Positions 1-64,000 of a stretch of 64,000 bases of DNA are shown piece by piece. How positions within the stretch are numbered: position 1 is the first letter of the stretch; every line of letters starts with the position of its first letter. Made by a program: the position numbers and the translations under genes. The stretch lies in contig CALVUJ010000024.1 of the NCBI GenBank assembly GCA_944363575.1, positions 144,107 through 208,106 on the forward strand. The letters run 5' to 3'. The notes under the pieces are model-generated. The model worked only from the letters and a program-made list of their open reading frames with translations. It did no database searches and had not been told where the DNA came from. The DNA comes from an uncultured Bacilli bacterium. Its GTDB lineage: Bacteria > Bacillota_I > Bacilli_A > RFN20 > DUOF01.

Positions 1-1062
1 TTAGATATTGATATAAAAGAAAATGAAATTGAAGAGTTACAATTAGAGGCTAGTAGAATTGCTAAGTTTAATAAACTAAATGAAAATCTTACTGGTGCGA
101 TTAGTAGGCTTGATGGAGAAAAAGGAATTAATGAATTATTATATGAAGTAAAGCATTATATAAATAATGTAAGTGATGATCCTTTGTTTACTGATTTTAG
201 TAGTAAATTAGAAGATTTGTATGAAACTAGTAAAGATATAACTAGTGACCTAAAAAATGCTTTTTATAGTCTAGATATTGATGAATCTAGAATTTCTTAT
301 ATTGAAGAAAGATTATATAAAATTAATAAGTTAAAAAGAAAATATGGTAGTTCTTATAATGATATTATAAAAGCTAAGAAAGATTATGAAGATAAAATAG
401 AATTATATGATAATCGAGAATACGTTTTAAATAAATTAAATAATGAACTTGAAGTCTGTAAAAAGGCTATGTTAGAAAAAGCTTCTAAGTTAACATTAAA
501 ACGTAAAGAAATAGCTAGTATTTTAGAGAAAAATATTGAAAAAGAATTAAAAGATTTATATTTAGATAAAACTGTCTTTAAAGTTTTTTTTAGTGAAGTA
601 GAATGTACTAAGAATGGTCAAGATAAAGTAGAGTTTATGATAAGTACTAATGTTGGAGAAACACTTCGACCTTTAAGTGTAGTAGCAAGTGGAGGAGAAA
701 CCTCTCGATTAACCTTAGGATTAAATGTTGTTTTTAATGATATTTATGGTATTTCTCTAGCTATTTTTGATGAAGTTGATAGTGGTGTCAGTGGTAAAGT
801 AGCAACCAGTGTAGGACAAAAAATTAAACAGTTATCATCTAAATATCAAACACTTGTTATCTCACATTTGCCACAAGTAATAAGTTATGCTGATTATTTT
901 TATTATGTTTATAAAAAAGTTGAAAATAATAAAACTAAGTCTTATGTTAAATTATTAGATAATAATGAAAAGATTTATGAATTAGCTAAAATTTTAAGTG
1001 GAAGTGATTTCCCATCAGATAAATTTATCGATAATGCTAAAGAATTATTAATGTATAAATAG
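1..1062 (+). CDS. recN: DNA repair protein RecN, C-terminal part (5' end lies outside the window)
   Basis: The frame is open from base 1. The C-terminal SMC-like motifs LSVVASGGETSRLTLGL, FDEVDSGVSGK and LVISHLPQVISYAD match RecN. The ORF-track start at 184 is an internal Met. Confidence 0.85.
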   Translation, partial: LDIDIKENEIEELQLEASRIAKFNKLNENLTGAISRLDGEKGINELLYEVKHYINNVSDDPLFTDFSSKLEDLYETSKDITSDLKNAFYSLDIDESRISYIEERLYKINKLKRKYGSSYNDIIKAKKDYEDKIELYDNREYVLNKLNNELEVCKKAMLEKASKLTLKRKEIASILEKNIEKELKDLYLDKTVFKVFFSEVECTKNGQDKVEFMISTNVGETLRPLSVVASGGETSRLTLGLNVVFNDIYGISLAIFDEVDSGVSGKVATSVGQKIKQLSSKYQTLVISHLPQVISYADYFYYVYKKVENNKTKSYVKLLDNNEKIYELAKILSGSDFPSDKFIDNAKELLMYK

Positions 1063-1156
1063 GAAAAAATTACCGAGTTAATTATTGTAAGTTTTAAAAT
1101 ATAATAATAGTTAAAAATATAATTGTAATCTTGCTTTCCTTTTTTGAAAGGAGAAT

Positions 1157-2170
1157 ATGATGCCTAAAAGAAGTGGATTACTTACATCGTTGTTAACTTT
1201 AATTATGCTAGTTACTTCACCAATGACTATATTTGCAAAAAATGTTTATGTTGGTGGGCAAAATATAGGAATTGAACTAAAAAGTAACGGGCTATTAATT
1301 TCAGGCACATATGATGTAAAACAACAAAACAAAACATACAATCCTAAAAGCAATAGTGATTTAAGAAAAGGTGATTTAATTATTAGCGTTGGAGAAGATA
1401 GGGTTAATTCATTAAATGATCTAGTAACTATTTTAAAAGAGAAATACGCTAATGAAGATAGTGCCCCAATAACTATTTTACGTGATGGAATAACATATAA
1501 GAAAAATTTAAAATTAATTAAAGATGAATTTGGTAATATTAAAACGGGGTTATTTATTAAAGAAAGACTATTAGGAATTGGAACAATCACTTATTACGAT
1601 CCAGAAAATAAGAGCTATGGTGCTTTAGGACACGAGATGAATGATGCTAGTTATAGCCCAAGCATTGATTTGTCTTTTGGAACTATTTATGCAAGTGATG
1701 TAACCTTAATTAGAAAAAGTAAAGATGGTGCACCAGGAGAAAAAATAGCATCCATAAATGAAGATGAAATACTAGGTGAAGTAACAAAGAACAATGAATA
1801 TGGCATTTATGGTAAATATACCGTTAATGTTGATGATTATGTTTCTTTAGAAGTAGGCGATAAAGATGATGTTAAACTTGGGAAGGCTCAAATATGGACG
1901 GTTATCCATGGAGATAAAGTAGAAAAATTTGATATAGAAATAGTGAGTGTAAAATCCCAAGAAAAACAAAGTATTAAAGGTATTTCTTTTAAAATAGTAG
2001 ATAAGAGGCTTTTAAATATAACAAATGGCATTGTAGCGGGAATGAGTGGCTCTCCAATTATCCAAGACAATAAAATTATAGGTGCAGTTACCCATGTTCT
2101 AGTTGATAAAGTAGAGTATGGTTATGGTATCTTTATTGAATGGATGCTAGAAGAGTCCAATAACTTATAG
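1157..2170 (+). CDS. spoIVB: SpoIVB peptidase (S55 family, PDZ domain plus serine peptidase)
   Basis: It has an N-terminal signal or anchor and a PDZ-like region (DLRKGDLIISVGEDRVNSL). The serine-peptidase motif GMSGSPI and a GALGHEM His region are present. The recN–spoIVB adjacency matches Bacillus and Clostridium gene order. Confidence 0.8.
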   Translation: MMPKRSGLLTSLLTLIMLVTSPMTIFAKNVYVGGQNIGIELKSNGLLISGTYDVKQQNKTYNPKSNSDLRKGDLIISVGEDRVNSLNDLVTILKEKYANEDSAPITILRDGITYKKNLKLIKDEFGNIKTGLFIKERLLGIGTITYYDPENKSYGALGHEMNDASYSPSIDLSFGTIYASDVTLIRKSKDGAPGEKIASINEDEILGEVTKNNEYGIYGKYTVNVDDYVSLEVGDKDDVKLGKAQIWTVIHGDKVEKFDIEIVSVKSQEKQSIKGISFKIVDKRLLNITNGIVAGMSGSPIIQDNKIIGAVTHVLVDKVEYGYGIFIEWMLEESNNL

Positions 2171-2207
2171 TCTAGATAGCAATATCTAGACTTTTTATAT
2201 AAAAAAA
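2154..2207 (+). repeat. 54-bp direct repeat, copy 1; it overlaps the spoIVB stop codon and contains an intrinsic terminator hairpin
   Basis: The sequence agtccaataacttatagtctagatagcaatatctagactttttatataaaaaaa is identical to 4813..4866. It contains the hairpin tctagata-gca-atatctaga followed by cttttt. Confidence 0.85.
2171..2198 (+). terminator. Rho-independent terminator after spoIVB
   Basis: An 8-bp stem TCTAGATA/TATCTAGA with a short loop is followed by a T-run. Confidence 0.6.
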
Positions 2208-2320
2208 TTTATTTGTTATGACCACAGTTTGCTAGTAAAAAAATTCATTAATTTTCATATACTAAATATTTAATAACAATTAAGATTGTATATACCTATA
2301 ATCATACATAAAGACAAATA

Positions 2321-2349
2321 TTGACAAAATATTAAAAACTTTATATTAT
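2321..2349 (+). promoter_or_regulatory. Sigma-A-like promoter (TTGACA-17-TATTAT) upstream of a leader ORF and the toxin-like gene
   Basis: TTGACA lies at 2321-2326 and TATTAT at 2344-2349, separated by a 17-nt spacer. Confidence 0.4.
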
Positions 2350-2374
2350 TAACCTAAGTTATGGAGGGTTTTAT

Positions 2375-2476
2375 ATGAATAAGAAACTCATTTATAAACT
2401 TAATAACATGTATATAATCGCAAGGGGAATTTTCCCCTTTTTTGTTACAAAAATAATGCAAGGTGTTCCACCCTGA
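2375..2476 (+). CDS. Putative 33-aa leader peptide (MNKKLIYKLNNMYIIARGIFPFFVTKIMQGVPP)
   Basis: A GGAGGG sequence sits 6 nt upstream of the ATG. The ORF is not in the six-frame track because it is too short. It contains an intrinsic terminator hairpin inside its coding sequence. Confidence 0.25.
   Translation: MNKKLIYKLNNMYIIARGIFPFFVTKIMQGVPP
2420..2446 (+). terminator. Intrinsic terminator or attenuator hairpin inside the leader ORF
   Basis: The hairpin aagggga-att-ttcccctt is followed by ttttgtt. Confidence 0.4.
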
Positions 2477-2525
2477 TAGAGTAGATTATAACTTATAAGA
2501 ATACAAAAAGGGAGGGAAAAGAAAA

Positions 2526-3590
2526 ATGAAATTAAAAAGTAAAATTATAAGTTTTGCAGTTTGTTTAAGCTTTTGTTTGGTGGCTTTATTTAATGCTATA
2601 TATTATAGAGATGAAAATATAAAAGTTCATGATACAGTTGTAAATAAAACAGATATAGATTATATGTCTTTATTAGATACATTTGATGAAAAGGAACTAA
2701 TAGTTAAAGAAGATGGGGCTAAATTAGAAGCTGTTCAATATTTAGATACTGATTTCTTTTCTGAACTAGATAATATGAGTTATAATGATGAAGTAGTTAC
2801 TAATAGTTATATTGATTATTCGTTTGATTTTAATAGTACATGTGATTTAATTATAGTAACAATTAGTTTCTATGAAAATGGTGAATTAGTTTCGGTAGAA
2901 ATAATTCAAGGTGTGCCTTTTGTTAATGAAGAAGGAAAAACTGATGCTGTTTTTAATGATGAAGGAGAAATTATTTATTTAAGTGATTTTGCCGATTTAA
3001 ATGAATTTGAAAATTGTGGCTTGTTTTCTAAATTAAAGAAAGTGGTAAAAACAATAGCACAAGTAGCAACAACAGCGACAGCTTATGCATTAGGTGCTGC
3101 GACAGTTTGTGGTGTGGTTGCAGTTACAGCAGCTTCAGCAATAGCAAGTGGTGGAGTAACTTTACCAATAGGCTTACCAGCGGTAGCAGCGACATTAGGT
3201 TGGGCGATGGTAGGCATATCTACAATAACAGGAACAACAGCAATTGGCTCATGGGGAATCACTGTGGGGATAGAAAAAACGGAAGAATCAGCAAATTCTA
3301 AAGAAGAAGATAAAGAAAAAGACTTAGAAGATAACAATAGTTCTAAAGCGGAGACTTCTCAAAACCAAATGCAAAAACAGGTGGAACGTGGACAGGCTCC
3401 TAAAGAAGTTGATAGAGTGGACAAAAAACATAATGAATATGGACAAGATCATGTTCATTTCAAAGATGGAACATCTATCAATAAAGATGGAACAGTTCAT
3501 GATAAAGGACATGGCACACCAAACTTGACAAATGATGTTCTAGATTGGCTAAATAGAAATGGATGGTGTTTAAATGGATTACAAAACTAA
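2526..3590 (+). CDS. Secreted toxin-like protein with a signal peptide, a Gly/Ala-rich glycine-zipper membrane segment, a charged linker and a His-rich C-terminal domain
   Basis: AGGGAGGG lies 9 nt upstream of the ATG. The N-terminal signal peptide is MKLKSKIISFAVCLSFCLVALF. The hydrophobic GxxxG/A stretch is AYALGAATVCGVVAVTAASAIASGGVTLPIGLPAVAATLGWAMVG. The C-terminal tail is HNEYGQDHVHF...HDKGHGTP. The 3' end overlaps the next ORF. Confidence 0.55.
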   Translation: MKLKSKIISFAVCLSFCLVALFNAIYYRDENIKVHDTVVNKTDIDYMSLLDTFDEKELIVKEDGAKLEAVQYLDTDFFSELDNMSYNDEVVTNSYIDYSFDFNSTCDLIIVTISFYENGELVSVEIIQGVPFVNEEGKTDAVFNDEGEIIYLSDFADLNEFENCGLFSKLKKVVKTIAQVATTATAYALGAATVCGVVAVTAASAIASGGVTLPIGLPAVAATLGWAMVGISTITGTTAIGSWGITVGIEKTEESANSKEEDKEKDLEDNNSSKAETSQNQMQKQVERGQAPKEVDRVDKKHNEYGQDHVHFKDGTSINKDGTVHDKGHGTPNLTNDVLDWLNRNGWCLNGLQN

Positions 3591-4008
3591 TAAAACAACT
3601 AATATTAATAAAATGGAATTTTATTCTATATTACATGATTGTGTTGTAGGAAAAATTCATTATACAAATGAAAGTTTGACATTTGATATATGGGATAATT
3701 CTAAAGTGGATGATACTCCTAAATACAATTTGAATATTCCTTTAAATAGTAAATTAGAAGATTGTGTGAATATTTATAATTATAAATTTGTTAATTACGG
3801 GGATATACAAGGAAAGGTCAATGATAGTAATGTTATTCTTAATGATTCTTTTAAGTTTCAAATTATAGATATAGGATATATGTATAACACCGTGTTTTTC
3901 AAAGGAAGCATGATTGATTCTAATGGTAATTTAGATAGAAATTACATTATAATAGAAGTTATAATAGAAGAAAATTTTGATAAATTAATCTTAAAAACGA
4001 ATATCTGA
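3574..4008 (+). CDS. Small cytoplasmic protein, candidate immunity partner
   Basis: Its start overlaps the upstream gene by 17 nt. GGATGGTG lies just upstream. It has no signal peptide. The architecture is typical of a toxin-immunity pair. Confidence 0.45.
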   Translation: MDYKTNKTTNINKMEFYSILHDCVVGKIHYTNESLTFDIWDNSKVDDTPKYNLNIPLNSKLEDCVNIYNYKFVNYGDIQGKVNDSNVILNDSFKFQIIDIGYMYNTVFFKGSMIDSNGNLDRNYIIIEVIIEENFDKLILKTNI

Positions 4009-4050
4009 TATGTTTTTTAGAATGTGTTTTAAGAGCTGTAAAAATAAGGA

Positions 4051-4764
4051 ATGATAAAATTGAAAGAAAAAAGAAATATATTAAGTCTGATAAATATAAT
4101 AATATCTAGTTTAGTATTAATAGGATTAATAATATTAATGGTTATTAATTTAAATAAGAAGGATGCTAATGATATATTTAAAGATACTTATGAAAGTATA
4201 GTAGAAGTTAAAGTAACCGAAGGTGAAGATATAGGTTATGGTAGTGGAGTAATTATTAGTGAAGATGGTAAAATAATTACTAATGCTCATGTTATTATCT
4301 ATGAAGAAGATAACTTATTTGATAAAGTAGAAATAAGATTAAGTTATGAAGATGAATACAGAGAAGTAAGTATTTTAAAATATGATAGCGATAAAGATTT
4401 AGCATTGCTTAAACTAGATAATGTAAAAGTAAAAAGTATTAAAACAAATACTGAATATAGTTATGGAGATAAAGTATATGCGATAGGTAATGGAAGCAAC
4501 TATGGTATTTCTATAACTGATGGAATAATATCTAATCCAAAGTTAACAATAGAATTAAGTGAGAGAAATGTTATAACCATACAATGTGATCTTACTATAA
4601 GTGAAGGTAATAGCGGAGGAGCATTATTAGATAACAAAGGAAGATTAATAGGAATAACTACATTTAGATTAAAAGATAGTAGCAATAAAGTAATACAGGG
4701 AATCAGTTATAGTATTCCTTATTATATAGTTAATGAATTTATTGAATGTGATAATAATTTTTAA
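4051..4764 (+). CDS. Membrane-anchored trypsin-like serine protease (S1 family, no PDZ domain)
   Basis: An N-terminal transmembrane segment is followed by the catalytic His motif TNAHVI, the Asp motif DLALLKL and the Ser motif GNSGGALL. Confidence 0.75.
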   Translation: MIKLKEKRNILSLINIIISSLVLIGLIILMVINLNKKDANDIFKDTYESIVEVKVTEGEDIGYGSGVIISEDGKIITNAHVIIYEEDNLFDKVEIRLSYEDEYREVSILKYDSDKDLALLKLDNVKVKSIKTNTEYSYGDKVYAIGNGSNYGISITDGIISNPKLTIELSERNVITIQCDLTISEGNSGGALLDNKGRLIGITTFRLKDSSNKVIQGISYSIPYYIVNEFIECDNNF

Positions 4765-4812
4765 CAAAAAGTATCTCAACTAGAATACACTAGTATTATA
4801 TAATTAAATATA

Positions 4813-4866
4813 AGTCCAATAACTTATAGTCTAGATAGCAATATCTAGACTTTTTATATAAAAAAA
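4813..4866 (+). repeat. 54-bp direct repeat, copy 2 (identical to 2154..2207), including a terminator hairpin
   Basis: It is a perfect 54/54 match to copy 1 and sits immediately upstream of addB. Confidence 0.85.
4830..4857 (+). terminator. Rho-independent terminator (second copy)
   Basis: The same hairpin tctagata-gca-atatctaga is followed by cttttt. Confidence 0.6.
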
Positions 4867-4900
4867 ATGATTTCTTTGCTATAATAAAAAAGGTGATTAT

Positions 4901-7237
4901 ATGCCATATAAATCTTATTTACAAGATAACACTTGCTTTATAGTTCCTAATTCCTTAAAACAGGAAATACTTTTTTATATATCAAATAATAAATTATTAG
5001 TTAATGTTTCTTTTTATAATATTGAAGAAGTAAAAAGAAATCTTTTTTTTGATTATGATGAAAAGACTATTTATATGTTAGCTACTCATTATCACCTTTC
5101 TTATGATGATGCCAAACTATATATAGAAAACATGTATTACTTAAATGATAAAAAACTAAACCATTTCAAAGTAACTAAATTACAAGAAATGAAAGCATAT
5201 CTAGATCAAAATAATTTATTAAAATATAACCCTACTTTTATAAATAATTTAAATAAGAAAAAAATTATTACAAGTTATTCTAAAACTTCCTTTTTTAATG
5301 AAAAGATTTTTTCTTTATTAAATAATGTAACTTATCTTCATAATGAAATTAGTGAAGAAAAAGAAATTTATGAATTTAATTTTATTGAAGAAGAAGTAGA
5401 GTTTATCGCTAATAAAATAGCTAGTTTAATAGATTCAAAAGTCAATATAAATAACATAAAATTAGTAAATGTAAAAGAAGAAGATCTTTTATTTATAAAA
5501 AAAATCTTTTCCTTTTTTAATATCCCTCTTCAACTAAATAATAGCACTAATAGCTATGAAACAGAGATTATCAAATATTTTATCAATAATTTAAAAGAAA
5601 CAAATGATTTAACTTTATCTTTAAATAATTTTAAAGAAAAATATCCTTTAATAAATACAAGAAACAACGATTTTTATAATCTAATAATTAACGTTATGAA
5701 TAAATTTTACTATATAACTGATTATAAAAAGGATCTTACTTATTTAATTGAAGAATTTAAAAAACAATATATAAGAGAAGAAAAATTAGCAAATTGCATA
5801 GAAATCATCTCTTTAGAAGAAATGAATAATAATGATAATTACTACTTTTTAATGGGTTTTAATAGTTATTTTCCTTTTCTATATAAAGATGAAGACTATT
5901 TAAGTGATAAAATAAAATTAGAATTAGGCTTTAAAACAAGTACTTATATCAATAAAGAAATCAAAAAATATACATTAAATAAAATAAAAGAAACTAAAAA
6001 TATTATTATTAGTTACAAATTAAAAGATTACTTTAACTCCTATCATATTTCTACTTTAATTGATGATTTATCTTACAATTTACATCAAAATTATCAAAAT
6101 AATAATGACTTTAGTTATTCTTCAAAATATGACAAACTAAAATTATCCAAATACTTAGATGAATTTTATAAATATTCGTATAAAAATAGTGAACTAGAAA
6201 AATTATATTCTAGTTATAAAGGGGATTATTATAATAGTTATGATAATCGGTTTAAGGGATTAGAAAAAAATAAATTTATAAATTATTTAAATAATGAATT
6301 AACATTATCTTATACTTCCTTAGATGACTTTTATAATTGCTCTTTTAAATATTATCTTACAAATTTACTAAAAGAGAATACACCAACTTTTGCTTCTAGT
6401 ATTGGCAATCTTTTTCATTATGTTTTATCTAAAATGTATCAAAAAGATTTTGATTTTGAAAAAGTTTATAACGAATATTTAAATACTTTAAACTTACTTG
6501 AAAAAGAAAAAGTTTTATTAATCAAAATTAAAGAAACTTTAAAAAAAGATATTGATATTTTAAATGAACAAATAAATAAAAGTTCTTTTGTTAAATGTAG
6601 ATGCGAAGAAAACATTAAAATTAACATTAAAAGTTCTATTTCGGTTATTTTAAAAGGATATATTGACAAGATTATGTTAACGGATGATTATAAAAAAGCT
6701 TATATTGTTGATTATAAGACAGGAAATCCTAAATTTAGTTTTGACTATTTAGAAAACGGGTTATATATGCAACTTGCTATATACATGTATTTATTAAATA
6801 AAAGTAAAGAATACGCTGATGTTTTTTTAGTGGGTTGCTACTTACAAAAAATACTCGATGATGATTTAAATAAAGAAGAATTAAAGTTAGAAGGGTATAC
6901 TTTTAATGATTTAAATATCGTACAAGAAATTGATCACAATTATCAATCTGGCAGTTTTATTAAAGGTATAAAAGCAACTAAAGATGGTGGATTAGGAATG
7001 TATGCAAAAACCTTTAATAGTGACACTTATAAACAAATTATTGAAACAATTGGTCGTAAGGTTAAAGAAGCTATTAATGATATTATTGATAATAAGTTTA
7101 CTATTAACCCTAAAATTGTTAATGGGAACAATATTTCTTGTAAATATTGTGAATTTAAAGATATTTGTTATCGTAAATATCAGGATTATATTAGAATTGT
7201 AAAGGAAGGTGATGAAGATGAGCAAGAATTGGACTAA
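4901..7237 (+). CDS. addB: ATP-dependent helicase/nuclease subunit B (AddB/RexB), compact form
   Basis: The RecB-like nuclease motif YIVDYKTGNP is present. The C-terminal CKYCEFKDIC plus an upstream Cys match the AddB Fe-S Cys pattern. It overlaps addA by 29 nt. At 778 aa it is much shorter than Bacillus AddB. Confidence 0.8.
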   Translation: MPYKSYLQDNTCFIVPNSLKQEILFYISNNKLLVNVSFYNIEEVKRNLFFDYDEKTIYMLATHYHLSYDDAKLYIENMYYLNDKKLNHFKVTKLQEMKAYLDQNNLLKYNPTFINNLNKKKIITSYSKTSFFNEKIFSLLNNVTYLHNEISEEKEIYEFNFIEEEVEFIANKIASLIDSKVNINNIKLVNVKEEDLLFIKKIFSFFNIPLQLNNSTNSYETEIIKYFINNLKETNDLTLSLNNFKEKYPLINTRNNDFYNLIINVMNKFYYITDYKKDLTYLIEEFKKQYIREEKLANCIEIISLEEMNNNDNYYFLMGFNSYFPFLYKDEDYLSDKIKLELGFKTSTYINKEIKKYTLNKIKETKNIIISYKLKDYFNSYHISTLIDDLSYNLHQNYQNNNDFSYSSKYDKLKLSKYLDEFYKYSYKNSELEKLYSSYKGDYYNSYDNRFKGLEKNKFINYLNNELTLSYTSLDDFYNCSFKYYLTNLLKENTPTFASSIGNLFHYVLSKMYQKDFDFEKVYNEYLNTLNLLEKEKVLLIKIKETLKKDIDILNEQINKSSFVKCRCEENIKINIKSSISVILKGYIDKIMLTDDYKKAYIVDYKTGNPKFSFDYLENGLYMQLAIYMYLLNKSKEYADVFLVGCYLQKILDDDLNKEELKLEGYTFNDLNIVQEIDHNYQSGSFIKGIKATKDGGLGMYAKTFNSDTYKQIIETIGRKVKEAINDIIDNKFTINPKIVNGNNISCKYCEFKDICYRKYQDYIRIVKEGDEDEQELD

Positions 7238-10200
7238 TGAACAATTAGAGGCCATTAATTCACCTACTGGAAATATACTTGTAAGTGCAGGAGCAGGAAG
7301 TGGCAAAACAGCTGTTTTAACTGAAAGAGTTATTACCTTACTAAATACGAATATAAAAATAAATGAATTGCTAATCTTAACGTTTACTAAAGCAGCAGCA
7401 ATGGAAATGAAAGAAAGAATTAAAAAAGCTATTAAAAAGAATTCAAAATTAAAAGAACAGTTAGATTTATTAGACAATGCTTACATTACTACTTTTGATA
7501 GTTTTGCTTTATCTATCGTTAAAAAATATCATTATTTATTAGGTGTTTCTAGTAATGTTAAAATTGTTAATGAAGCAGCACTAAAACTAGAAAAATATAA
7601 AATTATTGATGAAATAATGGAAGAAAAATATCATAGTAAAGATATCCATTTTACTTCTTTAATCTATCGTTTCTGTTTAAAAGATGACCAAGATTTAAAA
7701 AATTTATTTTATGAACTGAATGAAAAATTTTCTTTAATAATTGATAAAGAAACTTTTTTAGAAGAATTTTCTAATTCTTTAAATGAACAAAGAATTAAAT
7801 CTTTATGGGATTTTTACTTTAATAAAATTTTAGAAGAAATGACCGTTTTACAAAACTTATATTATGAAATAGAAAATAGTTTAGAAAGTGTTGAAGATGA
7901 AAACCTTTTTGAAAAACTTTCTCTAATCATGGAACCATTTATCAATAGTAATGATTATGATGTTATTGCTAGTAACATTAATTTTAATTTATCAAGTCTT
8001 AGAAACACTAAAAATATTAATGACACTTTTTTAAATAATAAAAAGGAAATGAGTAAAGTAAGAGATAAAATTAAAAAGATGATTAGTTATCCTCATAAAA
8101 AAGAAATTCTTGAAGCTTTAAAAGAAAATCAAAAATATGAAATAGAAATTATTTCAATTATTAAAGAAATTAATAAAAGAATTAATAAATTAAAGTTTGA
8201 TAATCAAATGTTTGAATTTATGGACATTGCTAAATTAGCTATTAAAGTATTAAAAGAAAATAAAGATATACGTGAGGAATTTAAAGATAGTTTAAAAGAA
8301 ATTATGTTAGATGAATATCAAGATACTAGTGATATTCAAGAAGCTCTTATTTCTTTAATATCTAATAATAATGTATATATGGTTGGAGATATCAAACAAT
8401 CTATTTATCGTTTTAGAAATGCTAATCCACGTATTTTTCTAGATAAATATAATGCCTACTTGAATAATCAAAATGGTAAAGTTATTAATTTAATGCGTAA
8501 TTTTAGATCTAGAGAAGAAGTATTAAATGATATTAATCTTTTATTTAATGAAATAATGGTCTCTAAACTTGGAGGGATAGAGTACTCAAATGGGCATAAG
8601 TTTATATATGGAAACATTGAATATGATAAAAATAAATTTTCTAATCAATCAAATAATCTAGAAATATATAACTATGATCGTAAAAAACTTAGTTCGCTTT
8701 CCTTTGATGAAATAGAAGCCTTTATTATCGCTTATGATATAAAAAATAAAATAGAAAGTAACTATATGATATATGATAAAGATAACAATATATCTAAAAA
8801 ACTTGAATATAAGGATATTACCATCCTTATCGATCGTAAAACAGGATTTGAAACTTATCAAAAAGTTTTTGAATACCTTAAAATACCTTTAAGCATTTAT
8901 AAAAACAACGATTTAACATTTAGCAATGAAATACTTTGTTTTAAAAACATTTTCAAACTACTTTTAAAATATAAAGAAAATAATTTTGATAGTGAATTCA
9001 AACACTCATTTATGTCTGTTGGAAGAAGTTTCCTATTTGAAATTAACGATAACGACTTATTTGATATAATTAGTAAAGAGAACTATTTTACTAACCAAAT
9101 ATATTTATCCTTAAAAGAAATTATCGATAATATAGATTATTTAAGTCTTAAAGAAATAATGAACAAAATTATGGAAAAACTAGATGTTTTTTATAAAATA
9201 GCAAAATGTAATAACATTGAAGACACTAGTGCGATTATCCATTATCTCAATGAATTAGTAGGGGATTTAAGTACCTTAAATTATGATTTAAAGAAACTAG
9301 TAGAATATTTTGAAGTCGTAATTTCTAAAGAATTTAAAATTGAATTACCTGTTCGTAAAAACAGTATGAATTCTGTTAAAATTATGACAATTCATATCTC
9401 AAAAGGATTAGAATTTAATATATGTTATTTTGCAGGATTTAATAAACGATTTAGCGAATTTGATAGTAAGAAAAAGTTTTTATATGATGATGAACTAGGT
9501 TTTTTATTACCTTTATTTATTAATGATGAAAAATATAAAAATATTGGAAATTATTATTATTTTGATAAATATTATGAAGAAGAGATAAGTGAAAAAATTA
9601 GATTATTATATGTTGCTTTATCTAGAGCCAAAGAGAAGATGATTATCGTAGGAGATTTTAGTGATACCAAAAATAAAAAAATTAACTTAAATGAAACACG
9701 AAGTTTTTATGATTTGATTAAATATGGAGAGTCTGTTTTAAACAAATATTACCGTTTTATTGATTTAACAACATATAATATTGACCCTAATTATAAATAC
9801 TATCGTCCAGTAAATAATTTATTTAAAAGTACTGCTAAAAAAATTATAAATAAAGAAATAAAGATAAATAATCACGTATTAGAGCGAACTAGTTTTTCTA
9901 AAAAGCAATTAAATCTTTTAGATGAAGATACTTGTAAATTATTAGAAAAAGGTAATGAGTTGCATCATATTTTAGAAAATATTGATTTAAAAAATCCTGA
10001 TTTAAGTATATATAAATTAAAGGAAAATGATTTAGAATTAGTTAAAGGATTCTTAAATAGCCCTTTAATAAAAAACATTAAAAGCGGAAAAATATATCAA
10101 GAATATGAGTTTATGTATCAAGAAAACGATGAAATAAAACATGGCTTTATTGATTTAATGATTGTTTATGATAATTATATTGATATTATTGATTATAAAT

Positions 10201-10337
10201 TATCTAATATCAATGATGAAAATTATGTTAAGCAATTAAAAGGATATAAAAATTATATTACTTATTTAACCAATAAACCGGTTCATTTATATTTATATTC
10301 ATTATTTAAAAAAGAATATTTAAAGATAGGAGAATAG
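7209..10337 (+). CDS. addA: ATP-dependent helicase/nuclease subunit A (AddA, UvrD family)
   Basis: The Walker A motif is GAGSGKT. UvrD/PcrA helicase motifs are present. The C-terminal nuclease motif is IDIIDYK. Confidence 0.85.
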   Translation: MMKMSKNWTNEQLEAINSPTGNILVSAGAGSGKTAVLTERVITLLNTNIKINELLILTFTKAAAMEMKERIKKAIKKNSKLKEQLDLLDNAYITTFDSFALSIVKKYHYLLGVSSNVKIVNEAALKLEKYKIIDEIMEEKYHSKDIHFTSLIYRFCLKDDQDLKNLFYELNEKFSLIIDKETFLEEFSNSLNEQRIKSLWDFYFNKILEEMTVLQNLYYEIENSLESVEDENLFEKLSLIMEPFINSNDYDVIASNINFNLSSLRNTKNINDTFLNNKKEMSKVRDKIKKMISYPHKKEILEALKENQKYEIEIISIIKEINKRINKLKFDNQMFEFMDIAKLAIKVLKENKDIREEFKDSLKEIMLDEYQDTSDIQEALISLISNNNVYMVGDIKQSIYRFRNANPRIFLDKYNAYLNNQNGKVINLMRNFRSREEVLNDINLLFNEIMVSKLGGIEYSNGHKFIYGNIEYDKNKFSNQSNNLEIYNYDRKKLSSLSFDEIEAFIIAYDIKNKIESNYMIYDKDNNISKKLEYKDITILIDRKTGFETYQKVFEYLKIPLSIYKNNDLTFSNEILCFKNIFKLLLKYKENNFDSEFKHSFMSVGRSFLFEINDNDLFDIISKENYFTNQIYLSLKEIIDNIDYLSLKEIMNKIMEKLDVFYKIAKCNNIEDTSAIIHYLNELVGDLSTLNYDLKKLVEYFEVVISKEFKIELPVRKNSMNSVKIMTIHISKGLEFNICYFAGFNKRFSEFDSKKKFLYDDELGFLLPLFINDEKYKNIGNYYYFDKYYEEEISEKIRLLYVALSRAKEKMIIVGDFSDTKNKKINLNETRSFYDLIKYGESVLNKYYRFIDLTTYNIDPNYKYYRPVNNLFKSTAKKIINKEIKINNHVLERTSFSKKQLNLLDEDTCKLLEKGNELHHILENIDLKNPDLSIYKLKENDLELVKGFLNSPLIKNIKSGKIYQEYEFMYQENDEIKHGFIDLMIVYDNYIDIIDYKLSNINDENYVKQLKGYKNYITYLTNKPVHLYLYSLFKKEYLKIGE

Positions 10338-10339
10338 TA

Positions 10340-10918
10340 ATGAAAATTGGTCTTTTTATAGGAAGTTTTAATCCCGTTCATAATGATCACCATAAAATAG
10401 TAGAAATAGCCAAAAGTTATGTAGATAAAATTATTGTTATACCCACGAATGAAAAATATCATTTAAAAAGTAATTTAATTTCTTTTAAACATCGTTATGA
10501 AATGCTTAAATTAGTTTTTAAAGAAGAAGATATTATCGTTAGTGATCTTGAAAAAGAAAAGTATCATTATACTTATCAAAATATTAAAAAAATTAGAAAG
10601 GAATATAAAAATGATGATTTGTTTTTAATAATGGGAGCGGATAACTTATTAGAATTAAAAACATGGAAAAACTATCGTTATCTTTTAAATAATTGTTTTT
10701 TTATTATTTTTAAAAGGAACAATATTGATATAGAGACACTTATAAATAATTGTTTTACAAAGCATCTAAATAAGTTTATAATAGTAAGTAGCAAGCTAAA
10801 TGATATTAGTTCAACTTTGATTAGAAATAAATTAGAAAATAATGAGGATGTTAAAGTTTATTTAAATGAATCAATTTTAAACTATATCAAGAAAAACAAT
10901 TTGTATAAAGGAGAATAA
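10340..10918 (+). CDS. NadD-like nucleotidyltransferase paralog (nicotinate or nicotinamide mononucleotide adenylyltransferase family)
   Basis: The N-terminus is IGLFIGSFNPVHNDHH, which is HxDH rather than the canonical HxGH. A second canonical nadD sits at 14102. Confidence 0.6.
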   Translation: MKIGLFIGSFNPVHNDHHKIVEIAKSYVDKIIVIPTNEKYHLKSNLISFKHRYEMLKLVFKEEDIIVSDLEKEKYHYTYQNIKKIRKEYKNDDLFLIMGADNLLELKTWKNYRYLLNNCFFIIFKRNNIDIETLINNCFTKHLNKFIIVSSKLNDISSTLIRNKLENNEDVKVYLNESILNYIKKNNLYKGE

Positions 10919-10921
10919 AAG

Positions 10922-11404
10922 ATGAACGTAAAATATGATAAATTAAAAGAAGTTTTAGAAAAAATGATAAGCATGAATCATATGATTGCTACAATGGAAT
11001 CTTGTACTGGTGGAGGTGTGAGTAGCGTTATCACTAATGTGCCTGGTGCTAGCGAAGTTTTTCATTTTGGGGTAGTAACATACTCTAATGATTATAAGGT
11101 TAAAATGGGTGTCGATCATCGTATTTTAGAAAAATTCGGGGTATATAGTATTGAAACATCTAAAGCCATGGCTAAAGCTATTTGTTTATTAACAAATGCT
11201 GAAATAGGTATTGGTGTAAGTGGTAATTTAAACATGGTAGACCCTATAGAAAATAAAGGTGGCATCGTTTATTTTTCAATTTATCAATTAAAAGAAAAGA
11301 AATTTTATAGTAAAGTCGTAACAATTACTAAACCCCAACGAGAATATTCTAAAAAAGCTATTATTAACGTTATTATTGACACTTTATACGATATTTATTT
11401 TTAG
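10922..11404 (+). CDS. pncC: CinA C-terminal domain / NMN amidohydrolase PncC
   Basis: The motif MESCTGGGVSSVITNVPGAS and the overall length fit a CinA-C domain. Confidence 0.75.
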   Translation: MNVKYDKLKEVLEKMISMNHMIATMESCTGGGVSSVITNVPGASEVFHFGVVTYSNDYKVKMGVDHRILEKFGVYSIETSKAMAKAICLLTNAEIGIGVSGNLNMVDPIENKGGIVYFSIYQLKEKKFYSKVVTITKPQREYSKKAIINVIIDTLYDIYF

Positions 11405-12093
11405 TTTTCTTCCGTCTTTTTTATTTGATTTAAGAGCTTTATAAGAGCTCTTTTTTCAATTCTTGAAACATACGAACGTGAAATATTAAATTTTTTTGCT
11501 ATTTCTTTTTGCGTTAATTCTTTACCATTAATTCCATATCTCAAATCAATTATTTCTTTTTCTTTATCATCCAAAACATTCAAATTTTCACTTAATATTT
11601 TTAATCTATCATCATGCAAAAGTTTATCTTTTATTGCCTCATCATTAGAAGAAATAACATCAATTAACGTTATTTCGCCACCATCTTTATCTTTTCCAAT
11701 TGAATCAGAAAGGGAAGCTACTTGAAAATTTCTTTTATTAGCTCTTAAATGCATTAACATCTCATTTTCTATACATTTTGCAGCATACGTAGCAATTTTA
11801 ACACCCTTATCAAAAGAAAAAGAATCTACTGCTTTAATTAAACCTATCGTTCCAATAGAAAACAAATCATCTTGTGTTTCACCACTATTTTCATATTTCT
11901 TAGCAATATGCACCACTAAACGAAGATTATGCTCAATTAACTTTCTTCTAGCATTCTCACTATGATTTTTAAATAATTCATTAACATAATAATCTTCCTC
12001 TTCCTTACTAAGAGGTAAAGGATAAGCACCATTCTTCAAATAACCAACAAACAAAAAAATCTCTTTAAAAGTATCAAAAACAAAATTAAACAT
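11401..12093 (-). CDS. sigK: RNA polymerase sporulation sigma factor SigK (pro-sigma-K), uninterrupted
   Basis: FVGYLKNGAYPLPLS resembles the B. subtilis pro-sigK cleavage region. IEHNLRLVVHIAKKYENSG and RSYVSRIEKRAL are also present. It matches SigK better than SigE. Confidence 0.8.
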   Translation of the reverse strand: MFNFVFDTFKEIFLFVGYLKNGAYPLPLSKEEEDYYVNELFKNHSENARRKLIEHNLRLVVHIAKKYENSGETQDDLFSIGTIGLIKAVDSFSFDKGVKIATYAAKCIENEMLMHLRANKRNFQVASLSDSIGKDKDGGEITLIDVISSNDEAIKDKLLHDDRLKILSENLNVLDDKEKEIIDLRYGINGKELTQKEIAKKFNISRSYVSRIEKRALIKLLNQIKKTEEN

Positions 12094-12177
12094 ATAAACC
12101 TCCTATATATTTAATTAAATGCACTTAAAATCTTTAAAATTACTATTATTTGAAGTAAAATATTACTGGGTGATTTT

Positions 12178-12699
12178 ATGTCTAATTTAATACCAACATG
12201 GTATTCAAGAAGTATTTATGATATTGATATTGATAAATTAAAAGAAAATAATATTAAATATATTTTATCTGATTTAGACAATACTTTAGTGGGGTATGAT
12301 ATTCCTACACCAAACGAATCAGTAATCAATTTAGTTACTAAATTAAAAGAAAATAACATCAATTTATTAGTAATTTCTAATAATAGTTATAAAAGATTAA
12401 AAACTTTTTCTAATCCATGTTCATTAAATTTCTTATCAAGAGCTAGAAAACCTGGAAGTAAAAAACTTGCTAACTATTTAAAAGAAAATAATATTGATGT
12501 TAAAGACTGCGTTTTTGTAGGAGATCAACTATTAACTGACATGTGGTGTGCTAATAAATTAAAATGCAAATCGATACTAGTAGACCCACTTCAAAAAAAA
12601 GAATCAATTTTTACTTTTTTTAACCGCCTTATTGATAAAAAAATTCGTAAGAGATATCATAAACAGGGAAGATTAGTTAGCATTATGAAAGGAGAATAA
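12178..12699 (+). CDS. yqeG: YqeG-family HAD phosphatase
   Basis: The HAD motifs DLDNTL, VISNNS and VGDQLLTD are present. It is the first gene of the conserved yqeG–yqeH–yhbY–nadD–yqeK–rsfS operon. Confidence 0.75.
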   Translation: MSNLIPTWYSRSIYDIDIDKLKENNIKYILSDLDNTLVGYDIPTPNESVINLVTKLKENNINLLVISNNSYKRLKTFSNPCSLNFLSRARKPGSKKLANYLKENNIDVKDCVFVGDQLLTDMWCANKLKCKSILVDPLQKKESIFTFFNRLIDKKIRKRYHKQGRLVSIMKGE

Positions 12700-12702
12700 G
12701 TT

Positions 12703-13818
12703 ATGGAAGAAAAATTATATTGTTATGGATGTGGTCATATCTTGCAATCTAATGATGAAACTAAGGCTGGTTATGTGCCTGAAAAAATCTTAGAAACGAA
12801 AGAAAACATACTGTGCCAAAGATGTTTTAAATTGCAACATTATAATACTAATAGTGAAATTCAATTAGTAGAAGAAGATTACATAACTATTCTTAAAAGT
12901 ATTGCTAAAGAAAAAGCATTACTTGTATATGTTATCGATGTTTTTAACTTTGAAGCAAGTATTATTAAAGATTTTACTAAATATGTAAATAATCAAAAAA
13001 TTCTTGTTCTTGTTAATAAAAGAGATTTAATTCCTTCATCAGTAAAAGATGAAAAATTATTAGAATGGATAAAAGAAAAATTATATGTAAATGGGATTAA
13101 AAATATTCATGATATTATTATGAGTAGTGGACAAACTAATTATAATATTGATTTAATTTTAAATAAAATAGATGAATTAAGAGAAGGAAGAGATGTTTAT
13201 GTAATTGGTAATGCCAATGTAGGAAAATCAACTTTTATTAATTCACTATTAAAAAATTATAGTAATGAAACCGATAAATTTATTACTACTAGTTCCTTTC
13301 CAGGAACAACATTAAATGTTATAAGGATACCATTAGATATGAATTCTTATATTTACGATACTCCTGGAATTATTGAAAAGAACTCTATGTTATATGCTGT
13401 AGATCCACATGTTTTAAAATATATTTTACCTAGAAAAGAAATCAAGCCTTTAACTTTCCAATTAAAGCAAGAACAATCATTATTAATTGGAGGTTTAGCG
13501 GCATTTGATTTTGTTAAAGGTCGCGAAATAGGTTTCACTTGCTATTTTTCTAGTTTTGTTAAAATACATCGTTGTAAAAAAGAAAAAAGAGAAGATATTT
13601 TTAATAGTTTAGTAGCATCAAAAAGCATTTTGCCTACTTCTTCTAGAATCAGCAAATTTAGTGATTTAAAGTTAAAGAAAATAGAATTAAATTCTCCTGG
13701 TAAAGTTGATATCGTTATTTCAGGATATGGTTGGATAAGTTTTGAATATACTAATCAAGAAATAGAAGTTTATGTGCCTGGTAATTGTAAAGTATATTTA
13801 AGGGAGGCTCTTATTTAA
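12703..13818 (+). CDS. yqeH: Ribosome biogenesis GTPase YqeH
   Basis: An N-terminal zinc ribbon (CYGCGH...CQRC) is followed by a circularly permuted GTPase with VIGNANVGKSTFINSL. Confidence 0.85.
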   Translation: MEEKLYCYGCGHILQSNDETKAGYVPEKILETKENILCQRCFKLQHYNTNSEIQLVEEDYITILKSIAKEKALLVYVIDVFNFEASIIKDFTKYVNNQKILVLVNKRDLIPSSVKDEKLLEWIKEKLYVNGIKNIHDIIMSSGQTNYNIDLILNKIDELREGRDVYVIGNANVGKSTFINSLLKNYSNETDKFITTSSFPGTTLNVIRIPLDMNSYIYDTPGIIEKNSMLYAVDPHVLKYILPRKEIKPLTFQLKQEQSLLIGGLAAFDFVKGREIGFTCYFSSFVKIHRCKKEKREDIFNSLVASKSILPTSSRISKFSDLKLKKIELNSPGKVDIVISGYGWISFEYTNQEIEVYVPGNCKVYLREALI

Positions 13819-14105
13819 TGCTAACAACTAAGCAAAAAGTTAAATTACGTTCACTAGCAATGAATTTAAGACCCATTTTTCAAGTTGGTAAAGATAGCCT
13901 TAGTGCTAATTTAATCGAGGGCTTAAATAATGCTTTAGAAGCACATGAATTAATAAAAGTTACTGTTTTAAAAAATTGTTCTGATTCAATTAAAGAATTA
14001 GCTTTAGATATTTCTAGTAAAACTCATAGTGAAATTATCCAAATTATTGGAAGGAATATTGTTTTTTATCGTAAATCTAAAAAACAATTAATAGATTTAT
14101 CATGA
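13818..14105 (+). CDS. yhbY: YhbY/CRS1-family RNA-binding protein (YqeI)
   Basis: The LTTKQKVKLRSLAMNLRPIFQVGK motif is present. Confidence 0.75.
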   Translation: MLTTKQKVKLRSLAMNLRPIFQVGKDSLSANLIEGLNNALEAHELIKVTVLKNCSDSIKELALDISSKTHSEIIQIIGRNIVFYRKSKKQLIDLS

Positions 14106-15184
14106 AAAAAATTATTCTTTTTTATGGAAGTTTTGATCCCATACATAATGGACACTTAAAAATTGCTAAAGAAGCTTTAAAATTAATAAAGGGTGATGAA
14201 TTATACTTTGGGTTAAATAAAAACTCACATTTAAAGAATTTGACCCCTTTTACGAAAAGAAAAAAAATGATTGAATTAGCAATTGAACACAATACCAAGT
14301 TTTTTATATCTAATATCCTATTTGATTATAATGATATTGAAAAAACTTATACTGAAATATTAAATAATTGTAATGATGATAATGAATATTATATACTAGT
14401 TGGACAAGATCAATTAGCACTCTTACATAACTGGCATAACTTTTCTTTACTAAAAGAAAAGTTCAAATTTATTATAGCAAATAGAGGAAACATTACTTTT
14501 GATATTAATCCTAATTATATCTACCTTAATAACAAAGTATATAATATCTCTAGCAAAGAAATAAGAGAAGGGAATTATAAAGATATTCCTTTAAAAGTTA
14601 AAGAGTACATCATCAACAATAATATATATTTAGAAAAACAAATAAAAAAATATATGTCACCTAGAAGATTAAAACATACTTTATCCGTAAAAAAATTAGC
14701 ACTAAAAATATATAAATATAATAAAAATGACTTAAATACAAATAAAATAATAACAGCATGTCTACTACATGATATAGCAAAAGAATATCCTTTAAACAAA
14801 ACAAAAATAATCATGAAAAAGTATTATAGTGATAAAATCAAAGAAAATGCTTCTGTATATCATCAATACATAGGAGAATACATAGCTATCAAAAAATTTC
14901 ACATACAAGATAAAGAAATACTTGAAGCAATTAAATATCACACAACAGGCCATAAAAACATGTCAAAATTAGCAAAACTAGTATATGTTTCAGATAAGCT
15001 CGATCCACTAAAAAAATATGATTCATCTTTATTAATAAATGAATGTTTAAACAATCTAGAACAAGGATTTATTAGTGTGCTTAAAAAAAACATTGGATTT
15101 TTACATATTAATGGTTTAAAATATAATCATGGTGATACGAATAGTACTATCGACTATTATTTGAAGGGAGACATATTATCATGA
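14102..15184 (+). CDS. nadD: Fusion of nicotinate-nucleotide adenylyltransferase NadD (N-terminal) and the YqeK HD-domain phosphohydrolase (C-terminal)
   Basis: The N-terminus has the canonical HxGH motif YGSFDPIHNGH. The C-terminal HD domain has HTLSV...LLHDIAKE. The two activities sit in a single 360-aa ORF. Confidence 0.8.
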   Translation: MKKIILFYGSFDPIHNGHLKIAKEALKLIKGDELYFGLNKNSHLKNLTPFTKRKKMIELAIEHNTKFFISNILFDYNDIEKTYTEILNNCNDDNEYYILVGQDQLALLHNWHNFSLLKEKFKFIIANRGNITFDINPNYIYLNNKVYNISSKEIREGNYKDIPLKVKEYIINNNIYLEKQIKKYMSPRRLKHTLSVKKLALKIYKYNKNDLNTNKIITACLLHDIAKEYPLNKTKIIMKKYYSDKIKENASVYHQYIGEYIAIKKFHIQDKEILEAIKYHTTGHKNMSKLAKLVYVSDKLDPLKKYDSSLLINECLNNLEQGFISVLKKNIGFLHINGLKYNHGDTNSTIDYYLKGDILS

Positions 15185-15537
15185 TAGAATTAATTGTAAA
15201 AACATTATTAGACAAAAAAGGGGAGGATATTACTATTATAGATGTTTCAAAAAGAAATCCTTTATGTGACAACTTTATTATTTGTTCAGCAAATAATGTA
15301 CGTCAATTAGAAACTTTAGCTAAACAATTGGATGATAAATTAGCAGAAAATAACCTTCCTACTAAAAAAATTCAAGGAAAAGGTTCAAATTGGTTAATTG
15401 TAGATGCAGGTGATGCTATTGTACATATCTTTACAAAAGAAGAAAGAGAAAAATTTAACTTAGAAAAATTATGGGGTGATTTTCCTATTAAACATATCAA
15501 TACTAATGTAGAGAAAGTTGCTACTAAAAAAAGATAA
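15181..15537 (+). CDS. rsfS: Ribosomal silencing factor RsfS (Iojap/YqeL)
   Basis: The motifs GEDITIIDVS and LIVDAGDAIVHIF are present. Confidence 0.85.
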   Translation: MIELIVKTLLDKKGEDITIIDVSKRNPLCDNFIICSANNVRQLETLAKQLDDKLAENNLPTKKIQGKGSNWLIVDAGDAIVHIFTKEEREKFNLEKLWGDFPIKHINTNVEKVATKKR

Positions 15538-15636
15538 TTTTAAAAAAAAGGTATTATAATCTAATAACCTTTTTTTATTTATAGATTATATTTACATTTT
15601 TTCTTTTTTAAAATATACTTAAAGAAAATAAGGAAA

Positions 15637-16233
15637 GTGATAAAAATGATTCAAGAAAGTAAAATATTATCTCTAGCTAAAAAGAATAGGGGAGTAGTAA
15701 CTACTAAAGAAGTAAGTAACCATAACATAGCAAGAACATATTTAACTAAACTTGTTAATGAACATAAATTATATAGAGTAGAAAGAGGAATTTATTCTAC
15801 CTTTAACAAAAAAATAGACTTGTTTTATAAAATTCAAAATAGTAGCAAAAAAATTGTTTTTTCACATTTCACTTCCTTAGATATACAAGGATTTTATAAA
15901 AACATTGATATAACAGAACAATTGAGCATCCCACAAGGATATAACGCAAAAAATTACTCTAATTATAAATTATTTTATAATCACTTAAATAATTATCAAA
16001 AGGGGATGATAAAATACAAATATAATGATTATACTATCAATGTATATGATATCGAACGTTCAATTTGTGACATAATAAAAGATCGCCATCGTTTTGATGA
16101 AAGTAAATATAATAAATTTATAAACTTTTATTTTAATAAAACAGATATTAATTATAGTAAATTACTTGAATATTCAAAGATGTTACACATAAGCCCTTTA
16201 GTGCATCACTATTTATCATTATTTAAAGCTTAG
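15637..16233 (+). CDS. AbiEi-like winged-helix protein (type IV toxin-antitoxin antitoxin-like)
   Basis: The N-terminal pattern NRGVVTTKEVSNHNIARTYLTKLVNEHKLYRVERGIYS matches the AbiEi wHTH signature. The middle segment VFSHFTSLDIQGF is also AbiEi-like. The ATG at 15646 is an alternative start. Confidence 0.4.
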   Translation: MIKMIQESKILSLAKKNRGVVTTKEVSNHNIARTYLTKLVNEHKLYRVERGIYSTFNKKIDLFYKIQNSSKKIVFSHFTSLDIQGFYKNIDITEQLSIPQGYNAKNYSNYKLFYNHLNNYQKGMIKYKYNDYTINVYDIERSICDIIKDRHRFDESKYNKFINFYFNKTDINYSKLLEYSKMLHISPLVHHYLSLFKA

Positions 16234-16269
16234 TAACTAAAAAAATATTTATACATATTAATAATTAGG

Positions 16270-16749
16270 GTGATATGTATGAATAATTTTGATGAAGGAC
16301 TAAAAGAAACTAGAAACTATTTATATCAACAGGTAGATACTCTTGCACTTTTAAATAAATTATCTACTTCAATTAATTGTGAAATTTTAAATTTAGAAAA
16401 TTATCGAATTAATGTAATAGATGAAAACAGTTATATAATAAAATTTAATTTAACAAGCTTAATAAATAAACTAAAAGAATTTTTAAATGAAATTCATATT
16501 TTAATAAAAGGAAAAAAAGGATTTCCTATCTTTGGGTTAGGGGATATAGAAGCCATCTCGATAATAAAAGTAGCACCATCCACAGACTACAAACAATACG
16601 TAATATCAAATAACTTAAATAAAGAATTCAAAAACTTAAAAAACATTACATCAGAAATATTAAAAAATGCTCAAAAAGAAAATGATTATGACACTTTAAC
16701 CTTAATAGGTAACTTCTCGCTATTTTTAAATAAGAATATAAACTCCTAA
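16270..16749 (+). CDS. Hypothetical protein, putative partner of the AbiEi-like gene; it has no nucleotidyltransferase motifs
   Basis: A 159-aa ORF lies 36 nt downstream of the AbiEi-like gene. No recognisable motif was found. Confidence 0.4.
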   Translation: MICMNNFDEGLKETRNYLYQQVDTLALLNKLSTSINCEILNLENYRINVIDENSYIIKFNLTSLINKLKEFLNEIHILIKGKKGFPIFGLGDIEAISIIKVAPSTDYKQYVISNNLNKEFKNLKNITSEILKNAQKENDYDTLTLIGNFSLFLNKNINS

Positions 16750-16792
16750 ATCATAACTTCGCATAATATATATTATGTAATTTTTAAAGCAA

Positions 16793-16824
16793 TAAAAAAA
16801 GTATTCCTAATCGAATACTCTTTT
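16793..16824. terminator. Bidirectional intrinsic terminator between the hypothetical gene and metG
   Basis: The sequence aaaaaaa-AGTATTC-ctaatc-GAATACT-cttttattt has an A-run and a T-run flanking a 7-bp stem. Confidence 0.5.
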
Positions 16825-16826
16825 AT

Positions 16827-18422
16827 TTATACATTCATTCTTGTAAATAACGGCTCAATTTCTTTCAATTTTAAATCTTTTTCTATTTCAGTATAATTCC
16901 ATGAAAGACTATCTAAATCTAAAATATCTTTAATTTTTAGGCTTGTTTCAGGCATAAAAGGATTTAAGATATTAGCAAGATTAGCAATTATATTCAAACA
17001 AGTATAAATAACCTTATTAAATTCACTTATATTCTCTTTAAATAAAACCCATGGCTTACTATCATCATAATACTTATTAGCATACTCAAGCAACAATAAC
17101 ACTAAATGACAAGCTTCTTTAAATTCATATTCTTCAATTTTAGCACCAATCTTCTCATAATACTCTAAAACTATTTTCTTAACATCTACATCCATTATAT
17201 CCTTTTTAATTTCACTCAATCCTTTAAACTTTAACGTCCTATTAACAAAATTACCAAGTTTATTAACAATTTCATTATTATGAACAGTAGCATATAACTT
17301 CATACTAAAATCACTATCTTTTTTCTCAGGCCCATACCCTAGAATAAAAAACCTTAAAGTATCACTACTACCCTTACTAACAATATCAACTGTTTCTTCA
17401 TAATTACCTGTAGATTTAGATATCTTATCACCATTTAAAGTTAAATACTCACTAGAAACAATTTCACTAGGCAATTTATAATTTTCATTAAGAGCCATTA
17501 ATAAAGCTGGGAATATAATCGTATGAAAATTAATATTATCTTTACCATGAACCATATAACAAATATCACAACTATTTTCTTTTAAATAATCATTATAATT
17601 TAAATTATTTTCTAAACAATATCTTTTACAAGCAGTAACATAACCTAAAACAGCTTCAATCCATACATAAATCCTTTTATTATCATAACCTTCAAAAGGC
17701 ACTTTTATTCCCCAATCTAAATTACGAGTAATAGCCCTATCAATTAATCCCATCTTTAAATATTTTTTCGTTTCATTAATCGCATTAACTCTCCAATGAC
17801 TTTCATGTTCTTTTAAATAATCTTCAATTTTAGACTGAAAAGCACTTAATTTAAAATATAAATTTTTATCCTTACCTACAATTAATTTATTATTACAAAC
17901 CGCACACTTACCTTCCTTTAAATCTTCAAATGTAGGAACTTCACCACAATCACAACCATCACCTTTAGCCGTTTTACCACATTTCTTACAAGTATAAATT
18001 ATTTCCCTATCTTCCACAAACTTTTGACAATGCTCACAATACAAAGCATTATCTTCCTTTTCATAAATATAGCCATTATCATACATTTTCTTCAATAATT
18101 CTTGAACTTCTTTCTCATGAAAATCAGTTGATGTTTGAGTATATAAATTATAAGAAAAATTTAATAAATTGAAAGTCTCAACAAACCCTTCATGAAATTT
18201 ATCACTAATAACTTTAGGACTAACTTTTTCCTTAACTGCTCTTAAAGTAATAGGAGTACCATGACAATCACTACCAGAAACATACACTACATTATCCCCT
18301 TTTAAACGATGATATCTTGCTAGTGCATCCCCTGGCAATAACCCTGATAAGTGTCCAACATGTAAAGTACTATTTGCATAAGGCCAAGCACCACCTATTA
18401 AAACATTTCTTTTTTTACTCAT
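16827..18422 (-). CDS. metG: Methionyl-tRNA synthetase (short form without the C-terminal EMAP domain)
   Basis: The HIGH motif HVGHLSG and the KMSKS motif KISKST are present. Cys-rich zinc knuckles are also present. Confidence 0.9.
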   Translation of the reverse strand: MSKKRNVLIGGAWPYANSTLHVGHLSGLLPGDALARYHRLKGDNVVYVSGSDCHGTPITLRAVKEKVSPKVISDKFHEGFVETFNLLNFSYNLYTQTSTDFHEKEVQELLKKMYDNGYIYEKEDNALYCEHCQKFVEDREIIYTCKKCGKTAKGDGCDCGEVPTFEDLKEGKCAVCNNKLIVGKDKNLYFKLSAFQSKIEDYLKEHESHWRVNAINETKKYLKMGLIDRAITRNLDWGIKVPFEGYDNKRIYVWIEAVLGYVTACKRYCLENNLNYNDYLKENSCDICYMVHGKDNINFHTIIFPALLMALNENYKLPSEIVSSEYLTLNGDKISKSTGNYEETVDIVSKGSSDTLRFFILGYGPEKKDSDFSMKLYATVHNNEIVNKLGNFVNRTLKFKGLSEIKKDIMDVDVKKIVLEYYEKIGAKIEEYEFKEACHLVLLLLEYANKYYDDSKPWVLFKENISEFNKVIYTCLNIIANLANILNPFMPETSLKIKDILDLDSLSWNYTEIEKDLKLKEIEPLFTRMNV

Positions 18423-19615
18423 TTTATTGCCCCCTCAATATCCTCTAATAAAGAATCACCAATTTGATGATCTAACTTATTAATGCCAAAATTATCTATA
18501 ATTGTAGCACCTATACAGGCAAAAGTCATCCTTTCTTTTAATTCTTTCCCTTTTTTTATCTTATTATTATAAATAAGTAATGGTACCTGTTCCCTTGTAT
18601 GATCAGTTCCCTTATAACACGGATCATTACCATGATCAGCTGTAATTATCAATAAATCATCATCTTTTAAATATTTTAATAATTCTTCAATTTTATCATT
18701 AGTTTCTTTTAAGCAATTATAGTAACCAAGACTATTTCTTCGATGCCCATACTCACTATCAAATTCTACTAAATTAACAAAACATAATCCTTTAAAATCT
18801 CTTTCTTTACAAATTTCAATTGTCTTATTTAACCCATCCAAATTAGATTTAGTTTTACTAAAATCACTAATACCTTGTCCATTAAAAATATCATTAATTT
18901 TTCCAATAGCAATAACTTCAAAATTATTATCTTTTAAATTATCTAAATATGTTTTAGCAAAAGGACTAAGAGCATAATCATGCCTATTAGAAGTCCTCGT
19001 AAAATTATCTTTATTAGTACCAACAAAAGGCCTAGCAATAATCCTATCTACTTTCCATTTATCTTCTAAAGTAACCTCTCTTGCTATTTCACACATTTTA
19101 TATAATTCATCTAAAGGAATAACCGCATCATTAGCAGCCACCTGCAATACAGAATCTGCCGAGGTATAAACAATAGCTTCACCCGTTTTTAACTGTCTTT
19201 CACCTAACTCTTTAATAATTTCTGTTCCACTCGCACTCTTATTACCAATAATTTTCCTCCCCCATCTCTTTTCTAACACATCAATTAAATCTTGAGGAAA
19301 ACCCGTTTCAGTAAAAGTAATAGATGGCTTAGTAACTAAAAGACCCATCATCTCATAATGCCCAGTTAAAGTATCTTTACCCGCACTAGCTTCATTAAGC
19401 TTACATATAAGCCCTTTATAATCATTAATGTGATACTTAGCATCACTACTTAAATTCAAAAAACCCAACTCTTTTAAAGTATCAAGTTTTACTTCACTAG
19501 CGCTTTTTAAAACACTATTTAAAGTATTACTCCCTACATCATCAAATTTACTTGCATCTTTTCCATTTCCAATTCCAAGCGAATCTAAAACAATTAAAAA
19601 TATTCTTCTAAACAT
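18419..19615 (-). CDS. deoB: Phosphopentomutase
   Basis: The motifs LIVLDSLGIG, DTLTGHYEMMG and ITADHGNDP are present. Confidence 0.85.
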   Translation of the reverse strand: MFRRIFLIVLDSLGIGNGKDASKFDDVGSNTLNSVLKSASEVKLDTLKELGFLNLSSDAKYHINDYKGLICKLNEASAGKDTLTGHYEMMGLLVTKPSITFTETGFPQDLIDVLEKRWGRKIIGNKSASGTEIIKELGERQLKTGEAIVYTSADSVLQVAANDAVIPLDELYKMCEIAREVTLEDKWKVDRIIARPFVGTNKDNFTRTSNRHDYALSPFAKTYLDNLKDNNFEVIAIGKINDIFNGQGISDFSKTKSNLDGLNKTIEICKERDFKGLCFVNLVEFDSEYGHRRNSLGYYNCLKETNDKIEELLKYLKDDDLLIITADHGNDPCYKGTDHTREQVPLLIYNNKIKKGKELKERMTFACIGATIIDNFGINKLDHQIGDSLLEDIEGAIK

Positions 19616-20483
19616 TTATATCCTCCTCAACAAAATATTTATCATAGTTTTCAATAATATTACTTACATTCATATGTGTATATATCTCTGTTGTAGCAAT
19701 ACTCTCATGCCCAAGCATAACTTGCACAGCTCTTAAATTAGCCCCATTTTCTAATAAATGAGTAGCAAAACTATGCCTCAAGGTATGTGGAGATATCTTC
19801 TTATTAATATTCGCTCTTTTAGACAATTCATTAACAAGACAAAACACATACTGCCTAGTAACCCTTTTCCCTTTATTAGTTAAAAATAATAAACTATCAC
19901 TAGCCTTATATTTCAATTTATCTCTAACTTCTAACAAATACTTTTTAATACTTGCTAAAGCTATATCATTAATTGGAACAAATCTTTGTTTATTACCTTT
20001 ACCCTTACATTCTATCACTTTTTCTTCATTATGAACATCTTTAAGCTTCATATTTATAATTTCACTAACCCTTAAACCACATCCATATAAAACTTCTACA
20101 ATAGCCCTCATTAAATATTCATCATCTCTAATACTTCTAATTAATCTATCTACTTCTCCATAAGTTAAATAAACAGGCAATTTTTTCTCTTTTTTAGGAT
20201 GATCAACGTTATCAAACAAAACATAATCTACATATTTATTTTCATATAAAAAAACAAAATATTGTTTAATAGAAGTAATCTTCCTATTAAGCGAACTAAC
20301 CTTAATCCCCTTATCATTTAAATACTTCAAATAACCAAAAGAATCTTTACCCTCCTCATCATATTTAAAGAAATCTTTAATATCAATAATATAACTATTA
20401 ACGGAATTAATACTTAAACCTTTTTCCACCAACAAATATTGCTTATATAACTCTAAATATTTAATCATCATTACTAACCTCAC
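19608..20483 (-). CDS. xerD: Tyrosine recombinase XerD/XerC (RipX-like)
   Basis: The C-terminal catalytic motif is HTLRHSFATHLLENGANLRAVQVMLGHESIATTEIYTH. It is adjacent to deoB, as ripX is next to drm in Bacillus. Confidence 0.75.
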   Translation of the reverse strand: MRLVMMIKYLELYKQYLLVEKGLSINSVNSYIIDIKDFFKYDEEGKDSFGYLKYLNDKGIKVSSLNRKITSIKQYFVFLYENKYVDYVLFDNVDHPKKEKKLPVYLTYGEVDRLIRSIRDDEYLMRAIVEVLYGCGLRVSEIINMKLKDVHNEEKVIECKGKGNKQRFVPINDIALASIKKYLLEVRDKLKYKASDSLLFLTNKGKRVTRQYVFCLVNELSKRANINKKISPHTLRHSFATHLLENGANLRAVQVMLGHESIATTEIYTHMNVSNIIENYDKYFVEEDINV

Positions 20484-21639
20484 TAGCTTTCTTAAATACT
20501 TTATCGCCCACTAAATCATTCAATCTTTCAATAATTTTATCAATATTTTCTTTATTATCAATATTAATCTCAAAAATATTCATTTGCCTAATAATATCCT
20601 TCTTTTCCTTAAGATCATACAAAGTTATCCCAAGCAACCTAATAGGTTTATCATAATAATAATTGTTTTCTAACAATTTCAAAGCTTTTAAATATATCTC
20701 ATCATCATTACAAATAGGTTCATCAACTTTCATAGATCTATTAATATGCGTAAAATCATTAAATTTAATAGTAATAGAAATTCCAAAAGCTAAATTAGAA
20801 ACCAAACATATCCTTCTAGAAACACTTTTTGCTAATTCTTTTAACTCCTTCTTTATTTCATTTTCTTCAATTAAATCATTATAAAACGTCGTAGAATTAC
20901 CAATACTTTTAGCATCAACCTCATAATCAATAACTTCACTATCATCAATACCATTAGCCAAATTAACATAAACATAATAATTCTTACCAAGTATTTTCAT
21001 AACTTCATAATTATTTTGACAATTTGCTAAATCACCAATTGTAAAAATGCCTACTTCCTTTAACCTAGGTGCCGTCTTATTCCCTACACCATACATATCT
21101 TTAATATCTAAAGGCCAAAGCATCTTACTAACATCTCTTTTTCTTAAAATGGTAAACCCCATTGGCTTATGCATATCACTCGCCATTTTAGCTAAAAATT
21201 TATTAGGAGCAACCCCAATAGAACACCCCAAATTTAAAGTGTCTTTAATATGTTTTTGCATCTTTTTTAAATAACTAACAATATCACTACAATAATTTGT
21301 ATAATCAGAAAAATCTACATAACATTCATCAATGCTTGCAACTTCTATTTTCGATCCACACCACTTCTCTATAATATTAAAAAACTTCTTAGAATACTCT
21401 TTATAACTAGACATATCAACAGGGTTAATAATTAATTCTGGACACAATTTCAAAGCTTGCCCTACAGGCATTGCACTATGAACTCCTCTTTTACGAGCTT
21501 CATATGAACAAGTAGAAAGCACTCCCCTTTTAAGACTCCCCCCAACAGCATGAGCCTTTCCAATTAATCTAGGGTTTTTAATTTCTTCTACACTAGCAAA
21601 AAACGCATTTAAATCGATATGTAAAATGATTTTTGCCAT
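20461..21639 (-). CDS. dinB: DNA polymerase IV (Y-family, DinB)
   Basis: The motifs ILHIDLNAFFASVE and SIDECYVD are present. Confidence 0.85.
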   Translation of the reverse strand: MAKIILHIDLNAFFASVEEIKNPRLIGKAHAVGGSLKRGVLSTCSYEARKRGVHSAMPVGQALKLCPELIINPVDMSSYKEYSKKFFNIIEKWCGSKIEVASIDECYVDFSDYTNYCSDIVSYLKKMQKHIKDTLNLGCSIGVAPNKFLAKMASDMHKPMGFTILRKRDVSKMLWPLDIKDMYGVGNKTAPRLKEVGIFTIGDLANCQNNYEVMKILGKNYYVYVNLANGIDDSEVIDYEVDAKSIGNSTTFYNDLIEENEIKKELKELAKSVSRRICLVSNLAFGISITIKFNDFTHINRSMKVDEPICNDDEIYLKALKLLENNYYYDKPIRLLGITLYDLKEKKDIIRQMNIFEINIDNKENIDKIIERLNDLVGDKVFKKASEVSNDD

Positions 21640-21774
21640 ACAATCAACTCCATATACATTATATCAAAAACCTATATTTTTAAATATAAATAAAGACACA
21701 AAACAATTTTACAATTATTCTTTTATAAATTAAAATTAAAGATACTTTGTAAAATTATTTGTAAAAAAAAAGAA

Positions 21775-21812
21775 CTTTTTTATAAATAAAAAGTGTAAGC
21801 AGATGCATACAC
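21775..21812 (-). terminator. Putative terminator downstream of spo0A
   Basis: On the minus strand, the hairpin gtgtatgcatctgcttacac is followed by tttttatttat. The stem is weak. Confidence 0.3.
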
Positions 21813-21817
21813 TATCA

Positions 21818-22648
21818 TTAAATTGTTCTAACAAAGTAATTTTCTTTTTGTTTACTAACGTGTTCAAGTCTTAACCTATCAGCAATCATTGAAATAAATT
21901 CAGAATTCGTAGGTTTAGCCTTATACGCATTAATAGTATAACCGAAAATATCATCAATAGAATCTACATTACCTCTATTCCAAGCAACTTCAATCGCATG
22001 CCTAATAGCTCTTTCAACTCTAGAAGATGTTGTCTCATATTTCCTAGCAATTAAAGGATATAAAGTTTTAGTAATCTTCCCTTGCATATCCGTAGAATAA
22101 TACATCTCTTCAATACCAGTTCTTAAATAGTTATAACCCTTAATATGTGCAGGTATACCCACTTCATGTAAAATATGAGTAATATCATTTATTAACATAT
22201 TTTTTGTTAAATCACTACTTAAATTATTATCATTTCCTTTAACCATTAAAGAATAATGGTGTTTGGACTCACTACATACTAACTTACTAATTTTAGAAAT
22301 TAAAGAATCTAAATTATATGGTTTCATAACTAAAAGTTGCACTCCATATTCATTTAAAAAATCTAATAAACAATCATTAATTAAACCAGAAGTAACAATA
22401 ATATTTTTAACAACACACCTATAATCGTTCCTAATTTGCTTAATAATTTCAAAACCATCTAAAGAAGGCAAAACAGAATCAATCACCAATACATCAATAT
22501 CATGATACAAAGCAATCTTCTCTAAACAAACTTTACCATCACCTACTACATCAATTAAATTAATATTGTTCTCTAATTTAATCTTCTGCTTAATTTCTTC
22601 TTGTAATCTGACATTTGGTTCTGCTACAAGAAGATTAATTTCTTTCAT
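21818..22648 (-). CDS. spo0A: Sporulation master regulator Spo0A
   Basis: The C-terminal effector domain [22 protein letters not shown]...[18 protein letters not shown]...[17 protein letters not shown] is diagnostic. The receiver domain has Asp in VLVIDSVLP, and the Thr and Lys are present. The acidic pocket reads AEPN instead of ADDN. Confidence 0.85.
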
Positions 22649-22797
22649 AAATTTTCCTCCCCTTTTTACACAATATACGCAAAATTATATGTTATATAAC
22701 ATTTTTTTACAAACAATCCCAGTATAAATTCATAAGCAAAAAGGAAAGAAAACAATTATCGACAAAATAAAACACTAAAAAATAACCAAACAAGAAA

Positions 22798-22827
22798 ATT
22801 ATACCTTTTTTTGTCTTATTTTGTCAA
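22798..22827 (-). promoter_or_regulatory. Sigma-A-like promoter TTGACA-18-TATAAT upstream of spo0A, with a 0A-box-like TGTCGAT at 22758..22764
   Basis: On the minus strand, TTGACA lies at 22827-22822 and TATAAT at 22803-22798. The sequence ttgtcgat resembles the 0A box TGTCGAA. Confidence 0.3.
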
Positions 22828-22858
22828 AGAATACCCCTTTAAATTAACATAACAGCAA

Positions 22859-23281
22859 TTATTTATTATTTAATAAGCTTTTAATATAAAAATTCAAACT
22901 AAATGCACCTAGAATCAAAGAAAATCCTAAAAATAAATAAATATTCATATACATAGAAACATACTCCATATATTCACCATAGTTAACAATATTAGTAACA
23001 TCACGATACCCTACAACAGTATTTAAAATAACCAACCCTAAAACAAATAAAGACTCCAAAAAAGCAATTAACAAAACTTCATGACTCTTTTTACTAATAA
23101 AAGCCTTATTACTAGCAAATAACGTAGTAATAACAGCAACTAAACCAAGCACAATTTGAGCAAATAACAAATAAGAAACAACTACCCCACTCTTAGCCAT
23201 AAAATTAACATAAATGGAACTTCCTACTAACAAAAACAAAATAACCCCTAAAACAATAAACAAAACTTTTTTACTCATCAC
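22859..23281 (-). CDS. Small polytopic membrane protein, hypothetical
   Basis: It has about 4 hydrophobic helices. It overlaps the nadE stop codon and was probably transcribed together with nadE. Confidence 0.45.
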   Translation of the reverse strand: MMSKKVLFIVLGVILFLLVGSSIYVNFMAKSGVVVSYLLFAQIVLGLVAVITTLFASNKAFISKKSHEVLLIAFLESLFVLGLVILNTVVGYRDVTNIVNYGEYMEYVSMYMNIYLFLGFSLILGAFSLNFYIKSLLNNK

Positions 23282-25196
23282 TATTTTCCTCCAATTCTTT
23301 CAAAAATATTTCATAACTTGTATCACTAGACATTCTTAAATCCCCTCTAGGAGACATACTAATCGTACCTACTTTAGGCCCATCAGGCATAGCGCTTCTT
23401 TTAAACTGTTGACTAAAAAACCTTTTAATAAATACTTTCAACCATTTCATAATTTCTTCTTTACTATACTCATCAAAAGTTTTAACCGCTAAATAATATA
23501 TTTTAGAAAACTTCGCCCCATATCTTAAAAAATGATAAATAAAGAAATCATGTAAAATATATGGCCCTATTTTATCTTCGCTAAGTTGAACAATCTGCTT
23601 ATTATCACTAGGTAATAACTCTGGAGAAATAGGAGTATCTAAAATGCCATACAAGACTTCCTTAACTTCATCATTATTATCAGCATAATACTTAACCAAA
23701 TGCTTAACTAATGTCTTAGGAATAGAAGCATTTACATTATACATAGACATATGATCACCATTATAAGTACACCAACCTAAAGCACTTTCAGATAAATCAC
23801 CAGTACCCACGACAATACCATTTTCCTTATTAGCAAGATCCATTAAAATTTGTGTTCGTTCCCTAGCCTGTACATTTTCATATGTAACATCTTGCTTACT
23901 ACAATCATGACCAATATCTTTAAAATGAACTAAACATGCTTCCTTAATATCAATTGTTTTTGAAGTAACATTACCCAATCTCATTAACTCAAGCGAATTA
24001 TGCAAAGTTCTATCACTAGTAGCAAACCCTGGCATCGTTACACCAATTATTCCCTTACTATCTAATCCTAACTTTTTAAAAGCTTTTAAACACACTAAAA
24101 AAGCCAAAGTAGAATCTAAGCCACCAGAAACGCCCAAAACCACTTTACTACACCCAATATGCTTCAATCTTTTCTCTAAACCTGTAGATTGTATCTCCAT
24201 TATTTCTTCATAATTATCATTAACAAAAGGATATTTATCATATTTTCTTACTAAATCATTCTTTTTCTTATATAAATCAAAATATATTTCTCTAAAATTA
24301 TTTATACACCCTTCATAATCCATATAACTTTTTTCTTTATATCTAAGAGCCTTTAACTTAAAAATATCAATATCATTATAAATTAATTCGCTATCAAAAC
24401 TAAATCTCTTAGTTTCATTTAAAATTTTCCCATTTTCACATATCATTGAATGCCCAGAAAAAACTAAATCGGTTGTAGACTCACTACTACTAGCAGAAGC
24501 ATACACATAACCAGTAATAGTTCTACTAGATTGACTGCTAACAAGTTGCTTACGATACTCATATTTTCCTACAATTTCATTACTAGCACTCAAATTAAAA
24601 ATAATACTTGCCCCATTATACGCTAAAATGCTACTTGGAGGAAATAACGACCATAAATCTTCACATATCTCTATCCCAAACATAAAGTCATAATTACTAC
24701 ATTTAAACAACAAATCATTACCAAAAGGAACCTTATTCTCTCCTATATCAATCTCTTTTTCATATGCGTTACAAGCACTTGAAAACCATCTTTTCTCATA
24801 AAACTCACTATAATTAGGAATATAAGTCTTAGGAACAATACCTAATATCTTACCCTTTTCAATCACACACGCACAATTAAACAATTGATTACACGCATAT
24901 ATCGGCAACCCTATAATACTAACAATATCTAATTCCTTGGTTTCTTCAACTATTTTAATTAAAGCAGTCTTACTTTCACTAATAATCGTATCTTGCAAAA
25001 ACATATCCCCTAAAGTATAAGAAGTTAAACTAAGTTCAGGAAAACAAATTATTTCAACACCTTTATCATAAGCTTCCTTAATACCCTTAACAATACTCTT
25101 ATAATTAAAATCAATATCTCCTACCCTAACTGCACTAGAACATGCTCCAACACGTATAAAACCATATTTTTTAAGCATACCATCACCCACCATCAT
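23271..25196 (-). CDS. nadE: Glutamine-dependent NAD+ synthetase (nitrilase domain plus NadE)
   Basis: An N-terminal CN-hydrolase domain is followed by the PP-loop SGGLDSTLAF. At 641 aa it is the long form. Confidence 0.85.
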   Translation of the reverse strand: MMVGDGMLKKYGFIRVGACSSAVRVGDIDFNYKSIVKGIKEAYDKGVEIICFPELSLTSYTLGDMFLQDTIISESKTALIKIVEETKELDIVSIIGLPIYACNQLFNCACVIEKGKILGIVPKTYIPNYSEFYEKRWFSSACNAYEKEIDIGENKVPFGNDLLFKCSNYDFMFGIEICEDLWSLFPPSSILAYNGASIIFNLSASNEIVGKYEYRKQLVSSQSSRTITGYVYASASSSESTTDLVFSGHSMICENGKILNETKRFSFDSELIYNDIDIFKLKALRYKEKSYMDYEGCINNFREIYFDLYKKKNDLVRKYDKYPFVNDNYEEIMEIQSTGLEKRLKHIGCSKVVLGVSGGLDSTLAFLVCLKAFKKLGLDSKGIIGVTMPGFATSDRTLHNSLELMRLGNVTSKTIDIKEACLVHFKDIGHDCSKQDVTYENVQARERTQILMDLANKENGIVVGTGDLSESALGWCTYNGDHMSMYNVNASIPKTLVKHLVKYYADNNDEVKEVLYGILDTPISPELLPSDNKQIVQLSEDKIGPYILHDFFIYHFLRYGAKFSKIYYLAVKTFDEYSKEEIMKWLKVFIKRFFSQQFKRSAMPDGPKVGTISMSPRGDLRMSSDTSYEIFLKELEENSDE

Positions 25197-25221
25197 TATA
25201 GCACAACTCTAATTTATGCCA

Positions 25222-26466
25222 TCAATCAATCACTAAATTATTATATTTTTGATAATCAATCTCATCACAATCTAACTCAATATAAATTCCATCATCTCTT
25301 TCTTCTTTATAATTAATAAAAGAGTTTTTATTTAATTCATAAAGAACATTAGCTCTCTCATAAGGAATTAGCATTTTACACTTTTTAAGATCACCAAAAA
25401 CAGTATTTAAAATCATCTTAACCAAATCATCAATACCCTCATTATTTTTACTAGAAACAAATACTTCATTATCCTCTAATTCAATAATATTATTCGTAGG
25501 TAAATCTATCTTCGTATAAACATTAATAATCTTCTTATCACGACCTTTTAAAACCTCTTTTAAAGTAATTTCAGTTACTTCTTTTTCCCTTAAATAATTA
25601 TAACTAGTAATATCAATAACATTTAATAATAAATCGGCATTAACCACTTCATCTAAAGTAGATTTAAAAGCTTTAATTAAATGATGAGGTAAAGAAGAAA
25701 CAAACCCAACTGTATCCGATAAAATAAAACTTTTCCCATAAGCATTAATTTTCCTCGAAAAAGTATCAAGTGTAGCAAATAACATATCTTTTTCAAAAAC
25801 AACCTTTTCTTCTTTTTCTCCAAACAAAGAAACAATACAATTCATTAAACTAGATTTACCTGCATTCGTATAACCTACCAATGCTACTTTAGGAATCCTG
25901 CTAGAGTTACGAAGCTTACTAGTTAATTCTTTTTGTTTCTCTATTTCCTTTAACTCTTCTTTTAAATTATTAATTTGCACATTAATTTTTCTTCTATCTA
26001 GCTCAAGAAACTTCTCTCCAACACCTTTATTTTTACCCCCACGTTGCCTATCTAAATTACCTTTTAAACCCACTAACTTTGGACGCATATACTCAAGACT
26101 CGCTAATTCAACTTGTAACTTAGCTTCTTTACTTTTAGCTCTTCTAGCAAAAATTTCTAAAATTAACATCGTTCTATCAATTACCCTAACATTTAAATAC
26201 TCTTCTAAATTAGTTAATTGTAAAGCACTTAACTCATTATTAAAGATAACAATATCAATTTCATGCTTATTAAGATAACTTTTAATTTCCTTTACTTTAC
26301 CACTACCAATATAAAAGGTAGAAGAGGTTTCTTTAATATTTTGAGAAATGGAATTAATTACTTCTAAATCTATGGAATCTGCTAAAGCAGCCAATTCAAT
26401 CATCGAAGTTAAAAAATCTTTATCATCATTAATATTAGCACCCACTAACAAAACCTTTTCATTCAT
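25222..26466 (-). CDS. hflX: GTPase HflX
   Basis: The G1 motif is GYTNAGKSSLMN and the G3 motif is SDTVGFV. Confidence 0.85.
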   Translation of the reverse strand: MNEKVLLVGANINDDKDFLTSMIELAALADSIDLEVINSISQNIKETSSTFYIGSGKVKEIKSYLNKHEIDIVIFNNELSALQLTNLEEYLNVRVIDRTMLILEIFARRAKSKEAKLQVELASLEYMRPKLVGLKGNLDRQRGGKNKGVGEKFLELDRRKINVQINNLKEELKEIEKQKELTSKLRNSSRIPKVALVGYTNAGKSSLMNCIVSLFGEKEEKVVFEKDMLFATLDTFSRKINAYGKSFILSDTVGFVSSLPHHLIKAFKSTLDEVVNADLLLNVIDITSYNYLREKEVTEITLKEVLKGRDKKIINVYTKIDLPTNNIIELEDNEVFVSSKNNEGIDDLVKMILNTVFGDLKKCKMLIPYERANVLYELNKNSFINYKEERDDGIYIELDCDEIDYQKYNNLVID

Positions 26467-26526
26467 AACATTACCCCTTAAAAGTTATTATAACTAATAA
26501 TTAGTATTATTAAAATAAAATAAATG

Positions 26527-26552
26527 AAAAAAGCTCAAAGAGCTTTCTTCAT
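26527..26552 (-). terminator. Second hairpin with a T-run downstream of rpsU
   Basis: On the minus strand, aagctctttgagctt is followed by ttttcattt. Confidence 0.35.
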
Positions 26553-26616
26553 ACAATCATAATGTAGATAATTTCTTCTATCTACAATATTAGTATTTAC
26601 AACTATCTAAAATTCA

Positions 26617-26645
26617 TACAAAAAAATGACTTTTCAGTCATTCTT
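26617..26645 (-). terminator. Rho-independent terminator of rpsU
   Basis: On the minus strand, aatgactgaaaagtcatt is followed by tttttttg. Confidence 0.6.
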
Positions 26646-26648
26646 TAA

Positions 26649-26831
26649 TTAATCTCTTCTTTTGTTTTTACGTGCTTCTAGTGATTTCAACTTGCGTTTT
26701 ACACCAGGCTTAACATAGAATTCGCGTTTCTTCACTGCAGCAAGAGTACCTGCCTTGGATACTGATCTTTTAAAACGACGTAAAGCATCGTCTAAATTCT
26801 CATTATCGCGTACTGCTATTTTTGGCATCAA
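26649..26831 (-). CDS. rpsU: 30S ribosomal protein S21
   Basis: The sequence [29 protein letters not shown]...ARKNKRRD matches S21. The start is either of two adjacent Met codons. A GGGGGAGGGA ribosome-binding site lies upstream. Confidence 0.9.
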
Positions 26832-26917
26832 TTTCCCTCCCCCTGAAGCAAACTAGCTAATTCGATAAAATTATATATAACATAACAAATAAAATCAATA
26901 AAAAAGTGCATTTTTCC

Positions 26918-27580
26918 TTAATTTTCTTGATTTATTCCCTCTTTTACGATACTTACCCCACTAGAAGTACCTATACGTTCTGCTCCCACTAGGATAAATT
27001 CTTGAACCTGTGCCAATGTTTTAATCCCCCCACTAGCCTTAATCTTAAGTTTATCTTTACAATATTCCTTCATTATCTTAACATCCTCTACCTGTGCACC
27101 ATTAATCCCATAACCAGTAGAAGTCTTCACATAATCTACACCACACTCATAAACTAACTCACAAGCTTTAAGTATTTCTTCCTTACTTAAATAACATGTT
27201 TCTATAATTACTTTAACTAACACCTTTTTATTACATAAATCAACAATCTTAGCTATTTCTTTACCAACATAATTATATTTCTTATCTTTAAACTTAGCAA
27301 TATTCATCACTACATCAACTTCATCTACCCCATCCGTAATAGCTTTTTTAGTTTCTAATAATTTAACTTTACTAACATTTGCACCTAACGGAAATCCAAT
27401 AACGCAACAAACCTTAACTTCACTATTTCTTAAATATTTTTTAGCTAACTTAACATACATAGGATTAACACAAACACTAAAAAAACCATATTCCTTAGCC
27501 TCTTTACATAGCCTTTTAATATCCTTTTCACTAGCATCTGCCTTTAATAATGTATGATCGATATAACTTGCATAATTCAT
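26918..27580 (-). CDS. deoC: Deoxyribose-phosphate aldolase
   Basis: The motifs IDHTLLK and VCVNP are present. The Schiff-base Lys lies in the KTSTGY region. ASGGI is also present. Confidence 0.85.
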   Translation of the reverse strand: MNYASYIDHTLLKADASEKDIKRLCKEAKEYGFFSVCVNPMYVKLAKKYLRNSEVKVCCVIGFPLGANVSKVKLLETKKAITDGVDEVDVVMNIAKFKDKKYNYVGKEIAKIVDLCNKKVLVKVIIETCYLSKEEILKACELVYECGVDYVKTSTGYGINGAQVEDVKIMKEYCKDKLKIKASGGIKTLAQVQEFILVGAERIGTSSGVSIVKEGINQEN

Positions 27581-28902
27581 AATATTTCTCCTTTCATCTC
27601 ATAATCATTATCTTTTTCTATTAAATCAGTAATTATTACTTCTTTAAACTCATTTAATAAACTCTCATCACCAACACAACGAACTTTAATATAGTTACCG
27701 GTATAACCACTAACCATCCCACTTTCATTATCATAAGTTTCAAACAAAACTTCCCTTTTTTTATTTAAAAACTTACTATAATACTCTTTTCCTAATCTCT
27801 TAGACAAACTTATTAACTCATTAACCCTCTTTTTCTTAACCTCCCCACTAACCTGCTCTTTCATTTTAGAAGCTACTGTACCACTTCTACTAGAAAAAGG
27901 AAAAACATGCACTTTCGTAAACCCTATCTCTTGAATAGTTTTCATCGTTTCCTTAAATTCTTCTTCGCTTTCCCCTGGAAAACCTACGATTACATCCGTT
28001 GTTAAACTACAATCTTCCATATTTTCTCTAATTACCTGAACTCTCTTAGAAAAATAATCTAAATCATACTTTCTATTCATTTTCTTTAAAATAGTATCGC
28101 TCCCTGCTTGTAAAGGAATATGAAAATGATTAACAAAACACTTATGCTCTTTCATAATTTTTAAAACATGATCATTTAATTCATGTATCTCAATTGAAGA
28201 AATCCTAATTCTCGCCTTATCTTGCACTACATTAGCTAAATCCTCCAACAAATTTTCAAAACGATAATTAACAAAATCTAAGCCATAAGCACCAGTATGA
28301 ATACCAGTTAAAACAATCTCTTTATACCCATTATCTACTAATCTTTTAGCCTCTTTTAAAATTAAATCTTTATTTTTTGAACGAACACGTCCCCTAGTAT
28401 AAGGAATAATACAATAACTACAAAAATTATTACACCCATCTTCAATCTTTAAATATGCCCTAGTATTAGAAAAATAATCTACTACTTCTAAATTCTCAAA
28501 ATCTCTAAACGTATTACTATCTTCTATTAAAACAATTTGTTTTCTTTCTTTCTCAAACTCTTTAATTAACTCCACCATTTTATCCCGATACTTAGTACCT
28601 ATAACTATACTAACACCATCAATATTTACAACTTCATTAGCCTTAACTTGACTATAACACCCCATCACACACACAATAGCACCTGGATTACTATTAATCT
28701 CATGTCTAATCTTTTGCCTAGACTTACTATCACTAGTAGAGGTAACACTACACGTATTAACAACAATTACATCAGCCTTATCCTCACTTCTAACAAATCC
28801 TTCCTTAATTAACATATTGGATATTGCTTCACTCTCATAAGCATTAACTTTACACCCTAACGTAACAACCTTAAATTTTTTCATTAACTTCACCACACTC
28901 AT
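27577..28902 (-). CDS. mtaB: Radical-SAM tRNA methylthiotransferase MtaB (YqeV)
   Basis: An MTTase N-terminus is followed by the radical SAM motif CNNFCSYCIIP and a TRAM-like C-terminus. The position after rsmE matches the Bacillus yqeU–yqeV order. Confidence 0.8.
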   Translation of the reverse strand: MSVVKLMKKFKVVTLGCKVNAYESEAISNMLIKEGFVRSEDKADVIVVNTCSVTSTSDSKSRQKIRHEINSNPGAIVCVMGCYSQVKANEVVNIDGVSIVIGTKYRDKMVELIKEFEKERKQIVLIEDSNTFRDFENLEVVDYFSNTRAYLKIEDGCNNFCSYCIIPYTRGRVRSKNKDLILKEAKRLVDNGYKEIVLTGIHTGAYGLDFVNYRFENLLEDLANVVQDKARIRISSIEIHELNDHVLKIMKEHKCFVNHFHIPLQAGSDTILKKMNRKYDLDYFSKRVQVIRENMEDCSLTTDVIVGFPGESEEEFKETMKTIQEIGFTKVHVFPFSSRSGTVASKMKEQVSGEVKKKRVNELISLSKRLGKEYYSKFLNKKREVLFETYDNESGMVSGYTGNYIKVRCVGDESLLNEFKEVIITDLIEKDNDYEMKGEIL

Positions 28903-29632
28903 ACATATAACTAATTATACTCAATAAAAACAAAGGTGCCGTTTCACTTCTTAAAATTCTTTTACCTAAAGAAACAACCTCAAACCCATTATTAACCAAA
29001 TAATCAATCTCTCGCTGCTCAAACCCACCTTCAGGCCCAACCACTAAAGTAACACTATCAAACCTATTACTTAATAACTTATTTAATTTATTACACCCTT
29101 CATTACTAACATCTTCATACGCTACTATATTAAGTTTAGATTTATAATTTAATAAACTATCTTCATCACATATTCTCTCTACTTTAACTAATTTATTTCT
29201 TTTAGCTTGCTCACTAGCTTCTTTAGCTATCTTATTCCATCTCTCTACTTTCTTATCCTCTTTATCCCTAGAAATAACACTAATGCTTCTACATGCCTTA
29301 TAAGGAACAATAGTCCTAACACCTAACTCCGTAGCTTTCTGCACTACAAAATCAAATTTATCCCCCTTAGGCAAACCATAAATCAAAGTAACATCACAAT
29401 CTAATTCGTTATTAATAACTGTTTCCCTAACAATCTCCACATTAACTTTCTTATTAATAAATTTAATAACGCATTCATATATTTTATCTTCATAACTCAC
29501 ATAAACAAGATCATTATCTTTCATTCTCATAACTTTTTCGATATGAAATAAATCTTGATCATCAAGAACAAATCGATTATTAATCTTATCTTTAGCAAAA
29601 TATTGTTGCATACCATTCACCACCAATATCAT
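28871..29632 (-). CDS. rsmE: 16S rRNA (uracil1498-N3)-methyltransferase RsmE
   Basis: The C-terminal SPOUT motif is LVVGPEGGFEQREI...LGKRILRSETAPL. Confidence 0.8.
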   Translation of the reverse strand: MILVVNGMQQYFAKDKINNRFVLDDQDLFHIEKVMRMKDNDLVYVSYEDKIYECVIKFINKKVNVEIVRETVINNELDCDVTLIYGLPKGDKFDFVVQKATELGVRTIVPYKACRSISVISRDKEDKKVERWNKIAKEASEQAKRNKLVKVERICDEDSLLNYKSKLNIVAYEDVSNEGCNKLNKLLSNRFDSVTLVVGPEGGFEQREIDYLVNNGFEVVSLGKRILRSETAPLFLLSIISYMYECGEVNEKI

Positions 29633-29645
29633 ACCATATTAACGT

Positions 29646-29677
29646 AAAAAAAGCCCCTATAAAGAGGCCTTTTTTTA
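29646..29677 (-). terminator. Intrinsic terminator downstream of the hydrolase-membrane gene pair
   Basis: On the minus strand, aggcctctttataggggct is followed by ttttttt. Confidence 0.5.
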
Positions 29678-29693
29678 TAACTAATCTTTTAAA

Positions 29694-31805
29694 TTACATA
29701 GCTAATAAGTAAACAGTCGTATTAGCAATAGCAATCATTGTAAACAAGAAAGTATTAAAGAATGCACTAGTCCAAACATTGTTTGTTTTCTCATAGAACT
29801 TTCTAGCAAAAATAGCAGCAACAGCAAGTGAAGGAATTAATCCAAATAACAAGATAGGTTCTAATGATAAATCAGCAACACCAGCTGTACCTGTAATAAA
29901 TAACTTTCCATAATGCCATGCTAAGAACAACAACAATCCACCAATATTTAATGCCAATGCATATAAATAACCTTTCCATCCCTTAACATTCTTCGTATTA
30001 CTTGTAACCACAATACTATTAATGAAATAGTATACAAAATAAACAGGAACATAACGTAAGAATGATACAAAATGATGCCATTCAAATGATTTAATTGCAT
30101 AAACCCATAATCTAAAGTCAGTATTAAATATCCAACCAACTAAGAATACAATTGCATATAAACCAACGAACAAAATAACGGAAATAAGAAAAGCTAAACA
30201 AACTTGTTTAAATGAAGCCACTAAACCATAAGATTTAATAGTAACTTCATCTTTCCTTCTTACGATGTAATGAACTATGACTAAAGTAAGTAAAGCAATA
30301 CCAGCACTAATTAATGCCCAAAAACCAATACTACTAGCAGTAGGTGCATTATAATAATAACCAGTCTTTAAAATATCAAAATTATTTGCTAAATAACGAA
30401 CAAATAATGCTACAAAACTAATCATAATAGCGCCTTTAGTAATACCCCATGCTACTTCACGAGATTTAACAGACTCTTCTTCCGTTTTAAACATTCTAGA
30501 AACAAGATAAATAATCCAACCTGCTACTGCAAAAACAGTACATATATAGATAATATCTTCCATTAAATCAGAGAACATTGGTAGTTTCTCACCTGAACTA
30601 ATGAATGTAGGGAAATAATAAGCAGGAATAAGTGAAGTAACAAGTGCTACAACAGCTAATCCTATTTTCTTTCCTTTTGAAGTTTCTTTCTCTACTGGAA
30701 TAGCAGAGTCATCTGTTCTAACTTTAGCAAAGAAAGGAACTTTTAATAACATAGCCAAAGCAGGAACAATAGCTACTAATAAACCTATCAAAGCGATAAA
30801 TTCAAAAGTTTCCTTTAACCACCATGTTTGCCCACCCATATCATCTGCAGAAAATTCACTAGCTAAACCAGCCTTTTCTAATTGATATGAGAAAGCTTCT
30901 TCATAGAAATCAATCATATAACCAGTAGTTTCTGTAGAAAAATGATTCCAAGGATGGATTTCATAAGGAGTATAAATAACTCTTTGTCCATCAGTAGCAT
31001 TTACTTCATAAATTTTACCTGCTTCAAACTCTTCATTTTCACTCAAAGTATATCCAGCAGATTTCAAGAAGCTTTGACCTTCTTCTGTTTCAACATAATC
31101 TTTATAACCAACCGTATTTCTTCCAAGTTCACCATCATCACCAAAGAACTCATCAAAATGTGCAAGAATCATACCAGATGATCTAGTACCATACATATTA
31201 ATAATAGACTCATTAGTATACCTATAATCAGCACCAACAGTTAAACTTACAGCAATCTTTAAATGACCTTGAGTACCATAAGCCAAAGTATCATACATAA
31301 CAGCCATTTCTGTTGAGAACCCACCCATTGAGTGCCCACTAACAGCTATCATACCATTACCATTAGCATCTTTTAAAGTATATGGCTGATCATAAACCCA
31401 CTTTACAGCATCCCATAAAGATACAGTATAAAAAGCGAATTGTGCAGGAGTTGTCCAAGTAGACTCTCCATGATCATACATATCTAATGCTAATACAATA
31501 TAACCCCTCTTAGATAATTCAATCGCAGGAGCATCTTGCATTTCTTTTGAGTTTAGATACCCATGTGTTGTAACAATTACAGGACACGGATTATCTTTAT
31601 CACACCCTTTTGGAGTGTAAAGTAAACCTTCAAGTTGTCCCTCATATTCTTCGCCAAAAGCAGTACCTTCTGTTTCAAAAGCCACATTTTTAACTTTTAC
31701 AGAATATAAGGAAGTATTAACCATATTAGCTAACAAACTAAACAAAATCACGACACCCATACAAAGAGTAAATAACCATACAGGTGTTTTTAAAATTTTT
31801 TTCAT
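29694..31805 (-). CDS. Exported alpha/beta-hydrolase fused to a C-terminal polytopic membrane domain (paralog B)
   Basis: It has a signal anchor, the VTTHGYLNSKEMQDAPAIELSKRGYIVLALDMYDHG segment and the nucleophile elbow GHSMGG. About 8 or more hydrophobic helices follow from residue 330 onward. The AAGGGGG ribosome-binding site lies 17 nt after the upstream paralog. Confidence 0.6.
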   Translation of the reverse strand: MKKILKTPVWLFTLCMGVVILFSLLANMVNTSLYSVKVKNVAFETEGTAFGEEYEGQLEGLLYTPKGCDKDNPCPVIVTTHGYLNSKEMQDAPAIELSKRGYIVLALDMYDHGESTWTTPAQFAFYTVSLWDAVKWVYDQPYTLKDANGNGMIAVSGHSMGGFSTEMAVMYDTLAYGTQGHLKIAVSLTVGADYRYTNESIINMYGTRSSGMILAHFDEFFGDDGELGRNTVGYKDYVETEEGQSFLKSAGYTLSENEEFEAGKIYEVNATDGQRVIYTPYEIHPWNHFSTETTGYMIDFYEEAFSYQLEKAGLASEFSADDMGGQTWWLKETFEFIALIGLLVAIVPALAMLLKVPFFAKVRTDDSAIPVEKETSKGKKIGLAVVALVTSLIPAYYFPTFISSGEKLPMFSDLMEDIIYICTVFAVAGWIIYLVSRMFKTEEESVKSREVAWGITKGAIMISFVALFVRYLANNFDILKTGYYYNAPTASSIGFWALISAGIALLTLVIVHYIVRRKDEVTIKSYGLVASFKQVCLAFLISVILFVGLYAIVFLVGWIFNTDFRLWVYAIKSFEWHHFVSFLRYVPVYFVYYFINSIVVTSNTKNVKGWKGYLYALALNIGGLLLFLAWHYGKLFITGTAGVADLSLEPILLFGLIPSLAVAAIFARKFYEKTNNVWTSAFFNTFLFTMIAIANTTVYLLAM

Positions 31806-31822
31806 TATTTACCCCCTTTCAA

Positions 31823-34129
31823 TTACATTGATAACAAATAAATAGTAGTATTAGCCACAGTAATTAATGTAAATAACATTGAATTCAAGAAGGCAGCAAC
31901 CCACACATTATTTGTCTTTTCATAAATCTTCTTAGCAAAAACAGCAGCTAAAGCAAGAGATGGTATTAAACCATACAATAAAATTGGTTGTAATGCAAGT
32001 GTAGGAAAAGCACCAACACCCGTTAAGAATAACTTACCATAATGCCATATTAAGAATAAGATTAATCCACCTGCATTTAATGCCATTGCATATAAATAAC
32101 CTTTAAAGCCCTTAACATCTTTAGTATTAACAGCTACAACAATAGCATTAATAAAGTAATAGATAAAGAATACTGGAGTATACTTTAAGAATGCCACAAA
32201 GTGATGAGCACCAAATGTTTTAACAGCATATACCCATAACCTAAAGTCTGTTTTAAAGATTAAATCAACTAAGAATACAATTACATAAATACCTACAATA
32301 ACAGCAAGAGCTAAAACAAATGCAATACCAACTTGTTTTAACGATGCCTTTAATCCATAAGACTTAATTGTAGCCCCATCTTTTTTATTTACAGTATAGT
32401 GAGTAATTACTAAAGAAAGTAAAGAAATACATGCACTAATTAAAGCCCAATAACCAATTGAATTAGTCGTAGGAGCATTCCACCAATATCCTTCTTTTAA
32501 AATATCTCCTGCATTAACACACAAATACCTTAAAGCTAAAGCAATAAGAGCAACAACTAAGCAACTCTTTGTAACTTTCCAAGCATAAGCACTTGCTTTG
32601 TTAGTAGTCTCTTCTCCTTTACTAACACGTGACACTATAACAGCAACCCATAAAGCTACAATTAATACAAATAAGATATAAATAATACCTTCAGCTATTC
32701 TAGTGAAAATACTCAAATCAGCTGATTTTGTAATAAATGTAGGGAAATAGTAAGCAGGAATAAGCGATACTAATAATGAACTTATCACTAAGCCAATCTT
32801 CTTACCTTTATTTGCCTTCTTATTATCTTCACTAACTTCTTCTTCACTAGTAACAGTCTCACCTTCAACAGTAACAACACTTGCAAAGAAAGGAACCTTT
32901 AATAATAAAGTAATCATAGGAATTATTGCTAAAAATAAACCTATCATAGCAACAAACTCAAAACCTTCCTTTAACCACCAAGTTTGTCCTCCACCACTAG
33001 TTAAATCTAACGCATTAAAATCTAAATCAGCATGTAATCCCATCTGATATTCAAATGCTTCATTGTAAAATTCAATCATATAAGCAGTAGATTCTGTAGA
33101 AAAATGATTTTGTGGATGTGTTTCATAAGGTGTATAAATAACTCTTTGACCAGTATATGTCTCACCAGTTGTTACATAATTACCATCATCATCTAATTTA
33201 ACATCATAAAACACCCCAGCAGCATATTCTTCATCAACACCTAAATTAGTACCATTACCTAAATAGTAACGGCCAGTATCAGTATCAACAAAATCTTTAT
33301 AAACAACTGTATCATTTGGGAAATTATAGCCTGAACTAGAATCACCAGCTACAATTTCACTACCTCTATCTAAAAAGAAAAATTCATCAAAATGACCAGC
33401 AATTGTACCACTAGTACGATCTGCATAAGTTGCTAAAATTTCTTCATGAGATTTAATAACTCTCATTTCTTCAGGAGTTCTAGCATCAGGTGACTCCATT
33501 CTTTTAAAGTCAGCACCTGCAGCTAAATTAATAGCAATCTTACGATGTGCCGTAGTAGGATCAGCAGCTACCATTTCTTGATAGTTCAATTCATCCCAAT
33601 AAATAGCAAGATGAGATGAAAAACCACCCATTGAATGACCACTAACAGCAATCATACCATCACCATCAGCAGCCTTTAATACATAATCTTTTTCATACAT
33701 TACCTTTACAGCATCCCACAAAGCAGTTTGCCAGAAAGTAAATGTAGCAGGAGTATCCCAAGTAGAATCTCCATGATCATACATGTCTAATGCTAATACA
33801 ATATAACCCCTCTTAGATAATTCAATCGCAGGAGCATCTTGCATTTCTTTTGAGTTTAGATAACCATGTGTTGTAATAATTAATGGACATGGCTTATCGT
33901 TACTACAAGTATCAGGCATATATAACAAACCAGAAAGTTTACCATTATTATTACCAGTCTCTAATGTAACTTCATCAACATCAACTTTATAAAATGAAGT
34001 ATTAGCCATTTGAGCAAAAATGCTTCCTAGTAATACAAGAATCATCGCCAATGATAATAACCATGTTGGTTTTTTAAAATTTTTCATAAAACTTTTAAAA
34101 CGACATTCTTTTTTTACATTTTCTTCCAT
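31823..34129 (-). CDS. Exported alpha/beta-hydrolase fused to a C-terminal polytopic membrane domain (paralog A)
   Basis: It has the same architecture as paralog B. The 35-aa TTHGYLNS...MYDHG block is identical and GHSMGG is present. The internal ATG at 34087 aligns with the start of paralog B and is an alternative start. Confidence 0.6.
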   Translation of the reverse strand: MEENVKKECRFKSFMKNFKKPTWLLSLAMILVLLGSIFAQMANTSFYKVDVDEVTLETGNNNGKLSGLLYMPDTCSNDKPCPLIITTHGYLNSKEMQDAPAIELSKRGYIVLALDMYDHGDSTWDTPATFTFWQTALWDAVKVMYEKDYVLKAADGDGMIAVSGHSMGGFSSHLAIYWDELNYQEMVAADPTTAHRKIAINLAAGADFKRMESPDARTPEEMRVIKSHEEILATYADRTSGTIAGHFDEFFFLDRGSEIVAGDSSSGYNFPNDTVVYKDFVDTDTGRYYLGNGTNLGVDEEYAAGVFYDVKLDDDGNYVTTGETYTGQRVIYTPYETHPQNHFSTESTAYMIEFYNEAFEYQMGLHADLDFNALDLTSGGGQTWWLKEGFEFVAMIGLFLAIIPMITLLLKVPFFASVVTVEGETVTSEEEVSEDNKKANKGKKIGLVISSLLVSLIPAYYFPTFITKSADLSIFTRIAEGIIYILFVLIVALWVAVIVSRVSKGEETTNKASAYAWKVTKSCLVVALIALALRYLCVNAGDILKEGYWWNAPTTNSIGYWALISACISLLSLVITHYTVNKKDGATIKSYGLKASLKQVGIAFVLALAVIVGIYVIVFLVDLIFKTDFRLWVYAVKTFGAHHFVAFLKYTPVFFIYYFINAIVVAVNTKDVKGFKGYLYAMALNAGGLILFLIWHYGKLFLTGVGAFPTLALQPILLYGLIPSLALAAVFAKKIYEKTNNVWVAAFLNSMLFTLITVANTTIYLLSM

Positions 34130-34340
34130 TAAAGAAAATTCCCTCCTTTTTATTTATATTTCCCAAAAAAATAAATAAAATAGCAAATTTTCCCTCCCTT
34201 CCTTTGTTATTTATTTTTCTGCAAAACAACAAAAGACACATAAAACAAAACTTAACTACAAATTAATTATAAAAAATAAAAAGCTTTTACTCAACTAAAT
34301 AAACCTTTTTTCTAGATATTTTTCTATTTATTTCCCAAAT

Positions 34341-34363
34341 AAAAAAAAGCAACATATGTTGCT
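34341..34363 (-). terminator. Intrinsic terminator of the TasA/SipW/AAA+ operon
   Basis: The perfect palindrome agcaacatatgttgct is followed on the minus strand by tttttttt. It lies 3 nt after the stop codon of the 83-aa ORF. Confidence 0.55.
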
Positions 34364-34366
34364 CCC

Positions 34367-34618
34367 TTAACCATGTAACCCGTTACTTTGCCTTTGCATA
34401 TCCTCAACCACAATATCAAAAATATCACCAATCGAGGCACAATATTTCAAAACTTCCCATGGAGTATTCGTATGAAAATGAATTTTAATCAAGTTTTCAT
34501 CCCCCACCACTAACAAACAATCACCTTCAATATTATTTCTAATATAATCACTAATATCATCTTCAGACAAATTATTTCCCTCTATCAATAACTGCGTATC
34601 ATACTTATACTCTAACAT
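34367..34618 (-). CDS. Small 83-aa protein, last gene of the operon
   Basis: An AGGAG ribosome-binding site is coupled to the upstream gene. The segment CLLVVGDENLIKIHFHTNTPW resembles the C-terminal domain of DAK2/FakA-type proteins. This is a weak, memory-based similarity. Confidence 0.4.
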   Translation of the reverse strand: MLEYKYDTQLLIEGNNLSEDDISDYIRNNIEGDCLLVVGDENLIKIHFHTNTPWEVLKYCASIGDIFDIVVEDMQRQSNGLHG

Positions 34619-34629
34619 TCTATCACTCC

Positions 34630-36288
34630 TTATTTACTATTCTTCTCTAATAAAACTTGTTTTCTTTTAGCTCTCTTCTCTTTATTAACCTTATTCATAG
34701 CCTCTACTTTTTTATCAATCTCTTTTATCTTAACCTCATAAACTTTAATTTTTTTCTTATACTTTACAATATTCTCTTTCCATGCCACTTGCATCTTCTT
34801 TAGATTAACAATTTCTTTTTTATTATCTACAACATTAACTTTATTATTAATTTCCTGCTTAAGCATATAAATAGTACCATGACTCTTTTCAATATTACTA
34901 TCACAAATCTTAATTTTATTCATTAAAACATTAATTCTATTATTAAAAATATATTTACGATCTCTAACCTTCTTAACAGCCTTAGACTCTTGCTCAATAA
35001 TAGCCTTTTCTTTTCTAATACGAGCCCTCCTCATCATCTCTTTACGAGCTTCACTCTTTTGCTTCAACAACTCATCAATTTCCTTTTGTTTCAGCCTAAT
35101 ATATTCCCTTTTATCATTTTCTATTTCCTTCAATTCTTGCTCTTTTTGCCTATGTTTTTCAATAGTAAGACTAAGCTGCTCCTTCAAATAAGCCTTCTCC
35201 TTAATTAACTCTTCTAATTGTTTAGCCTTATCTTCACCAAATAAATATGGATCAATCTCTTCTCTTACTTCCACATTCTCATTATTATCCATAACTTTTT
35301 TAATCTTTTTAATTTTATTATTTTTAATAACTAAATTAATAGATTTCTTTAATGCCTCATTATACTTTTCATTATCTTTTTGACAAGCATCAACTGCAGA
35401 ATACATATACATTATAGCCTTATTCATCTTCTTCTTATACTTATCAGTTAACTCAATAGGAATCTTCTCAACCCTAAAATCCAAAACCATACCCTCATAA
35501 TTACTAATATAATTCCATAAATTATAACAAATATTATAATTAGGCTCCTTAGTAATAATATTTGTTCTTTTAATTGCTCCTACTAAAGGCCTAGCCTCTG
35601 CTAACCTTTTCATAAACATACTACCATAAACTCTACCTAATGTTCTTCTAATCCATGCTACTCTTCTAAACAAATCATCCATCTTCATAATATCATCTTT
35701 ATTAAAATTATCCGTAACAATATCTAAATTCATCTCAAAATTAACCCTAGAATTCTTAATATTAAAAGTCGTTTTATTCTTTAAAGCCGTCAAAGAAGAA
35801 AAATCAATATCATCTAAAAACTCACTAAATCTCCTATCAAAAAAAGTAGCTAAATTTAAAATTAATGACTTAATAAAAATATTCTCATATAAAACAAAAT
35901 TATCATCAGATAACCCCGTCAAAATCCTTGTAGGAACAACCATTCCATCTTCATCAACTCTACTAATCAAATGAGAATGACTAGATAAATGCTTAATAGA
36001 AGCCGTACCCGTTTTCCTAGCTAACTCAACGGGAATAATTTCATAATCGGTCTTTAAAAACTGCTTAGGTGCTCTAGTAATAATATCAAGTGCTACTAAA
36101 CCATTCTCAATCATTTTCAAACACTCTTCATCATATTCCCTAACAACAACTTTAGTTATATGGTCAATTTTAATATCTGCTTTATCAAATCCATTACTAA
36201 ACAATGCATAAAAAGTATCATCTTTACCAACATTATCATGACGACGACTAAGTTTTTCCCAAAATCTCTTAATAATATCCACAGCCAT
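34630..36288 (-). CDS. Protein with a ~330-aa N-terminal domain and a long Lys/Glu-rich coiled coil; putative partner (McrC position) of the McrB-like GTPase
   Basis: It is translationally coupled, with an AGGAGG ribosome-binding site 6 nt after the AAA+ gene. Residues 330 to 552 are highly charged heptad-like repeats. No clear PD-(D/E)xK motif was seen. Confidence 0.5.
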   Translation of the reverse strand: MAVDIIKRFWEKLSRRHDNVGKDDTFYALFSNGFDKADIKIDHITKVVVREYDEECLKMIENGLVALDIITRAPKQFLKTDYEIIPVELARKTGTASIKHLSSHSHLISRVDEDGMVVPTRILTGLSDDNFVLYENIFIKSLILNLATFFDRRFSEFLDDIDFSSLTALKNKTTFNIKNSRVNFEMNLDIVTDNFNKDDIMKMDDLFRRVAWIRRTLGRVYGSMFMKRLAEARPLVGAIKRTNIITKEPNYNICYNLWNYISNYEGMVLDFRVEKIPIELTDKYKKKMNKAIMYMYSAVDACQKDNEKYNEALKKSINLVIKNNKIKKIKKVMDNNENVEVREEIDPYLFGEDKAKQLEELIKEKAYLKEQLSLTIEKHRQKEQELKEIENDKREYIRLKQKEIDELLKQKSEARKEMMRRARIRKEKAIIEQESKAVKKVRDRKYIFNNRINVLMNKIKICDSNIEKSHGTIYMLKQEINNKVNVVDNKKEIVNLKKMQVAWKENIVKYKKKIKVYEVKIKEIDKKVEAMNKVNKEKRAKRKQVLLEKNSK

Positions 36289-36303
36289 CTTCTTAACCTC
36301 CTA

Positions 36304-38175
36304 TTATACTTGTTTTAATAATTCATTAATATACTCAATAGAATCTGCAAAAACACCCTTACCAAACTCTTTATCCAAAACATTTAATAAGCCTTTTAAT
36401 TCATTCTTAATAAATGAAATATTTAAAGCTTCAAGTTTATGTAAAATCTTTCTAGTTAATAAATGGTCAACTGCTTCATATTCACTACCACCACATCCCA
36501 TATAACAAGGAACAAATCTCTTTATTTGCTTCATAATACGGTTACCAAAAGAAATCTTAAAGTTAGTAATCATATACTTATCTACATTAGCTAACTTTTG
36601 TAAAGTCTCTTCACTAATCGCATACTTAGTACAAGCATCATCAAATAACTTCTCAAAATATTCACTAGTCATTGTAATACTATCAGCATCAAACTCAGGC
36701 TCAAATGCTACTGTCTTTTTATTTAAAGACATTGACATCGCACGGTCATAAACTTTATCGGTAATAAGGAAAGTAGAATCATCATTATTCGCCGTACCTA
36801 AAAACCAAACATTTTTAGGAATTAGCAACTTACCGTGATCTAACAAAATAGGATCACCCTCCATAGTAGTATTAATAATTTCTATAATCCATTCATCTCT
36901 ATTAGGCATTTCCATAATAGACAAGAAATCAGCAAAATAATACTCAATACGAGCTAAGTTCATTTCATCAAGTACAAGTATCATTGGCTCTTTATGTTTC
37001 GCACATGTATATAGTTCCTCCAAAAAAGCCGACTCATTAAACTTCTTTGTAAATTCATTTAAATAACCCAATAATTCAGATCTATCTTTCCAGGATGGTT
37101 GAACTGCTACAATTGGTGTCCTACTCTTAAAAAACTTACCAAAAGCATAAGGAAGTGAAGTTTTACCAGTACCAGATATACCCTCCAAAATAGCAAAGTG
37201 AGTGGTACCTAACCCCGCAAAAAACAATGCCAAAGTTCTAAAACTATAGTACAACTTAAGCTTACCTGCTGCAAAGTTTCTAAATCTTTTAACTAATTGC
37301 TCTAAAGTAATTGTTTTTTCTTCTTCACTCATTTCAGGAAAAGAATAATTACGATAATCAAAATCAATTGTAATAAGCTTAGGAAAACGAGCTTTCTCTA
37401 GTACTTCTTTAGGAAGTCTCTCCTTACCATCTTCTTCATCTACTACTTCAACTTCTTCTACAGAATCATCTTCCTTATCTTCGCTATCAACAGGAATTGG
37501 ATACCCATTAACATCAAATAAAAACTTCCCTTTTTTATCTTTTTTAAACTCAATAAGAGGAATAGGTTTCTTATTCTCATCTAATAAAACATTACCCTCT
37601 TCATCTTTTTTATACTCTAACTCAATCTCAGGAAAACCATTCTTACCAAATTTAGGTCTCCCTTTTTTATCAACTTTAAATTTAAAACCAACAGTCTTAA
37701 CTCCATCAGGATTAAGAATAGCCTCTTCTGCTCTCTTTCTCGCATTTTCCATATTCTTAAGATCTTCTTTAGTAGGAGCATACCCTAACTCTGCAACCTT
37801 TAAAGATAAAAGTTGACTCCTCTCATCCATCAAATCAATAACCTTATTATTCAAAGTTTCAATTTCCCTTAACAAAACAATCTTATCTTTAACCTTTCTT
37901 TTAGCAATATATCTTCTTTTAGAAACCCTAACAATTAAATAAACCAAAGCACCAATTGCCGCTACAAAAACTAAAATAGAAAGAACAAATAAAACCCAAC
38001 CTAGAAAATCAAAACCATCTGAATACAAATCAAAAACAGACTTATAATAAGAAAAATTACCAATAATAGCTCGCCATACAGAAACTAAAAAATCAATTAT
38101 TAACTTAAAAAAATCAATAATATCCTCCCATAATACTTTAAGCAATCTCCCAATATACTTACCAAACGCTGCCAT
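36304..38175 (-). CDS. Membrane-anchored McrB-like AAA+ (AAA_5) GTPase with an N-terminal transmembrane segment, a coiled coil and a Lys-rich linker
   Basis: The Walker A motif is GISGTGKTS. The McrB-type Walker B motif is ILVLDEMNLAR. The McrB signature FLGTANNDDSTF is present. The ATG directly abuts the sipW stop codon (TAAATG). Confidence 0.65.
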   Translation of the reverse strand: MAAFGKYIGRLLKVLWEDIIDFFKLIIDFLVSVWRAIIGNFSYYKSVFDLYSDGFDFLGWVLFVLSILVFVAAIGALVYLIVRVSKRRYIAKRKVKDKIVLLREIETLNNKVIDLMDERSQLLSLKVAELGYAPTKEDLKNMENARKRAEEAILNPDGVKTVGFKFKVDKKGRPKFGKNGFPEIELEYKKDEEGNVLLDENKKPIPLIEFKKDKKGKFLFDVNGYPIPVDSEDKEDDSVEEVEVVDEEDGKERLPKEVLEKARFPKLITIDFDYRNYSFPEMSEEEKTITLEQLVKRFRNFAAGKLKLYYSFRTLALFFAGLGTTHFAILEGISGTGKTSLPYAFGKFFKSRTPIVAVQPSWKDRSELLGYLNEFTKKFNESAFLEELYTCAKHKEPMILVLDEMNLARIEYYFADFLSIMEMPNRDEWIIEIINTTMEGDPILLDHGKLLIPKNVWFLGTANNDDSTFLITDKVYDRAMSMSLNKKTVAFEPEFDADSITMTSEYFEKLFDDACTKYAISEETLQKLANVDKYMITNFKISFGNRIMKQIKRFVPCYMGCGGSEYEAVDHLLTRKILHKLEALNISFIKNELKGLLNVLDKEFGKGVFADSIEYINELLKQV

Positions 38176-38709
38176 TTATAACTCCTCCTTTTTCTCACTA
38201 ATCATCTTAATAAACTCATATAACGTTATACAAAACATCACGCCTAATGGACCAATAACCAATAACCAATAACCTAAACTAGTCCTTGAAAACCTTATAA
38301 CATACCCTAATAATGGTATCCTAAAGCCTCTATATACACCAATTATCTCACTAGCACTTACCATTTTATCATCAATATTAGGATTATTAACCCCTTTTGT
38401 AACATATTTATCTTCATAAACATCAACAATCTCATGAGTAACAATCTTCTCTTCACTATCAATAATAGTAATAAAACTAATAACATCACCAATTTCATAT
38501 TTCTCTTTTTTATTCTTATCAATAGCAATATAATCCCCATCTTTAATAAGCGGCTCCATACTACTGCCATTAACATCTAAAAAAGAATACCTACCAAACT
38601 TACTAACCCCATAATCATTACTCATAAAACTAATGATTAATAAACCTAATACGAAAATGATAAAAATGCTAATAAAACAACCACTAATAATTTTAAATAC
38701 TCTTTTCAT
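38176..38709 (-). CDS. sipW: Signal peptidase I, SipW type (archaeal/ER-type)
   Basis: The catalytic motif is VNGSSMEP. N-terminal and C-terminal transmembrane helices are present. It sits directly downstream of a gene with a SipW-cognate signal peptide. Confidence 0.75.
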   Translation of the reverse strand: MKRVFKIISGCFISIFIIFVLGLLIISFMSNDYGVSKFGRYSFLDVNGSSMEPLIKDGDYIAIDKNKKEKYEIGDVISFITIIDSEEKIVTHEIVDVYEDKYVTKGVNNPNIDDKMVSASEIIGVYRGFRIPLLGYVIRFSRTSLGYWLLVIGPLGVMFCITLYEFIKMISEKKEEL

Positions 38710-38718
38710 ACTATCACC

Positions 38719-39513
38719 CTAGCTATCATCTCCTTCTCTATCAATGGCCTCAAAACGCACATTAACCCGCAACTTACAATCAAAAATAGAAATATCACAA
38801 TTAACATCATCACTCTCTAACCAAACAAAAACATCCATTTTAGAAATTTTATTAGCATATAAATCTAATAACAAAACATCATCACTAGACCCTGTATATC
38901 CTAAATTATTAAAAGTTTCATATTTTAATAATCCCCCTTTATAAGACGAATTATCTTTAATCTCTGTCGCATACACCTCAGTATTAATTGGTGCATAACT
39001 AATTTCAATACCTGAACTAGTAGGAGTTTCAACAGTAGTATAAGAAACAAAACCAACCCTAAGAGACTTAACAATCTTATTTTTTTGCTCATTAGTAAAG
39101 ATACTAGACTCATCAACAATATCAATAACAGTCCCCGAAATTGAACCCGCTAAATACAAATCTTTATCATCGCTAGCCGAAAAATACAAACTAAAAGAAA
39201 TATACCCATCAGTCGCCGTATTACTACCATCAAACAAACTAATATAATTATCACCAACAGTACCAAGCAATGGCTTTAAAGTAACTTCATTATCGCCTAT
39301 CATCTCATTAAAACTAATACTATCTTTAAAAGTTCCCTTAACCCCACTAGTAGAAACCATCACATTTTCTTGTGTGGCTACATTAAAAACTAAATTATCA
39401 ACGCGTGGATGTAACTGCTCAGAAAAATAAGCATAGGTTGCACTAGCGAAAGTAACAAAAGAAACAATTAATAAACTTAATAAAAAAACCATCTTCTTTT
39501 TCATAACTTTCAC
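38719..39513 (-). CDS. TasA/camelysin-family secreted protein with a SipW-cognate signal peptide
   Basis: The signal peptide is MKKKMVFLLSLLIVSFVTFASATYAYFSEQ (AYFS-D/E class). The C-terminus CKLRVNVRFEAI resembles the TasA motif KLQFSFEAT. Confidence 0.65.
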   Translation of the reverse strand: MKVMKKKMVFLLSLLIVSFVTFASATYAYFSEQLHPRVDNLVFNVATQENVMVSTSGVKGTFKDSISFNEMIGDNEVTLKPLLGTVGDNYISLFDGSNTATDGYISFSLYFSASDDKDLYLAGSISGTVIDIVDESSIFTNEQKNKIVKSLRVGFVSYTTVETPTSSGIEISYAPINTEVYATEIKDNSSYKGGLLKYETFNNLGYTGSSDDVLLLDLYANKISKMDVFVWLESDDVNCDISIFDCKLRVNVRFEAIDREGDDS

Positions 39514-39516
39514 CCC

Positions 39517-40191
39517 TTATAAAACACCCAAAACATCAAAAGACATTGAAAGTGAAATAGACCCACCTATTTTATCATTCGTACAATCAACATCAGCACC
39601 CTCAATCCAAATAACTAACGAATACTTTGTAACTTCATCAGGTTCAAAATCAGTAACAGTATGACTAACAATAACTTTATCATTTTCAAAAGCAACAGTT
39701 CCACTCTCAGGTTCATTAGTTAAACTATTTTTCTTCGCATAAGTCGCATTTAAAAGAGAATTACTATCCTCATCTATAACATACAACTTAACCCTAATAG
39801 CCTCATCCAAATCATTACTTTTATTTTCAACATTCAAACTCATTGAATAATCCAAATTTTCAATTCCACTATTAAAAACATAAAAAGTATAAGCAATATA
39901 ATTATCACCGCTACTATCACCATCAATTAAATCAGTAATCGTAGGAACATAATCTTCTGTAGTATCCCATGCTTCCATAATTGAAGGGCCATACATCTTA
40001 CCCTTAGGATCACTCAAAGTTTTAGACTCTGATAAAGACAAACACTTTCTAAGACTACTACGATCAACAAAAATAGTTAAATTGCCTTGACGGTTACTAG
40101 TAACAGCAATAACAATTAAAAAGAATATTGAACATAATAAAACGGAGATTAAAATAGGTCTTATTTTTTTCCAATAAAATCGCTTACTCAC
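39517..40191 (-). CDS. TasA-like paralog with an uncleaved-type N-terminal membrane anchor (TapA-like position)
   Basis: An N-terminal transmembrane segment is present. The C-terminal segment WIEGADVDC...SISLSMSFDVLG is shared with the downstream TasA-like protein (WLESDDVNC). It is the first gene of the operon. Confidence 0.5.
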   Translation of the reverse strand: MSKRFYWKKIRPILISVLLCSIFFLIVIAVTSNRQGNLTIFVDRSSLRKCLSLSESKTLSDPKGKMYGPSIMEAWDTTEDYVPTITDLIDGDSSGDNYIAYTFYVFNSGIENLDYSMSLNVENKSNDLDEAIRVKLYVIDEDSNSLLNATYAKKNSLTNEPESGTVAFENDKVIVSHTVTDFEPDEVTKYSLVIWIEGADVDCTNDKIGGSISLSMSFDVLGVL

Positions 40192-40429
40192 CTATTACAC
40201 CCCCATCATAAAAAGACTTACACTATCAATATACTTTTAATGACTAAATTAATCAATATAAAGCCTTTATTTTTTAAAAAAGATAGGTCTTTTTGTCGAA
40301 AAAAGCTGCATCTATTTTCACCTATTTTTACAAAAAATGTAATTAAAAAAAAACGATATCCTCATCGTTTCTTTATCACTAAACAACTAATTATAACCTT
40401 CTATCTTATCAAACTACTTAATATCAAAA

Positions 40430-40789
40430 TCAAATTAAGTTATTATTACGCAAAACACTTTCAATATACTTTATTCTTTTAGCTAATGACGCACGATCTT
40501 CATAATTAGCTCTATCATTCATATCCTTTCTATCACTCTCCACCTGCAAAACAAATCCTTGATGAGAAGTAATTAAAAATAAATTAGTAGTAATCGTTGA
40601 AAAAATACTTCCAATTACTGTTATTTCTTCAATAGTAAAAGACTCTGTTAAAACAAGTGCAATAACATAACTTAGTATAGGTAACTCATAAGAATTAAAC
40701 TTTAATAGCCAAGAACAAAAATTTCTTACATTTTCAGCTTCAAAATCTTCTAAAAAAGGATCATTAGTAAAATTATATTCAGGATTCAT
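40430..40789 (-). CDS. Hypothetical 119-aa protein with one central hydrophobic segment
   Basis: The ORF lies between the dnaJ terminator and the TasA-like operon. No recognisable motifs were found. Confidence 0.35.
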   Translation of the reverse strand: MNPEYNFTNDPFLEDFEAENVRNFCSWLLKFNSYELPILSYVIALVLTESFTIEEITVIGSIFSTITTNLFLITSHQGFVLQVESDRKDMNDRANYEDRASLAKRIKYIESVLRNNNLI

Positions 40790-40822
40790 AAAATCACCAT
40801 CTATAAATATTATGCAAATAAA

Positions 40823-40843
40823 AACTCACTTATTCAGTGAGTT
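40823..40843 (-). terminator. Hairpin terminator overlapping the dnaJ stop codon
   Basis: The hairpin aactcact-tattc-agtgagtt is followed on the minus strand by tttttatttg. Confidence 0.45.
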
Positions 40844-41966
40844 ATTTATTTTTAAAAGCTTTTTTAAATTTTTCAAAAATAGAATCTCCTTGCTTACTTT
40901 CTAAAGATTTAAGTTTCACATACAAATCTCTTTCTTCCTTAGATAACTTAGAAGGAACTTTAATATCCAAAATAACGTATTCATCACCAATACTAGTACT
41001 TCGCAAATCCTTAATACCTTTACCCTTGATTCTTAATTTTTGACCATTTTGAATACCAGCAGGCACTTCTACTTTCACATCCCCATGAATAGTAGGAACA
41101 TCAATCTTACACCCTAAAGCAGCATCAACATAAGAAATAGGAACACTAACGTACACATCATTATTTTGTCTTTCAAAATATTTATGTTTAGAAACAATAA
41201 TCTCAACATACAAATCTCCATTAGGCCCTCCATTAATACCTTTTTCGCCTTTACCCGTAATTCTTAATTGTTGACCAGAATTAATCCCTGCAGGAACACT
41301 AACATCAACATTAACTTTCTTACGCACATATCCTTCACCCTTACAATCAGGACACTTATTTTTAACAACTTTTCCTTTACCTTTACAATAAGGACAAGTT
41401 GTTTGACTTTCAAAAGTACCAAATATTGTCCTTTGTTGAGTTCTAGTCACACCACTACCATGACAATGTGAACATGTTTCAACATCCGTTCCATTAAGTG
41501 CACCAGTTCCCCTACATGAAGTACATCTCTCATCAATAGTTAAAGAAATAACTTTCTTAACACCAAAGGCAGCTTCTAAAAAACTAATTTCCATCTGCAA
41601 ATATTTATCTTCACCTTGCATAGGACCTGAACTTCTTGATTTTTTACCCCCACCAAAGAAAGAAGAAAAGATATCACCAACATCAAAATCACTAAAGTTA
41701 AAGCCACCAAAGCCTCCACCCATGCCACCATTAGCATTAGGATCAACCCCAGCATGACCATAACGATCGTATAAATTTTTCTTTGTCTCATCACTCAATA
41801 CTTCATAGGCTTCTTGAACTTCCTTAAACTTTTCTGGAGCATCCGCAGACTTGTTAATATCCGGATGATATTTTTTAGCAAGTGTTCGATAAGCTTTTTT
41901 GATTGTATCATGATCGGCATCCTTAGAAACCCCAAGCACCTCATAATAATCTCTTTTTTCAGCCAT
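40842..41966 (-). CDS. dnaJ: Chaperone DnaJ
   Basis: The J domain has KKYHPD. A G/F-rich region and four CxxCxGxG zinc-finger repeats are present. Confidence 0.9.
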
Positions 41967-42001
41967 TTACTTACCCCCCTTTAAAATATCATATGATTTC
42001 A

Positions 42002-43852
<1,851 letters not shown>

Positions 43853-44467
43853 TTATTCCCCCTTATCTTCGCTATTTTCACTTTTGGCTTCTAAATTTTC
43901 TTGTTCAATCTTTTCTTCTTTTTTAAAACTATATACTTTCACAGATACAGGCCTTAAAACCTTGTCCCCAATCTTATACCCTTTCTGCAAAATCTCACAA
44001 ATTTGCTCATTTTCTTCTTCATTCAAAGTTTCTACTTTTTCCACCCCATTATGAAGATTATGATCAAACTTGTCCCCTACCTTACAAACAATCTCACTAA
44101 CCTCATGCCTAGACATCAAATCTTTAAATTGATTAAACACAAGTTCAAACCCTTTAAAATAAGCACTAACTTCACTAGGCACATTAGGACTCTCTAAAAC
44201 TAAAGAAAATACATCAATAATAGGAAGTAACTCCTCCATCAAATCATATGTAACATATTTAACAGAAATAGCATTTTCTTTTTCATATGTTTTATGCAAA
44301 TCTTTCATCTCTGCTAAAGCATACAAATACTTTTCATTTAAAGCTGCATACTTTTCCTCTAACTCATTAATTTTCTTTTCTTCTTTAGAAAGCTTTTTCT
44401 CTTTCTTCTTTTCTTTCTTCTCTTCTTCAACTTCTGAATAATTTACTTTTTCATTAGTTTCTTCCAC
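43853..44467 (-). CDS. grpE: Nucleotide exchange factor GrpE
   Basis: The position between hrcA and dnaK fits GrpE. The C-terminal GrpE beta-domain segment GYKIGDKVLRPVSVKV is present. Confidence 0.85.
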   Translation of the reverse strand: MEETNEKVNYSEVEEEKKEKKKEKKLSKEEKKINELEEKYAALNEKYLYALAEMKDLHKTYEKENAISVKYVTYDLMEELLPIIDVFSLVLESPNVPSEVSAYFKGFELVFNQFKDLMSRHEVSEIVCKVGDKFDHNLHNGVEKVETLNEEENEQICEILQKGYKIGDKVLRPVSVKVYSFKKEEKIEQENLEAKSENSEDKGE

Positions 44468-45495
44468 TACTCATCATCCTCCTCTTCACCATATGTCAAA
44501 TTCAATTGATCTACCAAAAACTCCATAACACCTATAACCTTTGCATAATCCATTCTAGTAGGCCCAACTAAAGCAATCTTCGCCCCTTCTTGTCCTTTAA
44601 CATTAACATCCATACTTACCACACTAATATCATCTAAATCACCATCAATCCCAATTTGAACGTTAATCTTTTGCTTATCATCACTATTTACAATAAACTT
44701 CCAAACATTATTACTCTCAATAAGTTTAACCATCTTCTTTAACTTATCAATATTATTCGCATACTCAGGCTGTTCAAACAAATTAGAAGTACCCCAAGCA
44801 TTTACCTTACTATTATCATTCATTTGATTAAACATATTAACAAAAGCATTAATCAAAACTTCATACTTCTCAATATGCAAAGACAAAACAGGTTTTAAAG
44901 CTATCATTTTTTCTACAACAGCATACAAAGGAGTACCTTTTAACCTATCATTTAAAATCTCTACACACTTCTCAACATCCACTGCATTAACCCCATTAGG
45001 AATATTAAAAGTCTTATGTTCAACATGCCCGTTACTTGTAATAAACACGCACACTGCACTATTGCTACTAATAGGTATAAGTTGAATCTTTGCTAACGTT
45101 TCCCCTAACTCATCAGGACCAAGCATAATTGAAGTAAGCGAAGTCATTTCACTTAAAATCGCACAACTATGCCTCAAAACATCACTAACCTGCGTAGACT
45201 TATCATTTAAAATCTTCTTAAGTTTATATAAATTGTCTTCATTCAAATTCTCATCTCTTAAATTATCGATATAGTAACGGTAACCCTTCGCACTAGGAAC
45301 TCTCCCACTAGAAGTATGAGTCTTCTCCAATAATCCCATATTCTCTAACTCCATCATATCATTACGAATAGTTGCACTAGAATAACTAAGATTATACTGT
45401 TCAATCAAATAATGTGACCCAACTGGTTGAGCTGTCTTAACAAATAATTCTACAATATATTTAAGAATTAAATCTTTTCGACTAAGATTACCCAA
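44467..45495 (-). CDS. hrcA: Heat-inducible transcription repressor HrcA
   Basis: It has an HrcA N-terminal wHTH and is the first gene of hrcA–grpE–dnaK–dnaJ. The start appears to be TTG at 45495, with a GAGGTG ribosome-binding site 5 nt upstream. Confidence 0.85.
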   Translation of the reverse strand: MGNLSRKDLILKYIVELFVKTAQPVGSHYLIEQYNLSYSSATIRNDMMELENMGLLEKTHTSSGRVPSAKGYRYYIDNLRDENLNEDNLYKLKKILNDKSTQVSDVLRHSCAILSEMTSLTSIMLGPDELGETLAKIQLIPISSNSAVCVFITSNGHVEHKTFNIPNGVNAVDVEKCVEILNDRLKGTPLYAVVEKMIALKPVLSLHIEKYEVLINAFVNMFNQMNDNSKVNAWGTSNLFEQPEYANNIDKLKKMVKLIESNNVWKFIVNSDDKQKINVQIGIDGDLDDISVVSMDVNVKGQEGAKIALVGPTRMDYAKVIGVMEFLVDQLNLTYGEEEDDE

Positions 45496-45507
45496 AATAT
45501 CACCTCT

Positions 45508-45534
45508 TTAGCACTCTTTCATTTTTCGTGCTAA
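45508..45534 (-). promoter_or_regulatory. CIRCE operator (HrcA binding site), copy 1
   Basis: On the minus strand TTAGCACGA-N9-GAGTGCTAA matches the consensus TTAGCACTC-N9-GAGTGCTAA at 16 of 18 positions. A TATAAT -10 box lies immediately upstream. Confidence 0.6.
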
Positions 45535-45553
45535 TTATAGTATACACATATTT

Positions 45554-45580
45554 TTAGCACTGTCAACAAAATATTGCTAA
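45554..45580 (-). promoter_or_regulatory. CIRCE-like element, copy 2 (more degenerate)
   Basis: On the minus strand TTAGCAATA-N9-CAGTGCTAA has a 9-nt spacer and matches the consensus at 14 of 18 positions. Confidence 0.4.
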
Positions 45581-45725
45581 TTTTATACGATATACAAAAA
45601 AAATAAACTATTTTTTACCTTCGCTTTCATTTCAAAACATCCTATTATTAATTAAAATAAACCTTTTATCACTACAAAAACGCACATCACTGCACTCACC
45701 AAATTAATTACCAATTAAATAAATT

Positions 45726-46187
45726 TTACTTATGCTTTTTTATCTTATCAATTATTTTAGTTGAATCCACATGATAATTAGTCCCCGTATTAACAACCAT
45801 CGTCTCACTAATATCATCAAATAACGTAGTAGTCTTAGTCCTATAAACACCCATATATAACAAATTAATAACAAATAAAACAGGAATAGATATACTAATC
45901 GAACGCAAAATATTCTGCTTAAAACTAACCTTTTCCCAATCAAAAGATAATAACTTTAAGCCCATTAAAGCTAAACCTATTGTTTTATCTTTAAAAAATA
46001 AAACGCACAAAAACTGATACAAAAACATCGTTAAAGTAAACATAAACATATAATAATAATCAAAATTCATAAATCTAACATCCAACAACACATTCAATAA
46101 TAAACTAGTCAAAAAAGCCAATATTAAACCTATGCCCGCATCAATTAAAGTAGCAAGAAACCTTTTTTCATGCAACATAATATTCAT
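45726..46187 (-). CDS. Small membrane protein (RDD-family-like), hypothetical
   Basis: It has three or four hydrophobic helices. Confidence 0.4.
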   Translation of the reverse strand: MNIMLHEKRFLATLIDAGIGLILAFLTSLLLNVLLDVRFMNFDYYYMFMFTLTMFLYQFLCVLFFKDKTIGLALMGLKLLSFDWEKVSFKQNILRSISISIPVLFVINLLYMGVYRTKTTTLFDDISETMVVNTGTNYHVDSTKIIDKIKKHK

Positions 46188-46188
46188 A

Positions 46189-47277
46189 CTACTCGCCTCC
46201 CCACATAAGTTTAATTAAAACAGAATCTAGTAACATCATACCTTCATAAGTTGTCTTCAAACAATTATCTTTAATCTCAACTAACCCTTTACTAACCAAT
46301 TCTTCAACAACTCTTTCATATTTTATCAAAAAATCACCATTAAAGATAGATTTATAATCATTTAAATTTATTCCTTCATCTAATCGTAACCTAAGCATAA
46401 TCTCTTCTTTTTCTCTATCAGCCACTTCTTTCTCTTTATTAACAATCCCTTTAACATATTTAGTTATACTTTTACTAGAAGTATACCTAACCCCATTAAC
46501 ATAACTAGAAGCACCCGCTCCTATCGCATAGTACTCTTCATTATGCCAATACACTAAATTATGTTTACACTCATACCCTTTTAAACAAAAATTACTAACT
46601 TCATATCGATTATATCCATACTTCTTTAATTCATTATAAATGTAATCATACTCTTCCCTAACTTTATCTTGCTCTTCTTCTTCATAATTATTTATTTTTA
46701 AAAGAGTATTATCTTCTAAAATCAAACTATAAAAAGATAAATGCTTAGGCTTTAAACTAAACACTTTATCTAAATAATCAACCTTAAATCCTTTAATTCC
46801 ATAAATAAAATCCATTGAATAATTATTAATATCATATTTACTAAGCAAACTAACACAATTCTTTACATCTTCAAAATTATGCTTCCTATTCAATAATTTT
46901 AAAACACCATCATCAAAACTTTGAACTCCAATACTAACCCTATTAATCCCATATTTTCTAAATAATTTTATTTTATCTTCACAAACACTTTCAGGATTAA
47001 CCTCAATACTAAACTCATAATCATCATCTAAATATTTATTCAATTTACTCAATAATCTATCCAATTGATCTACACTTAAACAACTTGGAGTACCCCCACC
47101 AATATAGATAGTCTTAAGTTTACTAACATTTAAATTATTTAATTCTTCAAATAAACACCCTAAATAATTATCTACTACCTTTTCATCATAAAACATTTTA
47201 CAAAAATCACAATAACTACAAATATGATCACAAAAAGGAACATGAACATATAAAGAACTATTTATTTTCTTCATCAT
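46189..47277 (-). CDS. hemW: Radical-SAM heme chaperone HemW (HemN-like, oxygen-independent coproporphyrinogen-III oxidase family)
   Basis: The motif YVHVPFCDHICSYCDF is present. Its position before hrcA matches Bacillus gene order. The track start at 47280 is GTG; the ATG at 47277 is the likely start. Confidence 0.8.
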   Translation of the reverse strand: MMKKINSSLYVHVPFCDHICSYCDFCKMFYDEKVVDNYLGCLFEELNNLNVSKLKTIYIGGGTPSCLSVDQLDRLLSKLNKYLDDDYEFSIEVNPESVCEDKIKLFRKYGINRVSIGVQSFDDGVLKLLNRKHNFEDVKNCVSLLSKYDINNYSMDFIYGIKGFKVDYLDKVFSLKPKHLSFYSLILEDNTLLKINNYEEEEQDKVREEYDYIYNELKKYGYNRYEVSNFCLKGYECKHNLVYWHNEEYYAIGAGASSYVNGVRYTSSKSITKYVKGIVNKEKEVADREKEEIMLRLRLDEGINLNDYKSIFNGDFLIKYERVVEELVSKGLVEIKDNCLKTTYEGMMLLDSVLIKLMWGGE

Positions 47278-47410
47278 CACTTTTAATTCTTCTCTCTAAA
47301 TAATCATCTTTATCACTATAATCTTGATCATCTACCCTTAAATGAAAAACTTTCTTTAATAACATTACAATCAAAATTAAGCAAACTATTCCAATAAGAA
47401 AATATATCAT
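47258..47410 (-). CDS. Candidate unannotated 50-aa small membrane protein (MIYFLIGIVCLILIVMLLKKVFHLRVDDQDYSDKDDYLERRIKSDDEENK)
   Basis: A GGGAAGGTG ribosome-binding site lies 6 to 7 nt upstream of the ATG. It has one transmembrane helix and an acidic tail. It is below the ORF-track size cutoff and overlaps the hemW start by about 20 nt in another frame. Confidence 0.25.
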   Translation of the reverse strand: MIYFLIGIVCLILIVMLLKKVFHLRVDDQDYSDKDDYLERRIKSDDEENK

Positions 47411-47425
47411 TAATCGCACCTTCCC

Positions 47426-48703
<1,278 letters not shown>

Positions 48704-48758
48704 TTAAAACACATATAAGTTTATCATAATTAAAACTTTATTAAAATAATATCCTTAT

Positions 48759-50561
48759 TTATTCATCATCAACAGACAAAACAGCCATAAAAGCTTCTTG
48801 AGGAACTTCCACACTACCTACTGCTTTCATCCTCTTCTTACCCTCTTTTTGCTTCTCTAAAAGTTTCTTCTTACGCGTAATATCCCCACCATAACACTTC
48901 GCAAGCACATCCTTTTTCATAGCCTTAATTGTACTTCTAGCAATAGCCTTATTATTAATACATGCTTGAATAGGAACTTCAAATTGTTGACGAGGAATAA
49001 TCTCCTTTAATTTCTCACAAATATAATTACCACGATGATAAGCAAAATCCTTATGAACAATAATAGACAAAGCATCTAAACTTTCCCCATTTATTAAAAT
49101 ATCCATTTTTACTAATTTTGCCTCCTTATAACCCGCTAATTCATAATCAAAAGAAGCATACCCCTTAGTACTAGACTTCAACTTATCAAAAAAATCAAAA
49201 ACAATTTCCGCTAAAGGAATTTCATAAATCAATTGCATTCTATTATGATCAATATAAACTAAATCAACATAACTTCCCCTCTTCTTTTGACATAACTCCA
49301 TTAAAGGCCCAACATAATCATTTGGAGTCATAATACTAACCTTTACAACAGGTTCTTCAATTTTAGATATTCTTTGCACATCAGGAAGTTTACTAGGATT
49401 TTCTATTTCAATCATTGACCCATCAGTTAAATAAACATGATAAATAACAGAAGGAGCCGTAGCAATTAAAGGAATATTAAACTCCCTTTCAATTCTCTCT
49501 TCACTAACATCCATATGCAAAAGCCCTAAAAAACCACATCTAAACCCAAACCCTAAAGCTGTAGAAGTTTCAGGTTCAAAAACTATAGAATCATCATTTA
49601 ATTTTAACTTTTCCAAAGCATCTTTTAAATCATTATATTTAGCATTGTCAATAGGATAAATACCAGAATATACCATAGGAACCATCTCTCTATAACCAGG
49701 CAAAGGTTCTTTACAAGGATTATCCGCTAAAGTAACCGTATCCCCAACATGAACATCTTTAACTTGCTTAATAGAAGCACCAATCCAACCAACTTCACCA
49801 GCCTCTAAACAATCTTTCTTTTCTTCTTTAGGCCTCCTAACACCTAATTCTATCACTTCATATATAGCCCCATTAGACATTAGTTTAATCTTATCACCAA
49901 CTTTAACTTTACCTTCTTTAATCCTAACTTGCATAATAACCCCTCGATATGAATCATAGTAAGAATCAAAAATTAAAGCTTGCAAAGCATTTTCATCCTT
50001 CCCACTAGGTGAAGGAACATACTTAACAATAGCTTCTAAAACATCTTCTACCCCCATACCCGTTTTAGCACTTATTAAAGGAGCATGATCGCTAACTAAA
50101 CCAATTACATCTTCAATTTCTTGCTTAACTTTATTAGGATCAGCACTTGGCAAATCTATCTTATTAATAACGGGAATAATCTCTAAATTATTATCTAAAG
50201 CTAAATACACATTAGCAATCGTTTGAGCTTCTATACCTTGAGTAGCATCTACCACTAACAAAGCTCCCTCACATGCTGCAAGTGAACGCGACACCTCATA
50301 AGCAAAATCAACATGACCTGGAGTATCAATCAAATGAAAAATATAAGTATTGCCATCTTTAGTTTTATACTCTAACTGAACACTATTCAACTTAATAGTA
50401 ATTCCTCTTTCTCTTTCTATATCCATATTATCTAATAATTGCTCTTTCATCTCTCGTTTTTCTACTGCCCCACACATCTCAATAATGCGATCTGCCAAAG
50501 TAGACTTACCATGATCAATATGTGCAATGATAGAAAAATTTCTAATCAAACTTTTATTCAT
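48759..50561 (-). CDS. lepA: Elongation factor 4 (LepA)
   Basis: The motifs [15 protein letters not shown] and DTPGHVDF are present, as is the LepA C-terminal domain. Confidence 0.9.
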
Positions 50562-50562
50562 A

Positions 50563-50979
50563 TTATAAACTCCTATATATATCTATTAGCGTTTTAATTT
50601 GTTGACCCCCACTAGACTGATTATCATCATCACCAGGTGGAGCTTCTTCTGGTAAAAACCACATTAAAATATAAGATAAAAAAGTAGAAATAATCGTAGA
50701 CACAATTGCCCCAAACATAATAGCTTTAGCCCTATCTCTTTCAGAATCATACATAATCCACGCTATTAAAAAACCAACATATGGCAAAATAAGCCCTATT
50801 AAAAACCACAAAATCAACTTATAATTACGAATCTTTTTACCATGATTAATATGATAAACGTCCATATACTCCTTATTTTCTACATAGTTATCCGTCAAAG
50901 CCCCACATTTAGGACAAATTAAAACATTATCACCACATACCTCACCACAATGCAAACACTTTTTCATATAATCACCCAT
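50563..50979 (-). CDS. Zinc-ribbon protein with C-terminal transmembrane helices
   Basis: The ribbon is [19 protein letters not shown], followed by two hydrophobic helices. It lies 1 nt downstream of lepA. Confidence 0.45.
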
Positions 50980-51079
50980 ATTAATTATATTTAATTTTAA
51001 AATATAATCTACAAAAATAACTATTAATTTATTTTTATATCTTCAAAATCAAGCTTTATTCACCATTCTAAGTTTAAAA

Positions 51080-51286
51080 TTACTCTAGTTCCTTAACCTC
51101 ACCATTATCAAAAATTTTCACAGCTTGACTTTCAATATTTTTCAACTTCTCCTCTAATATTTTACTTAATTTCATACCCTCATCAAAAGCCACCAAAGAT
51201 TCATCTAACGTTAACTCCCCACTCTGAAGTTGCCTAACTAACTCCTTTAATCTCTCTAAATTTTCTTCAAAACTCTTCTCTTCCAT
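51080..51286 (-). CDS. xseB: Exodeoxyribonuclease VII small subunit
   Basis: The motifs FEENLERLKELVRQLQSGELTLDESLVAFDEG are present. The start is placed at the ATG at 51286, with a GGAGGA ribosome-binding site. The track's longer N-terminus overlaps xseA. Confidence 0.8.
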   Translation of the reverse strand: MEEKSFEENLERLKELVRQLQSGELTLDESLVAFDEGMKLSKILEEKLKNIESQAVKIFDNGEVKELE

Positions 51287-51287
51287 C

Positions 51288-52568
51288 TTATTTTTCCTCC
51301 TTTTTAGTAACACTTGCATAAAACTTACCATCACTCACTCTAACCTGCACAACATCATTAACTTCAATATCCTTAACACTACTAATAACCTTATCACTAG
51401 TTTTAACTACACTATAACCCCTAAGCAACACTTTTAAAGGAGAAATATTATCTAAAACACTAACAACATTAAACCATTCATTTCTACAATTAAAATACTT
51501 ATCTTTAAAAGCATTCCTTAACTTATTAACTTCTTCTTTAACAATCAAACTATAATCATTATAAATATTTAAAGCATAATTATTTAATAATAATAACTGA
51601 TTATGAACATCCTTCTTCTTATTATTCACTAAACTAATCAAACTATCTTTATTAAAATTCAAACTTAAATTACTAATTAATAAACGATAATTATTTAAAG
51701 TATTATGAATATACTTACTTAAATCTAACTTATAATTATCTATTTCCTTAATCAACTCTTCAATACTAGGAGTAACAAGCTCTGCTGCCCCACTAGGTGT
51801 AGGAGCCCTCACATCACACACAAAATCACTAATCACAAAATCCGTTTCATGCCCTACTGCACTAACGACAGGCACTTCATAATCATAAAGATAATAAGCT
51901 AACTCTTCATCATTAAAGCACCATAAATCCTCAATACTTCCTCCACCTCTACCAATAATCATTACATCTAAACTAACTTTTTTACTATCTTCTAAAGCCT
52001 TTATAATGCTCTTGCTAGCTCCTTCCCCCTGAACCAAGCAAGGAAAAACAATGATTTCTCCAATTGGCCACCTTCTTTTAATAATAGAAATGATATCCCT
52101 CAAAGCAGCCCCACTACTAGAAGTACAAACTCCTATTTTAAAAGGATATTTTGGCAATTGCTTCTTATGATAACTAGAAAACAAGCCTTCTTCCTCTAAC
52201 TTCTTTTTAAGTCTTTCAAACTCTAAATATAAATTACCTATCCCATCTTTTTCAATATTCTTAACATAAATCTGATAAGTACCACCTTGAAGATAAACAC
52301 TCAAACTACCACTTACAATAATTTTATCCCCTTCATTTAACCTAAAATTAAGATTACTAACATTTGAAGCAAACATCACACACTTAATAACACTCTCGTT
52401 ATCTTTCAAAGAAAAGTAGATATGCCCACTTGGATGATACTTTAAATTAGAAATCTCCCCCTTAACTAAAAGGCTATTAAAAACAACATTATCATCAATA
52501 ATATTTTTCAAATACGTATTCAATTGCGTAACACTAATAATTGAAACATTACTATTTAACATAAGCAA
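51288..52568 (-). CDS. xseA: Exodeoxyribonuclease VII large subunit
   Basis: An OB-fold N-terminus and a conserved catalytic core are present. The gene lies between nusB and xseB. Confidence 0.85.
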   Translation of the reverse strand: MLMLNSNVSIISVTQLNTYLKNIIDDNVVFNSLLVKGEISNLKYHPSGHIYFSLKDNESVIKCVMFASNVSNLNFRLNEGDKIIVSGSLSVYLQGGTYQIYVKNIEKDGIGNLYLEFERLKKKLEEEGLFSSYHKKQLPKYPFKIGVCTSSSGAALRDIISIIKRRWPIGEIIVFPCLVQGEGASKSIIKALEDSKKVSLDVMIIGRGGGSIEDLWCFNDEELAYYLYDYEVPVVSAVGHETDFVISDFVCDVRAPTPSGAAELVTPSIEELIKEIDNYKLDLSKYIHNTLNNYRLLISNLSLNFNKDSLISLVNNKKKDVHNQLLLLNNYALNIYNDYSLIVKEEVNKLRNAFKDKYFNCRNEWFNVVSVLDNISPLKVLLRGYSVVKTSDKVISSVKDIEVNDVVQVRVSDGKFYASVTKKEEK

Positions 52569-52960
52569 TTATCTAAAACCCCATTAATAAACTTATATGA
52601 TGTTTCATCACAATATTTCTTAGCTAACTCTATCCCAACATTAATAACAACTTGTTTAGGTTGCTTCATATATTTAAACTGCGTATAAGCTGACAATAAA
52701 ATAGCTTGCTCTATTAAATTCAAACGATCAAAAGACCAATCATTTAAATACTTAGAAATATCTTTAATACTATCATCAGCATATTTAATACTATCTTTAA
52801 ATAATTTTCTTACAAAAGGATCACACTCTTTAACATCACAATCAAAAACCCCACCAAGTATCTCACTAATAGATGGTTTCATCTCACTATTATAATAAAA
52901 TAAATATTGATATATACAAAAAACTGTTAACTCTTGCAATTTATTACGCGAATAAGCCAC
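52556..52960 (-). CDS. nusB: Transcription antitermination factor NusB
   Basis: The motif LIEQAILLSAYTQF...VVINVGIELAKKY is present. Confidence 0.8.
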   Translation of the reverse strand: MAYSRNKLQELTVFCIYQYLFYYNSEMKPSISEILGGVFDCDVKECDPFVRKLFKDSIKYADDSIKDISKYLNDWSFDRLNLIEQAILLSAYTQFKYMKQPKQVVINVGIELAKKYCDETSYKFINGVLDNCLC

Positions 52961-53019
52961 TTTAATACCCCACTTCTAAGATATTTTACCATACTTAACC
53001 TAAATTGAACACTATTTTA

Positions 53020-54075
53020 TTAATTATTAATTTTAATTAATTTTTTAGTACAATTAGTCAATAACTCACAACCATTTTCCCTAACAACCACATCATCTTC
53101 TATTCTAATTCCACCAAGCCCTTCAACATAAATTCCAGGTTCTACCGTAAACACCATACCTTCTTTTAAAACAACATCACTAAAAGGACTAATAGCCAAA
53201 CTATCATGAACCAAAATACCTAACCCATGCCCTGTACTATGCGTAAAATAATCTCCATAACCCATCTTACTAATATAATCACGACACGCAAAATCAACCT
53301 CTTTAGCTTTAATACCAGGCCTAATAATATCAAGTGCTTTTTGTTGAGCTTCCCTAACAATCTCATAAATCTCTAACATTTTTTTACTAGGCTTACCCAC
53401 TACAAAACTTCTAGTAAGATCACTACAATAAAAATCTTTTATACACCCAAAATCTAAAGTAACAAAATCTCCTTCTTTAATTCTTTTATTACTAGCAATA
53501 CCATGAGGCATCGCTCCCCTAGCCCCACTAGCTACAATGATCTCAAAAGACTCTTTACTAGCCCCAAGTTCAAGCATATAACGAATCATCTCATTACGAA
53601 CTTCCATTTCCTTCATCCCAACTTTAACAAACCCCAAAATATGCTTATAACACTTATCCGCTATCACACAAGCCTTTTTAATTGCTCTAATCTCTTCTTC
53701 ATCTTTAACATACTTCAAAGACTCAATATTTAAACTAACTAATTCTTTATTTAACCCTTCACTCCAAGCTTTATAACGATTAAAAGCTAAATTCTCCTCA
53801 AAACCAATTCTTACAATCTCTTCGCTAATTAATTCCCTAAAAACACTCAAATAACTCTTAGTAATAGTAATAACTTTAAAATCTCTCGCTTCTTTACTAG
53901 CTTGAATAGTATATCTACTATCAGTAATCAAATAACACTCTTTCATAGTAATAAAAAGTAGGGCATCTTCACTAGTAAAATGCGAATAATAAAAGATATT
54001 AGCAAAATTACTAATAATCATTGCATCTATCTCTTGTTTCTTCATATATTTCCTTAATTTACTAATTCGATACAT
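53020..54075 (-). CDS. pepP: Xaa-Pro aminopeptidase (M24B)
   Basis: The motifs HSTGHGLGILVHD and GMVFTVEPGIY are present. Confidence 0.8.
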   Translation of the reverse strand: MYRISKLRKYMKKQEIDAMIISNFANIFYYSHFTSEDALLFITMKECYLITDSRYTIQASKEARDFKVITITKSYLSVFRELISEEIVRIGFEENLAFNRYKAWSEGLNKELVSLNIESLKYVKDEEEIRAIKKACVIADKCYKHILGFVKVGMKEMEVRNEMIRYMLELGASKESFEIIVASGARGAMPHGIASNKRIKEGDFVTLDFGCIKDFYCSDLTRSFVVGKPSKKMLEIYEIVREAQQKALDIIRPGIKAKEVDFACRDYISKMGYGDYFTHSTGHGLGILVHDSLAISPFSDVVLKEGMVFTVEPGIYVEGLGGIRIEDDVVVRENGCELLTNCTKKLIKINN

Positions 54076-54115
54076 AAAAACACCTCCACCACAAAAAAAA
54101 CTCTATAAAAGAGTT

Positions 54116-54445
54116 TTACTTAACAACAATACCATCTACCCTAACATTAATTTTAGGATTCCCAATTTCACACATATTAACAAGTGCTGTTTCAACCTTC
54201 TCTTGAATAACACCTGTAACTTGATTAACGTTAACCCCATAATCTACTTTAATAGCAATATTAACAATAAAAGTTTCTTCTTTTGTTTCACAATTCACTT
54301 TCATAACGCTAATATTTTTAACATCTTTCAACGTTTCCTTAATAACGTTACAAATAGCTTCATAAGCAATACCAATCTTTCCAAAATTAGAATAGTTTTT
54401 AATATAATGATACACGGCTTGAGCCATTAAAATCCCCCATTTCAC
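54116..54445 (-). CDS. Asp23/Gls24-family alkaline shock protein
   Basis: An Asp23 fold signature is present, and the gene sits upstream of nusB as in Bacillus yqhY. Confidence 0.7.
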   Translation of the reverse strand: MKWGILMAQAVYHYIKNYSNFGKIGIAYEAICNVIKETLKDVKNISVMKVNCETKEETFIVNIAIKVDYGVNVNQVTGVIQEKVETALVNMCEIGNPKINVRVDGIVVK

Positions 54446-54484
54446 ATTATTATTATAAAACTATTTATCCCTCTTTTCAATTAT

Positions 54485-54979
54485 TTATGCTTTAAATGAT
54501 ACACTAGGAACATACTTATTACCTAACTTTTCATAAGCAATTTTAATAATGTTAACAGCATCACTCTTACTAGCATCTTTCTTAGCAACTAAAATATTAA
54601 CTACATTATCTTCATACTCTACATAAGCATTACTATATCCTGCTTCCTTTATAGCTTGCTTCAAACTTTCTTCTTCCTTAGTCATCTTCTTCTTATTAGC
54701 AATCATCTCCAAAGCCTCAATCTTTTCTTCCATAGTAGCACTACTAGAAGCAACAATTTGATTCAACTCATCAATATCATCATTAATCTTACTAACCTTA
54801 GCCAACTCTAAACTCTCAAAATAAGCATCCTCACCATCACTAACACTAACAACGGCATCTTCCCCACTAGTAGGATTCTCTAAAGTAGCGTTATTTACAG
54901 GAACTAACACATAATAAATAGCAAGAACTAACACCAAACTAAACAAAGATAAAAACGAGATTAAACGACGATTTTTCAT
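54485..54979 (-). CDS. spoIIIAH: SpoIIIAH-like membrane protein (N-terminal transmembrane segment plus YscJ-like extracytoplasmic domain)
   Basis: An N-terminal transmembrane helix is present. The C-terminal segment AIKEAGYSNAYVEYEDNVVNILV resembles the SpoIIIAH KGY..V....V.V motif. Its position upstream of asp23 and nusB matches Bacillus. Other spoIIIA genes are not nearby. Confidence 0.45.
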   Translation of the reverse strand: MKNRRLISFLSLFSLVLVLAIYYVLVPVNNATLENPTSGEDAVVSVSDGEDAYFESLELAKVSKINDDIDELNQIVASSSATMEEKIEALEMIANKKKMTKEEESLKQAIKEAGYSNAYVEYEDNVVNILVAKKDASKSDAVNIIKIAYEKLGNKYVPSVSFKA

Positions 54980-55047
54980 ATAAATTTTTCCCCCTTAAAT
55001 TATTTTTATTAATATATATTAAAGAAGAATCACATATAGAACACTTT

Positions 55048-55851
55048 TTATAAATTTTTATCACAAAAAACTAAATTACTAATAATCTCTTCACCTAAAT
55101 AACTAGAACAATATTCAACACATTCCTTATAACTACTTATTTGATTCCTAAAATGAGCATCTACACCATACACTACCTTAACATGATATTCACTAGCAAT
55201 CTTCCAAAATTCTTTACAAGGATAAGCTATCTTCTTACTCTCCTTAACCAAAAACATTGCAATTCTAGTTAAGTTAATTTCTAATGGTACACCATACTTA
55301 ACTGCACTCTCACAAATAATTCGTGTAGCCCGTTGCTCAGTTTCACCAAATCTCTCACTAGATAACATAAATAAATCAGGATGAGCCACGATATCTACAA
55401 GCCCTTTTTCCATAGCTTCCTTCACCAAATAAGCATACCTTAACACATCCTCACTAGAATTACTACTATACCCAATTATCTTAAAATTACTACCATCATC
55501 ATCACAAACAAAATGTTGCCCTAAAATCATTTTATCTGTCTCTTTTTTTAATTGCTTCAAATATTCTTCTTCACTAGGAACATATTCAAACTCAAAACCA
55601 ACTTCTATATCAATTAAAATTTTATACTTTTCTTTTAAAGTTTTAATACTCTTATAATATTCATCTTTCATCGAATAATCCATACGCATATTATTTCTAA
55701 AATCAATTTTATTCATAAAAGGAACATGATCCGTAAAAGCAATCTTCTTAAAACCATATTCAATAAACATTTTTACATATTCTTCATCAGACATACTCAT
55801 ATCCGCATGCCCACATCTATACGTATGCGTATGATAATTAAAATCTTGCAT
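55048..55851 (-). CDS. PHP-domain phosphoesterase (histidinol-phosphatase HisJ family)
   Basis: The PHP metal-binding motif YHTHTYRCGHA is present. Confidence 0.6.
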   Translation of the reverse strand: MQDFNYHTHTYRCGHADMSMSDEEYVKMFIEYGFKKIAFTDHVPFMNKIDFRNNMRMDYSMKDEYYKSIKTLKEKYKILIDIEVGFEFEYVPSEEEYLKQLKKETDKMILGQHFVCDDDGSNFKIIGYSSNSSEDVLRYAYLVKEAMEKGLVDIVAHPDLFMLSSERFGETEQRATRIICESAVKYGVPLEINLTRIAMFLVKESKKIAYPCKEFWKIASEYHVKVVYGVDAHFRNQISSYKECVEYCSSYLGEEIISNLVFCDKNL

Positions 55852-55900
55852 AATATACCCCCATTTAACAAAAAGGTAATGCTTTAAACATTACCATAAT

Positions 55901-57664
55901 TTATTCCAAAATTGCTTTAATTCTACGAACCCCAGCACTACTAGCTTCTTCTTTAGTAATCTTAAAATGCCCTAACTCGCTAGTATTACTAACATGTGGC
56001 CCACCACATAATTCTTTAGAAATATCACCAATCTTATAAACCGTAACAACATCACCATACTTTTCAATAAACATAGCTTCTGCTCCCATCTTCAAAGCTT
56101 CTTCTTTATTCATTTCTAATTTCTCTACTTCTAAACTTCTACTAATATACTCATTAACCAAGTCTTCCGTTCTCTTCAATTCTTCACTAGTCATCTTACT
56201 ATCATGAGAAAAATCAAAACGCATTCTCTCTACCGTAATATTACTACCTTTTTGATGAACATGATCCCCTAAAACAACTTTTAAAGCTGCATTCAATAAA
56301 TGAGTAGCCGTATGATACTTAGTCTCCATTTCCCCAGTAGATGCTAACCCGCCTTTAAACTTACCTGCTGCTCCTTGTCTAGACTTCTCTTGATGCTCCA
56401 TAAACTTTACTTTAAACCCTTCTTCATCAACTTTAATACCCTTTTCTCTAGCAAGTTCAACCGTTAACTCTAAAGGAAAACCATAAGTATCATATAACTT
56501 AAAAGCATTAGAGGCATCAATAACCCTACTAGATAACCTACTAACAATCTTATCAAATTCTTTTAACCCTGTCTCCAAAGACTTAACAAACTTCTTTTTC
56601 TCTAAACTAATTTCCTCTAAAATAATTTTCTCATTTCTCTCTAATTCTTTATAAGTACCTTTAAGCTTATCTATAAACATCTTACAAATAACTAAATCAA
56701 AATCACTATTAACATCCATATTTAACTTACGTGCATGCCTAATAGCTCTCCTAATTAACCTACGCACAACATAACCCTGATCAGTATTTGAAGGTTTAAT
56801 AAGTGCATCATCACCACAAATAACTACTACACTACGATAATGATCAGCAATAATACGCATGCTAGCCTTATTATTGTCATCCTCATAAGATAAACCAGAT
56901 AACTCCTCTATCTTCTTAATAACATCTTTAAATAAAGAAGTCTTATAATTATCATCTACATTTTCTAAAACAGCAGTAACCCTCTCTACTCCCATACCAG
57001 TATCAACATTTTTATTCTTTAAAGGCTCAAAAGTATTATTCTCTAAATGATTGTACTGCATAAAAACATTATTCCAAATCTCAACCCATCTTTTATCACT
57101 AGGATCAAAAACCTCAGGAACTTCCTCATCACTTCTAAAATAAAAAATCTCCGTATCAGGACCACAAGGACCCAAAAGCTCCATATTAGGCCACCAGTTA
57201 TCATCTTCTCCTAAAAAAGCAATTCTCTCTTCTTTAATTCCTAAACTTTTCCAAATAGAAGCACTCTCTTCATCTTTACCAACTAAATCATTACCCTTAA
57301 AAACCGTAACAGCTAATTTACTAACAGGAATATTTAAAATCTTAGTTAAAAATTCAAAACTCCAACTAATAGACTCTTTCTTAAAATAATCTCCTAAAGA
57401 CAAATTAAATAACATATCAAAAAAAGTATGATGATAACTATCACCAACAGAATCCAAATCATTCGTTCTAAAACACTTTTGCACATCTACTAACCTTGTC
57501 CCTAAAGGATGCTTAGCACCCTTTAAATAAGGAATAAGAGGTTGCATACCCGCTGTATTAAATAAACATGTAGGATCATTCTCAGGAATAACAGAACTAG
57601 AAGGAATAATCACATGACCTTTACTCTTAAAAAAACTTAAATATTTCTCTTTTAAATCTAACAT
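55901..57664 (-). CDS. alaS: Alanyl-tRNA synthetase, short 587-aa form (catalytic core fused directly to the HxxxH/CxxxH editing module; no C-Ala domain)
   Basis: Class II AlaRS motifs FNTAGMQP and HHTFFDMLFNLSLGDYFK are present, as is LYDTYGFP. The editing motifs are HTATHLLNAAL and CGGPHV. The gene ends 49 nt before the next gene. Confidence 0.75.
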   Translation of the reverse strand: MLDLKEKYLSFFKSKGHVIIPSSSVIPENDPTCLFNTAGMQPLIPYLKGAKHPLGTRLVDVQKCFRTNDLDSVGDSYHHTFFDMLFNLSLGDYFKKESISWSFEFLTKILNIPVSKLAVTVFKGNDLVGKDEESASIWKSLGIKEERIAFLGEDDNWWPNMELLGPCGPDTEIFYFRSDEEVPEVFDPSDKRWVEIWNNVFMQYNHLENNTFEPLKNKNVDTGMGVERVTAVLENVDDNYKTSLFKDVIKKIEELSGLSYEDDNNKASMRIIADHYRSVVVICGDDALIKPSNTDQGYVVRRLIRRAIRHARKLNMDVNSDFDLVICKMFIDKLKGTYKELERNEKIILEEISLEKKKFVKSLETGLKEFDKIVSRLSSRVIDASNAFKLYDTYGFPLELTVELAREKGIKVDEEGFKVKFMEHQEKSRQGAAGKFKGGLASTGEMETKYHTATHLLNAALKVVLGDHVHQKGSNITVERMRFDFSHDSKMTSEELKRTEDLVNEYISRSLEVEKLEMNKEEALKMGAEAMFIEKYGDVVTVYKIGDISKELCGGPHVSNTSELGHFKITKEEASSAGVRRIKAILE

Positions 57665-57823
57665 ATATAGACCTCTTTTCTTTTACTAGCATATTCTAGC
57701 AACAAGACAAAAACAAGTCAATTATTACTTTATTTTAAAATAACTTTAGCCTATAATTAATAAAAAAACAAAATTCAAGTTAATTTCAATAAATATTTTC
57801 TACAATAAAAAAGGGGTGAGATA

Positions 57824-58501
57824 ATGAAAATATTACTAGTAGATGATGAAAAGCAACTAACAGATGCCCTAAGTGCCGTTCTTATAAAAAATAAATATAA
57901 TGTAGATGTAGCAAATAATGGTGAAGATGGTTTAGAATATGCTCTTACTGGTCTATATGATGCGATTGTTTTAGATATCATGTTACCTTATATCGATGGA
58001 TATGAAATTTTAAAAAGAGTAAGAAGCAAAAAGATTACCACACCAATAATTATGCTAAGTGCTAAAAGTGATGTAAATAATAAAATAATGGGCTTAGATT
58101 ATGGTGCGGATGACTACTTATCAAAACCATTTGATACAGACGAACTACTAGCAAGACTTAAAGCCATAACTAGAAGAAAAGGAGAAATAGCAGATAACAT
58201 CCTAACTTTTGGAGATCTTTCTTTAAATTGTAATTCACATGAACTAATAAAAGGAACGCAAAGTATTAGTTTAGGACTTAAAGAATATGAAATTATGGAA
58301 ATATTGTTAAAAAACACATCTTCTCTTATATCAAAAGAATTTTTTATAACTAAAGTATGGGGATATGATAGTGATGTAGAATATAACACTATTGAAGTTT
58401 ACATTTCCTTTTTAAGAAGAAAATTACAATCTTTAAATTCCATAGTAAAAATAAAGTCTTCAAGAGGAAGTGGCTATAAATTGGAGTACACAAATGATTA
58501 A
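57824..58501 (+). CDS. OmpR-family response regulator
   Basis: The receiver has DDE and D in VLDIMLP. A winged-helix C-terminus is present. Confidence 0.85.
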   Translation: MKILLVDDEKQLTDALSAVLIKNKYNVDVANNGEDGLEYALTGLYDAIVLDIMLPYIDGYEILKRVRSKKITTPIIMLSAKSDVNNKIMGLDYGADDYLSKPFDTDELLARLKAITRRKGEIADNILTFGDLSLNCNSHELIKGTQSISLGLKEYEIMEILLKNTSSLISKEFFITKVWGYDSDVEYNTIEVYISFLRRKLQSLNSIVKIKSSRGSGYKLEYTND

Positions 58502-59687
58502 GAAAGTTCAAATGAAATTTGTCGCCGTTATGATGATCATTTTAAGTTTTATCATGATTTTTGTAAGTGGTGCAGTTTTACTAAACTTAACTATTAATGA
58601 AAATAAAGAAATAAAAGTTTCTTTAAATCTTATTATACGTAACTATCGAAACGAACTTTCTCCTTTCGATGATAAAACTCCTGAAGAAAACCTCAACAAT
58701 TTACGTAGCTTTGCAATTGAACTAGATAATAACTACAACATTATATACATGAAATACGAAGAAAACACCTTTACTAAAGAAAGCATTATTACTTTAACTA
58801 ATAAAATCATTAATCGTAAAGATAATGAAGGAAAAATTGATAACATCGCTTACCTAAAAACAACTAATGAAAACGGAATGGTAATTGCAGCAATTGACCG
58901 AACAATTGAAAACAGCGTCTTTTATCAAACAATCATCAGTATTATTATCTTTACTATCGTAGGGTTACTAACACTACTAAGTATTATTATTCTTCTATCT
59001 TTTTGGATTGTTAAACCTATAAAAGAAACATTAGACAAACAAAAAAGATTTATTTCCGACTCAAGTCATGAACTAAAAACACCATTATCCATTATTAATG
59101 CTAATGTTGATGCCCTAAGTAATGAAATAGGAAATAATGATTGGATTAATAATATTAAATCACAAACTTCAAGAATGAACACTCTAATAATTGATATGCT
59201 ACAATTAGCTAAACTTGAAGAAACTAAAACTATTATTAACAATCAAATTGACTTAAGTCACATCATTGAAAACACTATCTTACCATTTGAAGCCCTAGCC
59301 TTTGAAAGCAATAAAAAACTAACTATTAATATTGAAAAAAATATTTCTTACATTGGAAATGAAGAAAACATTAAAAACATTACTAATATTTTTATGGACA
59401 ATGCAATAAAATATAGTAACGAAAAAGGGAAAATAAAAGTAACTCTAAAAAAAGAAAAAAACACTCCTTTTTTAGAAATATATAATACAGGCTGTACTTT
59501 TCTTAACGAAGAAAGAGATAAGATCTTTCAAAGGTTTTATCGAAATGATAACTCAAGAAACAGGGAAACTGGAGGAAGTGGCTTAGGATTATCCATTGCT
59601 AAAACAATCGCCGATAAAAATAACTGGAAAATAGAAGTAGACAGTGAATATAATAAATACACCAAATTTACAATTTATTTTGAATAA
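58494..59687 (+). CDS. Sensor histidine kinase (two transmembrane helices, HisKA plus HATPase_c)
   Basis: The H-box is SDSSHELKTPLS and the ATP-binding boxes are N, G1 and G2, with GGSGLGLSIAK. The ATG at 58494 has a GGAG ribosome-binding site and is preferred over the track start at 58470. Confidence 0.8.
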   Translation: MIKKVQMKFVAVMMIILSFIMIFVSGAVLLNLTINENKEIKVSLNLIIRNYRNELSPFDDKTPEENLNNLRSFAIELDNNYNIIYMKYEENTFTKESIITLTNKIINRKDNEGKIDNIAYLKTTNENGMVIAAIDRTIENSVFYQTIISIIIFTIVGLLTLLSIIILLSFWIVKPIKETLDKQKRFISDSSHELKTPLSIINANVDALSNEIGNNDWINNIKSQTSRMNTLIIDMLQLAKLEETKTIINNQIDLSHIIENTILPFEALAFESNKKLTINIEKNISYIGNEENIKNITNIFMDNAIKYSNEKGKIKVTLKKEKNTPFLEIYNTGCTFLNEERDKIFQRFYRNDNSRNRETGGSGLGLSIAKTIADKNNWKIEVDSEYNKYTKFTIYFE

Positions 59688-59714
59688 AAAATCGCCCATT
59701 TTGGACGATTTTAT

Positions 59715-60314
59715 TTAATCATGATTTTTTCTGTTCATTCTTTTTTCAAGTATTTTTATTTTTCTACTTGAAGAAGAAACCTCTTCAACCTCTTCCCCTT
59801 TAACCTTTTTAATAAAATTATTAACTGTTGTAATAGGCCTTTTCAAGTTTTCAATATCTTTATTCCATCCTTCAATCAACAAATCCTTTTTATCCTCAAA
59901 AATAACTACAATTAGTTCTAAAATAACCTCTAACACCCAAGTAATAATCATAAGTGTAGCCAAAATAATAGAAAATCCTGAAACATTACTAGAAGCTACA
60001 TACACTCCATAAATCATTACTCCTAAACTAAATGTTTTATTAATAAATTTAATTCCCTTATAACTTCTTCTAACAAACTTTTTTAATAACTTAAAATGCT
60101 TTCTATTAGTAAAAAAATCTAAAATCATATAAACAACAAATAAAACTAACAAAGTTAAATTAACTCCAAAATACCCATAATCATTACTTAGTACATAAAC
60201 AAAATAAAGCATTGTAAAAATCATCGAAGAATACTTAAAAATATTATAATACTTTTTAATATCCTTAATTATTATATTAATTGCCGTTTTAGTATAATCA
60301 AACACCATTATCAC
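59715..60314 (-). CDS. Hypothetical polytopic membrane protein
   Basis: It has 4 to 5 hydrophobic helices and a charged C-terminus. Confidence 0.4.
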   Translation of the reverse strand: MIMVFDYTKTAINIIIKDIKKYYNIFKYSSMIFTMLYFVYVLSNDYGYFGVNLTLLVLFVVYMILDFFTNRKHFKLLKKFVRRSYKGIKFINKTFSLGVMIYGVYVASSNVSGFSIILATLMIITWVLEVILELIVVIFEDKKDLLIEGWNKDIENLKRPITTVNNFIKKVKGEEVEEVSSSSRKIKILEKRMNRKNHD

Positions 60315-60351
60315 TCCTTATAAATAAAAGAAGAAAGATAACCTTTCTCTT

Positions 60352-62094
60352 TTAAATATTATATTCTTTGCTATTAATTACTTCTTTTATCTTCTTCAAT
60401 AATTCTTCTTTACTACAAGTTATTGTTTCTTTACTACCATACAAACGATAACTAACTAAATTATGATCCTTTTCATTATCTCCAATAATTAAAGTAATAG
60501 GCACCTTCTTAGTTTGTGACTCTCTCATTTTATAAGAAAGCTTCTCTTCTCTATCATCTAACTTAACTCTAACATCATTACACTTAAAATACTCAAACAA
60601 TTCCTTAGAATACTCTAAATGATACTCATTATTTACAGGAATAACATTTACTTGAACAGGTGCTAACCAAAGAGGAAATGCTCCTGCATAATGCTCAATT
60701 AAAACCCCCATAAATCTCTCAATTGAACCAAAAATAACACGATGAAGCATGATAGGCCTTCTCTTACTACCATCTTTATCAATGTAAGTTAAATCAAATC
60801 TTTCAGGCAAGTTCATATCAAGTTGAATCGTTCCACATTGCCATTCTCTTCCAATAGAATCTCTAATATGGAAATCAAGTTTAGGACCATAAAAAGCCCC
60901 ATCGCCAGGATTAATTTTAAACTCTCTACCAGCCTTTTTACAAGCACTAGCTAAAGCTTCCTCAGACTTATTCCAAATAGCAATATCACCAATATACTTC
61001 TCTTCAGGTCTAGTAGATAACTCAATCGTAAACTCTAAATTAAATACCTTATAAAATCTTTCAATAAAATGAATTAAACGAATAACTTCTTCTTCAATTT
61101 GATCTTCCCTCATAAAAATATGAGCATCATCTTGTGTAAAAGTTCTAACTCTAAATAACCCACTTAACGCTCCACTTGCCTCATGTCTATGAACTAACCC
61201 TAACTCACCACACCTAATAGGTAAATCTTTATAAGAATGAATACTATTTTTATAAGCTAACATACCACCAGGACAATTCATAGGTTTAATTGCAAATACT
61301 TTATCATCTATCTCACTAGTGTACATATTTTCCCTATAATTAGCCCAATGCCCACTAACTTCCCATAACTCTTGATTTAACATAATTGGAGTCTTAATAA
61401 ACACATACCCTTCTTTTTCATGCTCTTTATACCAAAAATTCTCTAACTCATTACGAATAATCATCCCATTTGGTAAAAAGAAAGGAAAACCTGGGCCATA
61501 TTCACTAATCATAAATAACTCTAACTCTTTTCCCAATTTACGATGATCCCTTTTCTTAGCTTCTTCAAGCATCGTTAAATACTCACTCAAATTTTCTTCA
61601 TTATCAAAACAGATACCATATATTCTTTGAAGCATCTTATTTTTAGAATCTCCCTTAAAATAAGCTCCATTAACCTTTAATAACTTATAATATTTTAACT
61701 CCTTAACACTCTCTACATGAGGACCTCTACATAAATCAGTAAAATCGCCTTGACTATAACAACTAATAACATTACTATCATCCATATTATTAATCAAATC
61801 AATTTTATACTCATCATCTTTAAACATTTCCAAAGCTTCTTTTTTACTAATTTCTCTTCTAACAATTCTCTTCCCATCTTTAGAAATCTTTTTCATTTCC
61901 TTTTCAATCTTTTCTAAATCTTCTTCTTTAATAACTTCTTCTCCTAAATCAATATCATAGTAAAACCCACTCTCAATAACAGGACCTACCCAAAACTTAG
62001 CCTTTGGATATAAATGCTTAACAGCTTGAGCCATCAAATGAGCACAACTATGATTCATCACACTAAGTTTTTCATTTTCTTTAATATTAATCAT
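60352..62094 (-). CDS. thrS: Threonyl-tRNA synthetase (lacks the N-terminal TGS domain)
   Basis: The editing-domain motif HSCAHLMAQA is present. Class II motifs and the anticodon-binding C-terminus are present. Confidence 0.9.
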   Translation of the reverse strand: MINIKENEKLSVMNHSCAHLMAQAVKHLYPKAKFWVGPVIESGFYYDIDLGEEVIKEEDLEKIEKEMKKISKDGKRIVRREISKKEALEMFKDDEYKIDLINNMDDSNVISCYSQGDFTDLCRGPHVESVKELKYYKLLKVNGAYFKGDSKNKMLQRIYGICFDNEENLSEYLTMLEEAKKRDHRKLGKELELFMISEYGPGFPFFLPNGMIIRNELENFWYKEHEKEGYVFIKTPIMLNQELWEVSGHWANYRENMYTSEIDDKVFAIKPMNCPGGMLAYKNSIHSYKDLPIRCGELGLVHRHEASGALSGLFRVRTFTQDDAHIFMREDQIEEEVIRLIHFIERFYKVFNLEFTIELSTRPEEKYIGDIAIWNKSEEALASACKKAGREFKINPGDGAFYGPKLDFHIRDSIGREWQCGTIQLDMNLPERFDLTYIDKDGSKRRPIMLHRVIFGSIERFMGVLIEHYAGAFPLWLAPVQVNVIPVNNEYHLEYSKELFEYFKCNDVRVKLDDREEKLSYKMRESQTKKVPITLIIGDNEKDHNLVSYRLYGSKETITCSKEELLKKIKEVINSKEYNI

Positions 62095-62099
62095 AAACT

Positions 62100-62350
62100 T
62101 TCCCCCTATTCATTAATATTAACTCATAAAAAAAGAGTTCCTAACATATAGGAACTCTGTATAAACAAAGCGGTACCATCCTACTTCATAGAATATCTAT
62201 GCTCTTAATTTGTTATTAACGCTAACTAACGCTACTCCATTACAGGTAGAACTCCTAGGTAGTAACTATATATCTTCCTTATTAGTTTTCACCAACCACT
62301 AACTCTCTACAAATTCCAACATATAATCATGTCCTAATCAACATTCGCTA
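62100..62350 (-). promoter_or_regulatory. T-box riboswitch leader of thrS (specifier ACU, Thr) with a terminator hairpin
   Basis: On the minus strand, Stem-I-like AGAGAG...GUGA is followed by the specifier context gaaaACUAau at 62284-62286. The T-box sequence gaagtaGGATGGTACCGCtttg lies at about 62171-62190. The terminator hairpin agagttcctatatgttaggaactct is followed by ttttttt at 62127..62158. A sigma-A promoter TTGCTT-17-TATAAT lies at 62352..62380. Confidence 0.75.
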
Positions 62351-62351
62351 T

Positions 62352-62380
62352 ATTATAAAATATATTTTTAAAAAAAGCAA
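62352..62380 (-). promoter_or_regulatory. Sigma-A promoter of the thrS T-box leader (TTGCTT-17-TATAAT)
   Basis: On the minus strand, -35 TTGCTT lies at 62380-62375 and -10 TATAAT at 62357-62352. Confidence 0.45.
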
Positions 62381-62426
62381 TACTAACAAACACATATTTA
62401 CGATTACTCAAATACATGATAAAAAA

Positions 62427-64000
62427 CTATAATTTACGCTTTTTCGCTCCTTGACTATTACTCTTTTCCTCAATTAATTCCTTCTTAGCATTCTCTATTT
62501 CTCTAATAATAGAATTAATAACTTTATTTTTCTTATTCCACCAATCTCTAGTCCAAACATGATACATTCTCCATCCCCTAGACTCCAAAAAACTCAAATG
62601 ATACAATTGATTTTCAACCATTTCTCCAATAGTTTTATACTCTTTATTAATACACTCTATACCTAATAAATATTGCTTAAAATCTTTATCATATACTGCT
62701 ATATCAACTTTTCTTCTAGTATTACCAACATTTGTTTCAACAATATACCCATTTTTCTCTAAACACTCTTTAATCTCTTTAGCAATAATATCACTAGAAA
62801 CAACATCACTCTCCATATTATCCTTCCTACTATTCAACCAAACTTTTACTTCCTTATCATTATTAGAAGAAACAGCCCTAACATAACTCAAATATTTTTT
62901 CAAAATCTTAGGACCATCATTCTTAGAACCTTCAACTTTTAAATCCTCAGGCTCAATAGAAGTAACTACAAACATACTATCTTTAGCCCTAGTAATAGCT
63001 ACATTCAACCTATTTTCACCACCATCTAAAGATAAAGACCCAAAATTAGCAATTATCCTACCACTCTCATTAGGAGCATACCCAGTTGACATAATAATAA
63101 TATCTCTTTCATCGCCTTGTACATTTTCTATATTTTTTACAAATAAAGAAACATCTTCATTATTTTCAAACCTATTTTGTTCACTAACTATATTATCTCT
63201 AAAACTAGAATCCTTCTTACTTTCTTTACGAATAGCATCCTCAATCGCATATGCCTGCTCACTATTAAAAGTAATAATACCAATACTTTCTTTATTCCTT
63301 CTACTCTTTAAAATTTTCTTTAATATCTCTACTACTTTCTCTGCCTCTACTTCATTTTTCCTATCAACCCATCGACCATCCACTTTAAATCTACGTATAG
63401 CTTTATTATTATTCAAATTAGGAGAAACCTCTAATTTACCATCATAAAAATAATTATTAGAAAAATTAATAAGTTCCTCATTTCTACTACGATAATGATA
63501 GTTTAAATTAGTACTAGGTAACCTAGAAGTTGCTAAATCTAATAAACTTTCAACTTCAAGTGCTGCTTCTCTAGTAGGATCATCCTCCTCTATATCGCTT
63601 CCCATATATCTTTTCATAAAAGTAGATGTAGGCCTAAGTTGCTTAGAATCTCCCGCTACTACTAACTTCTTACCACGATACAAAATAGGTAAAGTATTTT
63701 CAATAAAAACCTGTGAAGCCTCATCAATTAAAACAACATCAAACATATCTTTAACAAGTGGTAAAATCGTCGAAACATTTTCAGGTGAAAGTAACCAGCA
63801 AGGATATAAATCAATCATAAACTCATAATATGAATTCATAAATTTCCTGATAGGCCAAGTATTTTGTTGTTTATTAATTTGATACAAGAAATTTTTACTA
63901 CTTGCATCATTATTAAAATGACTTAAATACTTATCATTAAAACTATTTGAAGCAATAACCTGAGACAATAAATTTTGTTTCTTTTTCAAGTTAAGAATTT
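62427..64000 (-). CDS. Superfamily-1 (Upf1/DNA2-like) helicase with a C-terminal DUF559/Vsr-like endonuclease domain; the N-terminus lies outside the window
   Basis: Helicase motifs VVLIDEASQ, LVVAGDSKQLRP, YRSR and NVAITRAK are present. The C-terminal segment VDIAVYDKD...RGWRMYHVWTRDWW resembles DUF559. The frame is open to base 64000. Confidence 0.7.
   Translation of the reverse strand, partial: ILNLKKKQNLLSQVIASNSFNDKYLSHFNNDASSKNFLYQINKQQNTWPIRKFMNSYYEFMIDLYPCWLLSPENVSTILPLVKDMFDVVLIDEASQVFIENTLPILYRGKKLVVAGDSKQLRPTSTFMKRYMGSDIEEDDPTREAALEVESLLDLATSRLPSTNLNYHYRSRNEELINFSNNYFYDGKLEVSPNLNNNKAIRRFKVDGRWVDRKNEVEAEKVVEILKKILKSRRNKESIGIITFNSEQAYAIEDAIRKESKKDSSFRDNIVSEQNRFENNEDVSLFVKNIENVQGDERDIIIMSTGYAPNESGRIIANFGSLSLDGGENRLNVAITRAKDSMFVVTSIEPEDLKVEGSKNDGPKILKKYLSYVRAVSSNNDKEVKVWLNSRKDNMESDVVSSDIIAKEIKECLEKNGYIVETNVGNTRRKVDIAVYDKDFKQYLLGIECINKEYKTIGEMVENQLYHLSFLESRGWRMYHVWTRDWWNKKNKVINSIIREIENAKKELIEEKSNSQGAKKRKL

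Follow-up and report, generated by a model that had tools for sequence, protein, structure and literature searches.

In an uncultured gut bacterium, the 2.6 kb that lie between spoIVB and addB appear to be a small mobile element without a recombination enzyme of its own. Our main new result is that homologous cassettes lie at differing sites in related genomes, two of them between unrelated repeats of 53 bp and 51 bp and one of these also present as a circular contig. We propose that the stretch is a non-autonomous mobile toxin cassette whose insertion, after the spoIVB terminator and ahead of the addB promoter, duplicated 54 bp of its target, a reading to which we give a probability of roughly 0.55.

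The spoIVB–addB site and its 54-bp repeat

The features of the locus are listed by position in the window, the whole 64-kb stretch of DNA analysed.

1157..2170, + strand: spoIVB (Peptidase_S55 and PDZ domains; Pfam, 4e-70), the upstream host gene, its 3′ end duplicated
2154..2207, + strand: direct repeat copy 1, the left cassette boundary; last 14 nt of spoIVB, TAG stop and native intrinsic terminator (exact 54-mer, contiguous with the spoIVB ORF)
2169..2192, + strand: terminator hairpin of repeat copy 1; 10-bp stem, GCAA loop, then a T-run (terminator scan and fold)
2208..2320, + strand: left spacer, non-coding; first ~40 nt align with the left end of the L094 cassette from the repeat boundary
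2321..2349, + strand: promoter-like site; TTGACA, 17 nt, TATTAT (11 of 12 consensus positions)
2375..2476, + strand: leader ORF, 33 aa, ending GVPP-stop; candidate translation-dependent attenuator
2526..3590, + strand: polymorphic toxin, 354 aa (N-domain and C-terminal domain homologies)
3574..4008, + strand: predicted cognate immunity protein, 144 aa; overlaps the toxin stop by 17 nt
4051..4764, + strand: membrane-anchored S1C serine protease, 237 aa; trypsin-like, HtrA-type, no PDZ domain (Pfam Trypsin_2, 3e-24)
4765..4812, + strand: right spacer, non-coding, unconserved; no cassette terminator of its own (terminator scan)
4813..4866, + strand: direct repeat copy 2; duplicated spoIVB 3′ end and terminator (exact 54-mer)
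4901-7237, + strand: addB, downstream host gene (Pfam and NCBIfam)
7209-10337, + strand: addA, downstream host gene (Pfam and NCBIfam)

A first-pass annotation had reported that a 54-nt sequence occurs both over the spoIVB stop codon and before addB, that each copy holds a terminator hairpin, and that such identity is beyond chance. All of this was borne out. Exactly two copies are present in the window, with 0 mismatches between them, and 100 shuffles gave a chance expectation of 0 matches; no further copy with ≤3 mismatches was found in the window, where the 54-mer is the sole long perfect direct repeat. Identity ends at both edges (2153 G versus 4812 A; 2208 T versus 4867 A), and 7 of the next 10 nt beyond the repeat edge are identical. 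Each copy takes in 17 nt of spoIVB coding sequence, the TAG stop lying at 2168-2170 in copy 1, and the hairpin of copy 2 (4828-4851) is identical to that of copy 1 in the terminator scan. In the predicted fold of the 54-mer, a 24-nt hairpin has 15 nt on either side (-12.6 kcal/mol, z = -4.2). Copy 2 is the present terminator of the cassette and sits immediately 5′ of the addB promoter region; 34 nt separate its end from the addB ATG (4901), with TGCTATAAT at 4877-4885 in this interval. The hairpin core TAGATAGnAATATCTA recurs in L096-L099, in the protease terminator, and in L083, where the terminator is that of a LysM gene; these other occurrences have only 15-16 nt in common with the repeat, a stretch based on a TAG stop with a GNRA-loop hairpin after it.

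Four related genomes (L001-L004) carry spoIVB orthologs with 83-85% identity. In L003 and L004 (SpoIVB amino-acid identity 84-85%), addB and addA come directly after spoIVB, with spoIVB-addB gaps of 103 nt and 59 nt, respectively, and tblastn identities to the window of 56-58% for AddB and 62-65% for AddA. Subtracting the island and one repeat (2,659 bp) from the window leaves 71 nt between spoIVB and addB. Judged from these alignments, the 2.6 kb between the repeats is a real insertion relative to L003 and L004. In L001 and L002, the native 3′ end of spoIVB, terminator included, aligns with the 54-mer from end to end, and because this homology is full-length, we conclude that the repeat derives from the chromosome and that copy 2 is the duplicate. 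Thus, the direct spoIVB-addB junction anticipated by the first-pass annotation exists in related species, and the empty sites and the repeat homology support one of the two origins it had suggested, an insertion that duplicated its target.

No same-species genome with or without the island was found, its proteins being absent from the collections searched and the repeat core without a match; hence, the empty sites come only from related species, at ~84% SpoIVB identity. A duplicated spoIVB 3′ end within 10 kb was detected in none of 80 other species, indicating that the site is not a recurrent attachment site.

The cargo is a self-contained toxin operon

Our analysis shows that the cargo is a self-contained operon with a promoter, a candidate leader-peptide attenuator, a Sec-type polymorphic toxin, an immunity gene and an S1C protease. 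With one repeat copy, the cassette spans 2208-4866 of the window (2,659 bp). The toxin, the small overlapping gene and the protease are as first described; the leader ORF, a fourth small frame, had been overlooked. A terminator hairpin (2422-2439) lies inside this ORF, the end of which overlies an anti-Shine-Dalgarno box (2462-2474) able to pair with the toxin ribosome-binding site (2510-2516). Five cassettes keep the leader region, which shows a compensatory pair and also a second helix, formed by UUCCxCCCU and AGGGGAGGAA; the region has no Rfam match. Upstream of it, the TTGAC core of the -35 element is invariant across the homologous cassettes aligned (window, L083, L091, L094 and L101).

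Homology between cassettes ends at the last protease codons, and the spacers at both ends differ in length and are unconserved. By blastn, the left spacer has no homolog in other loci; its alignment with the left end of the L094 cassette begins at the repeat boundary (TTATTT...) and is marginal (local p about 0.06). We found no terminal inverted repeats and, since the right ends are unconserved and the left-end similarity is marginal, a classical transposon is not indicated. Pfam and NCBIfam searches detected no recombinase in the island, in agreement with the first-pass annotation, or in the next 8 kb. The suggestion that GC or codon skew might set the island apart from its flanks was not upheld: base composition and codon use are host-like, with no foreign signature.

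At its N-terminus, the toxin has a signal or anchor, followed by a beta-rich N-domain that closes with a conserved NCG(L/F/W)FS motif (~163-168). Next come a hydrophobic region rich in Gly and Ala (~175-250) and the C-terminal toxin domain (~275-354), the only part modelled confidently by AF2. Neither the toxin nor the immunity ORF matches a Pfam or NCBIfam family. The N-domain is common to proteins P0001-P0011, which bear other C-termini, such as WHH and Colicin-DNase, and the C-terminal domain is found also on RHS and PT-HINT proteins and on a hemagglutinin-repeat protein. Wherever a toxin has this C-terminal domain (L100, L081, L082 and L088), a homolog of the ORF at 3574..4008 comes next (26-78% identity), and cassettes with other C-terminal domains have other immunity genes, for example SUKH. 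This co-variation supports its assignment as the cognate immunity gene of the toxin. The protease, for which NCBIfam matches to Do, DegS and HtrA fall below cut-off, is the constant partner of the toxin family; it is 78-90% identical in L083, L094, L096, L100 and L101, beside toxin and immunity genes. In L082, a second toxin lies in tandem with the first, and a fragment of a protease gene precedes it.

Related cassettes, their repeats and competing explanations

Homologous cassettes were identified at five different chromosomal sites in related genomes.

L083: between lysR and rplU
L094: in an assembly with WGS prefix JBGVED01, the prefix of empty site L004
L096: upstream of rlmN
L100: adjoining LRR genes; same toxin C-terminal domain as the window, immunity gene 78% identical
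L101: between a 125-aa gene and yfhO

The shared prefix suggests that the L094 cassette and the empty site L004 come from one MAG. Repeat-flanked cases number only three, those of the window, L094 and L101, and this small number counts against our preferred reading. The L094 repeat is 53 nt at 100% identity (75 nt at 87%) with a spacing of 2,944, and the L101 repeat is 51 nt with 1 mismatch and a spacing of 2,792; the latter begins 9 nt ahead of the upstream gene's stop codon and extends over the terminator of that gene. The three repeats are mutually unrelated in sequence and each is specific to its own site, so the other origin suggested at first, a cassette swapped at a conserved terminator, fails. 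All three fold as terminator hairpins (z = -4.2 to -5.5), and those of L094 and L101 are co-oriented with the cassette. The L083 cassette has no sensible flanking repeat of ≥12 nt.

One contig, L102, is 2,933 nt long with identical 141-nt ends, which gives a circle of 2,792 bp equal to the L101 cassette plus one repeat copy. Its two arms map to L101 6478-8734 and 5892-6618, and what they have in common is precisely the 51-nt repeat. We infer the circle from a single assembly of a homologous cassette, and it could equally be a tandem duplication; the excision product foreseen by the first-pass annotation is to this extent represented for a homolog, not for the window itself. L103 independently has the cassette-repeat-yfhO junction. 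A Logan contig from an independent sample (L095) opens precisely with the final 30 nt of the L094 repeat; a k = 31 de Bruijn assembly, if one produced this contig, would be expected to break there.

We considered whether the 54-mers are attL and attR of a cis-mobilisable element (CIME-like or pseudo-SCC-like), on which a site-specific recombinase of the tyrosine or serine type, encoded elsewhere, would act; the attP of the circular cassette would then be identical to the spoIVB 3′ end. In phages and ICEs, too, the element brings along the 3′ end of the gene it targets, and a classical attachment site combines the 3′ end of a gene or tRNA with a dyad-symmetric sequence, which is also the layout of the 54-mer. 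A homolog has a circular form with one repeat copy, and any recombinase acting on a cassette that has none must be encoded elsewhere. In L094, diverged tRNA-3′-like CCACCA fragments precede both repeat copies and the repeat is similar to what immediately follows tRNA-Leu(CAA) in L002, a pattern that, by sequence resemblance, looks like att sites; moreover, similarity continues imperfectly outside the perfect core, as it does when natural attP and attB sites are compared. However, three close cassettes (proteases 78-90% identical) with three unrelated repeats would need three helper integrases, and no integrase lies within 8 kb. The absence of the duplication from the 80 other species, the lack of any match to the 29-nt repeat core in viral or metagenome contigs, and the tight 51-54-bp range, untypical of attachment-site identity blocks, also count against this explanation, which we regard as unlikely.

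A one-off template switch without a dedicated recombinase (MMBIR or FoSTeS-type, or homology-facilitated illegitimate recombination) appears quite unlikely. Replication would stall at the terminator hairpin, copy the cassette from another locus, return at a point upstream of where it had left and copy the terminator again, with circles or tandem copies arising by ordinary RecA recombination between the repeats. Strong hairpins are known replication-stalling sites, and every repeat has one. Host-like composition, and protease divergence between relatives close to that of core proteins, fit copying within the lineage; the variable, unconserved end spacers resemble filler DNA, neither a transposase nor inverted repeats were found, and the L083 cassette has no repeat. 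Nevertheless, a template switch offers no reason for lengths of 54, 53 and 51 bp in three independent events, or for all three insertions having one orientation relative to the terminator. Nor does it account for the left-end start position that the window and L094 cassettes seem to share, or for a three-gene unit that has moved intact at least five times.

It is very improbable that the assembly was mis-threaded, the true chromosome having an empty site and the 2.66-kb unit being a separate circle, or belonging to another strain, joined through the 54-mer. For k-mers ≤54 the repeat is a single ambiguous node, and a free circle is indeed what the assembly of one homologous cassette gives. However, the L094 (53 bp) and L101 (51 bp) cassettes are integrated in other assemblies, the L103 junction is independent, and repeat lengths that differ between assemblies match no fixed k-1; even under mis-threading, the 54-mer of spoIVB has to be a physical part of the cassette, which leaves the biological conclusion almost unchanged. 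That nothing is mobile, the 54-mer being a generic terminator or REP-like repeat beside three ordinary lineage-specific genes, is effectively refuted: although the hairpin core recurs at other terminators, it matches there over just 15-16 nt, the 29-nt core has no exact match in metagenome or viral collections, the only two copies in the window both include spoIVB coding sequence, the repeat aligns over its full length with the spoIVB 3′ ends of L001 and L002, and the three genes are missing from the spoIVB-addB site of two related genomes.

Known systems and a model for the cassette

CIMEs of S. thermophilus, pseudo-SCC and SCC-like cassettes lacking ccr at the rlmH 3′ end are non-autonomous, att-flanked elements. 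Like the window cassette, they are small and cargo-only, lack a recombinase and lie between direct repeats into which the 3′ end of a conserved gene extends; like the L101/L102 cassette, they can excise as a circle with one repeat copy. Their recombinase comes from a helper ICE or SCC that has the same att sequence, whereas the present cassettes have three unrelated repeats of local target sequence and no helper was seen. Long stretches of target are duplicated on insertion by the IS1634 and IS1549 group (tens to hundreds of bp, variable in length, IS1634-type) and by Cas1-type integrases: Cas1-Cas2 duplicates a whole, often palindromic, CRISPR repeat of about 30-50 bp, and casposons duplicate 14-15 bp. 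These elements have their own enzyme and defined ends or inverted repeats, whereas the window has no enzyme, inverted repeats or CRISPR context. We know of no enzyme that makes 51-54-bp duplications of this kind, which counts against our preferred explanation. Group IIC introns target intrinsic terminators and, like the cassette, insert beside stem-loops with little damage to host genes; they are retroelements with a ribozyme and a reverse transcriptase, no target duplication and no cargo, whereas the cassette duplicates its target and carries cargo.

In polymorphic toxin loci, which contain orphan or tandem cassettes, diversity arises through recombination inside the toxin gene (Zhang et al. 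2012, PMC3482391). The window family likewise swaps C-termini and immunity genes on a constant N-terminal scaffold, shares its C-terminal domain with RHS, PT-HINT and CdiA-like proteins, and includes the tandem toxin of L082; it differs in that the whole operon moves between chromosomal sites, duplicating the target terminator. ABP systems comprise the toxin AbpT, the S8 protease AbpP and the immunity protein AbpI, and AbpT is cleaved at about residue 160, at a beta-sheet/helix boundary (PMC12582261); the S. aureus S8-Ntox35 polymorphic toxin system is a further precedent for a protease-activated toxin (10.1101/2025.07.24.666436). Both are, like the window cassette, Gram-positive three-gene modules of an exported polymorphic toxin, a strictly co-occurring, exported serine protease and an immunity gene, and their toxins also join a conserved N-domain to a variable C-terminal nuclease-type domain. 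By analogy with AbpT, the conserved NCGxFS junction (~163-168), between a predicted beta-rich domain and a helix, is a candidate cleavage site. In contrast to the S8 subtilisins, the window protease is trypsin-like (S1C) and membrane-anchored, and the toxin N-domain, without a detectable sequence match to any described domain, is followed by a long Gly/Ala-rich hydrophobic segment.

In the mobile-cassette model that we prefer, each insertion would create its repeats by duplicating a long stretch of target, about 52 bp or some five helical turns, through an activity encoded elsewhere in the genome that prefers terminator regions. Recombination between the copies, by RecA or the same activity, could then excise a circle or amplify the cassette in tandem, and excision would restore an intact spoIVB-terminator-addB site. 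The duplication would keep spoIVB terminated and supply a terminator to the cassette, so that addBA is insulated. Once the toxin is exported, the protease may cut it near the NCG(L/F/W)FS junction and free the C-terminal toxin domain, in parallel with the S8-protease-activated ABP and S8-PTS toxins, while the immunity protein would shield the producer.

The spoIVB-addB interval and its duplicated terminator

The first-pass annotation had described a 54-bp direct repeat that duplicates the spoIVB terminator around an accessory island, and this was borne out: the 54-mer occurs in exactly two copies, on the same strand and with no mismatches, each with the hairpin of the spoIVB end. The features of the locus, in window coordinates, are as follows.

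1157-2170: spoIVB, encoding Peptidase_S55 and PDZ domains
2154-2207: repeat copy 1
2321-2349: promoter-like site upstream of the toxin gene
2321-2525: leader region
2526-3590: toxin gene; homologue searches point to a polymorphic toxin
3574-4008: immunity gene (144 aa), overlapping the toxin stop codon
4051-4764: protease gene; S1C trypsin-like (Trypsin_2), with an N-terminal membrane anchor and no PDZ domain
4813-4866: repeat copy 2

Copy 1 runs on from the spoIVB ORF, and comprises the final 14 coding nt, the TAG stop (17 nt of the gene's 3' end, stop codon counted) and a hairpin with a 10-bp stem followed by a T-run (2169-2192). In copy 2 the identical hairpin occupies 4828-4851, and 34 nt separate the end of the copy from the addB start (4901). 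As RNA, the repeat folds into a 24-nt hairpin with 15 nt on either side (-12.6 kcal/mol, z = -4.2). We found no third copy in the window at up to three mismatches, chance expectation also being none, and the 54-mer is the sole long perfect direct repeat in the 64 kb. Elsewhere in the window, two adjacent paralogous genes on the minus strand (29694-34129; 703 and 768 aa) contain blocks that are 75-82% identical at the nucleotide level, indicating a tandem gene duplication.

In two related genomes that have other genes downstream of spoIVB (loci L001 and L002), the 3' end and terminator of spoIVB align to the window repeat over its full length (AGTCmAATAAC...TATAGyCTAG...TCTAGrCTTTTT...TA.AAA). 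This match identifies copy 1 as the native end of spoIVB and the second copy as a duplicate, which carries out-of-context spoIVB coding sequence. Within the duplicated 54-mer, spoIVB of the window (2160-2170) is without 12 nt that are present just before the terminator in L001 (11005-11025) and L002, so the window SpoIVB ends ...ESNNL, two residues shorter than those of its relatives. We also observed that the hairpin core TAGATAGnAATATCTA (window 2173-2188 and 4832-4847) reappears at a protease-gene terminator in the cassette of loci L096-L099 (L096 2495-2510) and at a LysM-gene terminator in locus L083 (13837-13852), reflecting either convergence on a TAG stop with a GNRA-loop hairpin or shared ancestry.

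The nearest genomes that we found are metagenome-assembled genomes (MAGs) of uncultured gut Bacilli, with SpoIVB 83-85% identical to that of the window. At the related loci L003 and L004, addB and addA directly follow spoIVB, with intergenic gaps of 103 and 59 nt. The corresponding gap in the window is 2,730 nt, of which 71 nt remain once the repeat spacing (2,659 nt) is taken away. The window SpoIVB has no exact match on record, and the closest match to the toxin is only 62% identical; the species of the window is not among the collections searched, so empty sites are known from related species only. These empty sites, together with a repeat that is the spoIVB end, support the earlier proposal of an insertion that duplicated its target, a proposal that extends to a family of cassettes; the competing suggestion of a swap at a conserved terminator found no support. 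We detected no second copy of a species' own spoIVB 3' end within 10 kb in any of 80 other species, and on this basis we rejected a recurrent attachment site at spoIVB. Comparing GC content and codon usage of the island with those of its surroundings, as the first-pass annotation had in mind, revealed no foreign signature: GC content is 26.7% (28.0% for the whole window), GC3 is 10-17% as in the flanking genes, and the tetranucleotide distance lies at the 65th percentile, all host-like values.

The insertion leaves the neighbouring transcription units intact. The stop codon and terminator of spoIVB are retained, and the insertion does not alter the addB promoter region, identified by inspection as TGCTATAAT (4877-4885). 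Within the cassette, window 4765-4812 lacks a terminator, a role taken instead by the second repeat copy. Under every reading of its origin, recombination between the 54-mers would excise the cassette precisely, restoring spoIVB-terminator-addB.

A family of cassettes and a circular or tandem form

Homologous units made up of leader, toxin gene, immunity gene and protease gene, with proteases 78-90% identical, occupy different chromosomal sites in related genomes.

Cassette loci, with repeat length and spacing where both flanks are available
Window: between spoIVB and addB; repeat 54 bp, perfect; spacing 2,659
L094: after a NERD-domain gene; repeat 53 bp, perfect (75 bp at 87%); spacing 2,944
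L101: between a 125-aa gene and yfhO; repeat 51 bp, 1 mismatch; spacing 2,792
L083: between lysR and rplU, apparently on the same contig as L001 (1,029,990 bp, Hadza source); no flanking repeat
L096: upstream of an rlmN, prpC, prkC cluster
L100: adjoining LRR genes; toxin and immunity type the same as in the window

L094 shares the WGS prefix JBGVED01 with L004, so the two apparently belong to one MAG in which the spoIVB-addB site is empty. Homology between cassettes spans approximately the -35 box to the last protease codons. Among the loci compared, we found no orthologous empty sites for the L083, L094, L096 and L101 insertions. Direct repeats bracket three of the four cassettes for which both flanks are available. 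The repeats of the window, L094 and L101 are unrelated to each other in sequence, and in all three a strong hairpin with T residues after it has the same orientation as the cassette. The L101 repeat, like that of the window, starts a few codons upstream of the preceding gene's stop and includes that gene's terminator; the final base of the protease stop codon is the first base of its right-hand copy. We regard it as established that the cassette, a unit flanked by target sequence and free of any recombinase, has changed location repeatedly and has repeats of 51-54 bp.

Evidence for a further form comes from contig L102 (1-2933; ENA ERZ28019339 k141_1582400, from another sample), the name of which suggests a MEGAHIT assembly at k = 141. 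The contig is 2,933 nt long with identical ends of 141 nt, and its arms match L101 6478-8734 and 5892-6618 at 99.87%, overlapping by exactly the 51-nt repeat. Therefore, L102 represents a closed path of 2,792 bp, consisting of the cassette and one repeat copy. Since a cycle at k = 141 could not be closed by a repeat of 51 nt, molecules that run from the right end through the repeat to the left end must exist; these could be excised circles or tandem copies. We consider a circular or tandem form established for at least one family member, from a single assembly of a homologue and not from the cassette of the window. A further cassette contig, L103, provides an independent view of the integrated right junction, and another, L095, has as its first bases precisely the final 30 nt of the L094 repeat, the break point expected of a k = 31 assembly, if it was so assembled. 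If the window itself was assembled from short k-mers, an empty-site chromosome together with a free circle carrying the 54-mer would yield the same contig; even so, the cassette would still carry a copy of the spoIVB end.

Repeated modules occur at two other toxin-immunity loci. In L082 (7287-11270), a protease gene, toxin 1 and immunity 1 are followed in tandem by a protease-gene fragment (9555-9769), toxin 2 and immunity 2. At the fragment, 326 nt are identical to sequence from the first protease gene (its end) and the first toxin gene (its start), the classic pattern of an orphan-cassette array formed by homologous recombination. In L081, a 76-nt repeat (467-542, 5666-5741 and 7018-7093) precedes each of three protease and toxin modules, and contains two CTTATGAC half-sites 21 nt apart that resemble LytTR/AgrA binding sites. 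The upstream sequence encodes AgrB and has 48-aa ORFs, an IS3-type transposase is encoded between modules, and the toxins of this species may be under quorum-sensing control.

The toxin, its partners and the leader

The toxin has no family match in Pfam or NCBIfam. Its first ~175 residues are found in proteins with at least four different C-termini, among them WHH/Colicin-DNase (homologue P0005), and its last ~80 residues recur, at 50-70% identity, on the C-termini of RHS, PT-HINT and YD-shell proteins, as well as on a hemagglutinin-repeat protein. A constant N-terminal scaffold is thus combined with a C-terminal domain that is reused on other delivery scaffolds, which argues that the product of 2526-3590 is a polymorphic toxin. 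Homologues of the 144-aa protein follow every toxin with the same C-terminus (78% identity in L100; 26-30% in L081, L082 and L088, a further toxin-immunity locus), and toxins with different C-termini are followed by different proteins, e.g. SUKH after WHH toxins. By its position next to the toxin gene and its co-variation with the C-terminal domain, the 144-aa ORF behaves as the cognate immunity gene. The protease, in which the His, Asp and Ser motifs are visible by inspection, accompanies the toxin family in all loci examined. A profile of the toxin N-domain found no confirmed relative in metagenome contigs or viral contigs, and the protease matched nothing in viral contigs; the toxin gave only one distant match among plasmids, to the C-terminal domain, and none among phages. 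Another candidate pair lies among core genes at window 15637-16749, where a 159-aa ORF with no family comes after the gene for an AbiEi-type antitoxin-like regulator (198 aa); these may constitute an AbiE-like toxin-antitoxin system.

Protease-activated diffusible polymorphic toxins were described in Gram-positive bacteria in 2025 (PMC12582261; 10.1101/2025.07.24.666436). In those systems (ABP/S8-PTS), an S8 protease is encoded with a toxin that has a 'BetaH' N-domain and with an immunity gene, and cleavage occurs near residue 160 (PMC12582261). The cassettes resemble them in that, in every cassette examined, the toxin is strictly adjacent to an exported serine protease; however, this protease belongs to S1C / Trypsin_2 and not to family S8. 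On paper, the likeness extends to a conserved NCGxFS junction at ~163-168, which lies at the transition from a predicted beta-rich domain to a helix in an AF2 model (beta strands 55-151, loop, helix 165-188) with a mean pLDDT of ~50. In BetaH, a sheet of seven strands is combined with a loop and a central helix, and a model at this pLDDT is too weak for a claim of homology. The toxin N-domain matched no sequence family, Foldseek comparison of the low-confidence model with the PDB gave nothing at E <= 0.001, and a PDB sequence search with the toxin returned only spurious low-complexity matches.

Upstream of the toxin gene, the leader (also at L083 7822-8003, L094 6062-6244, L101 6046-6223 and 160-341 of the cassette contig L091) contains an ORF of 33-36 aa that ends in (G/S)VPP followed by a stop and is conserved across cassettes. 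A terminator hairpin with a compensatory pair across cassettes lies within this ORF, and a UUCCxCCCU box (anti-Shine-Dalgarno) at its end can base-pair with the ribosome-binding site of the toxin gene. The leader is not in Rfam; it looks like a translation-dependent (ribosome-dependent) attenuator, and a conserved leader-peptide attenuator is directly testable. We rejected a role as a guide or bridge RNA, since no leader matched the reconstructed empty site of its own cassette better than those of other cassettes. The window also contains a T-box leader at 62147-62350 (minus strand; Rfam RF00230, 93.3 bits), upstream of the gene at 60352-62094.

Route of insertion and significance

We favour, with moderate confidence, a long target-site duplication generated at insertion by an activity encoded elsewhere. 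As in transposon-type duplications, the repeats reproduce local target sequence, namely the spoIVB terminator region in the window and the upstream gene's end with its terminator in L101; they differ between closely related cassettes, and their lengths lie within a 4-bp range. The left ends of the window and L094 cassettes also seem to begin at the same cassette position, with marginal similarity. Against this reading, inspection of the ends revealed no inverted repeats, and the right ends are unrelated between cassettes. We found no transposase among the cassette ORFs (Pfam, NCBIfam), and no recombinase in the cassette or in 10340-18422. Target duplications of transposons usually span 2-15 bp, far less than 51-54 bp, and we know of no enzyme for such a duplication. 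We found no match in the literature for terminator-duplicating cassettes or long target duplications of this kind.

A layout at the 3' end of a gene, with direct repeats that include that 3' end, would also be expected if the repeats were att sites of integrases encoded elsewhere, in the manner of CIMEs. Each L094 repeat (5889-5963 and 8833-8907) has a tRNA-3'-like CCACCA fragment 7 nt upstream, and an 83%-similar hairpin directly follows tRNA-Leu(CAA) in L002 (12137-12293). The L094 repeats may be a relic tRNA-type attachment site; we found no tRNA gene in L094 and none flanking its cassette. However, each cassette would then require a helper integrase of its own, with none nearby, and the window, L094 and L101 repeats have no att core in common. 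The 29-nt core of the window repeat is likewise unmatched in metagenome contigs and viral contigs, and we saw no duplication of the spoIVB 3' end within 10 kb in the 80 other species. We also considered that replication stalled at the hairpin and switched template, with ordinary homologous recombination acting afterwards; this calls for no dedicated enzyme and accords with the variable 'filler' spacers between cassettes and repeats, but leaves the constant repeat length and orientation unexplained. Three further candidates were rejected: derivation of the L094 repeat from an IS3 left end, since the sequence recurs after tRNA-Leu in L002 as a terminator-like hairpin; an integron cassette, given no GTTRRRY/RYYYAAC core pair by inspection, flanking repeats that are identical unlike attC, and no integrase; and Xer/dif-type sites. 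For attC and Xer/dif-type sites alike, the repeat by inspection shows no core motifs and has a hairpin spacer of only 4 nt.

In its most far-reaching form, to which we give less weight, the favoured target-site duplication would have an enzyme encoded elsewhere insert cassettes at intrinsic terminators by staggered cuts about five helical turns apart. Such insertion would duplicate 51-54 bp comprising the gene end and terminator, so that the host gene would stay terminated and the cargo would gain a terminator; the same repeats could later permit precise excision as a circle. The known kinds that we rated as represented here are non-autonomous excisable islets and protease-activated polymorphic toxins. 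That the cassettes form an undescribed class of non-autonomous element, inserted enzymatically with a stagger of about five turns, and at the same time carry a new S1-protease-activated branch of diffusible polymorphic toxins, is a combination to which we give a probability of roughly 0.3, and we see a similar, real chance that the insertion mechanism is new.

Interbacterial toxin loci are usually viewed as diversifying by the swapping of toxin tips, or as travelling on phages, ICEs and plasmids. In this clade of uncultured spore-forming gut Bacilli, a complete, self-regulated operon of toxin, immunity and protease genes appears to move alone between chromosomal sites. The cassettes land at terminators, and the duplications of ~52 bp preserve the transcription units on both sides. 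The cargo would extend toxins of the ABP/S8-PTS type, first characterised in 2025, to another protease family. If an enzyme sets the repeat length, the insertion mechanism is an undescribed one, and could be useful because it places cargo between genes scarlessly and reversibly. If instead ordinary recombination or replication explains the repeats, the family still illustrates how addictive toxin cassettes can, by a simple route, spread and be lost precisely.

Follow-up and report, generated by a model that had tools for sequence, protein, structure and literature searches.

The closest described systems are the ABP toxins of Gram-positive bacteria (AbpT-AbpP-AbpI, also classed as S8-PTS; PMC9424270, Li, Tan & Zhang 2022; PMC12582261, Colautti et al. 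2025; PMC13556192, Mwangi et al. 2026; review, PMC13460014), protease-activated secreted toxins that were characterised only in 2025-2026. Their BetaH domain is an acidic module of ~120 aa in which a seven-stranded sheet is followed by a C-terminal cationic helix, and the co-encoded serine protease cuts the loop preceding that helix (PMC9424270, PMC12582261, PMC13460014). A three-gene locus within the 64,000-nt stretch of DNA analyzed here (the window) resembles these toxins but has a protease of a different family and a widespread, probable killing domain for which no searched database has a description. We put at roughly 0.6 the probability of the full explanation developed below, namely that an inserted cassette encodes a toxin released by the protease, a C-terminal toxin domain (tip) carried through the membrane, and a cytoplasmic immunity protein.

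The cassette genes lie on the forward strand in the order toxin (2526..3590, a 354-aa product by ORF call), immunity (3574..4008, 144 aa, with neither a signal peptide nor a transmembrane segment) and protease (4051..4764, 237 aa). The first-pass annotation had described a 354-aa toxin overlapping a 144-aa ORF by 17 nt with a protease gene behind them, and the ORF coordinates bear this out. A 64-nt direct repeat, of which about 54 nt are exact, flanks the three genes: its left copy (2154..2217), composed of the last 16 nt of spoIVB and the hairpin terminator of that gene, bounds the inserted cassette on the left, and its right copy (4813..4876) bounds it on the right. Positions 2218-4812 delimit what is probably an inserted cassette, and its three components would make up a Sec-dependent polymorphic toxin system in a gut bacterium of the low-GC Bacillota. 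Direct repeats enclose exactly the toxin, immunity and protease genes in three loci (the window, L064 and L066), and the module may possibly be mobile as a unit, with 30-75 bp of the target site being duplicated on insertion, although we advance this only tentatively. In two of the three repeat-bounded cases the presumed target is an intrinsic-terminator hairpin. An exact-match scan of metagenomes for the 64-nt repeat or an empty site returned no match, and no dif site of the B. subtilis type was found in the window.

Upstream of the toxin gene is a promoter-like site (2321..2349, forward strand; TTGACA, a 17-nt spacer and TATTAT, 11/12 matches), and the TTGACA box is kept at the same position 5' of the toxin gene in L057 and L064. 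It is followed by a 33-codon ORF on the same strand (2375..2476; MNKKLIYKLNNMYIIARGIFPFFVTKIMQGVPP, then a stop codon) that is preceded by a GGAGGG ribosome-binding site and whose counterparts in L057 and L064 likewise end in [GS]-V-P-P-stop; we regard it as a candidate leader peptide. Within this ORF is a terminator-like hairpin with a T-run (AAGGGGAATTTTCCCCTT; 2422..2445, forward strand), a candidate attenuator that is retained in L057 and L064 even though the stem sequence differs. An Rfam scan of the leader region identified no family.

The last ~77 aa of the toxin (aa 278-354 plus the stop codon, 3357..3590, forward strand; TSQNQMQKQVErGQAP..VDRVD..H.HFKDG..N.DG..H..WL..NGW) are strongly supported as a polymorphic-toxin tip, because the same domain sits at the extreme C-terminus of RHS, CdiA-like and PT-HINT proteins. 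A profile search with the tip recovered 995 cluster representatives (689 at E<=1e-10), and nearly all of the 150 representatives listed bear it at the C-terminus. The 55 homologues fell into two groups, one matching aa 1-250 and continuing into other C-termini and the other matching the last ~80 aa only; in the latter the tip ends RHS, PT-HINT or peptidoglycan-binding proteins. Long tip-bearing members contain RHS repeats, DUF6531, DUF6443, Peptidase_C39 or Fil_haemagg_2 (CdiA-like), and short orphan tip-immunity modules were also seen. The tip occurs in 55 genomic loci from Bacillota, Treponema, Roseateles/Mitsuaria, Acidobacteriota, Chlamydiae, Streptomyces and Bacteroidales and is spread over about ten phyla; a tblastn search of plasmids gave a single match, which was CdiA-like. 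Compared with the RHS, CdiA and PT-HINT toxins surveyed by Zhang et al. 2012 (PMC3482391), the locus shares the C-terminal domain and downstream immunity gene that end RHS proteins of ~2000 aa and CdiA-like hemagglutinin-repeat proteins, whereas the window toxin has no RHS, filamentous-hemagglutinin or HINT module and instead joins a small Sec-dependent trafficking domain to a separate protease. Neither 'trypsin' nor 'HtrA' is mentioned in the portion of the 2012 survey text available to us (PMC3482391).

The initial description of a charged linker followed by a His-rich tail was accurate: aa 253-277 (3282..3356, forward strand) form an acidic linker with a charge of -6, and the tail holds five histidines (H302, H309, H311, H325 and H329). 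Its suggested resemblance to HNH/EndoVII nucleases was not supported by HMM or fold searches: Pfam and NCBIfam gave no match to this beta-beta-alpha-Me class (HNH_3 appeared in 1 of 41 family members, at E 0.21) and the fold search found no beta-beta-alpha metal finger. No match to the tip was obtained in Pfam, NCBIfam, PHROG, PADLOC or the PDB, and the C-terminal ~77 aa matched no known non-toxic binding domain. When the toxin, tip family and immunity families were scanned against Pfam, NCBIfam, PADLOC and PHROG, nothing rose above noise, the weak matches being DUF6799, DUF4160, C5orf34_C and DUF4085; PDB searches with profiles of 41 and 55 sequences yielded a His-tag artefact only. The motifs of the tip were not found in print in the literature searched. 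Tde5 (PMC13392607) was considered and set aside, being a different domain of 135 aa, and the 'PT6' toxin of Nachmias et al., compared by description only, has a taxonomic spread like that of the tip but is periplasm-acting and eCIS-linked, and may or may not be the same toxin. Judged by its sequence, then, the tip is a toxin family described in no searched database. The AlphaFold model of the tip is confident (pLDDT 92.5), and H309, H311, D314, N319 and H325 are candidate active-site residues. An exposed H309/H311/N319/H325 cluster together with D314 leads us to guess that nucleic acid is the most likely target, a guess based on residue chemistry and on what most such tips do.

The 144-aa ORF is strongly supported as the immunity gene of the tip. 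Its homologues, with 31-36% identity, lie directly 3' of the tip in seven other loci (L001, L002, L004, L014, L029, L060 and L062) and mostly overlap the toxin stop codon, the L001 copy scoring E 2e-14 and the L002 copy, by BLAST, E 3e-13; this family is present in at least eight loci. Profile comparison with hhalign tied it further to the downstream ORFs of loci in Lachnospiraceae, Treponema and Chlamydiia (89%, E 2.4e-6). In all but one of the 36 loci analyzed (35), the tip is succeeded by a short ORF on the same strand, in most cases with an overlap, and these ORFs make up four recurrent families, all of them soluble proteins. The toxin-immunity architecture proposed from the window sequence is therefore strongly supported, since the tip terminates RHS, CdiA-like and PT-HINT toxins and the 144-aa family follows it elsewhere. 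The tip and its partner show the behavior of polymorphic toxins sensu Zhang et al. 2012: tips are swapped, the tip is carried on unrelated architectures, and the immunity gene co-varies with the tip.

At its N-terminus the toxin has MKLKSK followed by 16-18 hydrophobic residues (aa 1-26, 2526..2603, forward strand). The first-pass annotation had called this segment a Sec signal peptide, and only the hydrophobic segment itself was confirmed: no canonical AxA cleavage site follows it on reading of the sequence, and it could be either a cleaved signal peptide or a signal anchor. Next comes an acidic domain, designated N1 (aa 27-165, 2604..3020, forward strand; net charge -27), which agrees with the acidic N-domain noted earlier. 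Its AlphaFold model contains seven beta-strands at aa 55-151, with pLDDT 80-92 for aa ~91-150, and in this model the sheet runs into a loop of low confidence, at the end of which stands an invariant N-C-G motif. By analogy with BetaH, we predict that this loop (around aa 152-166) is the protease-cleavage region. Beyond it lies a cationic amphipathic helix (LFSKLKKVVKTIAQ; aa 166-184, 3021..3077, forward strand) with a charge of +4 and a hydrophobic moment of 0.67, modelled by AlphaFold as helical at aa 166-178. Across 12 family members the charge of the N-domain ranged from -23 to -30 and that of the helix from +3 to +6, with hydrophobic moments of 0.46-0.74. A disulfide between the invariant Cys164 and Cys348 was also considered and is unlikely because other N1 tips have no Cys. 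A Foldseek search with the full-length toxin model gave no significant match, and neither colicin N RBD nor TipC, the published look-alikes of BetaH, was among its results.

The N1 part (aa 1-250) was found with at least five other tips. In L066 it precedes a barnase-type tip (PF00545 Ribonuclease) followed by Barstar, and in L057 a WHH/colicin-DNase tip (PF14414/PF12639) followed by a SUKH protein, while L001 encodes two toxins with identical N-terminal halves and differing tips, each with its own, different downstream ORF. The sample of N1 toxins comprises about 20 proteins in seven contexts from related gut Bacilli; a homologue search with the N1 profile added five short fragments and no more, and a metagenome scan for further N1 toxins contributed one locus, L066.

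Set against the ABP systems, the cassette agrees in its general design. In both, a polymorphic toxin is co-encoded with a serine protease, each of the two being exported (in the cassette, probably exported or anchored), and with a cytoplasmic immunity protein next to the toxin, represented here by the 144-aa ORF that is conserved with the tip; the cassette toxin is predicted to share the succession of N-terminal signal, acidic beta-sheet domain of ~120-140 aa, loop, cationic amphipathic helix and exchangeable tip; the protease gene stands 5' of the toxin gene or 3' of the immunity gene; and the tips include RNases and HNH-type DNases. The predicted features of N1 (7 strands, -27, loop, +4 helix) agree with those of BetaH, which was compared by description only. 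The two systems nevertheless differ in several respects. The cassette protease is a membrane-anchored S1 enzyme of the Trypsin_2/HtrA-like type, whereas that of ABP is a secreted S8 subtilase; an uncharged hydrophobic stretch of 33-85 aa intervenes between helix and tip in the N1 family; the net charge of N1-family tips is zero or negative (0 to -17), in contrast to the strongly cationic tips of ABP; the N1 hosts are AT-rich gut Bacilli; and the cassette tip is absent from the 16 ABP toxin domains of the review (PMC13460014).

The protease matches PF13365 Trypsin_2 (Trypsin_2/HtrA-like, E 3e-24) and PF00089 (S1), with no match of the adjacent peptidase to the S8 subtilase family (PF00082). It has an intact His/Asp/Ser triad in the motifs TNAHV, DLALL and GNSGG and an N-terminal hydrophobic segment of 23 aa that, with no AxA site, is anchor-like. 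Alternatively, the toxin and its immunity protein might be a Sec-secreted polymorphic pair of the common kind, and the gene beside them might encode a housekeeping HtrA-type quality-control protease that has no role in the life cycle of the toxin; a protease of their own is dispensable for many Sec-dependent polymorphic toxins, none lies near toxins that combine this tip with another N-domain, and the protease scores highest in NCBIfam against HtrA, DegP and DegS. Those matches, however, reach at most 120 bits against family cut-offs of at least 250 bits, and while the trypsin domain and triad are shared with these S1C proteases, the C-terminal PDZ domain of the housekeeping enzymes was not found. 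Against a housekeeping role, moreover, the protease adjoins the N1 toxin in all seven independent contexts (the window, L001, L057-59, L060, L062, L064-65 and L066) although the surrounding genes are unrelated, the gene order takes two forms and the tips are of at least five kinds; in three loci the direct repeats enclose it with the rest of the cassette; and it is present in three copies in L062 and as a truncated remnant, copied together with the toxin 5' end, in L001. We consider the housekeeping explanation unlikely. Between the window and L001 the protease retains 53% identity and a conserved catalytic triad. Comparison of these loci showed that the protease accompanies the N1 domain irrespective of the tip, and it is missing beside toxins in which this tip is joined to a different N-domain; this synteny over seven independent contexts supports the earlier suggestion that the membrane-anchored S1 protease may be a processing partner. 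We propose that it is the dedicated processing protease of the toxin.

Between the helix and the acidic linker lies an uncharged hydrophobic stretch rich in Ala, Thr, Gly and Val (aa 185-252, 3078..3281, forward strand), which AlphaFold leaves effectively unmodelled (pLDDT ~30). It is part of a charge-free run of 68-74 aa (aa ~178-252; Ala 22%, Thr 17%, Gly 14%, Val 12%; Kyte-Doolittle 1.0-1.7). A Gly/Ala-rich segment had been reported together with repeated small-xxx-small spacing; the segment is real, but the spacing does not exceed what its composition predicts (11 [GAS]xxx[GAS] pairs observed vs 12.4 ± 2.1 after shuffling, with 80% of shuffles at or above the observed count), and strict GxxxG occurs once. 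An uncharged run of at least 30 aa was present within the 130 aa on the N-terminal side of the tip in 38 of 136 family proteins vs 1 of 44 control windows. We propose that the stretch is a membrane-insertion or translocation segment. It is better read as serving trafficking than as the pore-forming or holin-like element first suggested, because it is kept in relatives with barnase-type RNase or WHH/colicin-DNase tips and because all of the immunity proteins are soluble.

The topology of this stretch also bears on whether the toxin acts inside its producer. If it spanned the producer membrane an odd number of times, the tip would reside in the cytoplasm, and an outward-facing DegS-like protease, by cutting the sensor-like N-domain upon envelope stress or phage infection, would set off a regulated proteolytic cascade that releases it as an abortive-infection or suicide switch. 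The logic recalls that of RseA/DegS, in that an anchored DegS-like protease is combined with a domain outside the cytoplasm to which a hydrophobic segment is joined; the protease domain is similar to the ones in the PADLOC models RT-Protease and Avs1b, and the immunity protein is cytoplasmic. The stretch, however, is only moderately hydrophobic and has one obvious Gly/Pro turn, so that a hairpin, and hence an even topology, is favored; the same tip is carried by exported RHS, CdiA-like and PT-HINT toxins, the tips are swapped along with their immunity genes as in interbacterial toxins, and the ORF list of the cassette contains neither a site-2 protease nor a phage-sensing gene. A switch of this kind is accordingly improbable. 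It is more improbable still that the Ala/Gly-rich stretch does the killing, by pore formation or by depolarizing the membrane like TelE or EsxX, with the His-rich tail as an accessory binding or targeting module, for although the stretch is long and uncharged and glycine-zipper membrane toxins do exist in Bacillota (PMC10434224, PMC12744356), its small-xxx-small spacing is at chance level, 72% of tip-family proteins carry the tail, always as the terminal module, without any hydrophobic run, relatives with true nuclease tips keep the stretch, and the four immunity families are soluble, whereas pore-former immunity proteins are usually membrane proteins.

According to the reading we prefer, that of an inserted cassette with a protease-released toxin, the toxin and protease would each either be secreted or remain tethered to the outside of the membrane, where the S1 protease would cut the loop that joins the acidic sheet to the cationic helix (near aa 152-166) as AbpP (S8) cuts BetaH. 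The freed helix and hydrophobic stretch would then bind to and insert into the membrane of a neighboring Gram-positive cell and bring the small tip into the cytoplasm, there to act on a target that is most likely nucleic acid, while the cytoplasmic 144-aa protein would bind and neutralize the tip in the producer and its kin. Import driven by membrane potential, as proposed for ABP, is doubtful here because the released fragment is not cationic: the charge downstream of N-C-G is -3 for the whole fragment, -7 for tip plus linker and -1 for the tip alone. Further, and with less than even confidence, we suggest that such loci could constitute a class of their own in gut Bacillota, made up of diffusible polymorphic toxins that an S1 protease activates, and related to ABP/S8-PTS either by parallel origin or by divergence. 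In this class a membrane-anchored trypsin-like protease would uncage the cationic helix and a long uncharged insertion segment, and it would be that segment that takes the tip into target cells, in place of a cationic cargo and the membrane potential; the tip would be an undescribed family whose fold has no solved match, and the cassette would be mobile.

Nuclease colicins (E9/Im9, E3/Im3) are likewise diffusible and modular, with binding and translocation parts, a small C-terminal cytotoxic domain and a tightly linked downstream immunity gene, but they have Gram-negative targets, are released by SOS-induced lysis and use no dedicated protease; no sequence or fold similarity between them and the tip was found. 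A Gly-rich hydrophobic segment joined to a cytoplasm-acting effector is known from Tde1, a nuclease effector whose Gly-rich N-terminal segment is needed to cross the target cytoplasmic membrane (PMC10240207, Ali et al. 2023). Tde1 differs in being an Agrobacterium T6SS effector with defined GxxxG repeats, whereas GxxxG-type spacing in the cassette toxin is at chance level and its route would be Sec plus protease.

The S1 cassette bears on the question of how ABPs cross Gram-positive membranes. If our explanation is true, a second system built on the same logic, with another protease family and a non-cationic cargo on a hydrophobic carrier, would make the strategy more general, and the S1 system would provide a natural contrast for testing what drives toxin import. 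The tip, with about 1000 clusters distributed across phyla, four unrelated immunity families and no annotation or solved structure, is a clear target for the discovery of a new toxic activity. The hosts of the system are Bacilli of the human and animal gut, known mostly from metagenomes, and it may therefore shape competition within gut communities.

The first-pass annotation was essentially right about this locus. The 354-aa candidate toxin ORF (2526..3590, + strand) overlaps by 17 nt a 144-aa ORF (3574..4008, +), which is followed by a 237-aa S1 protease ORF (4051..4764, +), just as had been described; the three genes lie between spoIVB (1157..2170) on the left and addB/addA (4901..10337) on the right, in a region with a G+C content of 21-29%. 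At ~15200-16800 in the window, gene orientation switches from + to - and GC skew changes sign, with a cumulative skew maximum near 16 kb, a pattern compatible with a replication terminus; a search of the window for a B. subtilis-type dif site, allowing up to 3 mismatches, came up empty.

The 55 homologues of the 354-aa protein split into two sets. Members of the first had aa 1-250 in common and differed in their C-terminal domains, while members of the second shared only the last ~80 aa, located at the C-termini of otherwise different proteins: RHS proteins (PF05593, PF25023, PF03527), PT-HINT proteins (PF07591) and one peptidoglycan-binding protein. Sequence comparison thus supports assignment of the C-terminal domain as a polymorphic-toxin tip, with the signature TSQNQMQKQVE.GQAP..VDRVD...H.HFKDG...N.DG..H...WL..NGW. 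Searching 1.84 billion representatives with a profile of the tip returned 995 proteins (689 at E<=1e-10), and the tip formed the extreme C-terminus in nearly all of the best 150 of these 995 matches; long family members carried RHS repeats, DUF6531, DUF6443, Peptidase_C39 or filamentous-hemagglutinin repeats. A genome scan placed the tip in 55 loci of Bacillota, Treponema, Roseateles/Mitsuaria, Acidobacteriota, Chlamydiae, Streptomyces, Bacteroidales and other groups, where it is either the terminal domain of ~2000-aa RHS proteins or a short orphan module. The tip matched no family in Pfam, NCBIfam, PADLOC or PHROG and had no relatives among PDB sequences; though widespread, the family is undescribed in the databases and papers searched. 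The suggested resemblance of the His-rich tail to HNH domains found no support, given zero family matches in Pfam and NCBIfam. Because they are alternate residues in a predicted beta-meander (HVHF-KDG-TSIN-KDG-TVH), H309, H311, N319 and H325 should share one exposed face, which together with D314 we infer to be the candidate active site. One family protein, P0026 (208 aa), is an in-frame fusion of the tip to an 85-aa CHSHFRDW-type immunity sequence and probably results from read-through during gene calling or from a frameshift in the metagenomic contig.

The proposal that the 144-aa ORF is the immunity gene of the tip gained support from genomic context, as its homologues trail the same tip in seven other loci (L001, L002, L004, L014, L029, L060 and L062), in most of which they overlap the tip stop codon. 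Close homologues were scarce (3 clusters), and the divergent copies in L001 and L002 showed 31-36% identity to the 144-aa protein (E 2e-14 by pairwise comparison and E 3e-13 by BLAST, respectively). Alignment with hhalign related the family to the downstream ORFs at loci of Lachnospiraceae, Treponema and Chlamydiia (89%, E 2.4e-6), with which it has an N-terminal LHD motif in common. In other lineages the same tip was paired with three families of unrelated small soluble proteins, one of 85 aa with a CHSHFRDW motif (13 loci), one of 165-185 aa with a TPPSLYL motif (5 loci) and one of 173 aa (2 loci), none with a Pfam family. Signal peptides were absent from all tip partners, which makes a cytoplasmic target for the tip probable.

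The N-terminal half of the protein, which contains the acidic N1 domain, is best regarded as a putative trafficking module tied to the protease, a view supported by its sequence contexts. The N1 family has few members and is confined to one clade, and its module was combined with at least 5 further tips, every one paired with a downstream gene of its own: a barnase-type ribonuclease with barstar behind it (L066), a WHH/colicin-DNase with a SUKH protein (L057), and three more tips that are unannotated. L001 encodes two toxins with identical N-halves and different tips and downstream ORFs. Between its first immunity gene and second toxin gene lies a truncated protease-gene remnant (91% identical over 95 nt; 5501-5595 / 7555-7649), followed by a 100%-identical copy of the protease 3' end and toxin 5' half (5881-6180 / 7650-7949), a pattern that indicates tandem duplication of a protease-toxin unit and then a swap of tip and immunity gene. 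The protease itself is Trypsin_2/HtrA-like, with an N-terminal membrane anchor, an intact His/Asp/Ser triad and no PDZ domain. The notion that it is the toxin's processing partner was strengthened, since a 229-239-aa membrane-anchored trypsin-like protease adjoined the N1 toxin-immunity pair in all contexts that extended far enough for assessment, while the flanking genes were unrelated from context to context. Gene order was toxin-immunity-protease in the window, L057-59 and L064-65 and protease-toxin-immunity in L001, L060, L062 and L066; the triad was conserved among the N1-linked proteases, and the window and L001 enzymes were 53% identical. No trypsin-like neighbour was found beside toxins of Bacilli in which the same tip is carried by other N-domains. 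The 19-kb L062 contig, which also carries an rve-family transposase, has three diverged trypsin-like protease genes (397-1110, 2958-3590 and 5281-5988) and an intact N1 toxin beside the third only; the other two may be remnants of further cassettes.

A 64-nt direct repeat (2154-2217 and 4813-4876), consisting of the spoIVB 3' end and its terminator hairpin, frames the leader, toxin, immunity and protease genes and nothing else. Cassettes at two unrelated loci were likewise bracketed, by 75 nt in L064 (3889-3963 and 6833-6907) and by 32 nt of the terminator after an integrase gene in L066 (4056-4087 and 6614-6645), and no such repeat was seen at L057 or L060. The three genes thus act as one mobile unit, and the repeats, being local sequence that differs from locus to locus, imply that insertion duplicates 30-75 bp of target. 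At all loci where the toxin gene comes first, a conserved small ORF precedes it (window 2375-2476, hairpin 2422-2445; L057 5845-5955; L064 4074-4196). All 3 versions end in [GS]-V-P-P-stop and enclose a terminator-like hairpin whose stem sequences differ while pairing is kept, followed by a conserved GTGTTCC[AT]CCCT; there was no Rfam match (best, rimP leader, E 4.1). This arrangement may be a leader-peptide attenuator.

The 354-aa protein opens with an N-terminal hydrophobic segment, followed by an acidic domain spanning aa 27-165 (net charge -27) and a Lys-rich junction over aa 166-184 (+4). Next comes a stretch of 68-74 aa with zero charged residues (Ala 22%, Thr 17%, Gly 14%, Val 12%; Kyte-Doolittle 1.0-1.7), then an acidic linker (-6) and finally a tail with five His. 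The structure model of N1 shows seven strands across aa 55-151, then a loop of low confidence (aa 158-166) whose last residues form an invariant N-C-G motif, and after it a helix (aa 166-178); a fold search with the toxin model gave zero significant matches. Across 12 N1 family members, sheet-domain charge was -23 to -30 and the cationic helix had a charge of +3 to +6 and a hydrophobic moment of 0.46-0.74. Immediately N-terminal to this helix, all N1-type toxins in the alignment carry the junction motif N-C-G-[LFW]-F-[SK]-[KR] (aa 162-169, window 3009-3032), for whose invariant Cys the other N1 tips offer no consistent disulfide partner. The uncharged stretch had been likened to pore-formers for its repeated small-xxx-small spacing, an analogy left unsupported by counts at composition level (11 observed versus 12.4 +/- 2.1 in shuffles); it contains a single GxxxG and has a predicted pLDDT of ~30. 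Uncharged runs of >=30 aa precede the tip in 38/136 family proteins versus 1/44 control windows, some of them after an RHS DPxG site, which suggests that such runs recur as an optional aid to crossing membranes, a role for which Tde1 is a functional precedent (PMC10240207).

In the AbpT-AbpP-AbpI (ABP/S8-PTS) systems, a Sec-exported toxin is accompanied by an S8 protease that is exported alongside it and by an immunity protein located in the cytoplasm. The BetaH domain of the toxin consists of an acidic seven-stranded sheet, a loop and a cationic amphipathic helix; cleavage of the sheet-helix loop by the protease yields a helix-plus-toxin fragment whose entry into diverse Gram-positive cells depends on the membrane potential (PMC9424270, PMC12582261, PMC13556192, PMC13460014). 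By description and predicted model, N1 likewise combines an acidic seven-stranded sheet, a loop and a cationic helix, and on this parallel we propose the same logic for the window system, although its protease belongs to a different family (S1) and is membrane-anchored, an uncharged stretch of 33-85 aa follows the helix in N1 toxins, and their cargo is neutral to acidic. Toxin and protease would both be exported, the protease would cut the sheet-helix loop at the membrane surface, the freed helix would bind and insert into the membrane, the tip would enter, and the immunity protein would neutralise it in kin cells; cleavage, secretion and killing are thus predicted by analogy. No description of trypsin-like partners of polymorphic toxins was found in the literature searched. 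Overall, the toxin-immunity-protease interpretation is supported, and by our analysis the locus is a putative, hitherto undescribed variant of protease-activated secreted polymorphic toxin systems.

Follow-up and report, generated by a model that had tools for sequence, protein, structure and literature searches.

Fusions in which an extracytoplasmic domain of serine-hydrolase type works at the membrane surface, joined to a polytopic membrane domain, are familiar from the OatA/PatB-type proteins, biosynthetic O-acetyltransferases that use cytoplasmic acetyl-CoA and combine an acyltransferase-3 membrane domain with an SGNH esterase/transferase. A comparable division of labor, between separate proteins, is found in SagB–SpdC of S. 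aureus (peptidoglycan release; PDB 6u0o), where a single-TM extracellular hydrolase, the GH73 glucosaminidase SagB, is paired with a non-catalytic, CAAX-like polytopic partner, the eight-helix SpdC. The CPBP/Abi/Rce1 intramembrane metalloproteases (PF02517) carry an invariant Glu-Glu, His, and His/Asn. In the B. subtilis operon glpP-glpF-glpK-glpD, which stands behind a GlpP/G3P-responsive terminator leader, the one membrane protein is GlpF, a MIP/aquaporin; GlpP with G3P works by disrupting such a terminator (PMC9604022).

The window considered here, i.e. the whole stretch of 64,000 nucleotides that was analysed, contains two genes, A768 and B703, whose predicted products follow the plan of SagB–SpdC, with the difference that both parts reside in one polypeptide. 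Their catalytic domain is a putative alpha/beta-hydrolase serine esterase rather than a glycoside hydrolase; their membrane domain has 10 helices instead of eight, and no sequence similarity to SpdC; and the context in which the family occurs is glycerol catabolism rather than cell-wall synthesis, in bacteria some of which lack walls. Compared with OatA/PatB, both halves differ in fold and the domain order is opposite, and no link to acetyl-CoA or O-acetylation was seen. The family has GlpF's operon slot, leader and position as sole membrane protein, yet it is unrelated to GlpF in sequence and fold, lacks the paired NPA motifs, and bears a catalytic ectodomain.

The gene pair and its surroundings

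34266–34294, minus strand: promoter-like site TTGAGT-17-TATAAT upstream of A768, the top-scoring site (10/12; consensus match only)
34142–34146, minus strand: GGAGG ribosome-binding site of A768, read from the sequence
31823–34129, minus strand: A768, ORF; TM anchor at the N-terminus, then an exported alpha/beta-hydrolase whose cap is the longer of the two, then a CPBP-like domain of 10 TM helices
31806–31822, minus strand: intercistronic spacer of 17 nt, TTGAAAGGGGGTAAATA, read from the sequence
31812–31818, minus strand: AAGGGGG ribosome-binding site of B703, inside the spacer, read from the sequence
29694–31805, minus strand: B703, ORF; downstream partner of A768, same architecture with shorter cap
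29646–29675, minus strand: intrinsic terminator hairpin after B703 (RNA fold dG -16.8 kcal/mol, z -3.27), with a U-run after it
28871–29632: rsmE, adjoining the gene pair
40842–41966: dnaJ, ~6.7 kb from the gene pair

The two genes lie side by side, co-directional, exactly where the original prediction had put them, A768 upstream and B703 downstream, and the short gap and separate ribosome-binding site that it described for the second gene are present. The proteins align over their full lengths with 55% identity (E=0). With the terminator standing between the pair and rsmE, A768 and B703 are, judging by these signals, one bicistronic transcription unit. The pair had also been placed between dnaJ and rsmE; it does lie in that interval, next to rsmE, but dnaJ is distant, and the ~11.2 kb between the two contain seven further ORFs. 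The suggestion that the pair is an accessory insertion does not survive. Rather than a recent arrival, the locus is a stable syntenic feature of the lineage that has been duplicated in tandem in a particular clade, because two related MAGs of gut Bacilli share the whole block p224-p264-SipW-p623-p552-[A]-B-rsmE-mtaB-deoC-hflX in synteny, one of them with the B-type copy only.

Anchor, topology and membrane domain

31716–31784, minus strand: B703 TM1, aa 8–30, uncleaved N-in/C-out anchor helix (pLDDT ~97 in the full model)
29724–30830, minus strand: B703 10-helix membrane domain, aa 326–694, CPBP/CAAX-protease-like fold without protease motifs
31853–32977, minus strand: A768 membrane domain, about aa 385–759

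The shared architecture proposed at the outset—signal anchor, hydrolase, polytopic domain—agrees with hydropathy and with the AlphaFold2 model of B703 (pLDDT 90.3, whole-chain pTM 0.90). The C-terminal domain is genuinely transmembrane: its nine to 10 hydropathy peaks resolve as 10 helices in the model. The high pLDDT of TM1, the whole-chain pTM, and the invariance of S23 and A26 within TM1 in the family alignment (B703 numbering) suggest that, as modeled, TM1 packs on the membrane domain. The N-terminus is K-rich and the ectodomain acidic, and across 65 sequences K+R average 9.2 in predicted cytoplasmic loops versus 4.2 in external loops. By the positive-inside rule, then, the hydrolase is predicted to face outside, as had been supposed.

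The best structural matches of the membrane domain are CPBP proteins, a resemblance of modeled folds that did not figure in the original prediction, and its closest structural analogue is SpdC, described as a lipid-binding scaffold. No transporter or channel fold matched it. Sequence profiles are silent: PF02517 matched neither A768/B703 at E<=1 nor 10 diverse membrane domains of the family at E<=10, CPBP chains were absent from a profile search of PDB sequences, and Pfam/NCBIfam gave no match to the membrane half of either protein. The CPBP catalytic motifs EExxxR, FxxxH and HxxxN/D are missing, and the domain has no invariant Glu or His; what remains is F574, which is invariant, and position 578, His in 54 of 81 sequences and Gln in 23. 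Given the missing catalytic residues and the absent profile match, a CPBP-family protease was ruled out. Nor does the family have the six-helix hourglass with two NPA motifs that characterizes GlpF. Mapped on the helices of the B703 model, most invariant polar residues gather at the outer side, not along a full transmembrane path; some near-invariant ones, N603/T604 and N676, lie on the cytoplasmic side.

The alpha/beta-hydrolase domain

30873–31700, minus strand: B703 extracytoplasmic alpha/beta-hydrolase domain, aa 36–311
31320–31337, minus strand: B703 nucleophile elbow GHSMGG, aa 157–162, with Ser159
31152–31154 and 30954–30956, minus strand: B703 triad partners Asp218 and His284
33623–33640, minus strand: A768 nucleophile elbow GHSMGG, aa 164–169, with Ser166
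33386–33388 and 33116–33118, minus strand: A768 triad partners Asp248 and His338
33787–33863, minus strand: 77-nt tract in A768 identical to B703 31484–31560, the longest identical run, in the HG/oxyanion motif region

The GHSMGG elbow was correctly foreseen in both proteins; the length of ~320 aa foreseen for both domains fits A768 (~325 aa) but not B703 (~275 aa). The domain has the canonical alpha/beta-hydrolase core fold, and a G-x-S-x-G elbow, a Ser-acid-His triad in canonical order and an HG oxyanion motif can be read from its sequence. H81-G82, G157-H-S159-M-G161, D218 and H284 (B703 numbering) are invariant in 81 of 81 family sequences, and Ser166, Asp248 and His338 of A768 fall in invariant columns of the same alignment. 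Both proteins are predicted to be catalytically competent Ser-Asp-His serine esterases.

Carboxyl-esterases head the structural neighbours of the domain, with peptidases lower down. Our comparators were small lidded carboxyl-esterases—PET46 (8b4u), Chloroflexus ‘202’ (7qjm), and the feruloyl esterases Est1E (2wtm) and LbFAE (7z2u)—along with the monoacylglycerol lipases 7ozm and 6ax1. When PDB sequences were searched with the profile, Est1E aligned over the elbow and the His region. All these comparators are soluble and 13–20% identical, whereas members of the A768/B703 family sit in the membrane at either end, and substrate specificity is not transferable from the one group to the other. Pfam/NCBIfam yield weak, generic hydrolase matches only, confined to about the first 100 aa of the domain. 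Peptidase_S15, Hydrolase_4 (S33) and Peptidase_S9 are marginal, and cover just the generic beta3-to-elbow core; the PAF-acetylhydrolase and VolA/Pla-1 phospholipase profiles match weakly, far under their thresholds. No named or characterised family claims A768/B703, in keeping with the original prediction, which could assign them to none from sequence alone.

What chiefly sets the two copies apart is inserted sequence in the esterase cap, a difference suggesting, at the level of sequence, two substrate specificities; their membrane domains are 61% identical. The 77-nt tract, where third-position identity is 100% against 65% overall, is a probable gene-conversion tract.

The family and its glycerol context

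Esterases fused to this membrane domain are present in at least 530 Bacillota species, including soil Paenibacillus, halophilic Bacillaceae, gut Erysipelotrichales, wall-less Acholeplasma relatives and Izemoplasmatales, and members carry an invariant THGYLNSKEMQDAPAIELSKRG segment of their own. Genome annotations label the genes generically, e.g. ‘alpha/beta hydrolase’. When the membrane domain alone served as query, 468 clusters were found, nearly all of them the C-terminus of 600–800-aa proteins, and nine of 10 distant carriers had an N-terminal hydrolase; by this sampling of sequences, the fusion is obligate. Because the family also occurs in the wall-less Acholeplasma/Izemoplasmatales lineages, its substrate is more plausibly a lipid than a component of the cell wall.

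The main functional clue is the glycerol regulon. It is visible only in relatives, and the original prediction did not include it. We surveyed 78 loci from the 80 best matches to B703, loci that are not phylogenetically independent. Glycerol-catabolism genes, their identities confirmed with Pfam, lie within 6 kb in 47 of the 78; they are directly adjacent in 41, and adjacent and co-directional in 35. The neighbour is glpK, or gldA-dhaK. At least eight arrangements and three different glycerol pathways are represented, spanning Bacillaceae, Paenibacillaceae, Clostridia, Erysipelotrichales, Acholeplasmatales/Izemoplasmatales and one Fervidobacterium. Often the family gene fills the glpF slot, as in glpP-X-glpK-glpD, where X is the family gene (L036, L041, L048, L054, L060 and L061), and it encodes the sole membrane protein of those operons. 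None of the 78 loci has a MIP/GlpF-like ORF within 6 kb. The leaders of family genes resemble those of glpD in the same genomes: both contain the invariant box AAGTTAAT along with a promoter and a terminator hairpin. The exact box also stands upstream of the family gene in 14 of the 31 loci without a nearby glycerol gene (~1.3 expected), bringing the loci linked to glycerol catabolism by operon or GlpP-type leader to 61 of 78. The family gene, with glpK, thus occupies a GlpF-type functional slot under GlpP/G3P antitermination, which is glpF-like regulation and not proof of a channel. A768/B703 have neither a GlpP-type leader nor neighbouring glycerol genes, and are only 40–46% identical to glycerol-linked members. 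In the gut-Bacilli lineage of the window, the gene has lost its tie to glycerol genes and undergone duplication.

What the enzymes might do

Taken together, the architecture, the topology, the unvarying triad, the resemblances of fold, the conserved leaders and the operon context can be read as those of an esterase at the cell surface that removes acyl groups from glycerol esters partitioned into the membrane and feeds glycerol catabolism, a reading we hold tentatively, at a little short of even confidence. Each gene would encode a single-chain ‘hydrolase plus scaffold’ membrane enzyme, its N-terminal helix and 10-helix domain holding the esterase close to the cytoplasmic membrane on its outer side. 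By analogy with SagB–SpdC, an amphipathic glycerol ester partitioned into the outer leaflet—a mono- or diacylglycerol, perhaps, or possibly a lysolipid—would be held by its acyl tail in the membrane domain, which would bring the ester bond within reach of the esterase, presumably by way of a similar groove that links the active site with a cavity facing the membrane. The products would be fatty acid and free glycerol, the latter bound for GlpK/GlpD or GldA/DhaK, and in most of the family the gene would belong to the glycerol regulon, at the usual position of glpF. Because family members sit in glycerol operons at that position, the harvest of glycerol from lipid esters is probably their purpose; that acylglycerols are hydrolyzed to release it we infer from operon and regulon context. 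The substrate class, the lipid-feeding role of the scaffold, and the transfer of function to A768/B703 are likewise inferred, and the lipid or glycolipid-linked substrate originally guessed at is consistent with both the SpdC-like fold and the family's glycerol link.

Occupancy of the glpF slot would also suit a role in transport, which a pure scaffold leaves unexplained. The membrane domain might be a conduit for glycerol, freed by the esterase at its mouth, or for an intact small ester, displacing GlpF and coupling hydrolysis to uptake. The exact operon position, the glpFK/glpD-type leader, the lack of any other membrane protein or nearby MIP-like ORF, and the polar residues at the cytoplasmic side favor this. 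Nevertheless, we consider it unlikely: the fold matches CPBP proteins, without known transport, and no transporter; most invariant polar residues stay at the outer side; glpF may lie elsewhere in the same genomes; and glycerol crosses bilayers passively. A combined version, in which the CAAX-protease-fold domain of a single-chain enzyme both extracts lipid-like glycerol esters from the outer leaflet and conducts the freed glycerol inward, strikes us as quite unlikely. The structural and topological evidence applies equally to a (lyso)phospholipase, the missing first step of GlpP-regulated phospholipid scavenging, which would deacylate exogenous or turnover phospholipids at the surface to glycerophosphodiesters, and these would yield G3P via GlpQ, GlpT or downstream enzymes. 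Both glpQ and glpT belong to the B. subtilis GlpP regulon (PMC9604022), and the weak PAF-acetylhydrolase and VolA/Pla-1 matches point the same way, far under threshold though they are. Adjacent glpK or gldA-dhaK, however, require free glycerol rather than G3P or diesters, and no glpQ/glpT cluster is among the recurrent neighbours, which makes this, too, rather improbable.

Closer to home, SpdC works on a lipid-linked envelope polymer, and A768/B703 stand among housekeeping genes. In the window organism they might have no nutritional role, and maintain the envelope instead, deacylating a glycolipid/lipoglycan anchor or a lipoprotein of the cell's own, or removing ester substituents. Set against the catabolic link in the 61 loci, the occurrence of the family in wall-less lineages, and the lack of recurrent envelope-synthesis genes near family loci, we think this very unlikely. 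Least credible is a membrane-bound serine peptidase of S9/S15/S33 type that acts on exported peptides with a degenerate CPBP partner. CPBP proteins are often tied to peptide or bacteriocin processing, and some of the weak Pfam matches are to peptidase families; but those are marginal, esterases outrank peptidases structurally, no peptide, bacteriocin or immunity genes lie near family loci, and the glycerol context would go unexplained.

For several hundred Bacillota species, the generic ‘alpha/beta hydrolase’ can now be replaced by a concrete hypothesis: that the gene belongs to the glycerol/G3P regulon and that its product, working at the cell surface, draws on esterified lipids as a source of glycerol and fatty acids. 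If true, this would fill an unexplained step, in Gram-positives, from environmental or host acylglycerols to GlpK/GlpD or GldA/DhaK. It would also furnish a second case—covalent, and with another class of enzyme—of the idea, drawn from SagB–SpdC, that bacterial CAAX-protease homologues are scaffolds that deliver membrane-embedded substrates to extracellular hydrolases. Were the esterase a permease as well, aquaporin GlpF would be dispensable in hundreds of Bacillota species, and the CPBP fold would gain its first role in transport or substrate channelling and its first covalent hydrolase–CPBP machine. If the favored reading holds, duplicated copies with different caps could matter in small-genome gut Bacilli, the window organism among them, for scavenging the products of dietary lipid digestion.

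A tandem pair of membrane-anchored hydrolases

A768 and B703, named for their lengths in amino acids, are adjacent, co-directional paralogs, laid out as follows:

34266–34294, minus strand: promoter-like TTGAGT-17-TATAAT of A768, downstream of the preceding 83-aa ORF and its terminator
31823–34129, minus strand: A768, the first ORF of the pair
Spacer between A768 and B703, 17 nt, minus strand: TTGAAAGGGGGTAAATA, with an AAGGGGG site at 31812–31818
29694–31805, minus strand: B703, beginning 17 nt after A768
29646–29675: strong terminator hairpin after B703 (RNA folding: dG −16.8 kcal/mol, z −3.3)

The original prediction of two neighboring genes read in the same direction, with a 17-nt gap and an AAGGGGG ribosome-binding site for the second, was borne out when the spacer was read. 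A768 has its own GGAGG, and this, the promoter-like site, and the terminator after B703 mark the pair as a predicted self-contained bicistronic unit. The common architecture attributed to the two proteins also holds: they are 55% identical from end to end (58% in the hydrolase, 61% in the membrane domain), both have the GHSMG elbow, and hydropathy reveals one N-terminal hydrophobic segment and nine to ten C-terminal ones.

Over one stretch of 77 nt on the minus strand—33787–33863 in A768 and 31484–31560 in B703—the paralogs are identical at every nucleotide. This stretch encodes the YLNSKEMQDAPAIELSKRGYIVLAL segment and is likely a small gene-conversion tract, because third-codon-position identity is 100% inside it versus 65% overall. 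It also accounts for the ‘terminator-like’ strings at plus-strand positions 31525 and 33828 being identical. Rfam yielded no match within 29400–34700.

The esterase domain

In public databases, these proteins go by ‘alpha/beta (fold) hydrolase’, ‘dienelactone hydrolase family protein’, ‘pimeloyl-ACP methyl ester carboxylesterase’ or simply ‘hypothetical’. Pfam and NCBIfam return weak, generic alpha/beta-hydrolase matches to both (around residues 60–200) and leave the membrane half blank; as anticipated, no named family can be assigned. The catalytic elements are invariant. H81-G82, the G-H-S159-M-G elbow, D218 and H284 (B703 numbering, here and below) are the same throughout a 65-sequence family alignment, and in 81 of 81 sequences when 79 homologues from species-representative genomes are included. 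A search of PDB sequences with the family profile matched small esterases, among them the feruloyl esterase Est1E (E 4.5e-8), in an alignment that spans the elbow and the His region. Low-scoring matches to Kv1.2 and YfkE through hydrophobic helices (E ~2e-3 to 2e-2) were rejected as spurious, being unsupported by fold search. Fold and triad both place the domain in the alpha/beta-hydrolase superfamily, and the invariant residues and the Est1E match identify it as a predicted, competent serine carboxyl-esterase.

The main difference between the paralogs is that A768 has several insertions in the stretch that runs from the elbow to the catalytic His. In the alpha/beta-hydrolase fold this stretch usually forms the cap, and the insertions suggest that the substrate pockets of the two enzymes differ.

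Topology and the membrane domain

In the modeled structure, the K-rich N-terminus and the K/R-rich loops 354–376, 520–531 and 605–609 lie on one side of the membrane. Across 65 sequences, loops on this side average 9.2 K+R versus 4.2 on the other, and the ectodomain, aa 36–311 in B703, is strongly acidic. By this charge distribution the N-terminus is placed inside, and both the esterase and, ten helices further on, the C-terminus outside, in agreement with the exported hydrolase and polytopic C-terminal domain originally predicted. TM1 is modeled with very high pLDDT and has two invariant small residues, S23 and A26, features that suggest the helix stays uncleaved and packs within the bundle.

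Because the esterase dominated fold searches with full-length models, the membrane domain was modeled alone. Judged by its model, it resembles the CAAX-protease-like CPBP proteins (PF02517) in fold. It does not belong to the CPBP protease family itself by either profile or motif: no Pfam model matches it, whether in the window proteins or, at E ≤ 10, in ten diverse relatives, and the catalytic motifs of CPBP proteases are missing, with neither Glu nor His invariant. All that is left is an F574xxxH578 relic, which has Gln in place of His in 23 of 81 sequences. The residues that are invariant—Q326, W328, K331, W496, D563, R565, F574, Y585, P587, Y632, N695 and T696—map on the model helices mostly to the outer-leaflet side, where they would face the esterase.

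An exhaustive HMMER search that used just the membrane domain returned 468 clusters at the 50% identity level (E ≤ 1e-3). In almost all of them the match lies at the C-terminus of a 600–800-aa protein, and the N-terminal hydrolase is present in nine of ten distant carriers; by these counts the fusion is essentially obligate.

A similar partnership is known between separate proteins. In the peptidoglycan-release complex of Staphylococcus aureus (PDB 6u0o), the extracellular hydrolase SagB is bound through its one TM helix by SpdC, a non-catalytic scaffold whose cavity opens to the membrane and is linked by a groove to the SagB active site (bioRxiv 10.1101/2020.05.21.109470). Other bacterial CAAX-protease homologues, its authors predicted, are scaffolds too (bioRxiv 10.1101/2020.05.21.109470). 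A768 and B703 resemble this complex in covalent form, built with a different enzyme, and by analogy we propose that they work in the same way.

Family distribution and glycerol neighborhood

Among the scored candidates, 837 matches are full-length homologues (~670–790 aa, 40–72% identity), and the family is present in at least 530 species-representative genomes. Carriers include Paenibacillus, Saccharibacillus, Cohnella, many Bacillaceae, Clostridia, Erysipelotrichales, Acholeplasma, Izemoplasmatales and one Fervidobacterium. Neighbors of the 80 best B703 matches, which are not independent phylogenetically, were surveyed by simple ORF calling in 6-kb flanks followed by clustering. The strongly recurrent ones are solely genes of glycerol catabolism, confirmed by Pfam:

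Recurrent neighbors of the family homologue, X, and the number of loci in which they occur
GlpK: 24 loci
GlpP: 22 loci
GlpD: 22 loci
PocR/AraC regulator: 18 loci
Pyr_redox_2 + DUF1667 pair: 14 loci
DhaK: 13 loci
GldA: 11 loci

Glycerol genes occur within 6 kb of X in 47 of 78 loci; they adjoin it directly in 41, and in 35 are co-directional as well. Other recurrent clusters (SDR, AKR, ABC transporter, GNAT, GGDEF, GH42, MarR, Dus) display no consistent theme, and genes for lipids or fatty acids, such as FakB/DegV and acyl-CoA enzymes, were not found among the recurrent neighbors. In a neighbor-joining tree, glycerol contexts are spread across all major clades except that of the window. Several arrangements occur:

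Gene orders around X
glpP-X-glpK-glpD: Bacillaceae
X-glpP-glpK-glpD: a further arrangement among the loci
glpP-glpD-FADox-DUF1667-glpK-X: Izemoplasmatales-like genomes
divergent glpP/X: Acholeplasma
pocR / gldA-dhaK-X: Paenibacillus, Saccharibacillus
pocR-dhaK-X: Clostridia
X-glpK-glpD: Fervidobacterium

The Bacillaceae order puts X in the position that glpF occupies in the glpP-glpF-glpK-glpD region of Bacillus subtilis. No MIP-like ORF was found in the 6-kb flanks of any surveyed locus. The family is regulated as GlpF is, but its members are not MIPs. In Fervidobacterium sp. UBA5837, a member of the Thermotogota, X is accompanied by glpK, glpD and the FAD-oxidoreductase/DUF1667 pair, which suggests that it was transferred between phyla together with the glycerol operon.

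A GlpP-type leader

At eight Bacillaceae loci (L036, L041, L048, L054, L060, L061, L030 and L042), the 250–350 nt upstream of X align with the leader that precedes glpD in the same genome. Common to the two are a TTGACA-17-TATACT promoter, a AAGTTAAT box that begins 5–7 nt past the −10 and is invariant, and a long hairpin with a T-run behind it. The arms of this hairpin read GGAGACACA/TGTGTCTC in the leader of X and GAGAGACC/GGTCTC in that of glpD, and the leaders have folding energies of −24 to −33 kcal/mol. Rfam has no family for this leader, returning only sub-threshold chance matches. In B. subtilis, GlpP bound to G3P activates glpD, glpFK and glpTQ through a leader of such design (PMC9604022, where membership of the GlpP regulon is also summarized).

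Of 78 loci, 28 have the exact AAGTTAAT box ahead of X. It occurs in 14 of the 31 loci that lack a nearby glycerol gene—from Erysipelotrichaceae, Acholeplasmataceae, Cohnella, Bhargavaea and others—where ~1.3 would be expected (background 0.043 per 540 nt). By neighbors or by leader, 61 of 78 loci are tied to glycerol or G3P. Common to Bacillaceae, Erysipelotrichaceae and Acholeplasmataceae, the leader could be turned into a model with which to map GlpP regulons. Upstream of A768 in the window there is neither a AAGTTAAT box nor a hairpin of this type.

Genomic setting of the pair

The minus-strand order in the window is hrcA-grpE-dnaK-dnaJ (dnaJ, 40842–41966), seven ORFs, A768-B703, then rsmE-mtaB-deoC-hflX. 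The seven encode a 119-aa protein, secreted proteins of 224 and 264 aa and unknown family, a SipW-type signal peptidase, a 623-aa P-loop protein, and proteins of 552 and 83 aa. The pair had been said to sit exactly where Bacillus has prmA, between dnaJ and rsmE. It does lie inside that interval, the site of prmA in Bacillus, but the interval spans ~11.2 kb and holds the seven other ORFs besides. Nor is the pair a recent accessory insertion, as had been supposed. Two related MAGs of uncultured gut Bacilli keep the block from the 224-aa ORF to hflX in synteny, one with both copies (L005; 762 and 694 aa), the other with a single B-type copy (L006; 719 aa), which argues for a stable lineage feature with a clade-specific tandem duplication. 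Duplication is not a family-wide trait: among 78 genome loci, a pair was found only in L005, the nearest relative. Some close metagenomic relatives also appear paired, judged by A- and B-type proteins from contigs of matching length.

No glycerol genes occur in the annotated parts of the window, which are housekeeping in character (recN, spoIVB, addAB, yqeH, nadD, metG, deoB, dinB). Several other features deserve mention:

38176–40191, minus strand: SipW-type signal peptidase (177 aa; NCBIfam SipW/archaeal-type) after the 264- and 224-aa signal-peptide proteins
36304–38175, minus strand: 623-aa P-loop protein; PADLOC candidate defence model PDC-M26A (E 1e-38), McrB weakly
34630–36288, minus strand: adjoining 552-aa protein with a K/E-rich, coiled-coil-like tail and no family
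34367–34618, minus strand: 83-aa ORF, the FakA/YloV middle domain only (Pfam FakA-like_M, E 6e-20; NCBIfam YloV, FakA partial), with its own terminator at 34343–34368
1157–2170, plus strand: SpoIVB homologue (Peptidase_S55 + PDZ)

The 264- and 224-aa proteins match no Pfam, NCBIfam or PADLOC family; their layout with SipW, kept in L006, resembles that of the B. subtilis tapA-sipW-tasA fibre operon. The 623- and 552-aa proteins are 77–86% identical and syntenic in L005 and L006, a conservation greater than that of the esterases and unusual for a defence island. The 83-aa ORF, directly upstream of the pair, is annotated as a gene in the public contig and may be either the remains of a gene or a small protein made of one free-standing domain; its fatty-acid-kinase connection is intriguing beside a putative lipid esterase. 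The SpoIVB homologue indicates that this gut lineage, with 28% G+C in the window, retains sporulation genes.

Possible function

Conservation, topology and model together point to an outward-facing serine esterase, its triad intact, obligately fused to an N-terminal helix on one side and a CPBP-like domain on the other; in most lineages, gene order and leaders make it a predicted glycerol-regulon member that stands in for glpF. We tentatively favor a membrane-fed glycerol-ester esterase that supplies glycerol catabolism. Its substrate would be a membrane-partitioning glycerol ester: mono- or diacylglycerol, or possibly a lysolipid. The CPBP-like domain would bind the acyl chain and feed the ester bond to Ser159. 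The glycerol freed would enter catabolism by GlpK/GlpD or GldA/DhaK and so give rise to the inducer, G3P, and the fatty acid would be left available for incorporation.

The main rival, that the membrane domain also conducts glycerol, would account more directly for the displacement of glpF, but it is without structural support and we think it doubtful. A (lyso)phospholipase that feeds the GlpQ/GlpT branch fits the adjacent genes less well, and is unlikely; a role in envelope maintenance, with the same drawback, is less likely still. A peptidase role, also at odds with these neighbors, strikes us as highly improbable.

If the membrane-fed esterase is the right reading, it would extend by homology to the window pair, which keeps all of the invariant residues at 40–46% identity, and whose regulation has evidently changed. 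We found no description in the literature of this fusion, of CPBP-esterase fusions, or of an esterase that occupies the glpF position. What would be new to the pairing of a hydrolase with a CAAX-like scaffold is the covalent link, the class of enzyme and the physiological context.

Follow-up and report, generated by a model that had tools for sequence, protein, structure and literature searches.

A candidate surface-filament operon combining an McrBC-like GTPase pair with a SipW-type signal peptidase and exported fibre-like proteins in an uncultured Bacilli bacterium

A six-gene operon of an uncultured Bacilli bacterium probably builds or controls a cell-surface filament by means of an McrBC-like complex and is probably not a restriction system, a function that we infer from its gene content and its relatives. 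The operon lies in a window of 64,000 nucleotides (the whole stretch of DNA analysed, from contig CALVUJ010000024.1) and encodes an McrB-like GTPase, an McrC-like partner, a SipW-type signal peptidase, two paralogous exported proteins (T1 and T2) and a small FakA-like protein. A surface-filament role is considered the most likely because a nuclease-less McrBC relative travels with signal peptidases and fibre-like proteins, and the cluster is not regarded as a restriction enzyme because nothing in it can cut nucleic acid. Judged from its sequence, the locus is a CoCoPALM locus, an association that was named by Bell et al. (eLife 2024) in a three-sentence description with its analysis deferred.

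An ORF check recovered six ORFs on the minus strand (40191-34367), all of them where the preliminary description had placed them. The genes and the signals around them are as follows:

40823-40843, terminator belonging to the upstream dnaJ gene
40228-40256, minus strand, candidate sigma-70-type promoter TTGATT-17-TATATT (consensus scan, 9 of 12 matches)
39517-40191, minus strand, T2 gene, 224 aa
38719-39513, minus strand, T1 gene, 264 aa
38176-38709, minus strand, SipW gene, 177 aa
36304-38175, minus strand, McrB-like GTPase gene, 623 aa
34630-36288, minus strand, McrC-like partner gene, 552 aa
34367-34618, minus strand, FakA-like gene, 83 aa
34343-34368, minus strand, intrinsic terminator, stem-loop and T-run (AAGGGAGCAACATATGTTGCTTTTTTTT), which ends the operon and overlaps the stop codon of the 83-aa gene

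The co-directional arrangement with spacings of 0-15 nt and a Shine-Dalgarno sequence for each gene was reproduced: the intergenic gaps in operon order were 3 (or 12), 9, 0, 15 and 11 nt, and a GGAGG-like sequence was found 5' of every one of the six starts. The coupling claimed between sipW and the GTPase gene was likewise found, the sipW stop adjoining the GTPase start (TAAATG), and the single shared terminator was confirmed at the operon end. The candidate promoter falls in the 238-nt gap 5' of the first gene, where such sites are no commoner than in shuffled sequence; its position, past the dnaJ terminator and an unrelated 119-aa ORF, fits a promoter role. This ORF (40430-40789) was rejected as a component of the system, being missing in the relative L002, and two downstream hydrolase/multi-TM genes were excluded as a separate transcription unit past the terminator that is missing from other CoCoPALM loci.

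The 623-aa protein is assigned to the McrB-type GTPases, with its core standing behind a transmembrane (TM) helix and a coiled coil. Its elements are:

37930-38001, minus strand, residues 59-82, TM segment (hydropathy, KD > 2.5)
37783-37887, minus strand, residues 97-131, coiled coil
37486-37680, minus strand, residues 166-230, three 22-aa Lys-rich repeats, a lineage-specific insert
37156-37182, minus strand, residues 332-340, Walker A GISGTGKTS
36949-36978, minus strand, residues 400-409, Walker B LVLDEMNLAR
36772-36798, minus strand, residues 460-468, signature GTANNDDST (N463-N464-D465-D466)

The architecture and the three motifs previously reported are thus all present. McrB was the sole match in the PDB (8e-4 with the single sequence and 3e-6 with a profile), and a profile from 22 homologues retrieved McrB chains alone at E <= 0.1; a MoxR/RavA assignment, for which this PDB search gave no matches, was therefore rejected in favour of the McrB type. 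Pfam returned the generic AAA_5 alone (0.008), and the PADLOC model PDC-M26A matched at 1.1e-38, over the core alone (profile positions 303-438 of 724). At least 8000 homologues exist, with about 50% identity across classes and more than 90 invariant columns; Walker A, Walker B, N463, D465 and D466 do not vary among 22 diverse homologues. The GTPase is apparently active, and it is not read as a degenerate remnant because its catalytic residues are invariant. The TM helix is followed by a basic stretch and a heptad-like conserved pattern (LxxEIxxLNxxxxxLxxEKNxILxLK), and Pfam FtsL matches occurred in 5 of 28 GTPase N-termini, the best at 0.0023 and under Pfam thresholds. Residues 1-290 contained no DNA-binding domain detectable by Pfam or NCBIfam, and hold the TM segment, the coiled coil and a Lys-rich linker instead, in agreement with the membrane tethering and the lack of a DNA-binding N-domain put forward earlier.

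The 552-aa partner is identified as an McrC N-terminal (DUF2357) domain joined to a long coiled coil, with no nuclease:

35401-36234, minus strand, residues about 19-296, DUF2357-type N-domain with conserved H-L, P, YENxF, T and LW
34636-35235, minus strand, residues 352-551, long coiled-coil hairpin (confident AF2 helices 352-481 and 486-551)

The preliminary description had seen an extended coiled coil but no nuclease motif, and both points stood; the protein is more than a coiled coil, however, and its N-domain, which was to be checked for an McrC-like or a PD-(D/E)xK identity, is assigned as McrC-like. DUF2357 of Pfam was detected on close homologues and on 24 of the 39 family members (best 6e-14), the window protein itself lying under Pfam detection. 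The McrC assignment rests on these family matches because AF2, supplied with 20 homologues, modelled the N-domain poorly (pLDDT mostly < 50). The columns conserved among the 39 partners are H99, L100, P118, Y133-E134-N135-R136-F137, T241, L256 and W257; no PD-(D/E)xK signature was found among them, and the C-terminal half is coiled coil. A cryptic inactivated nuclease fold may lie within residues 150-330, where the model has pLDDT < 50. The partner has no TM segment and matched partners of distant loci in blastp at 1e-31 to 1e-33. Its family profile drew low-complexity coiled-coil matches alone from the PDB sequences, and Pfam, NCBIfam and PADLOC gave no match to the partner of the window.

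The 177-aa protein is classified as a SipW/archaeal-ER-type signal peptidase I, with matches to TIGR02228 (7.7e-24, above the cut-off) and to NF046067 SipW (5.5e-26), and the SMEP motif on which SipW had been named is in place. Its layout comprises TM1 (residues 7-28), GSSMEP with the catalytic Ser (48-53), VTHEI with the His (90-94) and TM2 (146-166). The Ser and His are invariant across 42 homologues, and many of the peptidases bear K/E-rich cytoplasmic tails. The 83-aa protein, previously read as a FakA C-terminal-like segment, is indeed FakA-like and is recognised as a complete stand-alone middle domain (PF21645 at 6.3e-20, full domain covered) with the motif C34-x12-H47-x-H49-x10-C60. Its gene was seen in the close relatives L002 and L003 only (81% identity), as a lineage-specific sixth gene at the slot of the second SipW-like gene in other systems.

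T1 is a candidate secreted fibre subunit. Translation probably begins at the ATG at 39504, giving 261 aa in agreement with the 261-aa database gene call, and the protein comprises a Sec signal with SATYAYFSEQ at its end, a body predicted to be a beta-sandwich and the motif VWLESDDVNC. The SipW-cognate signal peptide attributed to this protein was recovered, with its ...FASATYAYFSEQ motif; the consensus of the T-family signal is TYAWF[TS], and one of 57 T-family members matched TIGR04088 cognate_SipW. We take the T1 signal to resemble GTWAAFND of TasA and GTFAYFSD of CalY. T2 is proposed to be a membrane-anchored paralogue serving as fibre base or anchor: it has a TM segment at residues 10-30 and no TYAxF cleavage motif, as expected of the uncleaved anchor claimed for the first gene, and a C-terminal IWIEGADVDC motif. 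It is homologous to the T1 family (hhalign probability 99.2%, E 2.8e-19), and its orthologues take the first cluster position in 33 loci.

The label TasA-like, given to both proteins in the preliminary description, is tentative for the fold and did not hold for the sequence family: the predicted model of T1 found its best structural matches in TasA and other donor-strand filament subunits, but the TasA, CalY and BsaA models of Pfam and NCBIfam matched none of 43 locus-derived and none of 57 library-derived T members. A T-family profile found nothing significant among the PDB sequences, TasA not being found and the TasA-like pilin AbpA (7ueg) appearing at E 0.72; a second T-family profile gave no match there, and neither did Pfam, NCBIfam or PADLOC on the T proteins of the window. 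A T-like protein of Acholeplasma granularum carries C-terminal CBM_5_12 carbohydrate-binding modules, and an 1800-aa surface-repeat protein is present in variant clusters.

The GTPase is encoded in at least 581 species, including gut Bacilli, Collinsella and Acholeplasma-like bacteria. Gene neighbourhoods were counted in 37 loci, each flanked by 4 kb or more of sequence at both ends. The gene for the McrC-like partner adjoins the GTPase gene in 35 of these, SipW-type peptidases occur in 35 and bracket the GTPase pair in 26, secreted T-family or diverged T-like proteins are encoded in 35, and GGDEF/EAL genes flank 18 (EAL pointing to c-di-GMP). Hundreds of species inherit these genes together as one unit, and the recurrence of the same gene set in dozens of distant species speaks strongly against a chance arrangement; the chance adjacency considered in the preliminary description does not apply. 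Two loci (L038 and L049) hold the GTPase pair but neither peptidase nor T genes, and one metagenome-assembled genome (L078) encodes a natural McrC-like/coiled-coil/TM/peptidase fusion that is topologically coherent. Between the window and L002, identity was 52% for T1 and 47% for the peptidase against 82% for the GTPase and 77% for the partner, so that extracellular parts diverge faster than cytoplasmic parts; the L002 cluster has other genomic surroundings. Within a given lineage the flanking context remains stable, e.g. c12-c13-c14 in nine Collinsella-labelled loci.

All four features of the published CoCoPALM description are found in the window. An NxD McrB GTPase, usually with D or E next, corresponds to N463-N464-D465-D466, which can also be read as NxxD in an ungapped alignment to E. 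coli McrB; for the N-terminal FtsB-like TM and coiled coil, the window has a TM helix and a coiled coil, with FtsL matches of 0.0023 at best. The adjacent McrC homologue, usually with a coiled coil, is the partner 15 nt away with its helices at 352-551, and the signal-peptidase-family neighbour is the SipW-type peptidase directly upstream. The window departs from the usual form in lacking a second peptidase after the McrC-like gene, in its extra stand-alone FakA-like protein and in the Lys-rich insert of about 110 aa in the GTPase, all lineage-specific. TasA-like subunits have no occurrence in the main text of Bell et al. (eLife 2024), no CoCoPALM entries were found in the text of the eLife supplements, and literature searches found no CoCoPALM follow-up, nothing on PDC-M26 and, for McrB with signal peptidase and TasA, one E. 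coli strain genotype mention alone.

The preliminary description had considered the combination unknown from characterised tapA-sipW-tasA operons; these indeed contain no NTPase, but the association already bears the name CoCoPALM. The Bacillus tapA-sipW-tasA, B. cereus sipW-tasA-calY and C. perfringens sipW-bsaA-bsaB-bsaC operons share with the window a SipW-type peptidase and at least two paralogous exported proteins of beta-sandwich fold (predicted for the window), one an anchor or membrane-associated and one the major subunit, and a T-[YFW]-A-x-F-[SN]-[DE] signal. Unlike the window they have no cytoplasmic NTPase, unlike most CoCoPALM-like systems they do not have two peptidases, and the T proteins stand outside the TasA/camelysin (Peptidase_M73) family with a W-L-E-G-x-D-x-D-C motif of their own. 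With type IV McrBC (E. coli McrB/McrC; PDB 6hz4, 6ut6) the window shares the AAA+ GTPase core, with its Walker A, its DExN form of Walker B and its N..D signature, and also the N-terminal domain of McrC (DUF2357), which in McrBC plugs and activates the hexamer; it differs in having a TM and coiled coil for the DNA-binding N-domain, a coiled coil for PD-(D/E)xK, a membrane anchor and secretory genes. The sister clade CoCoNuT (CnuB/CnuC) likewise has NxD GTPases fused to coiled coils, and its McrC homologues frequently have no active nuclease, but CoCoNuTs are neither membrane-anchored nor peptidase-linked, and those without McrC nuclease always come with HEPN nucleases or nucleases of other kinds, together with RNA-binding domains, of which the window operon has none. 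The type IV pilus and archaellum (PilB/FlaI plus prepilin peptidase) follow the same logic of a hexameric NTPase on the cytoplasmic side of the membrane, a dedicated signal peptidase and several paralogous filament subunits from a single operon, although the families are unrelated: a secretion ATPase versus McrB AAA+, an aspartic prepilin peptidase versus a SipW-type serine peptidase and, in pili, alpha-helical versus predicted beta-sandwich subunits, the window having no PilC-like platform protein.

Under the proposed mechanism, T1 would pass the membrane through Sec, be cut at TYA|YF by the SipW-type peptidase and then polymerise through donor-strand exchange, T2 holding the resulting filament on the membrane. 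At the cytoplasmic face, the GTPase would assemble into an McrB-like hexamer with the N-domain of the McrC-like protein as its plug, and this complex may use its membrane anchor and its coiled coils to dock on the peptidase and the anchor proteins, GTP hydrolysis gating or driving subunit processing and polymerisation, under c-di-GMP control in most relatives. The role in fibre assembly, export or remodelling suggested earlier for the McrB-like NTPase is partly supported, by the TasA-like matches of the T1 model and by the 35/37 linkage to peptidases and T proteins. More tentatively, CoCoPALM may constitute a new NTP-dependent biogenesis pathway for donor-strand (TasA-like) filaments, in which an McrBC motor without nuclease and DNA reader was exapted as cytoplasmic engine or checkpoint, acting through coiled-coil contacts with paired SipW-type peptidases under c-di-GMP regulation; it would be widespread among gut Bacillota, Collinsella and Acholeplasma-like bacteria that have no cell wall, the T proteins being a new pilin family (TYAWF...WLEGQDxDC).

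Homology of the GTPase to McrB, its match to a PADLOC defence-candidate model and the predicted defensive role of the sister CoCoNuT clade would also suit a membrane-associated McrBC/CoCoNuT-like anti-phage system, in which the pair senses, at the membrane, an infection or invading nucleic acid and the peptidase and exported proteins act as effectors by envelope remodelling, receptor blocking or abortive infection; the fast evolution of the surface proteins and the changed genomic context in L002 fit it as well. We nevertheless consider it unlikely, since Pfam, NCBIfam and PADLOC detected no nuclease or HEPN in the six proteins, no methyltransferase or DNA-binding domain is present in the six genes, and no PD-(D/E)xK is conserved across the partner family. 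Partner, peptidase and T proteins of the window and of four other loci matched no PADLOC model, PDC-M26 components included; the very strongly conserved GTPase and its lineage-stable flanks are unlike patchy defence islands, and EAL genes and adhesin-type modules are associated.

The peptidase pairs raise another reading, a protein-processing/quality-control or division machine of the membrane, in which an anchored AAA+ hexamer of the FtsB/FtsL-like kind would pull out or unfold signal peptides or signal-anchor proteins on behalf of the peptidase pair, or work at the septum, the exported proteins being its substrates and not a filament. AAA+ hexamers commonly thread polypeptides, the N-terminus has an FtsL-like TM and zipper, and most systems have two active peptidase paralogues. 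McrB-family hexamers, however, are plugged by McrC and thread no substrate (McrBC structures 6hz4, 6ut6), the FtsL similarity is under Pfam thresholds, and a set of multiple T paralogues that show pilin-like fold matches and adhesin modules speaks for a polymer, which leaves this reading quite improbable. Least credible is the chance neighbourhood of two independent modules, an ordinary sipW-tasA-type matrix operon and a degenerate McrBC remnant with an unrelated membrane function. The characterised TasA, CalY and BsaA systems do function with SipW alone, the T family and the GTPase pair evolve at very different rates, and L038 and L049 carry the pair by itself; against this stand the co-occurrence in 35 of 37 loci, the bracketing peptidases, the tight TAAATG coupling, the McrC-like/peptidase fusion and the invariant catalytic residues.

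If the surface-filament reading is true, this would be the first McrBC restriction motor put to use in the construction or control of a cell-surface fibre, and the first TasA-type fibre system dependent on a cytoplasmic NTPase. Beyond the CoCoPALM name, the likely subunits with their signal motif, the two-peptidase bracket, the McrC-like/peptidase fusion, the c-di-GMP link and the adhesin-bearing subunits are added by this analysis. Cultured organisms that carry the system include Acholeplasma granularum ATCC 19168 and Collinsella sp. TF11-5AC. Homology alone gives no ground to label such GTPases as restriction enzymes or defence genes. The system could underlie adhesion, aggregation or biofilm formation in its carriers, which number at least 581 species and include many abundant but poorly understood members of the gut Bacilli, of Collinsella and of the Acholeplasma-like bacteria.

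Six co-directional genes were found tightly packed on the minus strand of the window in the ORF listing, in agreement with the preliminary description, and are listed below in order of transcription together with their terminator.

39517-40191, minus strand, T2, a 224-aa membrane-anchored paralogue of T1
38719-39513, minus strand, T1, a 264-aa secreted fibre-subunit candidate (translation from an ATG at 39504 yields the 261-aa form present in databases)
38176-38709, minus strand, S, a SipW-like signal peptidase of 177 aa
36304-38175, minus strand, A, a McrB-like GTPase of 623 aa
34630-36288, minus strand, C, a McrC-like partner of 552 aa
34367-34618, minus strand, FakA-like middle-domain protein (PF21645) of 83 aa
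34343-34368, minus strand, operon terminator

The successive intergenic gaps are 3 (or 12), 9, 0, 15 and 11 nt, and a GGAGG-like Shine-Dalgarno sequence precedes all six start codons; one terminator closes the operon; all motifs quoted in the preliminary description were located in the translated sequences. The upstream hrcA-grpE-dnaK-dnaJ genes are closed by their own terminator at 40823-40843, and an unrelated 119-aa ORF followed by a 238-nt gap holding a weak promoter-like site lies ahead of T2. Elsewhere in the window, genes run on the plus strand from 1 to 16.7 kb and on the minus strand from 16.8 to 64 kb, converging at about 15000-17000, and GC skew changes sign there as well (about +0.2/+0.34 before, -0.3/-0.57 after), its cumulative maximum falling near 16 kb; this region looks like a replication terminus. 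A T-box leader (RF00230, 93.3 bits; 62147-62350, minus strand) was detected upstream of a 580-aa ORF at 60352-62094.

Searches of the PDB with the single 623-aa sequence returned McrB chains only (6hz4 at 8e-4), and a 22-sequence profile of the family matched McrB at 3e-6 with no MoxR-like match, which identifies the AAA+ domain as McrB-type rather than MoxR/RavA-type. Pfam gave only a sub-threshold AAA_5 match and NCBIfam a weak McrB match, while the PADLOC candidate model PDC-M26A matched at 1.1e-38 over the GTPase core only. The enzyme is presumably active, because homologues with only about 45% overall identity preserve Walker A (GISGTGKTS), Walker B (LDEMNLAR) and residues N463, D465 and D466 without exception. 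Its N-terminus comprises one strong transmembrane (TM) segment (residues 59-82), as had been proposed; basic residues and then a heptad-like segment conserved in the family come after it, and this predicted topology places the GTPase domain in the cytoplasm. Weak Pfam FtsL matches to this region were obtained for 5 of 28 sequences.

No TM segment was found in the 552-aa protein. Over residues 19-296 it matches, at 1e-31 to 1e-33, the product of the gene after the GTPase in distant genomes. The McrC N-terminal domain (Pfam DUF2357) was detected on its close homologues and on 24 of 39 members of the partner family (best 6e-14), identifying the N-domain as McrC-like. The conserved columns of the family (H-L, P, YENRF, T and LW) include no PD-(D/E)xK signature, consistent with the earlier remark that no nuclease motif is obvious, and the C-terminal 200 residues are confidently predicted as two long helices. 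Taken with the TM/heptad N-terminus of the GTPase, these features indicate that the two proteins are a McrB/McrC pair with neither DNA reader nor nuclease.

T1 and T2 are paralogous (hhalign 99.2%, E 2.8e-19) and share the motif W-[LI]-E-G-x-D-x-D-C; the signal of T1 proteins ends in T-Y-A-W-F, and T2 has a predicted uncleaved anchor. The T-family profile retrieved 1415 clusters from 1.8 billion representatives. Among 100 scanned members, one matched the SipW-cognate signal model, whereas the models for TasA, camelysin, CalY and BsaA matched none of them; an AF2 model of T1 (pLDDT 77.8) gave no significant match by Foldseek. The term 'TasA-like' is thus descriptive: it is reasonable for the fold and the operon logic, and membership of the TasA family by sequence is not established.

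Whereas characterised sipW-tasA-type operons contain no NTPase, the window operon encodes a McrB-like GTPase. The preliminary description, largely right in its structural reading, overstated the novelty of this combination, since the association had already been named CoCoPALM by Bell et al. (eLife 2024, PMC11090510). These authors described it as 'another large clade' inside the NxD branch of McrB GTPases, with the GTPase fused to an FtsB-like TM/coiled-coil domain, coiled coils in both the McrB and McrC homologues and an associated protein of the signal-peptidase family, and left its analysis to a future paper; TasA is not mentioned in their article, and our literature search found no later paper on CoCoPALM. 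The window operon shows all four features by which CoCoPALM was described and so belongs to this system, which has a name but no experimental study so far; within it, the operon is a new case with some traits of its own.

The GTPase family comprises at least 8000 clusters at 90% identity and is encoded by at least 581 species, the carriers listed being Bacilli MAGs, Acholeplasma granularum ATCC 19168, Izemoplasmatales, Erysipelotrichaceae, Faecalibacillus, Clostridia MAGs and Collinsella, including the cultured strain TF11-5AC. ORFs were called in 80 loci and assigned to classes by jackhmmer seeded with the window proteins, revealing a canonical order of [EAL EAL] T2 T1 (T1) S A C S (T...). 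In the subset of 37 loci whose flanks reach at least 4 kb in both directions, C directly follows A in 35, at least one S is present in 35, and T-family or diverged T-like secreted proteins occur in 35; S lies on each side of the A-C pair in 26, and EAL genes were found in 18. The catalytic Ser and His are retained in both S paralogues, and K/E-rich cytoplasmic C-tails occur in many of these peptidases. Flanking genes are stable within lineages. A single 978-aa ORF in the MAG locus L078 (11238-14174), with coherent topology, joins the C N-domain, a coiled coil, a TM helix, a complete SipW-like peptidase and a coiled-coil tail, although as one instance in a MAG it may be an assembly artefact.

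In a second architecture (about 14 loci), small proteins of greater divergence but similar signals stand in for the recognisable T genes, together with an 1800-aa repeat protein. A second conserved cluster type, seen at L015, L023, L028, L031, L036, L047, L057, L070, L072, L079 and L085, comprises a Gly/Asn-repeat surface protein of ~1800 aa, S, four small proteins with TasA-style signals, the 350-aa cytoplasmic c6, the GTPase, a short (372 aa) McrC-like partner, S and two small secreted proteins; a Pfam scan of its components gave no matches. A minority architecture, at L038 and L049 (around 8400-13600), has two unrelated proteins without Pfam matches, c67 (~385 aa) and c68 (~445 aa), on the flanks of the GTPase and its McrC-like partner of ~367 aa, with no peptidase or T genes within 6-9 kb. 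At L035 (9017-15760) the ORF called for the McrC-like homologue is 2247 aa long, with Ig-like (Big_2-style) repeats over its C-terminal ~1500 residues; such repeats are unexpected in the cytoplasm, and read-through or mis-assembly may account for them.

The window operon lacks a second peptidase after the partner gene, its place being taken by the 83-aa protein, a complete FakA-like middle domain with the motif C-x12-H-x-H-x10-C (C34, H47, H49, C60). All six genes recur in L002, a relative with 82% identity in which the upstream surroundings differ; the 83-aa protein is kept there at 81% identity, which rules out a pseudogene fragment. The window peptidase has a short cytoplasmic tail. Three 22-aa Lys-rich repeats, [FY]K.D..G....F..NG.P.P..E (37486-37680, minus strand; GTPase residues 166-230), are inserted between coiled coil and GTPase core; present only in close relatives of ~620 aa and absent from the ~510-aa family majority, they are, on sequence comparison, a lineage-specific trait. 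Beyond the operon terminator, with their own promoter-like site at 34294-34266, lie two tandem paralogues of 768 and 703 aa (29694-34129, minus strand; 52-54% identical), each with an N-terminal alpha/beta-hydrolase domain (Hydrolase_4, 2e-6) and a large C-terminal multi-TM domain; they also adjoin the cluster in L002 and were found at no other CoCoPALM locus.

Gene content, predicted topology, catalytic-residue conservation and obligatory synteny are directly supported, as is the fused C-S protein as called in L078; T1 would also resemble TasA in fold. Probably, T1 would be exported by Sec, cut by the SipW-type peptidase and polymerised by donor-strand exchange on the T2 anchor, while the McrB-like GTPase, tethered to the membrane as a hexamer that the McrC-like N-domain plugs, would couple GTP hydrolysis through coiled-coil contacts to peptidase activity or fibre assembly. 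The McrB ancestry of the GTPase and the PADLOC match of its core would suit an anti-phage defence system, but the cluster contains no effector nuclease and its core-like conservation conflicts with such a role, which we consider unlikely. A processing, quality-control or division role appears improbable, and independent modules that are merely neighbours are slightly more so: the synteny conserved across loci shows that the linkage is not chance adjacency. Returning to the GTPase-assisted T1 fibre, we suggest tentatively that a McrBC motor may have been recruited by exaptation to serve as a pilus machine whose pilins form a new family.

A complete canonical cluster is present in the cultured, wall-less A. 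granularum ATCC 19168 (L017, 1926-16519), comprising GGDEF-EAL, EAL, T2, two T1, S, GTPase, McrC-like, S, short T and a 767-aa T-like protein with C-terminal CBM_5_12 carbohydrate-binding modules. This last protein and the GGDEF-EAL protein flanking the cluster would fit an adhesive structure on the cell surface that c-di-GMP controls, and A. granularum offers an experimental model ready to hand.
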